Origin: Nostoc sp. PCC 7120 = FACHB-418
GTDB taxonomy: Bacteria; Cyanobacteriota; Cyanobacteriia; Cyanobacteriales; Nostocaceae
Assembly: GCF_000009705.1 (NCBI RefSeq)
Contig: NC_003272.1
Span: forward strand, 6,120,001-6,152,000
Direction of reading: 5' to 3'
Length of the DNA: 32,000 nt
This document shows, one piece after another, positions 1 to 32,000 of the stretch. A program made the position numbers and the translations under genes. Each line of letters opens with the position of its first letter. Position 1 is the first letter of the stretch. The notes under the pieces are model-generated. The model was not told the origin of the DNA. It was given only the letters and a program-made list of their open reading frames with translations, and searched no databases.

Positions 1-1044
1 GCAAATGGGGGGGACATTCGGGCGGGATAGCACTAGCATCTACACCCAAATACACAACAAACGCCCCTGATGCTTGGGGGAGTTTATTGACACGCTGCTT
101 ATAACCTGATGGAGCCTTGTCGCCTAATAGTTGCACTAGGTTCTGCACAGTCACGTTAGCAACTATGTGGTCTGCTTCTTCTGTCCAAACTTCCCCTGTT
201 TTTTGGTTTCTGATGACGACAGCAGATGCTTTACCGTTTTCCACTTTGATTTGTTCAACGGTATGACGCATCAATAATTTACCGCCATCTCTTTCTAACG
301 CTTCGACTAGGCGATCGCTTAATACCTGCATACTACCTTCTAGGTGAAATAATCCCTGTGGTAGTTGGGACACACTCAACGCCGTTGCAGCATAAAGTAA
401 AGCCGTCTCCTCAGCGTTGACTTGAGAATATAGTTTGAGTTGCAAATCTAAAAATGTCCTCAGTCGGTGGTCATTTCCCAAACCACACAACCTTAAAGCG
501 TCACCCACGGTAAATAGTGTGAAGGGTACAGTAACTAAGGTACTAGGACGTACCGCCTGGGTTAACTGCCACAAATCCCACAAATTACGCGGCGGTAAAA
601 CTGGGTCACGTCCTTGAAACTCCCAACTGGCATCAAATAAAGTAGCCATCAATTGCCAAAATGGTTCACTCCCAGGAAATTGTCTTTGGCGTTCTTCCTG
701 CCACTTTTTTGGGTCGCGCCAAACATTGATAGGTGTATTTTCCCCCGGTAAATAAACTGCACAAGCAGGGTCACAAGGTGTTGCATCTGGTAAATCTATT
801 TCCAGTTCCGAAAAGATGCGGTGATGGATTCCCCCTGGTTCTAAGCCTGCAACCTGAGTTGCACCCACATCAAAGGTGAATCCTTGGCGTTTAAATGTGG
901 AAGCACAACCCCCAGGAACAAGGGCTTGGTCTAATATGAGGACGCTGTAACCGCGATGGGCTAATAATGCACCAGCCGTTAGTCCGCCTATTCCCGCACC
1001 AATCACGACTACACGGGGTTTATTTTGCTTAACAATATTAGACA
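1..1044 (-). CDS. FAD-dependent oxidoreductase, phytoene desaturase/CrtI-CrtD-like family (3' end runs off the window)
   Basis: The minus-strand frame is open from the ATG at 1044-1042 to position 1. My translation begins MSNIVKQNKPRVVVIGAGIGGLTAGALLAHRGYSVLILDQALVPGGCASTF, a GxGxxG Rossmann FAD-binding N-terminus typical of CrtI-family desaturases/isomerases. It is missing from the ORF track because there is no stop inside the window. Confidence 0.7.
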
Positions 1045-1204
1045 TTTAGTTTACAAAAATTAATATTACTACTCATAATTTTACAAGCTAATTGCGGTGA
1101 AGTTGGGGCGATCGCTAAAGAAAAAACCTAACAATTGCACTGAGGACATTAATTTTCAGTTTCTGAGAAAATTGCTTTGAGAAAAAAATACAAGATACAG
1201 TCAC

Positions 1205-1768
1205 ATGAAATATATCAAGCGTCACGCTAACAAAATTGAGCTTATTGTCGAGGTGATTTTTTTAGTGGTCTTATTTCTGCTGGGATTTTTTCTGGATTAT
1301 AAATACGCTGCTTCCTTATATTGGAAATATTACTTATTTATGGCTGTTTTAGCCCTCATTTTACTTTTGCCAGTGTACTTGCAATCTCGGCGGAAACAAG
1401 AATTGTGGCTGTTTATCGGGTTCAATCTAAGTCTGTTAGCTTTGTACTTTGTAACTCTCTCGCCTGTCAAACCCTTCACTCAGTTTTATCTTGACATTAA
1501 ACATGGGATGACAATTCAAGAAGTGCAAAGCAGATTAAACCAGCGTTTTCCCAAAGGTGGAAGATTTCCTCAGCCAGAATCGCAACTTCTTGATGAACAT
1601 CAGGGTGTGCTAGAAAATATTAACCCAAAAGAAAAAGGCTTTTTAGCTGTACCTAACCAGTGTCTAAACTACATTCTTGACCTAAACGATGGTCGTTACA
1701 ATGCAGAAGTGGTAAATGTTTATTTCAAAAATGGCGAAGTGGTAGGAATGGAGTATTTGCCCGATTGA
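1205..1768 (+). CDS. hypothetical membrane protein (about three N-terminal TM helices plus a soluble C-terminal domain)
   Basis: 187-aa ORF with hydrophobic stretches (IELIVEVIFLVVLFLLGFF, LFMAVLALILLLPVYL, LWLFIGFNLSLLALYFV). I recognise no family. Confidence 0.5.
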   Translation: MKYIKRHANKIELIVEVIFLVVLFLLGFFLDYKYAASLYWKYYLFMAVLALILLLPVYLQSRRKQELWLFIGFNLSLLALYFVTLSPVKPFTQFYLDIKHGMTIQEVQSRLNQRFPKGGRFPQPESQLLDEHQGVLENINPKEKGFLAVPNQCLNYILDLNDGRYNAEVVNVYFKNGEVVGMEYLPD

Positions 1769-1891
1769 GAAAAAACCTTCAACCCAGCCTCAAAAAATCT
1801 TTGTGTGTCCGTTTCAGATGCAACAATCAAATATATTTTGGGGTGACGGATAAGATAAAGAAGTAACAGATCAGTTCATTCCCCACTACCC

Positions 1892-3172
1892 ATGACATCA
1901 ACCCTGCGGAAACTGCCCCGACTTAATGCCCCAAAGCTACATACACTACCCAATGGTTTGACGATCATAGTGGAGCAAATGCCAGTTGAAGCCGTGAATC
2001 TCAGTTTGTGGATTGATGTTGGCTCATCTGTAGAATCTGATGCCATTAACGGTATGGCTCACTTTTTAGAACACATGATTTTTAAAGGAACTGAGCGCCT
2101 TGCCAGTGGTGAATTTGAACGTCACATAGAAGAACGGGGTGCTGTGACTAATGCCGCCACTAGTCAAGACTATACTCATTACTATATAAATACTGCTCCT
2201 CAAGACTTTGCCAAATTAGCACCATTACAAATAGATGTAGTTTTAAATGCCAGTATTCCTGATGAAGCCTTTGAACGTGAGCGCTTTGTGGTTTTGGAAG
2301 AAATTAAACGTTCTGAAGACAATCCCCGCCGCCGTACTTTCCGTCGGGCAATGGAAACAGCATTTGCACAGTTACCCTACCGCCGTCCAGTATTGGGGCC
2401 AGAATCGATAATTTCCCAACTTACACCCCAACAGATGCGAGATTTTCACGCAAGTTGGTATCAACCCCAGTCAATCACGGCTGTAGCTGTGGGTAATTTA
2501 CCGGAAGAACAGTTAATTGAAACCATTACCGAAGGATTCAACCAACTCAAAAAAACTCCCCACTCCCCACTCCTTACTCCCCACTCCCTTCATCTCGAAC
2601 CTGCATTTACAGAAATTGTCCGTCGGGAATTTGTGGATGAAAGTCTCCAGCAAGCAAGACTAATCATGGTTTGGCGAGTTCCTGGGTTGAACCAGCTAGA
2701 ACAGACTTATGGCTTAGATGTTTTGGCTGGTATTCTGGCACATGGCAGAACATCTAGACTAGTTCAAGATTTGCGGGAAGAAAGAGGACTTGTGACTTCG
2801 ATTTCTGTCAGCAATATGAGTAATCGCTTGCAAGGAACGTTTTATATTTCCGCTAAGTGTGCGGTAGAAGATTTAGCGGCTGTAGAGGAAGCGATCGCCC
2901 AACATATCCGTAAACTACAAACAGAGTTAGTCACAGAAAAAGAAATCGCCCGTGTCCGTAAGCGTGTAGCCAACAGATTTATTTTTGGCAACGAAACACC
3001 AAGCGATCGCGCTGGATTATATGGCTTCTATCAATCACTGGTAGGAGATTTAGAACCAGCATTTAACTACCCAGCCCACATTCAAACCCAAGAAGCACCA
3101 GATTTACTTTTGGCTGCTAACCAGTATCTTTGCCCGGAAGCTTATGGTGTAGTTGTCATGAAACCAGCGTAG
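1892..3172 (+). CDS. M16 family zinc metallopeptidase (pitrilysin/insulinase-like processing peptidase)
   Basis: The inverted zinc motif HxxEH is present as HFLEHMIFKGT, in the usual M16 N-terminal context (GMAHFLEHM...NAATSQDYTHYY). The 426-aa length is typical. Confidence 0.9.
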   Translation: MTSTLRKLPRLNAPKLHTLPNGLTIIVEQMPVEAVNLSLWIDVGSSVESDAINGMAHFLEHMIFKGTERLASGEFERHIEERGAVTNAATSQDYTHYYINTAPQDFAKLAPLQIDVVLNASIPDEAFERERFVVLEEIKRSEDNPRRRTFRRAMETAFAQLPYRRPVLGPESIISQLTPQQMRDFHASWYQPQSITAVAVGNLPEEQLIETITEGFNQLKKTPHSPLLTPHSLHLEPAFTEIVRREFVDESLQQARLIMVWRVPGLNQLEQTYGLDVLAGILAHGRTSRLVQDLREERGLVTSISVSNMSNRLQGTFYISAKCAVEDLAAVEEAIAQHIRKLQTELVTEKEIARVRKRVANRFIFGNETPSDRAGLYGFYQSLVGDLEPAFNYPAHIQTQEAPDLLLAANQYLCPEAYGVVVMKPA

Positions 3173-3174
3173 AT

Positions 3175-3243
3175 TGGGTTTAGGGGTTTAAGGGTATAGG
3201 GGTGTAGGGGTTTAAGGGTTTAAGGGTTTAAGGGTTTAAGGGA
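3175..3243. repeat. G-rich STRR-like tandem repeat (TTTAAGGG octamers and GGGGT variants)
   Basis: Direct reading gives ...aggggtttaagggtataggggtgtagggg, followed by tttaaggg x4. Confidence 0.9.
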
Positions 3244-3297
3244 AACAACTAATAATTTAATTAAATCAAGATACCTCATAAATACTATTCTTCTCCT

Positions 3298-3418
3298 AAC
3301 CCCCATACCTCTATACTCACCACCCACACACACCCACACACCCCCTACACCCCTACACCCCCATACCCCTACACCCCCATACCCCTACACCCCCATACCC
3401 CTACACCCCCATACCCCT
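3298..3418. repeat. C-rich STRR-like tandem repeat (alternating CCCCTACA/CCCCCATA octamers, 16-nt period), inverse complement of the 3175-3243 array
   Basis: Direct reading shows cccctaca/cccccata repeated about 4.5 times, ending 8 nt before the ATG at 3427. acccctacacccc is the reverse complement of ggggtgtaggggt in the upstream array. Confidence 0.9.
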
Positions 3419-3426
3419 AATTCACA

Positions 3427-4290
3427 ATGTGGACTGAAATAGATACCCAAATTAGCCGGGTGACTGGCGAAAGGTTCCAGAGTCAGCAGAGGCGATCGGT
3501 TAGTGGTGGCTGTATTAACCAAGGCTATGCTGTTGCTGATGGTACATTGACCTATTTTGTCAAACTCAACCAAGCATCTCAAGTTGCCATGTTTGAGGCG
3601 GAAGCCCTGGGTTTAGAGCAAATGCTGACGACGAATAGCATCCGTGTTCCCAAGCCGATTTGTTGGGGAATCGCTGGTAATTCTGGCTACATTGTTTTGG
3701 AATGGCTAGAAATGGGAAGTGGTAACACCAATTCTTGGGAAGAGATGGGACGCAATTTGGCGAAAATGCACAAAGCCACTAGCCAGAAAGGATACGGCTG
3801 GGATATGAATAACACCATCGGTTCCACACCCCAAATCAACACTTGGACGGAAGATTGGACGGAATTTTATAGCAAACATCGCCTTGGTTATCAGTTTCAG
3901 TTAGCTAGGCGACGGGGTGGTAGTTTTCCCAAACAAGATGAGTTACTAGGGGCGCTTCCAGAACTATTGGCAGATCATGAAGTGCAACCATCTTTAGTAC
4001 ACGGTGATTTATGGGGTGGGAATGCTGGATGTACAGTTTCAGGGGAACCCGTGATATTTGATCCAGCCACTTATTTTGGGGATAGAGAAGTTGATATTGC
4101 CATGACAGAACTTTTTGGCGGTTTCCCCGCAGCTTTTTATAAAGGTTATAACCAAGTCTTTCCTTTAGATGCTGGCTATGAAAAACGGAAAACACTATAT
4201 AACCTGTATCACATCCTCAATCACTTCAATTTATTTGGTGGTGGTTATGCTTCCCAAGCCAATCGAATGATAGAACAGATTTTGCGTTGA
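3427..4290 (+). CDS. fructosamine/ketosamine kinase family protein
   Basis: 287 aa with the kinase catalytic-loop motif LVHGDLWGGN and a C-terminal YNLYHILNHFNLFGGGY, both typical of the fructosamine-3-kinase (APH-like) family. Confidence 0.85.
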   Translation: MWTEIDTQISRVTGERFQSQQRRSVSGGCINQGYAVADGTLTYFVKLNQASQVAMFEAEALGLEQMLTTNSIRVPKPICWGIAGNSGYIVLEWLEMGSGNTNSWEEMGRNLAKMHKATSQKGYGWDMNNTIGSTPQINTWTEDWTEFYSKHRLGYQFQLARRRGGSFPKQDELLGALPELLADHEVQPSLVHGDLWGGNAGCTVSGEPVIFDPATYFGDREVDIAMTELFGGFPAAFYKGYNQVFPLDAGYEKRKTLYNLYHILNHFNLFGGGYASQANRMIEQILR

Positions 4291-4371
4291 ATTGGCGATC
4301 GCATCAATTACGATATATTTGGTTTTGTTGGTAAGCTCATGCGCCCCTAAATCGCATAACTACTCATCAAG

Positions 4372-4411
4372 GCTGTTAACGGTTGACTGTTAACGGTCAA
4401 CCGTCAACAGC
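4372..4411 (+). terminator. 16-bp imperfect hairpin built from GTTAACG/GTTGAC heptamer repeats, between the kinase gene and recJ
   Basis: gctgttaacggttgac (4372-4387) pairs with gtcaaccgtcaacagc (4396-4411) with one mismatch. There is no clear T-tract, so terminator function is uncertain. Confidence 0.35.
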
Positions 4412-4423
4412 TATAGTATCTAA

Positions 4424-6574
4424 ATGCTAGACCGACCTCCTACGGAACTCTCAAAACCTCGCAGGCGCTTACCTAATCAGCGTTGGCATATTCACCTACA
4501 AAAAACAGATTTAGCCCAAAAACTAGCAGATGTAACAAATCTTTCGCCTATTGTTTGTCAATTGTTGATTAATCGGGGTATTGAAACACCAGAACAAGCA
4601 CAAGCATTTTTAGAACCTGAATCCTTAAATTTACCCTCGCCATTAGCAGAATTTCCAGACTTGGCGATGAGTGTGGAGTTATTACAAGAGGCGATCGCTT
4701 GCCAAAGTAAAATAGCTATCTGCGGTGATTATGATGCTGATGGGATGACTAGCACGGCTTTACTTTTGCGTAGTCTCCGCAGCTTAGGCGCTCAAGTAGA
4801 TTATGCTATTCCTAGCCGGATGCACGAAGGTTATGGCATTAATAAGCGGATTGTAGAAGAATTTCATAATGAGGGTGTGAGATTAATCCTGACTGTTGAT
4901 AATGGTATTTCTGCATTTGAACCAATCGCTAGAGCCAAAGAACTGGGTTTAAATGTCATTATCACCGACCACCACGACATCCCCCAAAAACTACCCCCAG
5001 CCGATGCAATCCTCAACCCGAAATTGATCGCTGAATCTTCGCCATATCGGGGTGTGGCTGGTGTTGGTGTTGCCTATATTTTGGCAGTAACCTTGGCACA
5101 AAAGCTAGACAAAACCAAAGGCTTAATTCAGCCGATGTTAGCACTGTTCACCTTGGGAACGATCGCAGATTTAGCTCCTTTAAGTGGTGTTAACCGTCGC
5201 TGGGTAAAGCGCGGTTTAAAGCTTTTACCTAAATCCCAATTACCAGGAATCCAAGCGTTAATTCAAGTTGCGGGAGTACAAGCCACAGGTGAGGGTGTAG
5301 GGGTGCAGGGGTCTAAGGGTGTAGGGAAAGACAAACTAATACTCCCTGTCCAATCCCCAGCCACCACCCCTAAAACTCTCAAGCCAGAAGATATCGGTTT
5401 TCGTTTGGGGCCGCGTATCAATGCGGTGGGGCGGATTGGCGACCCTTTGACGGTAATTGAATTACTGACAACAGATGATGAGGGACTAGCTTTGGAACGC
5501 GCTATGCAGTGCGAACAGGCTAATACTAGTCGCCAGCAAATGTGCGAAGAAATCGAACAACAAGCGATCGCCCACGTAGAGGAGTTGTATGCAACGTCTC
5601 TACAACAAGACCGGGTATTGGTTGTGATCCAACCCCATTGGCATCATGGTGTAATTGGTATTGTCGCTTCCCGCTTAGTAGAACGTTACGGCGTTCCCGT
5701 CTTTATTGGTACTTATGAAGATGAAGAACTAATTCGCGGTTCAGCTAGGAGTATCCCGGAATTTAATGTATTTACTGCATTAGAATATTGTCACGACTTG
5801 CTGGGTAAATATGGTGGTCACAAAGCCGCCGGCGGATTTTCCTTCCCCGCTACTAATTTACCGAAGTTGCGATCGCGTCTGCGTGAGTTTGCTAATCAAT
5901 GTTTGCAACCCCAACACCTCAAGCCGTTACTGCAAATTGATGTTGAGGCTAACTTTAATCAAATCCATCAAGAACTGTATCAACAGCTAAATTCTCTCCA
6001 CCCTTGCGGTATCGATAACCCTGATCCGGTTTTTTGGACACCCAACGTTCAAGTTGTAGAACAGCAAATAGTCGGCAAAGGTCATATCAAAGTCACACTC
6101 AGCCAAACTATCAACGGTCAACAATATCAATTTAAGGCGATCGCTTGGCGTTGGCGTGATTATTACCCCTTACCATCAAGATTAGATATAGCTTACAAAT
6201 TGCGCGAAAATAACTTTAATGGTAATACTAGTCTGGAGTTAGAATTATTAGGTGTGAGACTGGCAAAGAAACAAATTGAGGAGCAGTCAAACCAGTTACA
6301 ACTTATTTATCAAGCTTCTCCCAAACCTTTAAGAACCGCCTTCAAGCACAATCAACGTCAATATACTTGTGGGGTTTATCAAAATAATTCTCTCCCCGAA
6401 CTCAGAATCAAAAACTCAGATGGCAAAGTTCTAGTGATGCAGCCAGGAAACATAGTCGGGTTACTAGGAACTAGTCGTGAAGATGCCCTAGAAATTGATT
6501 TAACTTTACCCCAATATGATTCTATTATTCAAGCCGCTATGCAAGCATTATCAATGCTGAGTGCTGAGTGCTGA
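4424..6574 (+). CDS. recJ: single-stranded-DNA-specific exonuclease RecJ
   Basis: DHH-family motifs are present: CGDYDADGMTS, TVDNGIS, ITDHHD and the DHHA1 motif GGHKAAGGF. The 716-aa length is consistent with cyanobacterial RecJ. Confidence 0.9.
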   Translation: MLDRPPTELSKPRRRLPNQRWHIHLQKTDLAQKLADVTNLSPIVCQLLINRGIETPEQAQAFLEPESLNLPSPLAEFPDLAMSVELLQEAIACQSKIAICGDYDADGMTSTALLLRSLRSLGAQVDYAIPSRMHEGYGINKRIVEEFHNEGVRLILTVDNGISAFEPIARAKELGLNVIITDHHDIPQKLPPADAILNPKLIAESSPYRGVAGVGVAYILAVTLAQKLDKTKGLIQPMLALFTLGTIADLAPLSGVNRRWVKRGLKLLPKSQLPGIQALIQVAGVQATGEGVGVQGSKGVGKDKLILPVQSPATTPKTLKPEDIGFRLGPRINAVGRIGDPLTVIELLTTDDEGLALERAMQCEQANTSRQQMCEEIEQQAIAHVEELYATSLQQDRVLVVIQPHWHHGVIGIVASRLVERYGVPVFIGTYEDEELIRGSARSIPEFNVFTALEYCHDLLGKYGGHKAAGGFSFPATNLPKLRSRLREFANQCLQPQHLKPLLQIDVEANFNQIHQELYQQLNSLHPCGIDNPDPVFWTPNVQVVEQQIVGKGHIKVTLSQTINGQQYQFKAIAWRWRDYYPLPSRLDIAYKLRENNFNGNTSLELELLGVRLAKKQIEEQSNQLQLIYQASPKPLRTAFKHNQRQYTCGVYQNNSLPELRIKNSDGKVLVMQPGNIVGLLGTSREDALEIDLTLPQYDSIIQAAMQALSMLSAEC

Positions 6575-6603
6575 GTATAAATTTCACAATCACTCAGCGC
6601 TCA
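6556..6603. repeat. GCTGAGT heptamer x3 at the recJ stop, pairing with a downstream cactcagcgctca (possible bidirectional terminator for recJ and psb30)
   Basis: gctgagtgctgagtgctgagt lies at 6556-6576 and spans the recJ stop codon. The near-complementary cactcagcgctca lies at 6591-6603. The element sits between convergent genes. Confidence 0.4.
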
Positions 6604-6609
6604 TTACTC

Positions 6610-6732
6610 TTATAGGTTGCCGTTGCGGAATGCCAGCACAAAAATCACAGCAGGCCCAGCAATGATTATTAGTGCAACAGAGGTTAGCTGGAAAATAACT
6701 TCCCAATTGATGTTGGCTAAAGCGTCAAACAT
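6610..6732 (-). CDS. psb30: photosystem II reaction centre protein Psb30 (Ycf12)
   Basis: A 40-aa minus-strand ORF below the track's size cutoff. My translation is [40 protein letters not shown]. It has a single TM helix and the AGPAVI...R.GNL C-terminus characteristic of Ycf12/Psb30. Confidence 0.8.
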
Positions 6733-6858
6733 TTGTCTCTATTCCTCCCAATTGTCTTAGAATTACTCAGTTGCAGTTGCAAAACCCGTATTAGATCATA
6801 TCCGGCGATCGCCTGTAATATTTAATTTACTTAATAAAAGTATAGGAAAAAACATAAA

Positions 6859-7209
6859 ATGGCAAACTGGCAATGCGTCAAACAATGTGGAGCCTGCTGC
6901 AATCTTGACCCAGCAGAACGCCCAGAAATAGAAGACTATCTCACACCAGATGAACTAGAGATTTACTTCAGCATGGTAGGCGAAGGTGGATGGTGCGTTA
7001 ACTTTGACCATACCACAAGAGAATGTCGCATCTACTCAACACGTCCCCGTTTCTGCCGTGTAGAGCCAGATATATTTCAGGATATGTATGGTATTGAGTC
7101 AGAAGAACTAAATGATTTTGCTATTGAGTGCTGTCGCCAACAAATTGAAGGGGTCTACGGTGACAGAAGTCTGGAAATGCTGCGTTTTGATAAAGCTGTG
7201 GGTATTTAA
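6859..7209 (+). CDS. YkgJ-family cysteine-cluster protein (UPF0153, putative Fe-S/zinc protein)
   Basis: 116 aa with an N-terminal CVKQCGACCN (CxxxCxxCC) motif and further Cys residues (WCVNF, ECRIY, RFCRV) typical of this family. Confidence 0.8.
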   Translation: MANWQCVKQCGACCNLDPAERPEIEDYLTPDELEIYFSMVGEGGWCVNFDHTTRECRIYSTRPRFCRVEPDIFQDMYGIESEELNDFAIECCRQQIEGVYGDRSLEMLRFDKAVGI

Positions 7210-7240
7210 AGTTATGTGAAGCTAGTTTTAATCTGAAACA

Positions 7241-7792
7241 TCATTTTAAAGCTGCTTCCCACCAAATTCGGAGAGGATGATTTTTAGCGGGTAAGTAGCG
7301 ACCTTGAAGCCGAATTGTGTTGAGTACATTACGTAGTTCAGAGGAATCAAGCCTGGCTATTTCTGCCCAATGCTTGATGATTTCTGGGGTGGATAAAATC
7401 TGAATATTTGCGGCTTCCTTTTGTATGAATGCGATCGCCCGTTTGTCATCAGTAGCGATCGCCCATTGTCGATGAACTGCAACGGCACAAGTAGCCGATT
7501 CACCATCATCACCGAGAATAGCCGCATAGTTTACATAAGATTCTTCCTCTTGTTCTGACTCAAAATCTACGACTTTGAGTAAACCTTGCTTAATCGCTTC
7601 CTCAAATTTGATTGCACCCTTGTTTTCTTTTTCCTTGAGGCGTTGGAGTGTTTTTAACTCATATTCCTGAACAACTGTAGTAACCACAACCTCAGCAGGA
7701 ATAGATTTCAAGATGCCCAGAAAATCACCCGAAGCACAAAAGTTGAGAACACAACAAGCATCAAGAATCAGGTGGGAATGATTAATTTGCAT
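7241..7792 (-). CDS. PIN-like domain protein (putative toxin partner of the upstream Xre-ImmA/IrrE gene; DUF4411-like)
   Basis: 183 aa with acidic residues spaced as in a PIN fold (LILDACCV; VVQEYE; GDDGESATCAVA; IATDDKRA). Its start lies 9 nt after the stop of the 7802-9010 gene, so the two look co-transcribed. Confidence 0.6.
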   Translation of the reverse strand: MQINHSHLILDACCVLNFCASGDFLGILKSIPAEVVVTTVVQEYELKTLQRLKEKENKGAIKFEEAIKQGLLKVVDFESEQEEESYVNYAAILGDDGESATCAVAVHRQWAIATDDKRAIAFIQKEAANIQILSTPEIIKHWAEIARLDSSELRNVLNTIRLQGRYLPAKNHPLRIWWEAALK

Positions 7793-7801
7793 AAATTGTT
7801 C

Positions 7802-9010
7802 TCACTTCCCACCAGCCTGGATCTGACGCAGGTCGAAATCAGGAGCTTCTTCCATCATTCCACTTGAATATTCCCGTAACGCTTCGGCGATGCGTCGTGC
7901 TTCCAAGCGGTCAACACAGAGGAAATCAGCAAAACGCCCTTCAGTAATCAAACCCTGATCTAGCGCCTCAATTGCCAAGTGTTGATAGTGGAGAGGCATC
8001 ATATCAACCCTTTGGGGTATGTCTTCCAAACCAAGTTCCTGCTGCACTTTCCTAACTTTTAATCCCCTATCTCGCAATTTTTCCCAAGTTCCAGTAGGCA
8101 GAAGTTCTATTTCCTCAAGTCGATAAACAAGTGCTTCTACAGAAACACCGTAATAATGGGCTAGTGTAAATAGATTAGTGGGAGTGAATTTGCCATGAGT
8201 ACGGTACATATCATTGAACCGCTTAAGCAATCCACTGGTAGGCATCAGAAAATATTTGGGGAAAGTTTCCGCTAATTGCTCACTTTCTGGCATTCTTTGA
8301 TACTGATTATCAAAATGGAACTCTGGTTTTCGCCGATGTGCCAAAAAATGCAGGTATCCGTGCGCCATTGACCAACGTCTTCGCTCCTCTGGATGATGAG
8401 CATTGATAGCCATACATCCACCTATTTGCTCGTTATAGCTGTACACTTCTGAGTATTTTTGTGGCATCTGCAAATAGAAGATACGTAAACCCACATCTTG
8501 TTCAAGGATGTCTCGAAGTTTAGGAATAGGAGCATCCCCCAAACCCAGCCTTTGACGCTCTGCAATTGCTAGACTCTCCGCAGCCGATTTAATCGGCATA
8601 TTTTTTACCTGATACTCCAGAGGATAGTTTTGCGGCAGTGGCGCGTCCATAATCTGCTCAAGTTCCAGATAATTCTGGCAAAGTTCCTCTAATTTGAGGA
8701 TAAATGGTTTAATTTCTGCCTCTTCTTCCTCACTGCGCTGATAAACTGCCCTAAACTGTACCTCAAAAGGTTGTACCACCGGACGCGGACGCACAAAGTC
8801 ACTAACAGAACATCCGTAAGCACGAGCCAGTTTGATCAGTTCATTGGGTTTAATGCGGCGTTCTCCTTTTTCGATCGCAATCATCGTGGTACGTGCAGCA
8901 TCAATCACCTTAGCTGCATCAGCCTGCGTCATACTACACTTCTTACGTGCTTGTTGAAGGAGTTCTCCCAGTGTCCCCAGGTTGATATTGTCGAGGATGT
9001 TAGTAGCCAT
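7802..9010 (-). CDS. XRE-family HTH regulator fused to an ImmA/IrrE (COG2856) metallopeptidase-like domain
   Basis: The N-terminal HTH is LQQARKKCSMTQADAAKVIDAARTTMIAIEKGERRIKPNELIKLARAYG. The central region aligns to the ImmA/IrrE zinc motif but reads AHGYLHFLAH, followed by EQLAETFPKYFLMP. I place the start at the ATG at 9010, which has GAGGA 9 nt upstream, rather than at the TTG at 9025. Confidence 0.8.
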   Translation of the reverse strand: MATNILDNINLGTLGELLQQARKKCSMTQADAAKVIDAARTTMIAIEKGERRIKPNELIKLARAYGCSVSDFVRPRPVVQPFEVQFRAVYQRSEEEEAEIKPFILKLEELCQNYLELEQIMDAPLPQNYPLEYQVKNMPIKSAAESLAIAERQRLGLGDAPIPKLRDILEQDVGLRIFYLQMPQKYSEVYSYNEQIGGCMAINAHHPEERRRWSMAHGYLHFLAHRRKPEFHFDNQYQRMPESEQLAETFPKYFLMPTSGLLKRFNDMYRTHGKFTPTNLFTLAHYYGVSVEALVYRLEEIELLPTGTWEKLRDRGLKVRKVQQELGLEDIPQRVDMMPLHYQHLAIEALDQGLITEGRFADFLCVDRLEARRIAEALREYSSGMMEEAPDFDLRQIQAGGK

Positions 9011-9137
9011 AATATTTTTCCTCAACCTTGTTGAGCAGGAGAGGTTGATTGCATGAGACTGTTATAGAACTATTCTAACAATGTCAGGTATTAAGTATTT
9101 TTTATAATTAATATGTCAGATTTAATAGGAATATTTG

Positions 9138-9461
9138 ATGGTTAGTTTCTCCTTCCAAACCGATGAGGACACTGTGCGCTTATTTCAAATAGTTATCTGG
9201 TGTCTCAAGAAATACTTCTGTCATACAGATGACTCAGCCCTACAAGTTATAAACAGTTACTATGAAAAAAATTTAAAAATACATGACGATGATTTTTACC
9301 ACCATGAAATGCCGTTCAGGGTAGCACTAAGAATTCATTACTTTGAAGTTTTGAAGGGAGAAACTAATAAATTTCATGACTGGATACAAGAATCTAATTA
9401 TAATTCTTCCCCTAGAGAAGCAATTGACTACTTTAAAAAGCATTATTTTGTGAAACATTAA
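9138..9461 (+). CDS. hypothetical protein (AT-rich orphan ORF in the TA islet)
   Basis: 107-aa ORF starting at the ATG at 9138. A TATAAT lies at 9103-9108 upstream. I recognise no family, and the composition is visibly AT-richer than the flanking genes. Confidence 0.4.
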   Translation: MVSFSFQTDEDTVRLFQIVIWCLKKYFCHTDDSALQVINSYYEKNLKIHDDDFYHHEMPFRVALRIHYFEVLKGETNKFHDWIQESNYNSSPREAIDYFKKHYFVKH

Positions 9462-9497
9462 TCCGAGTTATTGTAATTTATCTAGCTTTAAAAACTT

Positions 9498-9941
9498 TTA
9501 TATTTCCCCGATCTCTCGCAAATAAGACGGTCTGGGTATAACTTGCTTAACCAGTGCAGCGTCAGCAGTCCAAAACTCAGCAGATGTCATCTCGGCACAA
9601 GCCAGAAATGCTGCATCATAAAGAGTTAATAACCCGTATTGTTCCGCAATTTCCCAACTTCTGAGGCGAATTGCTTCTTCTTCAATGTAATCAATCGGCA
9701 GTTCGCAAAAGTCCTCAAAAAAGCCTAGTGCTTCCTCTGCGGTGATAACTCCCATGCGCGTTTTTTTCCGTAGCACAGACCCAACTTCTGCCCAAGCAAA
9801 AGCAGGTGCTACTAAACGTATATTTAAGCTCAATGCTTCTGTTACTAGAGTTACAGCTTGAGATTGATAAACTTCTGGGACAAGGTAAGGAATCCAAACG
9901 CTGGTATCTAGGCACAAAACTCTAGTCACGTCTTCCCTCAC
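9498..9941 (-). CDS. PIN-domain ribonuclease toxin, VapC-like
   Basis: The four PIN acidic positions are present: CLDTSVW, AWAEVGS, LYDAAFLA, WTADAAL. It overlaps the 3' end of the upstream small antitoxin-like gene by 20 nt. Confidence 0.8.
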   Translation of the reverse strand: MREDVTRVLCLDTSVWIPYLVPEVYQSQAVTLVTEALSLNIRLVAPAFAWAEVGSVLRKKTRMGVITAEEALGFFEDFCELPIDYIEEEAIRLRSWEIAEQYGLLTLYDAAFLACAEMTSAEFWTADAALVKQVIPRPSYLREIGEI

Positions 9942-10176
9942 CTTCTCTGAGACTACGAATCATCTCTGTAGAACTTGGTTGTATGCCAGTTTTAGCTTTG
10001 ATGGTTTCGCTACGGGCAAGAATTCGTTGATGTGCAGCCCATCCTCTTCTACGCTTGACTTCAGATTCCAATGCTTCAACAACTAAATCATTAAAAGATT
10101 CGTTGCTTCCCTTCAGTTTTCTGGCTTTGGTAAGTAGTTCAGAAGGAAAACGGATGGTTAAAGCTTCACGTTCCAT
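9922..10176 (-). CDS. ribbon-helix-helix type antitoxin (VapB-like)
   Basis: 84 aa starting from the internal ATG at 10176. MEREALTIRFPSELLTKARKLKGSNESFNDLVVEALE shows the beta-strand plus two-helix RHH pattern. It overlaps the PIN gene in an operon arrangement. The track's longer form begins 18 codons further upstream. Confidence 0.65.
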   Translation of the reverse strand: MEREALTIRFPSELLTKARKLKGSNESFNDLVVEALESEVKRRRGWAAHQRILARSETIKAKTGIQPSSTEMIRSLREGEGRRD

Positions 10177-10330
10177 AGAATTTATTGCAACCAAATAATG
10201 ATACCACTTATTGTAACTACGCCATCTCACGAAAAAGTTGCATTTTTTTTTCGGTACGGTTGCAATTTATTACAACAATCTGAGAAAATGAGAAGAATAT
10301 GAAAAACATCTAGTAATAAATCTACTGCCT

Positions 10331-10747
10331 GTGAAACTCGACTCTGCACCTGTTACCCTTGCTGGCTTAAATCCGACTATCAGCCAGCCAGAAATACAAG
10401 AAAGCACTCAAGCCCATCTGGCTACTGCAATTATTGAGCCAGTTGAGGATAGTCATAAAAAGCAGGAACCAGCTTTGGCTGTATTTGCAACTACATTTGT
10501 GACTATTTTTCTGGCAGAAATTGGTGATAAAACCCAGTTATCAACTTTATTAATGAGTGCAGAGTCTCATTTACCTTGGGTAGTTTTTCTCGGTTCGGGA
10601 GCAGCATTAGTTACTACAAGTTTGTTAGGTGTACTACTAGGGAGTTGGGTTTCTAAACGCTTCAGCCCCAAAACTTTGGATAAATCAGCCGGAATCATGT
10701 TGTTGTTCATCTCCCTCACTTTGTTTTGGGATATATTCCACGGATAA
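10331..10747 (+). CDS. UPF0016 (GDT1/TMEM165/Mnx-like) half-size cation transporter subunit
   Basis: It carries the signature E-x-G-D-K-T as FLAEIGDKTQLSTL, followed by two more TM helices. The start is GTG and the exact start is uncertain. Confidence 0.75.
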   Translation: MKLDSAPVTLAGLNPTISQPEIQESTQAHLATAIIEPVEDSHKKQEPALAVFATTFVTIFLAEIGDKTQLSTLLMSAESHLPWVVFLGSGAALVTTSLLGVLLGSWVSKRFSPKTLDKSAGIMLLFISLTLFWDIFHG

Positions 10748-10768
10748 TTATAAATACATACAAATATT

Positions 10769-11071
10769 ATGGATTGGCATCTTTTAGGACTAAGTTTTAT
10801 TACAGTTTTGTTGTCCGAATTAGGCGACAAAAGCCAGTTAGCCGCGATCGCTCTTTCTGGTCGTGGTCAGTCTGTAAAGGCTGTATTTTTTGGCACCGCT
10901 AGCGCACTCTTATTAACTAGTTTATTAGGAGCGTTAGCAGGTGGCGCAGTGTCAGAATTATTACCTACACGAATATTAAAAGCGATCGCTGCTGTAGGAT
11001 TCGCCATTCTCGCTGCCCGGCTGTTGTTTTTTAATAATGAAGAAGCATCAGATTCTGAACAGACACTATAG
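10769..11071 (+). CDS. UPF0016 (GDT1/TMEM165/Mnx-like) half-size cation transporter subunit
   Basis: It carries the signature LLSELGDKSQLAAI within a three-TM, 100-aa protein. It starts 21 nt after the preceding paralogue. Confidence 0.8.
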   Translation: MDWHLLGLSFITVLLSELGDKSQLAAIALSGRGQSVKAVFFGTASALLLTSLLGALAGGAVSELLPTRILKAIAAVGFAILAARLLFFNNEEASDSEQTL

Positions 11072-11145
11072 TTTTTACAATCAAGGGATTTTGGTAACTG
11101 GTAATTGGGAATGGGTAATTGGTAATTGGACTATAGAGTCTGTTT
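11059..11145. repeat. TGGTAAT heptamer array (11093-11130) bracketed by an imperfect inverted repeat, between convergent genes
   Basis: The array reads tggtaactggtaattgggaatgggtaattggtaattgg. It is flanked by aacagacactatagt and actatagagtctgtt, which are complementary apart from 2 mismatches. It may act as a bidirectional terminator. Confidence 0.5.
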
Positions 11146-11151
11146 ATGTCG

Positions 11152-12390
11152 TTAAATTGGTAGTTGTAAAACCAATACATCTTTTCCTGATGAAATGAAT
11201 GTTTCACCTAGTGGTAAAACAGCTAAAGCATTAGTTTGAGCTAGATTAATCAAATTACCGGAACTATGGCTACCACCAGCTTTGTGAAACTCGTATAATC
11301 CATCAACTAGATGCAGACTTCCCCAAATATAAGTTTCACGCTTACCGTCTGAGTGTAACTCATCATGCGATCGCACTTTTACAAATACTGGTTCCCAACC
11401 TTTAGCTAATCCCCCTAATTTCCGAATTACTGGCTGCACAAATCGCCAAAATGTTACCAAAACAGCCGCAGGGTTTCCTGGTAAACCCAAATAAATGGGG
11501 GCTGGGGGTGTAGGGAAGGTGGCGACAGTGAGGGGTTTTCCTGGGCGCATTTCTACAGAACGGATGTGAATTTTAGCCCCTAAGGAAGCTAGAATTTGGT
11601 CAACGTAATCATAATCACCAACGGAAACGCCACCGGAAGAAATGACTATATCGGCGTTAGCTATGGCTTTGCTGATTGTTTCCCCAAGGGCGGTTGGGTT
11701 GTCTTTGACAATGCCGAATAATATAGGTTCTGCACCATTTTGCTTTACTAAAGCTGCTAGGGCATACTGATTAGAATCAACTATTTGCCCTGGTTGTAAA
11801 GGCTGGTCAAGTGTTACTAATTCATCCCCAGTGGAAAAAATTGCTACACGAGGACGGCGATAAACTTTTACCTGTGGGCATTGAGAAGCGGCTAATATAG
11901 CGATTTCGGCTGCATTTAATTGGGTATTAGCTGGTAATAATTGTGTCCCGGCTTGGTAATAAGCTGCTTTCAGCCTGACAAATTCCCCTGGTTTTGGTGT
12001 TGTGAGGATGAAGACGCGGTTATTCTCTTGGCGTGTCTTCTCTTGCATGACTACAGTATCACCACCACTGGGCATGACTGCGCCAGTAAAGATCCGGGCG
12101 GCTTGTCCTGGTTGTAGGGTAAATTTGGGTTGATAGCCTGCGGGAATTTCTGCAACAACTTCTAGGCTAACTGGCTGTTCGGCGTTGGAGTTGTGTACAT
12201 CTTCATAACGTACCGCATAGCCATCCATCGCTGAATTATCCCAATGAGGAAAATCTAGGGTGCTATTTACAGGTGTGGCCAAAATGCGCCCATTTGCTGC
12301 CCATAAATCGACAATTTCTGTATCTTGTTGACTATCCAGCTTTGGGACTAAATTGAAAATGATATTTGCTGTATCCCTGACTGATGGCAT
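11152..12390 (-). CDS. moeA: molybdopterin molybdenumtransferase MoeA
   Basis: MoeA hallmarks are present: SAMDGYAV, VAIFSTGDELV, SSGGVSVGDYDYV, MRPGKP and GLPGNPAA. I place the start at the ATG at 12390. The track's TTG-initiated 20-aa extension is made of STRR repeat sequence. Confidence 0.9.
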   Translation of the reverse strand: MPSVRDTANIIFNLVPKLDSQQDTEIVDLWAANGRILATPVNSTLDFPHWDNSAMDGYAVRYEDVHNSNAEQPVSLEVVAEIPAGYQPKFTLQPGQAARIFTGAVMPSGGDTVVMQEKTRQENNRVFILTTPKPGEFVRLKAAYYQAGTQLLPANTQLNAAEIAILAASQCPQVKVYRRPRVAIFSTGDELVTLDQPLQPGQIVDSNQYALAALVKQNGAEPILFGIVKDNPTALGETISKAIANADIVISSGGVSVGDYDYVDQILASLGAKIHIRSVEMRPGKPLTVATFPTPPAPIYLGLPGNPAAVLVTFWRFVQPVIRKLGGLAKGWEPVFVKVRSHDELHSDGKRETYIWGSLHLVDGLYEFHKAGGSHSSGNLINLAQTNALAVLPLGETFISSGKDVLVLQLPI

Positions 12391-12430
12391 GGGGGTGTAG
12401 GGGTGTAAGGGTTTAGGGGTGTGAGGGTTT
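12391..12430. repeat. STRR-like G-rich repeat (GGGGTGT/AGGGTTT units) immediately upstream of moeA
   Basis: The sequence reads gggggtgtaggggtgtaagggtttaggggtgtgagggttt. Confidence 0.8.
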
Positions 12431-12510
12431 CTCTTCACTTCACAACTCAATTTATTTTGAATTTTGTAGCGCGTGCGCTTCCCGCAGGGTATGTTGAATT
12501 TTGAATTGAC

Positions 12511-14676
12511 TTACGCTACTTGAAAACTAAAGTTGAGACTTGCCCAATTATTTACATCTAATACAAAATAATCTGTAGCTGTGGTGGTTGTTTCTGTTTT
12601 GACTGCACTGCCGTTATGTAAATCCTGTAGTAGGGCTTGTCCCACTTCTAAAGGATTGACTAATGTAGCAATCGGTTGTTGGTCGGCTGTGGAATATTTG
12701 GCATTATCTAAGATTTCTAGGGTGGAGTTAAAGGGTGCGGTGCCGAAAATTAATTGGTGTTCGCATTCGTAAGCGGGGCTGGAAGTTACCCAGCCTGATG
12801 TTGCTTTTGTTTGCGGTAGAGTGACTGTTTCGTTTGGGGCAATAACTACTTGTTGCAGTTGGGGCTGATTTTCCGGATTGTTGGTTTCTTGGCGGCTTTG
12901 CCAGGGATAAAAAGCGATCGCACTACGGTTATTCTTTAATCCCAACAGCATAAAATATATTGGGCGATCGCCTAAGTTTTGGATGCGGTATTGTATCCGA
13001 CTACCAATAGGGATGATGGGAGTGGGGAGTGGGGAGTTGGGAGTGGGGAGTGATTTTTTTGTGGGGGTGTCAGTAGTGGTTGTCCTTGTGGTTTCTCTTT
13101 GCATTACTGCCTGTGACGATATGCTATTGACAACCTCTAAATTTACCTTAACGGGCAACCGGGAAGACCCTTGATTTTCTGTCAGCCTCCATAACTTAGC
13201 TGCCAGAAGAGTGGATAATTTTGATGATAATCGCTGGGCTGCTACTTTCACAGCTTCCCCAACTCCCCCATCTGTATTGGGAATTAGTTCACCATCCAAT
13301 GTAAACAGACCGTAACGGCTGGGAGTTTGTGGGAGTTTCCCAAATAAGTAATCGGCTGGTTGTTCTCCTGCAACTACAGTGGAAATGTGACCAACACTAG
13401 CAAAGGCGCTGGTAGCATCTACTCGCTCAATTCTTTCCAGTTTAGTATCTAGGGCTAATATCAAATTAATGTTTCGGGATAATACCCGCACATTTTCTTG
13501 AATCAGTTGTCCGACTTGTAGGGGAATTGTCTCTGTAACTTTAGAGAATTGGGCTTTAGCTATTAATCCTGTGCGCGATGGGCTACGCCCCGCCATAAGC
13601 GATCGCAATACTAACTCCTCTCCTGTTGCTAGAGTAAATCTAGAATTAGTACCGTAATTTTCTAAAACTTGTGCAGGTAATCCATCTAGCCATACTTGGG
13701 CTGTCTTTCCATCTTCTTCTATAGCCAGAATCGCCCCTTCTGCACCAGTGCGGCTGTCTAATAGTAAATTTTCAACAGTCGCTACTCCTTGTTGATTCTT
13801 CTTCGTTAATAACCCTGGCTGCTGTTTACTTCCCAATTGGTGGATAGAACTTGCCGCATGGGAGAGGCTGACTCTAATTGTTGTTGCTGGTGTTGATTCC
13901 CAAAGTTGTCGTGTTAAAGCATAAGTGAATAAACCTGCACTAAACCCAGACATTAATATTTCCCTAGCCGACTGCTGGGGGTCTGATGTAGCGGATAGAA
14001 TAACAGGCGGGCTAAATTCAGGGTTTTGGTTTTTGATTTGTTGGCGGAAATCGATTTCTGCTGCTGCTAAACGCGTTCCAGGTGACTCTGGGCGGGCGCG
14101 GATTTTTAAACCTGCTGGCTGGTTGATGCCAGTAAAAGTGTAGCTAGTATCCAGAACTGCTATGGCATGATCTGTAGGAAGCGATCGCAACAACAATAAT
14201 AATGTATCTTCTAATAAATAATTAGCTATCTGAGAATCCTGTGCTTCTTGATTTTCATCAGTTGTCACTAAAGCGTTTTGTAGCGTACCCGATTCTACTG
14301 GTAACTGAGTACCGTAGCCGCTAAAGTGAAAAACTACCACATCGCCAGGTTTAGCTTGCTTGGTGAGGTGATCTAAAAAAGCTGCTTCAATAAATTCTCT
14401 ACTTGCTTGTTCCTCTGTTAACGTCAAAATATCAGTAGCTTGAAAGCCAAACCGATGCACTAAAAGTTCTTTTTGCAATTCCACATCGGTCAGACAACCA
14501 CTCAGTGAAGAACTTTTCCGATATTGATTGATCCCGATTAATAATGCTAATTTTCGTGGTGTAGGTTGTGCTAAGGCTTGATAATAGTGATTATTCATCG
14601 CCAACCACTCAGTTTCAGCTACACCCAACACCGCCAGTATTGAGCCAATCCGTTGTACAAAAGTCCGACGTTTCAT
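12511..14676 (-). CDS. caspase-family (peptidase C14) pseudo-orthocaspase with a Tat-type signal peptide and a long C-terminal extension
   Basis: The N-terminus MKRRTFVQRIGSILAVLGVA has a twin-arginine motif. The p20-like domain shows KLALLIGINQY...VVVFHFSGYGTQ...IAVLDTSYTF. Tyr replaces the catalytic His (SGHG becomes SGYG) and Ser replaces the catalytic Cys. Confidence 0.85.
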   Translation of the reverse strand: MKRRTFVQRIGSILAVLGVAETEWLAMNNHYYQALAQPTPRKLALLIGINQYRKSSSLSGCLTDVELQKELLVHRFGFQATDILTLTEEQASREFIEAAFLDHLTKQAKPGDVVVFHFSGYGTQLPVESGTLQNALVTTDENQEAQDSQIANYLLEDTLLLLLRSLPTDHAIAVLDTSYTFTGINQPAGLKIRARPESPGTRLAAAEIDFRQQIKNQNPEFSPPVILSATSDPQQSAREILMSGFSAGLFTYALTRQLWESTPATTIRVSLSHAASSIHQLGSKQQPGLLTKKNQQGVATVENLLLDSRTGAEGAILAIEEDGKTAQVWLDGLPAQVLENYGTNSRFTLATGEELVLRSLMAGRSPSRTGLIAKAQFSKVTETIPLQVGQLIQENVRVLSRNINLILALDTKLERIERVDATSAFASVGHISTVVAGEQPADYLFGKLPQTPSRYGLFTLDGELIPNTDGGVGEAVKVAAQRLSSKLSTLLAAKLWRLTENQGSSRLPVKVNLEVVNSISSQAVMQRETTRTTTTDTPTKKSLPTPNSPLPTPIIPIGSRIQYRIQNLGDRPIYFMLLGLKNNRSAIAFYPWQSRQETNNPENQPQLQQVVIAPNETVTLPQTKATSGWVTSSPAYECEHQLIFGTAPFNSTLEILDNAKYSTADQQPIATLVNPLEVGQALLQDLHNGSAVKTETTTTATDYFVLDVNNWASLNFSFQVA

Positions 14677-14740
14677 AAAAACAATCAGTCCTCAGCTCGT
14701 CAGCTAACAGCTTATAGGGCTGAGGACTGGAGTGTAAAGA

Positions 14741-14818
14741 CAGTTGACGGTTGATAGTTGACGGTTGACAGTTGACAGTTGTTATCCCCCAGTCCCCAAT
14801 CCCCAGTCCCCAATCCCT
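14741..14818. repeat. two adjacent STRR heptamer arrays (CAGTTGA/CGGTTGA x6, then CCCCAGT/CCCCAAT x4.5)
   Basis: The arrays read cagttgacggttgatagttgacggttgacagttgacagttg and ccccagtccccaatccccagtccccaatccc. The second matches the classic STRR1 unit CCCCA(A/G)T. Confidence 0.9.
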
Positions 14819-14823
14819 AATTT

Positions 14824-16008
14824 CTACGCTAATACCTGTACTCGCATAGCCCGCGCCAATTCGGCTGCTACTTCAGGACGAGAAAATTCTGGTGGGGGTA
14901 ATTCACCGCGACGCAGCATTTCTCTAACTTTAGTTCCCGATAGGTGAACCCGTTCTTCTGGTCTGCTGGGGCTGGTTTTGGTAGTCGCCATTTGTTTGGT
15001 GCGGGTGCAGTAGAAGGCGTGTTCAAACTTCATGGGTACAATGCCTAACTCACCAGGCTCAAACTCATCGAAGATATATTGAGCATCATAGGTTCCGTAG
15101 TAGTCACCGACTCCCGCGTGATCTCGTCCGACGATGAAGTGGGTGCAGCCGTAGTTTTTGCGAACTAAAGCATGGAAAATTGCTTCGCGGGGGCCAGCGT
15201 AACGCATGGCGGCAGGATTAATTGCCAATATCACCCTATCTTCGGGGTAATAGTGTTCTAGCAAAATTTCATAACAACGCATCCGCACATCAGCTGCAAT
15301 ATCATCTTCTTTGGTTGCGCCTACCAAGGGATGTAAAAATAAACCGTCCACGGTTTCTAAGGCACACTTTTGAATATATTCATGGGCGCGGTGAATGGGA
15401 TTACGAGTTTGAAAGCCGACTATGGTCTTCCAACCCTTGTCTCTAAACATTTGCCGTGAAGCAACTGGGTCAATTTGATAATCAGGGAATAGAGGATGAG
15501 AACTGCGTTCCAGTAGCCATATATCACCTGCCAGATTCACAGCGCCTTGATTATAAAGCACTTGTACCCCTGGGTGCTTGGCATCATCTGTGCGGTAGAC
15601 GTTGATGGCTTCACGGGTTTTATCGTAGCGATACTTTTGCGTGAGTTGCAAAACCCCAATGTAGTCACCTGCGGGATTATCCAGACGAATTAGGCTACCT
15701 TCCTGTAAAGAAGACGCTACTTCTTCACTGACCGATAATGTAATTGGTATCGACCATGCAAGACCGTTAGCCAAGCGCATTTCCGAAACCACGCGATCGT
15801 AGTCTTCTTGGTTCATAAACCCTGTGAGTGGGCTAAAACCACCGATCGCAATCATTTCTAAATCAGAAACTGCCCGTTCGTCAAGTTGTACACGGGGCAG
15901 AAACTCAGCTTTGGAAACAAACTCTTCTCTTTGTGCTGGTGTGGCTACGCGATTAACCAACTGTCCACCGTGCGCGGCAATGGCATCTGGATGCTGACTC
16001 AACTTCAA
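14824..16008 (-). CDS. sat: sulfate adenylyltransferase (ATP sulfurylase)
   Basis: 394 aa with the ATP sulfurylase motifs [12 protein letters not shown] and [10 protein letters not shown], plus an N-terminal PUA-like region. Confidence 0.95.
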
Positions 16009-16425
16009 TCCCCTCTTAGCGATAACTACAATTGTTGCAAACTATGTACTAACTTATCAAAATGCTGGTACAGAGAAAAAAAAGTTTGGCTTCTTGGGAA
16101 ATGACAGCGTGTTTTCCAACGCGAATTGTAGTTTGAGTTTCTTTCCTGAAAGCAACCCACACAAAATCAGGTTTTTAACTCTAACTGAACCGTATTGTGC
16201 TGTGATTAGGAATTTTTGTATGTATTTTTCAGGAGTCTTACTGTTTTATTCATGGAAGAAAGTTTGTTACACCTAGAAATCTACTGTGTATGATTTTGTT
16301 AAAACAGTAAGTTGTACGTAATTTATCTACTATAAATAATTATTAAATCAGCATTATTCTACCTTAATTTTTTCGTGACTTATATTTACTCATTCCTGAG
16401 ATTCATTCTGGACAACCGAGAATAA

Positions 16426-16564
16426 AAGTTTGCATTAATTACAAATGAATTAACTATTGCTTTTCAACTATTGTGTTAATCAAGCAACGAGTTGAGCAAA
16501 CAAAACAGGTAATCAACTCAGAGCTTCCAGTCAATTTAAATTGTTAACTACGAGGTTGTCAGTT
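16426..16564 (+). promoter_or_regulatory. conserved upstream module U1 (promoter/5' leader) of the GG-peptide array
   Basis: It shares AAGTTTGCAT..AAATGAATTAACTA..CTATTGTnTTAATCAAGC with 18914-19040 and, more loosely, with 19620-19760. It contains the stem GAGTTGA (16489-95) / TCAACTC (16513-19) and the SD GAGG at 16552-16555. Confidence 0.6.
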
Positions 16565-16807
16565 ATGTCTCACGAATTGTTTATGAACTTATCCGATGAA
16601 CAACAAGCAGTTGTTAAAGGTGGATATGGTACTGATTTTCAAGTCGATTTCACCTTTTATGAAGCAAAGCAGAATGTATTGAATGGTACTACAAGTTCTG
16701 GCCCTAATGGTAGTACTGCTGCTTCTAATGGTACCTCCACCGAGGTTAAGACTGCTGGTCTAGCTTTCTTAGCTTTGGGTGCAGAAGATATTTTAAGTAT
16801 TGCGTAA
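16565..16807 (+). CDS. double-glycine leader peptide precursor, family A copy 1 (bacteriocin/pheromone-like)
   Basis: The leader is MSHELFMNLSDEQQAVVKGG and the core is YGTDFQVDFTFYEAKQNVLNGTTSSGPNGSTAASNGTSTEVKTAGLAFLALGAEDILSIA. The SD GAGG lies 9 nt upstream. The locus carries a C39 ABC exporter. Confidence 0.8.
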   Translation: MSHELFMNLSDEQQAVVKGGYGTDFQVDFTFYEAKQNVLNGTTSSGPNGSTAASNGTSTEVKTAGLAFLALGAEDILSIA

Positions 16808-16850
16808 TCCAGCGATTAAGTTGATTCACAACATCAACTAATCAATCAAT

Positions 16851-16928
16851 ACGTGAGTTGGATGAAATTTGTACAGCCAAGAAGGAATTAGCATATTTTA
16901 TGTGCTTAATTCCTTCTGGAACTCACGT
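16851..16928 (+). other. nested hairpin in array spacer 1 (outer stem ACGTGAGTT/AACTCACGT, inner stem GAAGGAATTA/TAATTCCTTC)
   Basis: The outer stem pairs 16851-59 with 16920-28 and the inner stem pairs 16881-90 with 16907-16. A smaller GTTGAT/ATCAAC hairpin sits at 16820-16838, just after the stop codon. Confidence 0.6.
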
Positions 16929-16974
16929 TACTAATAAGCAAACTAGGTTCATTAAAACTACGAGGTTGTCAGTT

Positions 16975-17211
16975 ATGTCTCACGAATTGTTTATTAACTT
17001 ATCCGACGAACAGCAAGCATTTGTAGCTGGTGGTATTGATTTCCAACTTGATGCTACTTTTTATAAGGCGCAGCAAAATGTATTAAATGGTAGTACAAGT
17101 TCTGGCCCTAATGGTAGTACTGCTGCTTCTAATGGTACCTCCACCGAGGTTAAGACTGCTGGTATAGCCTTCCTAGCTTTAGGTGCAGATGAACTTTTAA
17201 GCATTGCTTAA
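16975..17211 (+). CDS. double-glycine leader peptide precursor, family A copy 2
   Basis: The leader is MSHELFINLSDEQQAFVAGG and the core is IDFQLDATFYKAQQNVLNGSTSSGPNGSTAASNGTSTEVKTAGIAFLALGADELLSIA. I use the internal ATG at 16975, which aligns with copy 1, rather than the track's start at 16858. Confidence 0.8.
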   Translation: MSHELFINLSDEQQAFVAGGIDFQLDATFYKAQQNVLNGSTSSGPNGSTAASNGTSTEVKTAGIAFLALGADELLSIA

Positions 17212-17256
17212 TCCAGTGATGACGTTGAGCTACTACATCAACTAATCAACTAGCAA

Positions 17257-17330
17257 GTGAGTTTGATGGCATCTGCATAGTCATGAAGGAATTAGTTGAT
17301 CTTATTTTTCTAATTCCTTCTGGAACTCAC
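17257..17330 (+). other. nested hairpin in array spacer 2 (outer stem GTGAGTT/AACTCAC, inner perfect 11-bp stem GAAGGAATTAG/CTAATTCCTTC)
   Basis: The outer stem pairs 17257-63 with 17324-30 and the inner stem pairs 17285-95 with 17310-20. A GTTGA/TCAAC hairpin sits at 17224-17242. Confidence 0.6.
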
Positions 17331-17378
17331 GTTACTCATAAGCAAACTAAGTTCATTAAAACTACGAGGTTGTCAGTT

Positions 17379-17615
17379 ATGTCTCACGAATTGTTTATTA
17401 ACTTATCCGACGAACAGCAAGCATTTGTAGCTGGTGGTATTGATTTCCAACTTGATGCTACTTTTTATAAGGCGCAGCAAAATGTATTAAATGGTAGTAC
17501 AAGTTCTGGCCCTGGCGGAAGCACTGCTGCTTCTAATGGTACCTCCACCGAGGTTGAGACTGCTGGTATAGCCTTCCTAGCTTTGGGTGCAGACGAAGTT
17601 TTAAGCATTGCTTAA
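17379..17615 (+). CDS. double-glycine leader peptide precursor, family A copy 3
   Basis: The leader is identical to copy 2. The core differs at three residues (N->G, K->E, L->V). I use the ATG at 17379 rather than the track's start at 17283. Confidence 0.8.
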   Translation: MSHELFINLSDEQQAFVAGGIDFQLDATFYKAQQNVLNGSTSSGPGGSTAASNGTSTEVETAGIAFLALGADEVLSIA

Positions 17616-17657
17616 TCCAGTGATGACGTTGAGCTACAACATCAACTAATCAACTAA

Positions 17658-17737
17658 AAAGTGAGTTTGATGGCATCTGCATAGTCATGAAGGAATTAGC
17701 GGATCTTATTTTTCTAATTCCTTCTAGCACTCACTTT
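17658..17737 (+). other. nested hairpin in array spacer 3 (outer stem AAAGTGAG/CTCACTTT, inner stem GAAGGAATTAG/CTAATTCCTTC)
   Basis: The outer stem pairs 17658-65 with 17730-37 and the inner stem pairs 17689-99 with 17714-24. The outer stem sequence differs from spacer 1, but pairing is preserved. Confidence 0.6.
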
Positions 17738-17777
17738 ACGAATAACTAAGTCCATCAAAAATACAAGGTTGTCAGCG

Positions 17778-18020
17778 ATGTATTGCCAATTATTTATCAA
17801 TTTATCTGATACACAACAAGCAGTTGTTACTGGTGGTACTGATTTTCAACTCGATGCTACTTTCTACGAGACTTATCGCAATGTACTAAATGGTGGTACA
17901 ACTTCCGGCCCTAACGGTAGCACTGCTTTCTCTAACGGTAGCTCCATGAGAATTAAAACTGCTGGACTGGCTTTATTAGCTCTAGATAATGACAAAATAT
18001 GGTCATTGCCAGAAAACTAA
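17778..18020 (+). CDS. double-glycine leader peptide precursor, family A copy 4 (diverged)
   Basis: The leader is MYCQLFINLSDTQQAVVTGG and the core is TDFQLDATFYETYRNVLNGGTTSGPNGSTAFSNGSSMRIKTAGLALLALDNDKIWSLPEN. Confidence 0.75.
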   Translation: MYCQLFINLSDTQQAVVTGGTDFQLDATFYETYRNVLNGGTTSGPNGSTAFSNGSSMRIKTAGLALLALDNDKIWSLPEN

Positions 18021-18114
18021 TCCAGTTATAAGTTGAGCCATGAGCTGTAGGGTCGCATATTTACGCGACTCTACGACAAACAAACAGCAAATTTATGAGC
18101 AGGTAAATACAACT

Positions 18115-18390
18115 ATGTCTCAAAACATCAACCTAAACAAATCTCAGTATCTTCAAGATTTATCCGAACAGGAACAAGAGATTATATGCGGTGGTTATTT
18201 ATTTCCCAACTCTAACATTTTTATGCAAATAACCAATCTTTTAACTACTGCCAAAAGTCAAACGAGTGCTACAGAGGATGATCAAACAATTACATCATAC
18301 CAAGAAACTATATATCACTACACACAAATAACTCTAGTTATTGCATCTTCTAAAGATGATGCTGAAAGCTCATTTGGTAATTATTTTTAG
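18115..18390 (+). CDS. double-glycine leader peptide precursor, family B
   Basis: From the internal ATG at 18115, the leader is MSQNINLNKSQYLQDLSEQEQEIICGG and the core is YLFPNSNIFMQITNLL.... A 10-bp hairpin (gtagggtcgc/gcgactctac) lies at about 18049-18075 upstream. Confidence 0.55.
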   Translation: MSQNINLNKSQYLQDLSEQEQEIICGGYLFPNSNIFMQITNLLTTAKSQTSATEDDQTITSYQETIYHYTQITLVIASSKDDAESSFGNYF

Positions 18391-18630
18391 GCGATGTACT
18401 GTCGGTTTATCTCAATTTCTCTACAAGGTATTTACAGCAGTACAAGCAAAGGACATTCTAAAAAGTTATTTGCTTGTAGTTACTTTTGCACAAATTTGCA
18501 TTTCTTGCTACTGCATATATACAAATATTGAATACATATAAAACAATCAATACTTTAAGAAATTGACATACTAGGCTCAATCCATTCAACATAGTTTGTC
18601 AATCCCATAGATTTGTTCACTCCGTAATTA

Positions 18631-18660
18631 CTGGAACATCAGATGATGTTCCAGTTTTTC
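18631..18660 (+). terminator. Rho-independent terminator after the array and peptide B
   Basis: ctggaacatc-agat-gatgttccag forms a perfect 10-bp stem and is followed by ttttt. Confidence 0.8.
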
Positions 18661-18913
18661 TAATATATAAATCATATAGGCATCCGATTTGATTTGTGAG
18701 AAAATTTAGGTGCCTGAAGCGTTGGTATTGCCTAACATATGCTGTTTTTTATGGGCAATAAACGCCCTACTGCATATCCTGAGATTTTTCAAATGTAAGT
18801 ATGTAAATAAAATTTATATAAAATACAGTATAATTAATGCGTAGTTCATGTCTGTATTTTTATGAAGATTCAATTATATAATTATGTAACTTTATCAGAA
18901 AAAATCGGCAATT

Positions 18914-19040
18914 AAGTTTGCATGAATCATAAATGAATTAACTAATAACTACCAGCTATTGTATTAATCAAGCGAGGATTGAAGAAGCCAATTGAGGGCA
19001 ATCAATCTTCGATATCAATTAAATTACGGAGTTTTTAATT
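18914..19040 (+). promoter_or_regulatory. conserved upstream module U2 of peptide C
   Basis: AAGTTTGCATGAATCATAAATGAATTAACTA...CTATTGTATTAATCAAGC (box at 18964-73). The stem is GGATTGA (18976-82) / TCAATCT (19002-08). The SD GGAG lies upstream of the ATG at 19041. Confidence 0.6.
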
Positions 19041-19277
19041 ATGTCTAACCAATTGTTTAGAAACGTATCTCTTGAGCAACAAGAAATGGTAGTTGGTGCA
19101 AGTGGAAAATTTCAACTATATCCAGAATATCCAGTCAAGGGTAAAGGAAGACAAGAGGGATATCCTGAATATGCTGAAGTTGATAAAGATTTTGTAAAAG
19201 GCGATGGTTTTCCTAAACCTAATAAACCTATTACATCTAATGGGCATATTACATTAAATTTCCACTTTTATTTTTAG
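19041..19277 (+). CDS. GG-type (Gly-Ala) leader peptide precursor, family C
   Basis: MSNQLFRNVSLEQQEMVVGA-SGKFQLYPEYPVKGKGRQEGYPEYAEV.... The leader resembles family A, while the core is unrelated and rich in Tyr, Pro, Lys and Gly. Confidence 0.6.
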   Translation: MSNQLFRNVSLEQQEMVVGASGKFQLYPEYPVKGKGRQEGYPEYAEVDKDFVKGDGFPKPNKPITSNGHITLNFHFYF

Positions 19278-19436
19278 GGTGGAATGAACTGAATTAGTTT
19301 CAACTGATTGTAGAGTTACTCCAATGGATTGATTCTATATCAACATATTTTCTGTGACAAAAATAAAATCCAATAAAGTACTCAAATGAACTATATTTAT
19401 AGTTCATCTGAAATACAAACTTGTCATACTATAGAA

Positions 19437-19468
19437 GCCAAAACATCTAATGATGTTCTGGCTTTTTT
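19437..19468 (+). terminator. Rho-independent terminator after peptide C
   Basis: gccaaaacatc-taat-gatgttctggc forms an 11-bp stem with one mismatch and is followed by tttttt. The stem core is related to the 18631 terminator. Confidence 0.75.
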
Positions 19469-19619
19469 GATATTTTGTCCAAATTTAAATATATAGAAAA
19501 AAATACACATTGAATCTAATTAGATAAATTTTAGTATGATGAACAGAAAAATTATGTCTGTATTTTTCTGAATCTGCACTGATTTAAGTATGTAAATAAG
19601 TTTGATCAAATAGGAAATT

Positions 19620-19760
19620 AATTTGGCACAAAATGTAAATGACTTAGATATTGACTCCTAGTTATTCTTTTAATCAAGCGACACGTTGAGTAGCTTGTAA
19701 GAAGTAATCAACTACCAGCTTGGATTAACCTAAAACAATTCTTTTGACGGAGTAAGAATC
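19620..19760 (+). promoter_or_regulatory. conserved upstream module U3 of peptide D (more diverged)
   Basis: AATTTGGCAC..AAATGACTTAGATA..TTAATCAAGC (box at 19670-79). The stem is GTTGA (19685-89) / TCAAC (19708-12). The SD GGAG lies upstream of the ATG at 19761. Confidence 0.5.
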
Positions 19761-20018
19761 ATGCAAGTTATCGAAAAAAACAATCTGTTTACACAAATTT
19801 CTGTAGAAGAATCTGGAGTAGCTGCTGGGGGAGCTACTGTTTATTTCGATCAATCTATCTATAACTTCATTGTCGGTACTGCAATTGACAAACTATTTCC
19901 TGTTGATCCTCCTACTCTTCTTCAACTCACAGAAATTAGAGAATATGCTGCCCAGAAGTCAATATTCGCTAGTCCTTTTAATGATGTGAACCCAAAATAC
20001 TTCCCACTAGACAGATAG
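19761..20018 (+). CDS. double-glycine leader peptide precursor, family D
   Basis: The leader is MQVIEKNNLFTQISVEESGVAAGG and the core is ATVYFDQSIYNFIVGTAIDKLFPVDPP.... The core N-terminus is paralogous to the 20331 peptide. Confidence 0.6.
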   Translation: MQVIEKNNLFTQISVEESGVAAGGATVYFDQSIYNFIVGTAIDKLFPVDPPTLLQLTEIREYAAQKSIFASPFNDVNPKYFPLDR

Positions 20019-20143
20019 GAGTTTCTGATAATCCAAAATCTGAGGAGATGACATAAAAGTATAAGGCCAGCAAATGGCAACATTAAATTTGTCAACTCTC
20101 TCTAGAAAAACTGGATAATTGGAAAATAAGCAAATTATGGAAT

Positions 20144-20169
20144 ACTGGAACATACTTAAGTGTTCCAGT
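20144..20169 (+). terminator. hairpin after peptide D (ACTGGAACA/TGTTCCAGT), with a weak T-tract
   Basis: actggaaca-tacttaag-tgttccagt forms a 9-bp stem followed by atttcat. The stem shares the CTGGAACA core with the 18631 terminator. Confidence 0.5.
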
Positions 20170-20330
20170 ATTTCATACAAAATTATTGTGAACTGCATAA
20201 ATCAATAAAAATCTGAAATGATTATGAGATAAATATTTTGATTTTATGGCTTTATTTAACTGCATACTAATCCATTATCATATAATACATTTTATCAATT
20301 TCATCACACATAAAACAAGGTAATAAAAAA

Positions 20331-20585
20331 GTGATAGACATTGATACCAATCTTTTTATAGATATTTACCCTGAGAAATCTGAGTCTGTTAGTGGAGGAT
20401 ACACTAGAGTTGATTTTGATTTGAACATTTATCTATTCATTTTAGGTGTTGGTGTTGTATATGGCAATTCTGGACTGACTCCAGAGGAAATTCAATTTGC
20501 ATGGGAATCAGCCTTCATATTTCATGATAATTACACATTTTCCCGGAGAACTAGAAGAGCAATAACTGATGACAGTTATTATTAA
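20331..20585 (+). CDS. double-glycine leader peptide precursor, family D' (paralogue of 19761)
   Basis: The start is GTG. The leader is MIDIDTNLFIDIYPEKSESVSGG and the core is YTRVDFDLNIYLFILGVGVVYGNSG.... Confidence 0.5.
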   Translation: MIDIDTNLFIDIYPEKSESVSGGYTRVDFDLNIYLFILGVGVVYGNSGLTPEEIQFAWESAFIFHDNYTFSRRTRRAITDDSYY

Positions 20586-20779
20586 TAATAATTCATTAAT
20601 TTGAATTTATTAATTGCCACACTTTTCATCATATTAATTAAGTAGACTAGCGCAAATAAACCGAGGTTTAAAAAAAATAAAGTTCTCTAAAAACCTCTTT
20701 ACCTCTGTCTCCTGCCTTGTCATAACGACAACTTTTAATACCGATGTACTTACCTTATTAAACAAAAACTTGTTTGATC

Positions 20780-22930
20780 ATGAAATATGTTTACGTTCAA
20801 CAACATAGTCAAGAAGATTGTGGTGCAGCTTGTATTGCATCGATCGCCAAACATTATGGACGCAATTTTACTCTCAGCCGTATCCGTGAAGCTGTAGGTA
20901 CAGGGCAATTTGGGACAACTTTATTGGGGTTAAAACGAGGTGCAGAAACACTTGGTTTTAATGCGCGCCCAGTTAAAACTACACCGGAACTTCTAAACCA
21001 AATACATGAAGCGCCTTTACCTGCAATTATTCATTGGAAGGGAAATCACTGGGTTGTTTTCTATGGTAAGAAGGGCAAAAAATGTGTAATCGCAGATCCA
21101 GCCGTTGGTATTCGTTATCTATCTGAGAAAGATTTAGTTGAAGGTTGGACGGATTGGTTAATGCTGTTAGTAGAACCAAATCCAGAACTATTTTGGAAGC
21201 TAGAAGATGATAAAGTTAGCGGCTTTTGGCGTTTCTTTAAACGTGTCTGGCATTTTCGTCATATCTTAGCCCAAGCTATCCCCCTAAATCTACTGTTGGG
21301 GGTTCTATCTTTAGCCTCTCCGTTTCTTTTACAAGTCCTTACCGATGATATTTTAGTCCGGGGTGATACAAGACTACTGACTACGATGGCGATCGCTGTA
21401 TTAGTCATGAATTTAATTTCTAGTAGTCTTTCTTGGGTACAATCAAATTTAATCGCTCATTTTGCCCAAAGACTACAATTAGGATTAGTCTTAGAATTTT
21501 GTCGGCAGATTCTCCAGTTACCCCTGTCATATTACGAATCTCGGCGCAGTGGGGAAATTGTTAGTCGTCTCCGAGATATTAATCAAATTAATCAGTTAGT
21601 CGCTCAAGTCGTTATCAGTTTACCAAGTCGGTTTTTTATTGCGGCTATTTCTTTTTGTATCATGATTTTCTATAGCTGGAAGCTAACAGTAGTAGCCATG
21701 ATTGTATCTGCCTTCATGACTATATCTACTATTGTGTTTCAGCCGACATTGCAGCAAAAAACTCGTGAGCTTTTAGTCAAAGATGCAGAAGCTCAAGGTG
21801 TTTTAGTAGAAACATTTAAAGGCGCTCTTACGGTCAAGACGACCACAGCTAGTCCGCATTTTTTAGATGAATTACAAAGTCGGTTTGGTCATCTTGCTAA
21901 CATCACATTACGGACAATTCAAATTGGGATTATTAATGGTACATTTTCAGGTTTGGTTTCTGGGATTGGTTCGATAGCGTTGTTGTGGTTTGGTGGTAAT
22001 TTAGTAATTAATCCGGCAGAAAATTTGAGTATTGGGAAGCTACTAGCTTTTAACTCAATGAATGGCAACTTTCTAGGATTAATTAGTACTCTGATAAGTT
22101 TTGTTGATGAATTTACTACTGCGAAAACTGCTGTACAAAGGCTCACAGAAGTCATAGATACTACACCTGAAAACGAAGGAGATGGGAAAAAGCCTTTTAC
22201 CTCGATCTCTGGTGATGCTGATATTATTTGTACAAATGTCAACTTTCACTATACTGGTCGAGTTGACTTACTAGAAGACTTTACGTTGACAATTCCTGGT
22301 AGTAAAGTCACTGCTATTATCGGCAAATCGGGATGTGGTAAAAGTACCGTCGCCAAATTAATTACTAGTTTATATACTCTGCAATCTGGGAATATTCGGA
22401 TTGGACTATATAACCTTCAAGATATTGCCCTTGATTGTTTACGCCAGCAAGTAGTTTTAGTTCCTCAAGATGCCCATTTTTGGAGTCGTTCTATTATCGA
22501 AAACTTTCGTTTAGGCTCGCCATTTGTTACATTTGAGCAAATTGTTAGAGCTTGTCAAGTTGCTGGAGCCGATGAGTTTATTGGTAGACTACCTGATAAA
22601 TATCAAACGATTTTAGGAGAATTTGGCGCAAATATTTCTGGTGGACAACGCCAGCGTTTAGCGATAGCTAGAGCTATTGTTACAGAACCACCAATTCTAA
22701 TTTTGGATGAATCTACTGGTGGACTTGATCCAGTGAGTGAAGCCCAAGTTTTAGATGAATTATTACACCATCGCCAAGGTAAAACCACAATTTTAATTAG
22801 TCACCGTCCCAAAGTAATTAATCGGGCTGATTGGATTGTTTTACTAGATCAAGGACGTTTAAAACTTCAAGGTTCCATAGAAGATTTACGGACTAAAGCA
22901 GGAGAGCATTTAGATTTCTTAATTCCTTGA
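20780..22930 (+). CDS. peptidase C39 domain-containing ABC transporter (bacteriocin/double-glycine peptide cleavage and export, ComA/LagD/HetC class)
   Basis: The N-terminal C39 domain keeps the catalytic residues: Q..DCGAAC (QHSQEDCGAACIASIA), GNHWVVFYG and IADP. It has a six-TM ABC core, Walker A GKSGCGKST, signature ISGGQRQR, Walker B ILILDE and H-loop ISHR. I use the ATG at 20780, two codons inside the track's TTG. Confidence 0.9.
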   Translation: MKYVYVQQHSQEDCGAACIASIAKHYGRNFTLSRIREAVGTGQFGTTLLGLKRGAETLGFNARPVKTTPELLNQIHEAPLPAIIHWKGNHWVVFYGKKGKKCVIADPAVGIRYLSEKDLVEGWTDWLMLLVEPNPELFWKLEDDKVSGFWRFFKRVWHFRHILAQAIPLNLLLGVLSLASPFLLQVLTDDILVRGDTRLLTTMAIAVLVMNLISSSLSWVQSNLIAHFAQRLQLGLVLEFCRQILQLPLSYYESRRSGEIVSRLRDINQINQLVAQVVISLPSRFFIAAISFCIMIFYSWKLTVVAMIVSAFMTISTIVFQPTLQQKTRELLVKDAEAQGVLVETFKGALTVKTTTASPHFLDELQSRFGHLANITLRTIQIGIINGTFSGLVSGIGSIALLWFGGNLVINPAENLSIGKLLAFNSMNGNFLGLISTLISFVDEFTTAKTAVQRLTEVIDTTPENEGDGKKPFTSISGDADIICTNVNFHYTGRVDLLEDFTLTIPGSKVTAIIGKSGCGKSTVAKLITSLYTLQSGNIRIGLYNLQDIALDCLRQQVVLVPQDAHFWSRSIIENFRLGSPFVTFEQIVRACQVAGADEFIGRLPDKYQTILGEFGANISGGQRQRLAIARAIVTEPPILILDESTGGLDPVSEAQVLDELLHHRQGKTTILISHRPKVINRADWIVLLDQGRLKLQGSIEDLRTKAGEHLDFLIP

Positions 22931-23047
22931 ATTTTAAGAAAAGTGGGGACTAGGGGTAATGAGAAAGAGTGCAATATGAGTAACTTAGTTTTCCCTGTTC
23001 TCTATTGATTTTTTCCTATTTAAATACTGATAATTATTTGGTGAAGT

Positions 23048-24451
23048 ATGCTGTATATTCAAAATAAGAAACTTATCCCTCCCCTGCAAGATGATGATGC
23101 TTTACCACCAGTTGGTATTTGGACATCTTTGCTGGGGTTATTTCTTGTAGTGTCTGTTGGTTCAGCGATCGCCTTATCCTCATGGATTAAATATAATGTT
23201 GTCATCAAAGCGGCGGCTACTGTTCGTCCTATAGGCGAAACTCGCTTGGTACAGCCAGAAATTGAGGGGACAATTCAGAACCTGTTAGTTACAGAAAATC
23301 AAGTTGTCAAGCGGGGTGATGCGATCGCTACTCTCAATACAGAACAATTACAAATCAAGCAAAGTCAACTACAAGGTAATATCCAACAAATTAAATTACA
23401 GCTTGTCCAAATTGATGCTCAAATCAGTACTTTCAATAGTCAAATACTCGCGGAAACCAAGGTAATTGAGCGTACAGTGGCTTCTGCTCAAGCAGACCTG
23501 GTTCGTAATCAACGAGAATATCAAGAACGTCAAATCACTACACAAAGTGAATATATTGCTTCTGAAGCTAGTTTACAAAAAGCCATAGCAGATTTACGTA
23601 AATCTCAAGCTGATTTGAATTTTGCTAACGCAGATCGCGATCGCTATCAGCAACTAGCTGATATTGGTGCGATTGGTAGGCGGGAATATGAACAGAAAAA
23701 ACTTGTGGTAGAACAGGCTAAATCAGCCTTGGAAGCGGGAAAACGCTCTGTGGAAATTGCTCAAGCCAAAATGCAATCGGCAAAGGCTGGGGTTAATCCT
23801 AGCATGGCAACGGTGGCGATCGCGCAAGAACGTATTGCTCAAGAAGTTGCTAGGGGTGAGGCTACCATCGCTACGTTGCAGAAAGAACAGCAAGCTTTAG
23901 TTCAGCGACGTTTAGAAATGCTTTCCCAACTCAACCAATCCCAAAAAGAATTACAACAAGTAGAAAAGCAACTGCAAAGTAGCGTCATTCGCGCTACCAG
24001 TGACGGGATTATCCTGAAGTTAAATCTGCGGAACCCTGGTCAAGTGGTACGCACTAGTGAGGCGATCGCGGAAATTGCACCACAAAATGCGCCGCTAGTA
24101 GTTAAAGCCATGATTCCCACCGCAGACATTAAAAAGGTGGCGGTGGGGAAGAAAGTCCAATTGCGTGTTAATGCTTGTCCTTACCCAGATTACGGTGTTC
24201 TCCATGCTGTGGTGAGTGCTGTTTCTCCAGATGCGATCGCACCTCAAAATAACAATCCAGGGGGAGCATTGTCGGCTGCTGCAACTCCTTATTTTGAAGC
24301 TACTATCCAACCAGAAAAACTCGCATTTGGGAATGGCGATCGTCAGTGTCATATCCAGTCAGGTATGCAGGCAGAGGCTCATATTATTTCTCAAGAGGAG
24401 ACAGCACTACGATTTATCCTACGAAAAGCAAGACTTATCACTGATTTGTAA
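23048..24451 (+). CDS. HlyD-family membrane fusion/secretion adaptor protein
   Basis: It has an N-terminal TM helix (IWTSLLGLFLVVSVGSAIAL), lipoyl-like strands, a long Q/A/E-rich coiled coil and a C-terminal beta-barrel region. It lies directly downstream of the ABC exporter. Confidence 0.85.
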   Translation: MLYIQNKKLIPPLQDDDALPPVGIWTSLLGLFLVVSVGSAIALSSWIKYNVVIKAAATVRPIGETRLVQPEIEGTIQNLLVTENQVVKRGDAIATLNTEQLQIKQSQLQGNIQQIKLQLVQIDAQISTFNSQILAETKVIERTVASAQADLVRNQREYQERQITTQSEYIASEASLQKAIADLRKSQADLNFANADRDRYQQLADIGAIGRREYEQKKLVVEQAKSALEAGKRSVEIAQAKMQSAKAGVNPSMATVAIAQERIAQEVARGEATIATLQKEQQALVQRRLEMLSQLNQSQKELQQVEKQLQSSVIRATSDGIILKLNLRNPGQVVRTSEAIAEIAPQNAPLVVKAMIPTADIKKVAVGKKVQLRVNACPYPDYGVLHAVVSAVSPDAIAPQNNNPGGALSAAATPYFEATIQPEKLAFGNGDRQCHIQSGMQAEAHIISQEETALRFILRKARLITDL

Positions 24452-24539
24452 GTTAATCCAGGTATAGTGTTTCTCGTTTTAGTAACTATATGTCCTTGAT
24501 TTCAGGGGCTAGAGACTAGGGGTTATACTCAAATTAAAA

Positions 24540-24580
24540 CTTAAGATCCCCGACTTCTCAAAGAAGTCGGGGATCTTAAG
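24540..24580. repeat. perfect 19-bp palindromic hairpin (CTTAAGATCCCCGACTTCT-caa-AGAAGTCGGGGATCTTAAG)
   Basis: Direct reading. The CCCCGACTTCT...AGAAGTCGGGG core resembles a small palindromic element I recall as dispersed in cyanobacterial genomes. It may terminate the exporter operon, although no T-tract follows. Confidence 0.6.
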
Positions 24581-24792
24581 CTGTCTATATCCACTAATTC
24601 AGATATTTTACCTTTTCTCAGAAGTATACTATCAATTTTTGGATAGAAAATTGGAAATTTTAGACAGATTATTTGTCATAAATCTATAGTGAATTCATTA
24701 ATAGTATTGACCTATGATGACAAAATAATTAATAGATAGATTTTGTGTCTCTGAAAATAAGCACACAAATTATACTTTTCACCCTCTGAGTT

Positions 24793-25452
24793 ATGACCAT
24801 AATCCCGTTTCTGACATCCTATTACAGAGTTCAAAAAGCCCTACAATGGTGGTCTTATAGACAATCGTCTAAATTCATTATGGAGGCTGAAAACATTCGG
24901 GATAGTCTATTACAGGAAACTTTTACCATGCGACGTAACTTAGATTTATTATCTACGAATCCTTGGGAATTATCAAGTGAAAAAATAAAACAATATTTAG
25001 ATAAAGTTGATCATTTGCATCATTCTTTGGTAGACATAAGCGATCGCTTATTTCCTGAGTCGCTACAAGATAGCTTTCCTCTAGCAATTGAGGGATTATT
25101 AAAGTCTTGGCTAGTCGCCAATCCCCATCTATATTTTCATATAGATATGCCCATTTATTGGCGACAAGAACCACCCCAATCTGGTTTAATTATTTTAAAT
25201 TCTCTAGAAGAGTTATTAACAATTACAATTTCCGAGATATTGATGCCTAATTCCATCTATATAAGTCTAAAACAAAAGCAGGAACTAGGACAATTATCTG
25301 TAAAAATAAATTATTCTGAAGTAGGTGCTATTCTTTTTCATTCTAGTTTATCTACCTTGGATCATCTATGTCAAAGTTGTCAATTTTTGACCTCAGCCAA
25401 ATGCTTTTATAATACTCAAGGCTCTAGAGTTTATTGGTACTTCTATTGGTAG
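24793..25452 (+). CDS. HisKA_3-like dimerisation domain protein lacking the phospho-acceptor His (soluble pseudo-histidine-kinase)
   Basis: EAENIRDSLLQETFTMRRNL aligns to the HisKA_3 H-box (..HD.l.Q.l), but Arg takes the place of His. LHHSLVDISDRLFPESLQDSFPLAIEGLL matches the second-helix pattern (R..i..L.P..L.d.gL..Ai..L). The C-terminal half has no recognisable N or G boxes. Confidence 0.55.
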   Translation: MTIIPFLTSYYRVQKALQWWSYRQSSKFIMEAENIRDSLLQETFTMRRNLDLLSTNPWELSSEKIKQYLDKVDHLHHSLVDISDRLFPESLQDSFPLAIEGLLKSWLVANPHLYFHIDMPIYWRQEPPQSGLIILNSLEELLTITISEILMPNSIYISLKQKQELGQLSVKINYSEVGAILFHSSLSTLDHLCQSCQFLTSAKCFYNTQGSRVYWYFYW

Positions 25453-25596
25453 ATATTATCATGAATTTAACGACATTAATCCATTTAAATTGATTTTGCA
25501 TCAAATAGATGTACCTATTGTTTATTACATAAAATATTTTTCGGCAGACATTACAAACAATCACTAGTCAATTATTTGTTCAGCAAAGGATTAATT

Positions 25597-26274
25597 ATGC
25601 AACAGACCATATCTGAAAAAGCACTAAGGAATTTTCTAGTAATTGATGATCATGAATCAGTTCTAAGCGGCACAGTAGAAGTATTAAAAAGACATTATCC
25701 TGAAGGCAATTTTGTCGTAGCGATTAATGCGGAAAGTGCTTTTAATCAGCTAACTATTTGTCCACCAGACCTGATAGTCATGGATCTTTCCATCCCTGAA
25801 AAATTAGGAATTAAAGCCCGCCCAGATACAGGTGTGCGACTGCTGAGAACACTGATGAAAAATTATCCCAGTTTGAACATCATTGTACAGAGCGCTCATA
25901 TTAGAACACTAGTGAGAATCCGACCAGATATTGATACTCATAAGGGAGGTTTCACCGTTGCTGATAAAAGTCTATCTACGCAAGAAATGTTGACTAGAGT
26001 AGATTGGGCATTACAAGGCTTAACTCATACAAAAGATATTAAGGGAATCCATGCGGGACTAGAAATAAAACCAGAATGGTTGAGAGTTTTAACCTTGGCT
26101 TTTGAGGAAGGATTACAAGATAAAGCTATTGCCGAACAAATGTGTATTTCAGAACGCATGGTACGGCATTATTGGAGTAAATTACAAGATGCTTTGGGTG
26201 TTTATCCTGATGAGGGAAAAAATATCCGCATTCAAACCGAAAAGCGGGCTAGAGAAGAAGGGTTGATTGATTGA
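25597..26274 (+). CDS. NarL/LuxR-family response regulator (REC domain plus a C-terminal LuxR-type HTH)
   Basis: REC residues are present: VIDDHE, the acceptor in LIVMDLSIP, IVQSAH and ADKS. The C-terminal HTH is EGLQDKAIAEQMCISERMVRHYWSKLQDALGV. I use the ATG at 25597, which has AAGGA upstream. Confidence 0.85.
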   Translation: MQQTISEKALRNFLVIDDHESVLSGTVEVLKRHYPEGNFVVAINAESAFNQLTICPPDLIVMDLSIPEKLGIKARPDTGVRLLRTLMKNYPSLNIIVQSAHIRTLVRIRPDIDTHKGGFTVADKSLSTQEMLTRVDWALQGLTHTKDIKGIHAGLEIKPEWLRVLTLAFEEGLQDKAIAEQMCISERMVRHYWSKLQDALGVYPDEGKNIRIQTEKRAREEGLID

Positions 26275-26376
26275 AAATGAACATTACATGACTATGAGTA
26301 ATTAATGGTGGTAGTTGATCTATCCCTAATTAATTAAACCTGACCAATTACTCATACTAAAGACTAGGAGAATAGC

Positions 26377-28236
26377 ATGATGCAACCTGGACTTTGGAGT
26401 GGAATTAAAGCAGAAATTGCCATTTGGCGTGTAGGTATATTACCAGGATTAGCAGTCATTGGACTAGTCGTTTTTACAAGACTCATCGGTTCACTAGAGT
26501 CATTAGAATGGATGGCTTTTGATAGCTTCCTACTTTGGCGTTCCGAAGAATCTATAGATGCACGAATTTTGTTAGTAGAAATTAATCAAAATGATAATTA
26601 TTCTCTAACATCAACTATATCAAATAGTAGTTTCATAGGGGTGATAGAGAAGTTACAAGTTTATCAGCCTAAAGTTATTGGTCTAGAAGTTGATCAGCAT
26701 TTACTCATTAATTCTCAAGAGGATAAACTAGCAAAGATTTTCCAAAAGTACAAAAATTTGATTGCTAACGAAAAAATTTTGCCTCTCCAGGTTCATTCGT
26801 ATCTAGATTTACCTAATGAACAGATTACTTTTGCAGACCAAATCCTAGATAATGATGGTAAATCTAGGCGTAGTCTATTGGCAATTAATACATCTAATGG
26901 CTACAAATTATCTTTGGCTATGGAATTAGCAAGAATTTATTTGGCTGAGAAAAATATTAGTTTAGAAAATAGTCGGTTAGGAAAAACGAAACTACCCCGC
27001 TTTTTACCAAACTCTGGAGGATATATCCGTGCTGATGCAAGTGGATTTCAAGTACTAATAAATTTTCGGAGTGGTAACCAAAGATTTAGAACTTTATCTG
27101 GGGAGGACATTAAAAATGGTAAATTTAACCCTGAGTGGATACGCGATCGCATAGTCATTATCGGTATCACAAATACTCACAATCAGGGCTTTATCCCCAC
27201 TTCAGCAATTACATCAGTTAAATCAGCCTCTACACAAGTTAACAAATTGGAAATTCAAGCACACGCCATCAGTCAAATTATTAGTGCTGTGCTTGATGGT
27301 AGACCCCTCATTAATACTTGGAATGATGGATGGGAATATACTTGGATTTTTGCCTGGGGTTTTTTAGGAATAGTGATTGCTAGGTTCACTAAATCCCCAT
27401 TAATAAATTTTTTGGTTGTGGGAATAACTATCAGTAGTTTATTAGTTATTAGTTACCTACTATTAATTTGGGGGTGGTGGGTTCCAGTCATACCTGCAAT
27501 TTTAGTTTTGACCATAAATGGTATGGAACTGATAGCGTTATATCAATATGACCAAGCTTTACGCTTAGGGATGAAAACCCGTCAAGACGTAATAGAAAGT
27601 ACCTTTGAAACTATCCATAACGGCCCACTACAAAGTTTAGCCCAAGTTTTGAAATTGATACGCTGCGAGAATACAAATACTCAGGAATTGCTCCCAAAAA
27701 TTGAAAAAGAACTAGAGAAATTAAATCATGAGCTACGAGGAATTTACGAATTTTTGCAGCAAGAATATCCCAGTCAAGATATCAAGCTCTATTTAGGAAA
27801 TAATTTAGTACTCAGTTTGCAAGATCCACTACACGAAGTCCTCTATCAAGTTTATAGTTACACCTTAGATCGGGAGTTTCCTTGCTTTAAAACAATTAAA
27901 GTTGCTATACGTAGCTTTGAACCAATAGATGAACAAAGCTTAAGTATGGAACAAAAACGAGGAATTTGTAGATTTTTAGAAGAAGCTTTATGTAATGTAG
28001 GTAAACACGCTACTGGAGTCACTAAACTCCAAGTCACTTGCTCGCTAATAGCAGGTTGGTACACGTTGAAAATTATAGATAATGGCTTAGGCGTAAATTC
28101 ATCTAAAAAAGGACGAGGAACCCAACAGTTTATCAATTTAGCACGACAACTAGGGGGAAAATTCCAGCGATCGCCCCAAATCCCCCAAGGAACCATCTGT
28201 GAATTATCTTGGCCAGTCAGCAAGTTTTGGAGATAG
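26377..28236 (+). CDS. CHASE2 sensor domain histidine kinase (HisKA_3/NarX-DesK type)
   Basis: An N-terminal TM helix is followed by a periplasmic domain of about 300 aa and three TM helices (WIFAWGFLGIVIA, LVVGITISSLLVISYLLLIW, VIPAILVLTINGM), which is the CHASE2 topology. The kinase boxes follow: H-box IHNGPLQSLA, N-box EEALCNVGKHA, G1 IIDNGLG and G2 GRGTQQ. A strong SD, AGGAG, precedes the ATG. Confidence 0.85.
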   Translation: MMQPGLWSGIKAEIAIWRVGILPGLAVIGLVVFTRLIGSLESLEWMAFDSFLLWRSEESIDARILLVEINQNDNYSLTSTISNSSFIGVIEKLQVYQPKVIGLEVDQHLLINSQEDKLAKIFQKYKNLIANEKILPLQVHSYLDLPNEQITFADQILDNDGKSRRSLLAINTSNGYKLSLAMELARIYLAEKNISLENSRLGKTKLPRFLPNSGGYIRADASGFQVLINFRSGNQRFRTLSGEDIKNGKFNPEWIRDRIVIIGITNTHNQGFIPTSAITSVKSASTQVNKLEIQAHAISQIISAVLDGRPLINTWNDGWEYTWIFAWGFLGIVIARFTKSPLINFLVVGITISSLLVISYLLLIWGWWVPVIPAILVLTINGMELIALYQYDQALRLGMKTRQDVIESTFETIHNGPLQSLAQVLKLIRCENTNTQELLPKIEKELEKLNHELRGIYEFLQQEYPSQDIKLYLGNNLVLSLQDPLHEVLYQVYSYTLDREFPCFKTIKVAIRSFEPIDEQSLSMEQKRGICRFLEEALCNVGKHATGVTKLQVTCSLIAGWYTLKIIDNGLGVNSSKKGRGTQQFINLARQLGGKFQRSPQIPQGTICELSWPVSKFWR

Positions 28237-28326
28237 TAATCCCCAATTCCCTGCAATTTGCCCAGCAACCATGCCACTATAGAAAACATAGCTTTAAACA
28301 TAGCAAAAAGAAGGCTAGAAAACGCT

Positions 28327-29295
28327 GTGCAGATTACATTTTTAGGGACAAGTTCTGGTGTACCCACAAGAGCGCGCAATGTTTCCAGCGTTGCGCTGAG
28401 ACTACCGCAACGGGCAGAGTTGTGGTTATTTGACTGTGGCGAAGGTACTCAACACCAAATTTTGCGGAGTGACTTAAAAGTCAGCCAATTGTCCCGAATA
28501 TTTATTACCCATCTGCATGGTGATCACATTTTTGGTTTAATGGGTCTTCTTGCTAGTTGTGGCTTGGCGGGTAATGTTCAAAGAGTTGATATTTACGGCC
28601 CATCGGGTTTAAACGATTATATCCAATCGGCTTCTCGCTATTCTCATACACATTTTTCCTATCCCATTAAAGTCCATACTGTCCGTCCTGGTGTCATCTA
28701 TGAAAATGATGAATTTACCGTAACTTGTGGACTATTACATCATCGCATCACCGCCTTTGGCTATCGCGTAGCCGAAAAAGACCGAGCTGGACGCTTTGAT
28801 ATAGAAAAAGCCAAAGAATTACAAATCCCTCCTGGGAGAATTTATGGTCAACTCAAGCGTGGTGAAACCGTTACCCTTGAAGATGGGCGTGTCATTAACG
28901 GTGCAGAATTATGTGGCCCTACAGAAATTGGGCGGAAAATGGCCTACTGCACAGACACAATATACTGTGATGGTGCTGTTGAATTAGCTCAAGATGCAGA
29001 CGTGTTAATTCACGAAGCCACCTTTGCCCATCAAGATTCAGAAATGGCTTTTCAGCGATTACACTCAACAACAACAATGGCAGCACAAACAGCCTTAGCT
29101 GCTGGAGTGCGTCGATTACTGATGACTCACTTCAGTCCTCGCTATGCACCTGGTAACACTATAGAGTTAAAAGATTTGCTACAAGAAGCCCGTGCCATCT
29201 TTCCGCGTACAGATATGGCCTATGATTTTATGACTTATGAAGTACCCAGACGACGAGAACCCGTATTCAGCTCAGTCTCCTCAAGTTCGGTGTAG
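28327..29295 (+). CDS. rnz: ribonuclease Z (tRNA 3' endonuclease, metallo-beta-lactamase fold)
   Basis: VQITFLGTSSGVPT at the N-terminus, HLHGDH and a C-terminal THFSPRY are present. I favour the GTG start at 28327, which gives about 322 aa, over the track's TTG at 28258. The start is not certain. Confidence 0.85.
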   Translation: MQITFLGTSSGVPTRARNVSSVALRLPQRAELWLFDCGEGTQHQILRSDLKVSQLSRIFITHLHGDHIFGLMGLLASCGLAGNVQRVDIYGPSGLNDYIQSASRYSHTHFSYPIKVHTVRPGVIYENDEFTVTCGLLHHRITAFGYRVAEKDRAGRFDIEKAKELQIPPGRIYGQLKRGETVTLEDGRVINGAELCGPTEIGRKMAYCTDTIYCDGAVELAQDADVLIHEATFAHQDSEMAFQRLHSTTTMAAQTALAAGVRRLLMTHFSPRYAPGNTIELKDLLQEARAIFPRTDMAYDFMTYEVPRRREPVFSSVSSSSV

Positions 29296-29342
29296 GGCTT
29301 TACAAGTAAACCCCAATAGCCTTAGGAGTGAATCTAGTGGGG

Positions 29343-29371
29343 AACGCACCAAAAATCTCGGATGGTGCGTT
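29343..29371. terminator. 8-bp hairpin (AACGCACC/GGTGCGTT) between the convergent rnz and lipoprotein genes
   Basis: The stem pairs 29343-50 with 29364-71 around a 13-nt loop. No T-tract follows on either strand. Confidence 0.3.
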
Positions 29372-29408
29372 GCGCTAGGCGACAACACACCGTACCGATG
29401 AAATTCAC

Positions 29409-30908
29409 TCAACTAGATTCTGATGATTCTGTCGGCTGTTCTGTGACTGTAGGTGTTGGCGTTACTGTAGGGCGGGGACGACGTTTGAAGTAATCGCCCA
29501 AGTTGACTTTCTTCCGTTGAGTCACTGGTTTTTCTAATTCAGCTGGTGATGTAGGTGTTACCTCTGGCTGTGGTTCTGGGGTAATTGTCGGTGATGCTGT
29601 GGGTGTTACCTCTGGCTGTGGTTCTGGGGTAACTGTCGGTGATGCTGTGGGTGTTACCTCTGGTTGCGGTTCCGGGGTAATTGTGGGTGATGGTATGGGT
29701 GTCACCTCTGGTTGTGGTAGAGGCGACTCAGTTACCTCTGGTAATGTCGGAGTCAGACTAGGAGATGGTTGAGGACGAGGGCGGCTAAAGAATCCACCGC
29801 CTTTAGGTTTTTCTGGTTCAAGAGTTGTTGTTTGTGGTGGTTCAGTAGCTTCAGGGGTAGGGACTATTTCCGTAACTTCCGGTAACGCTGACTTTTCTGG
29901 TTCTGGGCTAGGAGTTGCCACAGGTGTTGGTTCTGCAACCGATGGTTTAGCCACATAAATCGGGTCTACAATGCCACGTACTTCCTCAGCGTTCAATTCT
30001 CCCCTAACAATTCTGGACAAAGTATCTTTACTATTGGGTTGGTAGTCAAAAAGTCTGACTGTAGTATTAAAAGCATTCTTGACTGGATTTCCTTGATTAT
30101 CCAGGAATTCCAGCTTCACCCAATTTTTTCCAGGCTTAAAGCCTTTGAGGTAAACTGCTTGCCAGCGATCAAATACAAAGCTCTCACCATTTATAGTGCA
30201 GCGAATACGCCAATCACTAAATTGGTCATTGGATTGCTCTTTCGCAGCTAGATGTAAAGGGGCGTTAGCCAGGTAAAAATCTAACAAGATTGGTTCTGCC
30301 CCATAACTGCCTTGAGGACTGCTGTAAGTCAATAGAGGTAGTCTGGAGTCTGGATTATTGTCGTCGCTTTTCGTAAAAACGTGAAATGTCGTCTGGGCGT
30401 AAGCACCCTCATTTTTAAAACTTTCATGCCAAGGACGGGAAGCAAAGACGCGCAGAGTATGAGTACCTGGAGACAAGTCAGACAACACCAAAGGCTGACT
30501 TAAGTCATAAACGGGCATATAAGGTTGATTATCCACAATTACGTGTAGATAAGGGCCTAACTGCCATTGAGGATGCTTAAAAATTGGCAGATCCTTAACT
30601 TGGAACCTCACCGAGACAGTATTGTCACTAATCACTTCCTCTGGTTGAGGGTTAACTATTGTCACCTGTGGTTGATAAATTTCTAAATTAGAACGTAATT
30701 CTTGAATCACATCTGGTGGTGAGACTTCGGAAAATTGCTGAGAAATCTGCTGAGGTTTGTCTCTTGCACTAATGGATACCTGTTGACTAACAGCTTTCTC
30801 ACTACAACTAGCCAAACCTAAGACTAGTACTAGTGTGATCAGCCACCTCAAAATAGTCGAACTTCCCAGAAGAACTTTCCTGAAAGGCCTTTTGTGCCAA
30901 GGGTTCAT
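29409..30908 (-). CDS. putative lipoprotein with a C-terminal proline-rich tandem-repeat region
   Basis: The signal peptide carries a lipobox (LVLVLGLASC). A globular region of about 300 aa from no family I recognise is followed by PEPQPEVTPTASPT(V/I)T repeats. Confidence 0.7.
   Translation of the reverse strand: MNPWHKRPFRKVLLGSSTILRWLITLVLVLGLASCSEKAVSQQVSISARDKPQQISQQFSEVSPPDVIQELRSNLEIYQPQVTIVNPQPEEVISDNTVSVRFQVKDLPIFKHPQWQLGPYLHVIVDNQPYMPVYDLSQPLVLSDLSPGTHTLRVFASRPWHESFKNEGAYAQTTFHVFTKSDDNNPDSRLPLLTYSSPQGSYGAEPILLDFYLANAPLHLAAKEQSNDQFSDWRIRCTINGESFVFDRWQAVYLKGFKPGKNWVKLEFLDNQGNPVKNAFNTTVRLFDYQPNSKDTLSRIVRGELNAEEVRGIVDPIYVAKPSVAEPTPVATPSPEPEKSALPEVTEIVPTPEATEPPQTTTLEPEKPKGGGFFSRPRPQPSPSLTPTLPEVTESPLPQPEVTPIPSPTITPEPQPEVTPTASPTVTPEPQPEVTPTASPTITPEPQPEVTPTSPAELEKPVTQRKKVNLGDYFKRRPRPTVTPTPTVTEQPTESSESS
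29554..29720. repeat. 48-nt tandem repeat x3.5 inside the lipoprotein CDS (encodes a 16-aa Pro/Thr/Glu unit)
   Basis: The units are 29554-29601, 29602-29649, 29650-29697 and a partial unit at 29698-29720. Units 1 and 2 differ by 1 nt. Confidence 0.9.
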
Positions 30909-31417
30909 ACCTTATACCTAGTTATAGTCTTGAACAACTGCAATTATTGTGGCTGAATTGAGCGATCGCCTACTATCACCTACAAGCTGAAATCTTCATC
31001 ACATACCATGAGTTTTTAGTAAAAATTAAAAATCAGGATTTTTTTTACAATTTGTTGTAAACATCAAAAACTAGATGAAAATAAATATACCCAAAGCAAA
31101 CTCAGCAAATTTGTCGTTGTTTTGGTATCAGAGGACATAAGTTTTACGAATTGTTATCCTTTGTAAATTAAATAGAGAAAGTATTGACTTTTTGCTAAAC
31201 ACTTTGCAGTGAAAAGGCAGATTAGACAAATATTCTGGCTATTTTGAATTATTGTTAAAATGTGTCTAACAAAGTACAAGTAAAGACTTTATAATTCAAC
31301 AGAAACAAATTTCCACATAGCGCTTTCATCGCTGCTCCAGCCACACTCTGGAGAAAGCGACTAAGTATCACTTTGTGGTTTCATGATTCCTCATTCCTTA
31401 TCACCAGAGGAGGTCGA

Positions 31418-32000
31418 ATGACAATTAGTCCTCCGGAGCGAGAGGAAAAGAAAGCAAGAGTAATCGTCGATAAAGATCCGGTTCCTACCTCATTTGAAAA
31501 ATGGGCTCAGCCAGGACACTTCGACAGAACTCTCGCTAGAGGTCCAAAAACCACCACATGGATTTGGAACCTCCACGCTCTCGCCCACGATTTTGATACA
31601 CATACAAGCGATTTAGAAGACATCTCCCGCAAAATATTTGCGGCGCACTTCGGCCACCTGGCAGTTGTGACAATTTGGTTGAGCGGGATGATTTTCCATG
31701 GCGCGAAGTTTTCTAACTACGAAGCCTGGTTAAGTGACCCGTTGAACGTGAGACCCAGTGCTCAAGTCGTTTGGCCCATTGTTGGACAAGACATATTGAA
31801 TGGTGATGTCGGTGGTGGATTCCACGGTATTCAGATCACCTCAGGCTTGTTCCAAGTATGGCGTGGCTGGGGTATCACCAACTCCTTCCAGCTTTACTGC
31901 ACAGCTATCGGCGGCTTGGTATTAGCAGGCTTGTTCCTATTTGCTGGCTGGTTCCACTACCATAAACGCGCTCCCAAACTGGAATGGTTCCAGAATGTGG
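31418..32000 (+). CDS. psaA: photosystem I P700 chlorophyll a apoprotein A1 (5' part; continues beyond the window)
   Basis: My translation, [84 protein letters not shown]..., is the canonical PsaA N-terminus. The SD GGAGG lies 6 nt upstream. Confidence 0.95.

Follow-up and report, generated by a model that had tools for sequence, protein, structure and literature searches.

In the literature, the peptide-exporter part of the asr5139–alr5148 cluster from Nostoc sp. PCC 7120 serves as the type example of the cyanobacterial bacteriocin clusters designated "group III". The only relatives studied experimentally are the EbfG peptides and the PteB exporter of S. elongatus, which act in biofilm formation, EbfG1-4 and PteB being needed for this process (PMC4997328). 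In Nodularia, CTB genes are expressed and are induced by P starvation (PMC9846622). For the PCC 7120 cluster itself, Alr5147 has been found to be 54% identical to PteB, EbfG4 is reported to be at least 30% identical to Asr5139-Asr5142, and many amyloid hotspots are predicted within the cluster (PMC12267927). The same study reports the asr5139 promoter as an in vitro target of FurA, FurB and FurC, although expression barely shifts in FUR variants (PMC12267927). Further, a LexA box has been computationally predicted upstream of alr5147 (PMC3091678).

The window analyzed in this work, a 32,000-nucleotide stretch of the PCC 7120 chromosome, contains this previously catalogued "bacteriocin" cluster. 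Earlier publications have described and annotated its peptide-exporter half (PMC3140520, PMC12267927), and the novelty of that half is accordingly lower. What appears undescribed is the linkage of the exporter to a three-protein CHASE2 signalling module across heterocyst-forming cyanobacteria, together with a common promoter element by which the peptide genes are probably controlled; we found no paper in the literature on the signalling genes of this locus. The initial annotation, made from the sequence alone, had recognized eight GG-leader peptide genes on the forward strand, followed by genes for a C39-ABC exporter, an HlyD adaptor, a His-less HisKA_3 protein, a NarL/LuxR response regulator and a CHASE2 histidine kinase. 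These features are all found at the coordinates given, and the call of a peptide export locus is borne out by the NCBIfam model NF038167, Pfam and an alignment to PCAT1. The AT-richness it had reported for the 16.0-20.8 kb stretch is likewise real, with a GC fraction of 0.30-0.34 at 16-21 kb versus 0.42-0.48 on either side; AT-richness is also seen in the regulatory genes (24.5-27.5 kb; 0.32-0.37). In agreement with the same annotation, no LanM, cyclodehydratase, radical-SAM or prenyltransferase gene is found in the whole window.

The eight small ORFs code for 78-91 residues each, and an SD-like GAGG, GGAG or AAGG is seen 8-13 nt upstream of every start. Their leaders span 20-27 residues and end in GG in seven of the eight, the one starting at 19041 ending in GA instead. 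All eight cores are free of cysteine, as had been noted, Cys being confined to two of the leaders, those of peptide 4 and peptide 5. At least four unrelated core families had been proposed, and four are found. Peptides 1-4 form one of these and score well above the 32-bit cut-off of NF038167 ("CTB family bacteriocin"): peptide 1 (asr5139; 16565..16807; 81 bits), which has a 20-residue GG leader and a 60-residue core and exactly matches BAB76838, a protein named CTB family bacteriocin; peptide 2 (alr5140 by accession order; 16975..17211; 89 bits), situated within a 404-bp tandem repeat; peptide 3 (alr5141; 17379..17615; 88 bits); and peptide 4 (asr5142 by accession order; 17778..18020; 70 bits). 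Peptide 5 (18115..18390; 27-residue GG leader) scores 23 bits against this model, under the cut-off, and defines a separate core family present in 24 related loci. Peptide 6 (19041..19277; an exact match to BAB76843), with its GA-ending leader, has a Pro/Tyr/Lys-rich singleton core. The mutually related cores of the remaining family belong to peptide 7 (19761..20018; 24-residue GG leader; BAB76844) and to peptide 8 (20331..20585; GTG start; 23-residue GG leader; BAB76845), the latter being part of a family with 33 members across 16 loci. An AlphaFold model of the CTB core, with a pLDDT of 46, was uninformative. Among the copies in the window and the corresponding N. parmelioides genes, dN/dS values are 0.2-0.4, pointing to purifying selection, and among 81 loci 220 of the 224 leader-HMM matches lie on the strand of the exporter just upstream of it. 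Together with the CTB scores, these observations indicate that the small ORFs are more than chance occurrences.

Immediately downstream, alr5147 (20774-22930, forward strand) codes for a peptidase-containing ABC transporter of the short type with the Pfam domains Peptidase_C39, ABC_membrane and ABC_tran. Alignment to PCAT1 (PDB 4RY2) and ComA confirms that the catalytic Gln, Cys, His and Asp of the C39 domain are all retained, and the exporter is 74-86% identical over 64 collinear loci. The HlyD-family periplasmic adaptor Alr5148 (23048-24451, forward strand; BAB76847), identified by Pfam and NCBIfam models, is the protein named in PMC3140520. The three signalling genes follow on the same strand. 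The product of alr5149 (accession order; 24793-25452; BAB76848) has no match in Pfam or NCBIfam; its AlphaFold model (pLDDT 83) resembles histidine kinase cores, the best match being DesK, a HisKA_3-type kinase. It displays the DHp and CA fold but lacks the N and G boxes, and the H-box His is replaced by Arg, which agrees with its initial description as a His-less HisKA_3 protein. In most relatives this pseudokinase is anchored by an N-terminal TM helix, which in PCC 7120 is truncated away by an in-frame TGA just upstream of alr5149. The regulator Alr5150 (accession order; 25576-26274) combines a receiver domain with a NarL/LuxR HTH; the HTH scores 18 bits against the Pfam GerE model, below threshold, and the protein aligns with DevR over its full length with a matching phospho-acceptor Asp. 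It is the best-conserved of the signalling proteins, with a median identity of 76% and a range of 67-81% across loci. Finally, Alr5151 (26377-28236; BAB76850) is a sensor kinase with a TM helix, a CHASE2 domain (171 bits), three further TM helices and a divergent HisKA_3-type core, in which H414 and the N-box and G-box residues are invariant over 16 orthologues.

The peptide genes are punctuated by a recurrent element and by hairpins. In about 60 loci, regardless of the cargo family, an element of about 190 nt lies ahead of the first gene for a peptide. In the window it occurs three times on the forward strand, with no other occurrence: at 16417..16564 (-10 box TATTGT at 16469-16474; nhmmer E = 3e-30; repeat family D4), 18905..19040 (-10 box at 18957-18962; E = 3e-31) and 19611..19760 (-10 box at 19663-19668; E = 7e-32), directly upstream of peptides 1, 6 and 7 respectively. 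In the first copy, the promoter half contains hexamers resembling TGGTAA, TTTGCA and TGTAAA with 11-bp phasing and a putative -35 AATGA, and the -10 box is followed by a leader of about 90 nt with an AGTTGA...TCAACT inverted repeat and an SD. Sixty sequences of the element were aligned, and the spacing between the -10 box and the ATG is constant at 87-110 nt. On the same strand, an intrinsic-terminator-like hairpin with a U-run at 18630..18655 (-16.8 kcal/mol, z = -5.3) closes the unit of peptides 1-5, a comparable hairpin and U-run lies downstream of peptide 6 (19433..19466; repeat D7; z = -5.2), and an 18-bp hairpin with a weak U-run lies downstream of peptide 7 (20136..20177; inverted repeat I9; z = -7.7). 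No such element precedes peptide 8, which probably shares a transcript with the exporter. The palindromic hairpin reported earlier downstream of the adaptor is a perfect 20-bp one (24538-24582; z = -9.4), and separates the export from the signalling genes.

The initial annotation had made its case contingent on synteny of the CHASE2 and regulator genes with the exporter, and this linkage is clearly present. Among 71 Nostocales loci with enough upstream DNA, the exporter adjoins the kinase module in 69 and all five genes are collinear in 65; the kinase is inverted yet adjacent in three, and in one the pseudokinase match alone is missing. The two exceptions include a visible deletion product, in which the C39 N-terminus is fused to the C-terminus of the regulator. 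In Richelia sinica the regulator and kinase are kept and the exporter is absent. While this five-gene core is maintained, the downstream flank is variable. The cargo is freely replaced: at least 21 core families are found behind one leader type, the peptide arrays are tandem and polymorphic, as many as four unrelated core families share a single locus, and cargo already differs between close relatives with 94% kinase identity. Kinase clades have characteristic cargo sets, and paralogous modules within one genome differ in theirs. The composition of cargo families correlates with exporter divergence (r = 0.41) and shows no correlation with that of the CHASE2 domain (r = 0.13; partial r = -0.19, p = 0.998).

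The triad of pseudokinase, regulator and CHASE2 kinase is also found with the same promoter motif outside Nostocales, where it is accompanied by neither exporter nor GG peptides and adjoins S8 peptidase or DUF928/CHAT/haemagglutinin-like genes. For instance, scans covering 10 kb on either side of the kinase genes recovered the promoter half twice in Floridanema, once upstream of the pseudokinase (E = 6e-6) and once upstream of a gene for an S8 peptidase (E = 1e-3), and likewise ahead of the pseudokinase and a DUF928 gene on a metagenome contig; three of five non-Nostocales triad loci had no motif match above noise. Upstream of the triad itself no convincing motif was found in Nostocales, with 13 weak matches versus 5 in shuffled controls. 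LanM-type C39 clusters without the triad do not contain the motif. A weak, partial version (E = 0.008) precedes the GG peptide of a plasmid locus whose paralogous kinase is 41% identical.

On balance, we consider it reasonably probable that this locus exports unmodified secreted peptides under regulation, as a system the two halves of which are kept together in Nostocales, with the triad controlling transcription of the peptide cassettes. The cargo half would comprise interchangeable, hairpin-terminated GG-leader cassettes with a shared promoter/leader element, arranged here as three element-driven units (peptides 1-5, peptide 6 and peptide 7), with peptide 8 placed beside the exporter gene. 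Cleavage after the GG or GA is predicted for the C39 domain of Alr5147, and Alr5147 and Alr5148 would then export cores of 55-65 residues, presumably via an outer-membrane channel that must be encoded elsewhere. In the control half, an ancient cyanobacterial triad, an extracytoplasmic signal perceived via CHASE2 may switch the cassettes on or off, with phosphorylated Alr5150 binding the phased hexamers that immediately precede the -35 region and Alr5149 modulating either the kinase or the regulator. As for the peptides, an antagonistic, class-II-bacteriocin-like role is quite possible, if weakened by the lack of a visible immunity gene at the locus; a role as EbfG-like biofilm or surface matrix proteins is somewhat less probable, and one as signals unlikely.

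The initial annotation had left open whether the peptides are sensed by the CHASE2 kinase or regulated by it; regulation is the better supported part. Sensing would imply an autoinducing circuit of the quorum-sensing or bacteriocin-inducing kind, as in streptococcal com/blp, in which one or more exported cores are ligands of the CHASE2 domain in Alr5151, and the regulator then raises expression of peptides and exporter. The near-universal adjacency of exporter and kinase/regulator, a shared element that would permit positive feedback, and the clade- and paralog-specific cargo sets are consistent with such a circuit, as is a Calothrix plasmid where a divergent paralogous CHASE2 kinase again lies beside a GG peptide and a C39 exporter. 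However, the triad and motif exist without exporter or GG peptides, cargo follows the divergence of the exporter rather than that of CHASE2, and several unrelated cargo families are found with one and the same sensor lineage, even at a single locus and between close relatives; hence, peptide sensing by CHASE2 is not supported. Moreover, the CHASE2/HisKA_3 kinase and NarL regulator differ from the HPK10/LytTR pairs of com/blp, and the cores exceed the typical size of pheromones. We therefore regard autoinduction as improbable, and the CHASE2 signal is probably not the cargo cores themselves.

An alternative that we view as rather doubtful takes the peptides for an EbfG-like structural or adhesive matrix and the triad for a surface/biofilm switch, whose targets in other lineages would include haemagglutinin-like adhesins, DUF928 proteins and S8 peptidases. 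It draws on the affinities of Alr5147 to PteB and of the CTB peptides to EbfG4, the predicted amyloid hotspots, the biofilm requirement in S. elongatus, the GA site common to EbfG4 and peptide 6, the missing immunity gene, and the filamentous-haemagglutinin-like, DUF928 and CHAT genes adjoining paralogous and distant triads. Against it stand the fast turnover of cargo behind one leader, visible even between near-identical strains, and the tandem, polymorphic arrays, as both would be expected rather of peptides used in antagonism. The promoter motif also precedes a PspA-like ORF (below threshold) in one clade, which hints at membrane self-protection. It is also unlikely that the adjacency of the two halves is just inherited gene order, with the triad regulating other targets and the element served by some unlinked factor, FUR proteins or LexA for example. 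The in vitro FUR binding, the predicted LexA box, the hairpin and gap of about 340 bp dividing the halves, and the Richelia sinica case would fit this. Yet the five-gene core is kept while its downstream flank varies, the kinase stays adjacent despite inversion in three loci, and the motif, which C39 clusters lacking the triad do not have, travels with the triad, rather than the exporter, into lineages where its neighbors are different.

The gene at 20774-22930 (alr5147) encodes a single polypeptide with an N-terminal Peptidase_C39 domain (128 bits) joined to the ABC transmembrane and nucleotide-binding domains (ABC_membrane, 125 bits; ABC_tran, 100 bits), in agreement with the initial annotation, which had called it a C39 exporter. 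Residue alignment with PCAT1 (4RY2) revealed that all of the catalytic residues (Cys, His, Asp) are retained, as is the oxyanion Gln, in line with what had been proposed; by these sequence features Alr5147 would be classed as a peptidase-containing ABC transporter (PCAT/AMS). At 23048-24451 lies the anticipated HlyD adaptor, which by exact sequence match is BAB76847 (alr5148). All eight of the small ORFs predicted to be the cargo of this exporter are present on the + strand at the predicted starts (16565, 16975, 17379, 17778, 18115, 19041, 19761 and 20331; peptides 1-8 in that order). Their leaders of 20-27 aa end in GG, or in GA in the ORF starting at 19041, and none of the eight cores contains a Cys. 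Peptide 1 is identical to BAB76838 (asr5139); such exact matches assign the window to Nostoc (Anabaena) sp. PCC 7120. Small ORFs in the 18.4-18.9 kb gap are unsupported as genes. The claimed absences likewise stood up: RiPP-modifying enzymes are encoded nowhere in the 32 kb window, and no immunity gene is evident, there being no conserved ORF between 16.4 and 28.3 kb beyond those described here.

This is the very cluster that, under the name of alr5148, serves as the type example of the "group III" bacteriocin clusters (Wang, Fewer & Sivonen 2011, PMC3140520), and it displays the features of that group: a short C39-ABC without CAP_ED, a HlyD, several GG precursors, and neither LanM nor a second ABC. 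PCC 7120 has further clusters of this group (alr1201, alr7014). However, that catalogue ends at HlyD, and its text is without two-component genes, a promoter element or an order-wide linkage. More recently, asr5139-alr5148 was singled out as the Anabaena locus that corresponds best to the biofilm system EbfG/PteB of Synechococcus elongatus, with Alr5147 54% identical to PteB and EbfG4 at least 30% identical to Asr5139-Asr5142; the asr5139 promoter was bound in vitro by FurA, FurB and FurC, with expression little changed (PMC12267927, 2025). In S. elongatus PCC 7942, the small GG/GA-leader proteins EbfG1-4 are likewise encoded directly upstream of the C39-ABC PteB and a HlyD (PMC4997328); no adjacent CHASE2 two-component module is described for that cluster as published, whereas the window locus has one, and the separate peptidase of that system, EbfE, has no counterpart in the window. 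Further, alr5147 is among the genes with a putative LexA box in a published computational screen (PMC3091678). In the searchable literature we found no mention of alr5149, alr5150 or alr5151, nor any link between CHASE2 and bacteriocins. The peptide-exporter half is already known, while its conserved coupling to a signalling triad and the shared promoter element are, as far as we could search, undescribed.

The triad comprises the genes for a 219-aa protein (24793-25452), a NarL/DevR-type response regulator (25576-26274) and a CHASE2 histidine kinase (26377-28236). We extracted ±10 kb around 80 orthologs of this kinase from different species and located the window proteins in each; 71 of these loci have enough upstream DNA to be informative. 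The synteny of the exporter with the CHASE2 and regulator genes, which the initial annotation had made the main point on which its proposal should stand or fall, holds across them, since the C39-ABC, HlyD, 219-aa protein, regulator and kinase genes occur in the same order and strand in 65 of the 71 loci, three more have all five genes with the kinase gene inverted yet adjacent, and one lacks only the hit to the 219-aa protein. The finding itself is real. The exporter is missing in two of the 71. In one of these, Scytonema sp. NUACC26 (L062, 8449-9114), a single ORF carries the first ~93 aa of the C39 domain fused to the C-terminal half of the regulator by a deletion that removed the ABC, HlyD and 219-aa protein genes, with the GG peptides remaining upstream. 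A short contig of a Chroococcidiopsidaceae MAG, outside the 71 (L070, 777-1440), retains a GG peptide and a C-terminal fragment of HlyD followed by the triad. Both are decayed versions of the locus. Across the loci, median identity is 79% (exporter), 65% (HlyD), 52% (219-aa protein), 76% (regulator) and 60% (kinase); the downstream flank, occupied by RNase Z in the window, differs among loci.

The AT-richness noted over the peptide genes was borne out (GC of 0.30-0.34 over 16-21 kb vs 0.42-0.48 in the flanks), and GC is low over the signalling genes too. Such a composition might suggest a horizontally acquired island, but the order-wide synteny points against this explanation and to an old resident locus with fast-evolving cargo. 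The palindromic hairpin between the export and signalling genes is also present, as a perfect 20 bp palindrome at 24538-24582 (AAGATCCCCGACTTCT...AGAAGTCGGGGATCTT), and is kept in the same place in N. parmelioides (L001). As it has no U-run on the + strand, it could represent a repeat element or serve as a bidirectional terminator.

Searches with a leader HMM recovered 224 GG-leader ORFs in 81 sequences, all but four of them (220/224) directly upstream of the exporter and on its strand. Their cores sort into at least 21 families, of which the largest is the CTB family (131 members in 47 loci), followed by peptide-8-like (n=33) and peptide-5-like (n=25) families and many singletons; Cys occurs in only 7 of 220 cores. 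The suggested comparison of the window peptides with bacteriocin models was positive in part: peptides 1-4 score 70-89 bits against the "CTB family bacteriocin" model NF038167 (curated cut-off 32 bits), while peptides 5-8 are not members, with 23, 16 and 14 bits and no hit, respectively. For these peptides "bacteriocin" is a name from annotation only. The AlphaFold model of a CTB peptide was unusable (pLDDT 46). CTB genes in Nodularia are expressed, with mild induction under phosphate starvation (PMC9846622). Purifying selection, whose lack had been named as evidence against the proposal, is detectable, with dN/dS values of 0.2-0.4 among the window CTB copies and their close orthologs. These values were taken from close CTB pairs only; a pooled value of 0.62 over all CTB pairs was set aside, as saturation and one mis-clustered member push it upwards. 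Even in N. parmelioides, whose kinase is 94% identical, the cargo set differs. Given this diversity of core families, the change of cargo between such close relatives and the purifying selection, the locus is best described as a fixed exporter-plus-regulator chassis with swappable cargo cassettes.

Exact sequence matches identify the 219-aa protein as BAB76848 and the CHASE2 protein as BAB76850; as the accession numbers run consecutively, we infer that the signalling genes are alr5149, alr5150 and alr5151. The claimed CHASE2 kinase is indeed present: Alr5151 contains a CHASE2 domain (PF05226, 171 bits, residues 28-333) with one TM helix on its N-terminal side and a bundle of TM helices on its C-terminal side, as read from the hydrophobic segments of the sequence. 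Its kinase core is divergent and of the NarQ/UhpB-like type, with H414 (TIHNGPLQ), the N box (CNVGKHA) and the G boxes invariant across 16 orthologs, as are N540, D568, G579 and G581 among these conserved residues. The regulator assignment was also upheld, with a receiver domain and a full-length alignment with DevR/DosR in which both the phospho-acceptor Asp (residue 69 of the 232-aa ORF) and the helix-turn-helix of LuxR type line up. Although the Pfam HATPase_c and GerE matches are below threshold, Alr5151 and Alr5150 qualify by these motifs as a HisKA_3/NarL two-component pair.

Alr5149 matches no Pfam or NCBIfam model and belongs to a family found in cyanobacteria only. The AlphaFold model, built with 32 homologs, predicts a helical hairpin followed by an α/β domain (pLDDT 83, pTM 0.78). 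Its best Foldseek matches are the cytoplasmic cores of histidine kinases such as the HisKA_3-type DesK (the best), HK853 and AdeS, at E about 1e-7. We call it a predicted pseudokinase because it would have this kinase-core fold, but across the 32 homologs shows an invariant Arg at the H-box position and neither an N-box Asn nor DxGxG. Comparison of its profile with that of the Alr5151 kinase (hhalign) was not significant, the best alignment placing the H-box regions in register; the case for homology with kinases is therefore one of predicted fold only. In most species the pseudokinase ORF extends further upstream, and the added stretch codes for a TM helix (QIILLIVYV...). The PCC 7120 gene has an in-frame TGA in this extension (~24760-24792), just before the ATG at 24793, so that Alr5149 may have lost its membrane anchor here or may use another start. 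On a separate note, CHASE2 kinases or sensors adjoin DUF928, CHAT/TPR and filamentous-haemagglutinin (TPS-domain) genes in other loci (L083, L084, L086, L088-L091), sometimes with a C39-ABC/HlyD in the same cluster; we found no literature on this association.

Repeat analysis uncovered a 78-nt noncoding repeat preceding peptides 1, 6 and 7, which is part of a ~190-nt promoter/leader element with three + strand copies in the window (16417-16564, 18905-19040 and 19611-19760); the initial annotation had not reported it. A profile built from these copies detected no others in the window, but in about 60 of the 80 loci it recovered the element (E down to 1e-21), in every case ahead of the first peptide gene and on the same strand as the peptides. 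Alignment reveals three hexamers with an 11-bp phasing (TGGTAA N5 TTTGCA N5 TGTAAA), an AATGAC block at the -35 position and a TATnGT -10 box. The distance from the -10 box to the ATG is kept at 87-110 nt, and the leader in between holds an inverted repeat (AGTTGA...TCAACT) as well as AATCAAGC. The predicted transcription start sites in the window are at about 16481, 18969 and 19675. All three window units end in a strong hairpin, with U-runs in two. Searches against Rfam over 15.9-28.4 kb (E <= 1) matched nothing, RNAalifold on 57 leaders returned no consensus structure, and blastn of the element against 72,556 plasmids gave no match. A leader hairpin that we proposed by hand (AAGC / AGTTGA / GCC stems) shows 77% pairing and some compensatory changes, which give it limited covariation support. 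It is unproven, since the consensus itself was the source of the proposal, one clade breaks the pairing and the single-sequence fold has a z of -1.5, and it could equally be a DNA inverted repeat.

Distant homologs of the pseudokinase were examined in five contexts outside Nostocales. The triad is kept in all five, none of which has a C39-ABC, HlyD or GG peptides; an S8 peptidase gene or genes of the DUF928, CHAT-TPR and haemagglutinin types are the neighbors instead. When the promoter half of the element was used as a sub-profile, it matched two of these five contexts. In Floridanema the motif occurs before two genes, that of the pseudokinase (E = 6e-6) and that of the S8 peptidase (E = 1e-3). 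The other context is a metagenome contig, with the motif upstream of the pseudokinase gene and also between the kinase and DUF928 genes (E = 1e-4). Conversely, there is no match in two plasmid-borne LanM-type C39 clusters without the triad. A Calothrix plasmid combines a paralogous kinase (41% identical) and a DUF928-like gene with a GG peptide, a C39-ABC (70% identical) and HlyD; some 100 nt before the GG peptide, the motif is matched weakly and in part (E = 0.008). Since the promoter half recurs beside peptide-free triads and is absent from triad-free LanM clusters, we infer that the element is the probable target of the triad, which would then control the peptide genes. Upstream of the triad itself in Nostocales there were 13 weak motif matches vs 5 in shuffled controls, which we did not accept as evidence for its autoregulation. 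Separately, in one Nostoc clade an extra copy of the promoter motif is found just after the kinase gene, followed by a 128-aa coiled-coil ORF (L022, 12110-12496; also in L013, L016, L018, L023, L029 and L030). This ORF gives an in-register match to PspA/IM30 that is below threshold (21 bits vs 33.9, E = 2.5e-4), and is not found in the PCC 7120 window.

The initial annotation had further suggested that the exported peptides are sensed by the CHASE2 kinase. To our knowledge, the CHASE2 sensor domain has no established ligand. Kinase clades have characteristic cargo sets, and paralogous modules within one genome differ in cargo. However, partial Mantel tests revealed that cargo composition follows the divergence of the exporter (r = 0.41; partial r = 0.43, p = 0.0005) rather than that of the CHASE2 domain (r = 0.13; partial r = -0.19, p = 0.998). 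Together with the existence of triads without GG peptides, this indirect evidence points against cargo-specific sensing and leaves it unsupported. There is a broader alternative, in which cyanobacteria use the triad as a dedicated control system for cassettes of secreted or surface proteins and, in Nostocales, its CHASE2 domain detects a product of its own exporter; we consider this combined proposal improbable. The product so detected could be a common feature of the mature peptides or an envelope change induced by export. If true, it would amount to a peptide-based self-sensing circuit in filamentous cyanobacteria and provide the first defined ligand class for CHASE2.

Export and regulation are also genetically coupled in the three-component competence and class II bacteriocin loci of Gram-positive bacteria (ComABCDE, BlpABCRH), which unite the genes for a GG-leader peptide, for a C39-ABC exporter and its accessory protein, and for a histidine kinase with its response regulator. 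However, their kinase is a polytopic HPK10 (AgrC/ComD-like) protein and their regulator a LytTR protein, a combination that the window locus lacks, having CHASE2 + HisKA_3 and NarL/DevR proteins in their place; it also adds the pseudokinase, and shows no evident dedicated induction peptide or immunity gene. Its kinase and regulator belong instead to the families of the LiaFSR/VraSR envelope-stress systems, which comprise a HisKA_3 kinase, a NarL regulator, an accessory membrane protein and a PspA-like target. A third gene, for a putative modulator that is membrane-anchored in most relatives, lies just upstream here as well, and the PspA-like ORF behind the promoter motif in one Nostoc clade recalls such circuits, albeit with a match below threshold. 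Unlike LiaF, however, the accessory protein has a predicted kinase fold, and the sensor bears a large CHASE2 domain rather than being of the intramembrane-sensing type. Within Nostocales, a two-component system is conserved with nostolanthin (nlt) and related Nif11/LanM clusters (bioRxiv 10.64898/2026.08.14.744816). These offer a precedent for GG-leader peptides and a C39 transporter conserved with a sensor kinase and regulator across many members of the order, but differ in producing modified lanthipeptides and in having a multidomain sensor kinase and a PAS-containing regulator, with no CHASE2 and no pseudokinase. To the known cluster our analysis adds the order-wide link to one signalling triad, a defined cis-element that is present in triplicate in a model strain open to genetic work, and evidence tying that element to the triad rather than to the exporter. 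A "putative bacteriocin cluster" thus becomes a testable regulon, and a CHASE2 kinase is offered a concrete output.

The remainder of the window contains several other genes of interest, all on the - strand. At 29409-30908 is a gene for a 499-aa protein with no family match; the protein begins with a signal/TM segment, and Pro/Thr-rich repeats that are nearly identical to one another (PEPQPEVTPTASPT[IV]T) make up a C-terminal run. The gene at 12511-14676, which lies between moeA and sat and 2 kb upstream of the peptide cluster, codes for a 721-aa protein whose first ~290 residues hold a caspase (Peptidase_C14) domain, the remainder being without a recognized domain. Further upstream are a gene combining HTH and Peptidase_M78 (ImmA/IrrE-like) domains (7802-9025) and, at 9498-10230, a PIN-domain gene overlapped by an upstream 102-aa ORF, with which it likely forms a toxin-antitoxin pair.

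What the first reader, a model, noticed from the sequence alone, without database searches (positions are those of the whole stretch)
16426..19760. A shared ~130-nt upstream module (TTAATCAAGC box plus a covarying GTTGA/TCAAC stem) precedes three otherwise unrelated peptide cassettes
The regions 16426-16564, 18914-19040 and 19620-19760 align as AAGTTTGCAT..AAATGAATTAACTA..CTATTGTnTTAATCAAGCnAnG-stem-loop-stem...SD-ATG, although the downstream core peptides are unrelated. The stem is GAGTTGA/TCAACTC in U1 and GGATTGA/TCAATCT in U2, where a G->A change on one side is matched by C->T on the other and there is one G-U pair. It shortens to GTTGA/TCAAC in U3. The same GTTGA...ATCAACT half-sites recur after each stop codon inside the array. 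Further upstream, the 15-mer TAAGTATGTAAATAA occurs at both 18796-18810 and 19585-19599. ATGTCTGTATTTTT occurs at 18848-18861 and 19554-19567, with a related TGTATGTATTTTT at 16217-16229. This points to a common promoter/5'-leader cassette into which different peptides have been placed. The palindrome could be an RNA hairpin, or the inverted-repeat operator for the adjacent LuxR-type regulator.
Basis: seen in the sequence. Interest (0 to 1): 0.65.

Follow-up and report, generated by a model that had tools for sequence, protein, structure and literature searches.

The report
Shared promoter-leader module for cyanobacterial secreted peptides
Three secreted-peptide gene cassettes in this Nostoc/Anabaena locus each carry the same ~215-nt non-coding module, conserved across heterocystous cyanobacteria and most likely a regulator-dependent promoter joined to an RNA hairpin leader, which marks the cassettes as one co-regulated set.

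Summary
All quoted coordinates check out.

A motif scan of 185,579 species genomes hit 58 stretches. 56 are cyanobacterial, and the named ones are heterocystous genera. Every assessable copy lies upstream of a GG-leader peptide gene, next to an orthologous peptidase-ABC exporter.

The module has two separable parts.

- **Upstream half (DNA level):** 3-4 direct repeats at a strict 22-bp period. The last repeat abuts a -35-like ATGAmT, followed by 18 nt and a -10 TATTGT. The same element precedes the pseudo-kinase/NarL-type regulator/CHASE2-kinase operon in some genomes. I read it as the binding region of the adjacent regulator; this is inferred.
- **Downstream half (RNA level):** the TTAATCAAGC box and the GTTGA/TCAAC stem form a hairpin that starts at the predicted transcript 5' end. 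Half-site sequence and spacing vary but every copy folds. It also recurs without a promoter between the genes of the tandem array. An RNA hairpin is therefore favoured over a LuxR-type operator.

No TSS or binding data were available. I classify it as a new variant of a known kind (bacteriocin-regulon promoters), of moderate interest.

The parts
16362..16449 (+). U1 upstream half: four 22-nt units R1-R4 (R1 degenerate, CCTTAATTTTTTCGTGAC; R4 GTTTGCATTAATTACAAATGAA)
   Evidence: Column mapping of the 45-copy alignment; upstream-only HMM hit at 16369-16452, E 7e-11
16445..16474 (+). U1 core promoter (predicted): -35-like ATGAAT 16445-16450, 18-nt spacer, -10 TATTGT 16469-16474
   Evidence: Read from the sequence. 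Same arrangement in all 17 copies found through the exporter protein
16476..16526 (+). U1 box TTAATCAAGC (16476-16485; predicted TSS near A16482) and 5' hairpin AAGC..GAGTTGA-loop-TCAACTC..GCTT (16482-16526)
   Evidence: Fold; covariance-model hit at 16481-16531, 50.2 bits
16565..18390 (+). Peptide genes g1-g5 driven by U1: 16565-16807, 16975-17211, 17379-17615, 17778-18020, 18115-18390. g1-g4 form a ~404-nt tandem array
   Evidence: CTB family NF038167; repeat families D1-D3
16805..16838 (+). Promoter-less homologue of box plus hairpin after the g1 stop (TAATCCAGCG..GTTGA..TCAAC). Further copies at 17209-17250 and 17613-17654, and a partial one at 18018-18036
   Evidence: Alignment A3; family D6
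16851..16928 (+). Long intergenic stem-loop of the array, with no U-tract. Equivalent ones follow g2 and g3 (about 17255-17335 and 17658-17737)
   Evidence: Fold z = -5.0, -2.4 and -3.2
16219..16283 (+). Extra partial copy of the upstream repeats (R1 to part of R3), about 150 nt upstream of U1
   Evidence: Upstream-only HMM, E 1e-5
18850..18937 (+). U2 upstream half, units R1-R4 (GTCTGTATTTTTATGAAGATTC ... GTTTGCATGAATCATAAATGAA). A condensed extra R1/R2-like copy lies at about 18783-18815
18933..19011 (+). U2 -35-like ATGAAT 18933-18938, -10 TATTGT 18957-18962, box 18964-18973, hairpin CGAGGATTGA/TCAATCTTCG 18973-19011
   Evidence: Fold z = -3.3; covariance-model hit at 18969-19020
19041..19277 (+). 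Peptide gene g6 (GA-type leader MSNQLF..VVGA), followed by a terminator-like hairpin at about 19437-19468
   Evidence: sequence
19556..19643 (+). U3 upstream half, units R1-R4 (GTCTGTATTTTTCTGAATCTGC / ACTGATTTAAGTATGTAAATAA / GTTTGATCAAATAGGAAATTAA / TTTGGCACAAAATGTAAATGAC)
19639..19728 (+). U3 -35-like ATGACT 19639-19644, -10 TATTCT 19663-19668, box 19670-19679, hairpin 19670-19728 (core GTTGA..TCAAC at 19685-19712)
   Evidence: Fold; covariance-model hit at 19675-19726
19761..20018 (+). Peptide gene g7 (MQVIEKNNLF..AAGG), with a terminator-like inverted repeat at 20136-20177
   Evidence: inverted repeat I9
20780..24451 (+). C39-peptidase ABC exporter (20780-22930) and HlyD-type adaptor (23048-24451)
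   Evidence: Pfam; orthologues downstream of the module in all assessable loci
24793..28236 (+). Candidate regulatory triad: histidine-kinase-like protein without the phospho-accepting His (24793-25452), NarL/DevR-type response regulator (25597-26274), CHASE2 sensor kinase (26377-28236)
   Evidence: co-occurrence with the module

Best explanation
Each copy is a composite cis-regulatory module of a locus conserved across Nostocales: GG-leader 'CTB' peptides, a peptidase-ABC exporter, HlyD, a pseudo-kinase, a NarL-type response regulator and a CHASE2 kinase. In Anabaena PCC 7120 this is the asr5139-alr5148 cluster.

**Part 1, about -117 to -7, acts at the DNA level.** It holds three or four direct repeats of a 22-bp unit (roughly TTTGCA-N5-TGGwAAT). 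All lie on one face of the helix. The promoter-proximal unit abuts a -35-like ATGAmT, then an 18-nt spacer, then a -10 TATTGT. I infer that these repeats are bound by a transcription factor that switches all peptide promoters together. The most likely factor is the phosphorylated response regulator encoded a few kb downstream.

**Part 2 acts at the RNA level.** Transcription is predicted to start at the A of the TTAATCAAGC box. The transcript would then begin with a ~45-nt hairpin whose nearly invariant left arm (AAGCGAGGAGUUGAGCAGC) is paired by a variable right arm. I infer that this 5'-terminal hairpin protects the short peptide mRNAs from 5'-end-dependent decay, or otherwise sets their stability or translation. 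In the tandem array each promoter-less unit keeps its own copy.

**Shown:** conservation, architecture, quantised spacing, folding, genomic association.
**Inferred:** the TSS, the identity of the binding protein, the effect of the hairpin.
For: **Association with peptide genes**
- A 20-base upstream-only pattern gave 58 hits in 185,579 genomes. 56 are cyanobacterial and 2 look like chance hits, against about 4 expected by my arithmetic.
- There are 73 full-length copies. All 69 with a recognisable box are followed, 64-130 nt later, by a GG-leader ORF with a diverse core.
- Copies lie 0.7-4.5 kb upstream of the orthologous exporter, on the same strand.

**Selection rather than recent duplication**
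- Copies are most similar to the copy in front of the same cassette type in another species (0.90, 0.65, 0.76). Paralogues within the window score 0.52-0.61.

**Upstream half (DNA level)**
- Profile autocorrelation peaks at lag 22 in both the 45-copy set and the 17-copy set found through the exporter protein. The summed lags 22+44+66 exceed 999/1000 and 1000/1000 column permutations.
- The distance from block A to the -10 is either 103 nt (38 copies) or 81 nt (23 copies). The difference is exactly one 22-nt unit.

**Link to the regulator**
- The regulator gene is present in all 25 module-bearing loci that reach far enough.
- The one orthologous exporter locus without the regulator and kinase (L004) also lacks the module.
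- The upstream half alone precedes the pseudo-kinase/regulator/kinase operon and an S8 peptidase gene in Floridanema (nhmmer 1e-8 and 1e-9).
- Block A, with at most 1 mismatch, precedes the pseudo-kinase gene in L066 and the exporter gene in L005.
- The regulator is NarL/DevR-type.

**Hairpin (RNA level)**
- Every one of 67 distinct copies folds: mean z = -3.1, and 90% are below -2.
- The 5'-most paired base lies within CAAGC or the following base (positions 1-6 from its C) in 66 of 67.
- All 95 covariance-model hits are on the peptide strand, at module or array-intergenic positions.
- Cells with a change on both sides of a pair number 52, against 33.5 after shuffling (0/500).
- The array intergenic regions align to the box plus hairpin, and this is kept in other Nostoc arrays.
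- The distance from the -10 to the ATG varies continuously from 81 to 101 nt, unlike the quantised upstream spacing.
Against: - No TSS data could be read. The Anabaena dRNA-seq paper is not held and the paper database failed repeatedly.
- No binding data exist for the adjacent regulator. The only published binding to the asr5139 promoter is by the FurA, FurB and FurC proteins in EMSA, with expression changes under 2-fold (PMC12267927).
- In the PCC 7120 window itself the upstream repeats are not detectable before the exporter, pseudo-kinase or regulator genes.
- U1 has a degenerate R1-R3.
- RNAalifold predicts no consensus structure.
- Fixed-register pairing is only 69.5%, against 66.7% after shuffling.
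- G-U pairs do not outnumber A-C mismatches (54 against 71), so strand-specific RNA selection is not shown.
- The 22-bp lag taken alone is only marginal against the maximum over all lags (p about 0.04-0.07).
- Part of the conservation at AAGTTTGC, ATGA, TAnnnT and CAAGC in the 58 scanned loci was imposed by the search pattern.
Confidence: 0.62

Rival explanations
1. The GTTGA/TCAAC palindrome is a DNA operator (lux-box-like inverted repeat) for the adjacent LuxR/NarL-type regulator, placed just downstream of the promoter.
For: Both arms are fairly conserved in sequence, and the motif is over-represented in the window (8 against 0.69 expected). There is no excess of G-U over A-C, so a DNA-level reading is not excluded by strand asymmetry.
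Against: - Only 31 of 67 copies keep both half-sites, and their spacing ranges from 15 to 20 nt.
- Whole clades replace the half-sites yet still fold: GGGGG/CCCCC in the Dolichospermum group, GCGAG/CTCGC in the Tolypothrix group, CGAGGA/TCCTCG in the U2 type.
- The element recurs between array genes, far from any promoter.
- A 22-27-bp centre-to-centre distance is atypical for a GerE-type dimer (my knowledge).
Confidence: 0.08
2. The upstream repeats are real protein-binding sites, but for a regulator other than the neighbouring response regulator, for example Fur-family proteins or another global factor.
For: FurA, FurB and FurC all shifted the asr5139 promoter fragment in EMSA (PMC12267927). 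In the window the repeats are absent from the regulator's own promoter.
Against: - Expression of asr5139 changed less than 2-fold in the fur variant strains (PMC12267927).
- The element is found only in this locus type and co-occurs with the regulator triad.
- It precedes the triad operon itself in L066 and L068.
- It is lost together with the triad in L004.
Confidence: 0.2
3. Transcription starts further upstream, for example near the conserved GGTAATTAAG of unit R3 using an alternative sigma factor. The TATTGT, the box and the hairpin would then all lie inside a long leader RNA.
For: GGTAAT is strongly conserved, and from memory it resembles -10/-12 elements reported for cyanobacterial group-3 sigma factors. 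Some copies also have a TATAAT-like hexamer about 30 nt upstream of R1.
Against: - The conservation pattern ATGAmT / 18 variable nt / TAtnnT / 6-7 nt / purine is that of a sigma-70-type promoter.
- In several genomes a terminator abuts R1, so no upstream promoter is universal.
- In S. elongatus, inactivating sigF1 raises expression of the GG-peptide operon rather than lowering it (PMC11345509).
Confidence: 0.1
4. The similarity is only a by-product of recent duplication or gene conversion of peptide genes, and has no regulatory meaning.
For: Tandem duplication is clearly active in the locus (404-nt array).
Against: Each copy is closer to its counterpart in other species than to its paralogues in the window. 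The blocks are conserved across many genera, with variable DNA between them. Spacing is quantised.
Confidence: 0.02

Closest known systems
Shared response-regulator-dependent promoters of class II bacteriocin and competence regulons in Gram-positive bacteria (pln, blp, com; direct repeats about 21 bp apart bound by PlnC/D, BlpR, ComE). Recalled from my own knowledge, not checked here.
   Same: Several GG-leader peptide operons in one locus each carry the same conserved upstream cassette of helically phased direct repeats next to a weak -35. A C39-peptidase ABC exporter, an accessory protein and a kinase/regulator pair are encoded alongside. In some genomes the regulatory operon carries the same element.
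   Different: The regulator is NarL/DevR-type rather than LytTR. The kinase has an extracytoplasmic CHASE2 domain. A pseudo-kinase is part of the unit. No inducer peptide is identified. The organism is a Gram-negative cyanobacterium. There is an additional conserved 5' hairpin. Binding is untested.
BvgA-activated promoters of Bordetella (fha): NarL-family dimers bound side by side about every 22 bp, from a distal primary site down to the -35. Recalled from memory, not checked.
   Same: The regulator family is the same. The repeats have a 22-bp period and span about -117 to -30. The most conserved unit is the distal one. Half-sites resemble TTTCC/GGAAA.
   Different: The internal dyad symmetry of the units is unclear here. 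No footprint exists. The organisms and target genes are unrelated.
5'-terminal stem-loop mRNA stabilisers (E. coli ompA leader, B. subtilis aprE leader, cryIIIA STAB-SD). From my own knowledge.
   Same: A hairpin begins within a few nucleotides of the predicted 5' end of a short, presumably abundant mRNA. The left arm contains an SD-like GAGGAG.
   Different: The 5' end is predicted, not mapped. No half-life data exist. The same hairpin is also reused inside a polycistronic array.
RiPP and bacteriocin precursor families with a conserved leader and hypervariable core, such as the prochlorosin procA genes. From my own knowledge.
   Same: Paralogous precursor genes share the 5' part (here promoter, leader RNA and leader peptide) and differ completely in the core.
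   Different: This is a CTB-type leader with no modification enzymes in the locus. The genes are clustered beside the exporter rather than dispersed.
Synechococcus elongatus ebfG1-4 / pteB / hlyD biofilm operon (PMC4997328, PMC11345509)
   Same: GG-motif small secreted proteins with a C39-ABC exporter and HlyD. Expression is controlled by an extracellular signal through an unidentified mediator.
   Different: It is a single operon, with no adjacent two-component system and no reported shared upstream module. The Anabaena cluster was only proposed as a homologue (PMC12267927).

Membership tests
Sigma-70-type (group 1/2) promoter | -10 hexamer TAnnnT at a fixed position, conserved across copies | tested here: met
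   All 17 copies found through the exporter protein have TAT..T at the same column. In the scanned set this was partly imposed by the pattern.
Sigma-70-type (group 1/2) promoter | -35-like hexamer 16-18 nt upstream of the -10 | tested here: met
   ATGA[AC]T (4 of 6 to TTGACA in the ATGACT form) lies 18 nt upstream in U1, U2, U3 and the consensus. The generic scanner reported only U3, with different hexamers.
Sigma-70-type (group 1/2) promoter | Primary transcript 5' end 6-8 nt downstream of the -10 | not testable with these tools
   The dRNA-seq data set for Anabaena PCC 7120 is not held, and supplement look-ups failed.
Response-regulator-activated promoter with phased tandem sites | Repeated motif at an integral number of helical turns, reaching the -35 | tested here: met
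   Lag-22 autocorrelation with its harmonics; stacked units; 81 or 103 nt quantised spacing.
Response-regulator-activated promoter with phased tandem sites | Binding of the cognate phosphorylated regulator | not testable with these tools
   Only co-occurrence is available: 25 of 25 loci, plus one joint absence.
Gram-positive-type bacteriocin regulon (pln/blp/com) | LytTR-family regulator | tested here: not met
   The best solved relative is DevR/DosR, of the NarL/LuxR family.
Gram-positive-type bacteriocin regulon (pln/blp/com) | The same element upstream of the regulatory and transport operons (autoinduction loop) | tested here: inconclusive
   Present before the pseudo-kinase operon in L066 and L068, and before the exporter gene in L005. 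Not detectable in the PCC 7120 window.
lux-box / NarL-type inverted-repeat operator (for the GTTGA/TCAAC palindrome) | Conserved half-sites at fixed spacing | tested here: not met
   Both half-sites are kept in 31 of 67 copies, with spacing of 15-20 nt.
Structured RNA element (conserved hairpin) | Folding better than shuffled sequence in all members | tested here: met
   Mean z = -3.1; all below -1; 90% below -2.
Structured RNA element (conserved hairpin) | Compensatory base changes above the control | tested here: inconclusive
   29 against 21 double-change cells (7/500). 52 against 33.5 (0/500) on a model-fitted alignment. RNAalifold finds no consensus. No G-U excess.
Any Rfam family, including riboswitches and cyanobacterial RNA motifs | Covariance-model match | tested here: not met
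   No match at gathering score over the whole window, and none at E <= 1 for 16100-20800.
Intrinsic terminator / attenuator | G+C-rich stem followed by a U-tract | tested here: not met
   No T-run follows the module hairpins. The scanner reports terminator-like sites only elsewhere.
CTB family bacteriocin precursors (NF038167 / PF28158) | Whole-protein score above the curated cut-off | tested here: met
   g1, g2 and g4 score 70-89 bits against a cut-off of 32; g3, 96% identical to g2, was not scanned. g5, g6 and g7 match only in the leader and fall below the cut-off; g8 has no hit.

The most novel reading that the evidence does not exclude
Heterocystous cyanobacteria carry a peptide-signalling circuit of the Gram-positive 'bacteriocin regulon' type, built from different parts. 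A CHASE2 kinase, a pseudo-kinase and a NarL-type regulator would sense a secreted signal, possibly one of the CTB peptides. They would then switch on all peptide promoters together, through 22-bp-phased sites. A 5' hairpin reused in every transcription unit and every array unit would set mRNA stability. This would be an autoinducing, quorum-like peptide regulon in cyanobacteria, with a readable cis-code.
Probability: 0.3. Interest if true: 0.72.

Novelty: new variant of a known kind. Interest (0 to 1): 0.5.

Why it matters
The asr5139-alr5148-type cluster is one of the most conserved peptide-export loci of Nostocales; the exporter is about 80% identical across genera. It has been proposed to encode bacteriocins or biofilm-matrix proteins, but its regulation is unknown (PMC3140520, PMC12267927).

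The module gives that question a concrete handle:
- a defined promoter architecture with countable 22-bp units;
- a named candidate regulator triad next door;
- a separable RNA element.

These make direct tests possible: unit deletions, hairpin compensatory mutants, regulator knock-outs and peptide add-back. The module also offers a sequence signature for finding GG-peptide genes that annotation misses or mis-starts.

If the regulator link holds, it would be a rare example of a peptide-linked two-component regulon in cyanobacteria, where cell-to-cell signalling is poorly understood.

Tried and rejected
- **Rfam:** no hit at gathering score or at E <= 1.
- **RNAalifold on the MAFFT alignment:** no consensus structure, because clades use different pairing registers.
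- **G-U against A-C asymmetry, to fix the transcribed strand:** no signal.
- **Generic promoter scan:** fewer sites than in shuffles. Only U3 was picked up, with a different hexamer choice.
- **Palindrome TTTCnGAAA as a stand-alone site:** not enriched in the window (38 against 26.5).
- **Profile self-comparison for inverted repeats in the upstream half:** only AT-rich, inconsistent matches.
- **HLR1 (RpaB), NtcA and group-3 sigma (SigF/SigJ) motifs:** considered by eye and from memory. HLR1 and NtcA do not fit. The sigma idea is kept only as a minor rival. The S. elongatus data argue against SigF driving GG-peptide operons.
- **Upstream-half HMM against the window:** nothing before the exporter, pseudo-kinase, regulator or kinase genes.
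- **BLASTP of the 219-aa protein against the kinase:** nothing. Pfam, NCBIfam and PDB sequence searches were also empty. Only the predicted fold was informative.
- **ORFs inside the module:** none shared by the three copies.
- **Mobile-element reading:** rejected. There are no terminal repeats, orientation and position are fixed, and no copies occur elsewhere.
- **TSS data:** the Mitschke 2011 paper is not held. The sRNA-prediction supplement does not list these genes. The supplement of PMC12267927 is not held.
- **Paper database failures:** searches failed. The BvgA, pln/com and J-box comparisons therefore rest on memory.
- The metagenome scan was not used, because it would add sequences but no new kind of evidence.

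Full report
**1. What the window is**

The region holds eight small genes with double-glycine (GG/GA) leaders:
- g1 16565-16807
- g2 16975-17211
- g3 17379-17615
- g4 17778-18020
- g5 18115-18390
- g6 19041-19277
- g7 19761-20018
- g8 20331-20585

g1, g2 and g4 score as 'CTB family bacteriocin' NF038167 (g3, 96% identical to g2, was not scanned); g5-g7 match it only in the leader, and g8 has no hit.

Downstream come five further genes:
- a C39-peptidase ABC exporter (20780-22930);
- a HlyD-type adaptor (23048-24451);
- a 219-aa protein with no family hit (24793-25452);
- a response regulator (25597-26274);
- a CHASE2 sensor kinase (26377-28236).

The exporter is 100% identical to a protein cluster whose longest contig is 6,413,771 bp. 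From my own knowledge, that is the chromosome length of Anabaena/Nostoc sp. PCC 7120. The gene pattern and ORF lengths fit the published asr5139-alr5148 cluster. That cluster is 'group III' in PMC3140520 and is discussed as a candidate EbfG/PteB homologue in PMC12267927.

**2. Checking the observation**

- TTAATCAAGC occurs exactly three times in 32 kb, only at the three sites.
- The repeat finder groups 16426-16503, 18914-18991 and 19620-19697 as one family at 76% and 64% identity (D4), and MAFFT aligns them.
- GTTGA-N8-25-TCAAC occurs 8 times against 0.69 expected.

Four corrections are needed.
- The homology is longer than stated. It runs about 65 nt further upstream, and downstream through the Shine-Dalgarno region into the leader codons.
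- The peptides share a homologous ~20-aa leader. Only the cores are unrelated.
- The 15-mer at 18796 is out of register with the module. It belongs to an extra partial upstream copy, like the one at 16219-16283.
- No ORF is shared by the three copies, and no Rfam family matches.

**3. Is it more than a local duplication?**

Orthologous loci were fetched through the exporter protein, so their selection did not depend on the motif. They came from Nostoc, Cylindrospermum, Trichormus, Calothrix, Anabaena, Scytonema, Brasilonema and another Nostocales strain.
- They show the same gene order.
- Together with the window, they contain 17 module copies in front of GG-peptide genes.

I then scanned one genome per species (185,579 species) with a 20-base pattern taken only from the non-coding part: AAGTTTGC-N11-ATGA-N20-TAnnnT-N4-7-CAAGC.
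- It hit 58 stretches. 56 are cyanobacterial, and all named ones are heterocystous genera.
- The other two, an alphaproteobacterial MAG and an Endomicrobium MAG, show only weak, partial profile matches (E 5e-6 and 8e-4) and look like chance matches. About 4 are expected by my arithmetic.

A profile built from the hits finds 73 full-length copies.
- All 69 with a recognisable box are followed 64-130 nt later by an ORF with a GG/GA leader and a very diverse core.
- Wherever the fetched stretch reaches far enough, an exporter orthologue (74-86% identical) lies 0.7-4.5 kb downstream on the same strand.

Over the non-coding stretch, each window copy is most similar to the copy in front of the same cassette type in another species:
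- U1 to Nostoc parmelioides, 0.90;
- U2 to Nostoc TCL26-01, 0.65;
- U3 to Nostoc TCL26-01, 0.76.

Paralogues within the window score only 0.52-0.61. The copies are therefore old paralogues held by purifying selection, not recent duplicates.

**4. Anatomy**

The consensus, from 45 copies and separately from the 17 copies found through the exporter protein, reads:

TGTATTTTTCGGAAAT .. cacTGACnTAATTnTGnAAT .. TTTCTAAAttTGGTAATTAAGTTTGCA nAAAnTGnAAATGAcT - 18 variable nt - TATtgT - ATTAA(T)CAAGCGAGGAGTTGAGCAGC - variable loop - GCAATCAACT..AGC - variable - SD - ATG

*(a) Upstream half*

Profile autocorrelation over this stretch peaks at lag 22 in both data sets.
- The harmonics 22+44+66 together exceed 999/1000 and 1000/1000 column permutations.
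- The single best lag is only marginal (p about 0.04-0.07).

Stacked in 22-nt rows, the units read:
- R1 gTaTGTATTTTTCGGAAAT
- R2 ACTGaCgTAATT.TGcAAT
- R3 .TTTTCTAAAttTGGTAAT
- R4 GTTTGCA.AAAaTG.AAATGAC

This gives a unit of roughly TTTGCA-N5-TGGwAAT. R4 runs into a -35-like ATGAmT.

The strongest evidence is quantised spacing. The distance from block A to the -10 hexamer is 103 nt in 38 copies and 81 nt in 23 copies. The short class (the Dolichospermum/Aphanizomenon group) lacks exactly unit R2. By contrast, the distance from the -10 to the ATG varies continuously from 81 to 101 nt.

Strict, unit-wise spacing on one helical face, ending at a -35/18-nt/-10 arrangement, is what a promoter activated by tandemly bound regulator dimers looks like. 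That comparison is my inference.

*(b) Downstream half*

From the CAAGC of the box onward, every one of 67 distinct copies folds into a hairpin of at least 8 bp.
- Folding scores are mean z = -3.1, all below -1, and 90% below -2.
- The 5'-most paired base lies within CAAGC or the following base (positions 1-6 from its C) in 66 of 67.

The left arm is almost invariant. The right arm pairs with different parts of it in different clades:
- TCAACTCC with GGAGTTGA;
- CTCGC with GCGAG;
- CCCCC with GGGGG;
- TCAATCTTCG with CGAGGATTGA, in U2;
- an 11-bp GTAAGCAAAAA/TTTTTGCTTAC extension in one Scytonema.

Only 31 of 67 copies retain both GTTGA and TCAAC, and then at 15-20 nt spacing.

Formal covariation is modest.
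- On a plain alignment, 69.5% of cells are paired against 66.7% after shuffling, and 29 cells changed on both sides against 21 (7/500).
- On a model-fitted alignment of 91 sequences, 52 cells changed on both sides against 33.5 (0/500).
- RNAalifold gives no consensus.
- G-U pairs do not outnumber A-C mismatches.

A covariance model of box plus hairpin finds 95 hits in 678 kb of fetched loci. All are on the peptide strand, at module or array-intergenic positions.

**5. The 'half-sites after each stop codon'**

The intergenic regions of the g1-g4 array align with U1 from the -10/box onward. ..ATTGC(G/T)TAATCCAG(C/T)G..GTTGA..TCAAC.. corresponds to TATTGTGTTAATCAAGC..GTTGA..TCAAC. The array's stop codon TAA sits inside the homologue of the box.

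The tandem unit is therefore the transcribed unit (hairpin, leader, gene) without the upstream repeats. The same arrangement, stop codon followed directly by GTTGAGCAGC..GCAATCAAC, is kept in arrays of other Nostoc species.

A hairpin retained where there is no promoter argues for an RNA-level role. Each array intergenic region also carries a second, long stem-loop without a U-tract (z down to -5.0).

**6. Link to the neighbouring regulators**

- The regulator's best solved relative is DevR/DosR, aligned through the C-terminal HTH. That places it in the NarL/LuxR family.
- Its gene is present in all 25 module-bearing loci that extend far enough.
- The only orthologous exporter locus lacking the regulator and kinase (Scytonema sp. 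HK-05, L004) has a GG-peptide gene but no module.

The 219-aa protein was followed up separately.
- It forms a family with no informative annotation, seen almost only in these cyanobacteria.
- Its predicted structure (pLDDT 80.8) is a DHp helical hairpin plus a kinase-type ATP-binding domain, closest to DesK (Foldseek E about 5e-7).
- From my own reading of the alignment, the position of the phospho-accepting His in the DesK-type H-box is an invariant Leu.
- It is therefore most likely a pseudo-kinase.

The triad of pseudo-kinase, regulator and CHASE2 kinase also occurs without peptides or exporter (L069, L070), and in Floridanema (L068).

In Floridanema, the upstream half of the module precedes both an S8-peptidase gene and the triad operon itself (nhmmer 1e-9 and 1e-8).
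- This means repeats, -35-like hexamer and -10, but no box-hairpin.
- The copy before the triad operon is shorter by about one 22-nt unit.

Block A, with at most 1 mismatch (about 0.006 expected in the DNA searched, by my arithmetic), also lies upstream of the pseudo-kinase gene in Brasilonema (L066) and of the exporter gene in Calothrix (L005). Weaker matches precede the pseudo-kinase gene in L067 and a DUF928 gene in L069 and L070.

The upstream half therefore travels with the triad, and the hairpin travels with the CTB peptide mRNAs. In the PCC 7120 window, however, no such element is detectable before the exporter or regulator genes.

**7. Most likely mechanism**

- The module is a regulator-dependent promoter fused to a conserved leader.
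- A dimeric transcription factor occupies the 22-bp units down to the -35 and recruits RNA polymerase to an otherwise weak promoter. Most probably this is the adjacent NarL-type regulator after phosphorylation by the CHASE2 kinase, with the pseudo-kinase as a modulator. The five-gene array and the two single-gene cassettes would then be switched together.
- Transcription is predicted to start at the A of CAAGC, 7-8 nt after the -10. The mRNA would begin with the hairpin.
- By analogy with 5'-terminal stem-loops that block 5'-end-dependent RNases (from my own knowledge), this would stabilise the small mRNAs.
- The promoter-less copies inside the array could do the same after processing.

Shown: conservation, architecture, spacing, folding and association. 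Inferred: the TSS, the identity of the binding protein and the hairpin's effect.

Published data add only two points.
- FurA, FurB and FurC shift the asr5139 promoter in vitro, with expression effects under 2-fold (PMC12267927).
- CTB genes are induced under long phosphate starvation in Nodularia (PMC9846622).

**8. Comparison with known systems, and novelty**

In function, the module resembles the shared regulator-dependent promoters of Gram-positive bacteriocin and competence regulons. In its spacing it resembles BvgA-type NarL-family promoters. Both comparisons are recalled from memory, because the paper database was down.

It is not a member of the Gram-positive set: the regulator is not LytTR-type, and the kinase and pseudo-kinase differ. 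The palindrome fails the test for a lux-box-like operator. The hairpin matches no Rfam family and is not a terminator.

I found no description of this module in the searchable literature. Only three papers mention the six gene names searched, and none deals with upstream sequences. The search was cut short by database failures.

I class it as a new variant of a known kind. It is a solid comparative finding of moderate interest. Its main value is to make the regulation of a widespread cyanobacterial peptide-export locus directly testable.

Noticed in passing
window 24793-25452 (+): The 219-aa protein has no family hit, but its predicted fold is a DesK-like histidine-kinase core (DHp plus ATP-binding domain; pLDDT 80.8). 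The position of the phospho-accepting His appears to be an invariant Leu, which suggests a pseudo-kinase. Together with the NarL-type regulator and the CHASE2 kinase it forms a conserved three-gene unit. That unit is also found in loci without peptides or exporter (L068, L069, L070).
   Followed up: partly
window 16800-18040 (+): The ~404-nt tandem array units start at the homologue of the -10/box. The stop codon TAA of each array gene lies inside the sequence that corresponds to the TTAATC of the box. This suggests the array arose by unequal crossing-over between the promoter-proximal TATTG and a similar string at the gene's 3' end.
   Followed up: partly
window 16851-16928, about 17255-17335, about 17658-17737 (+): Long stem-loops without a U-tract lie between the array genes (fold z = -5.0, -2.4, -3.2). 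Their start, ACGTGAGTT, is conserved in arrays of other Nostoc species. They may be processing or stabilising sites.
   Followed up: partly
window 16219-16283 and about 18783-18815 (+): Extra partial copies of the upstream repeats lie 70-150 nt upstream of U1 and U2. They may be additional distal sites, or remnants of lost cassettes.
   Followed up: partly
window 20331-20585 (+): g8 has no module and follows the g7 terminator. Yet peptides with the same core type (..NFDLN.YLF.LG.G..) are preceded by full modules in other genera (for example L016, L041, L048, L059).
   Followed up: no
window 16858-17211, 17283-17615, 18040-18390 (+): The longest ORFs for g2, g3 and g5 (117, 110 and 116 aa) begin far upstream of the conserved SD and MSHELF/MSQNIN start. 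The 'alr' names used in the literature imply these long versions were annotated. The true products are probably 78-91 aa.
   Followed up: no
L004 (Scytonema sp. HK-05) 8500-14700: This is an orthologous exporter plus HlyD locus with one GG peptide. It lacks the module, the pseudo-kinase, the regulator and the kinase all together.
   Followed up: yes
L069 13494-13552; L070 13620-13711: In two metagenomic loci that have the regulator triad but no peptides, a weak block-A match (TGTATTTTTCGGTCAC) lies upstream of a DUF928 gene. In several genomes DUF928 and a CHAT-domain gene neighbour the locus. They may belong to the same regulon.
   Followed up: no
L005 (Calothrix sp. NIES-2098) 9784-9861: A copy of the upstream repeats, without box or hairpin, lies about 200 nt upstream of the exporter gene (nhmmer E 1.4e-8). 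In this genome the exporter may be co-regulated with the peptides.
   Followed up: partly
window 18630-18655, about 19437-19468, 20136-20177 (+): The three terminator-like hairpins after g5, g6 and g7 share the motif (A)CTGGAACA..TGTTCCAG(T). Each cassette therefore also has a related 3' end.
   Followed up: no
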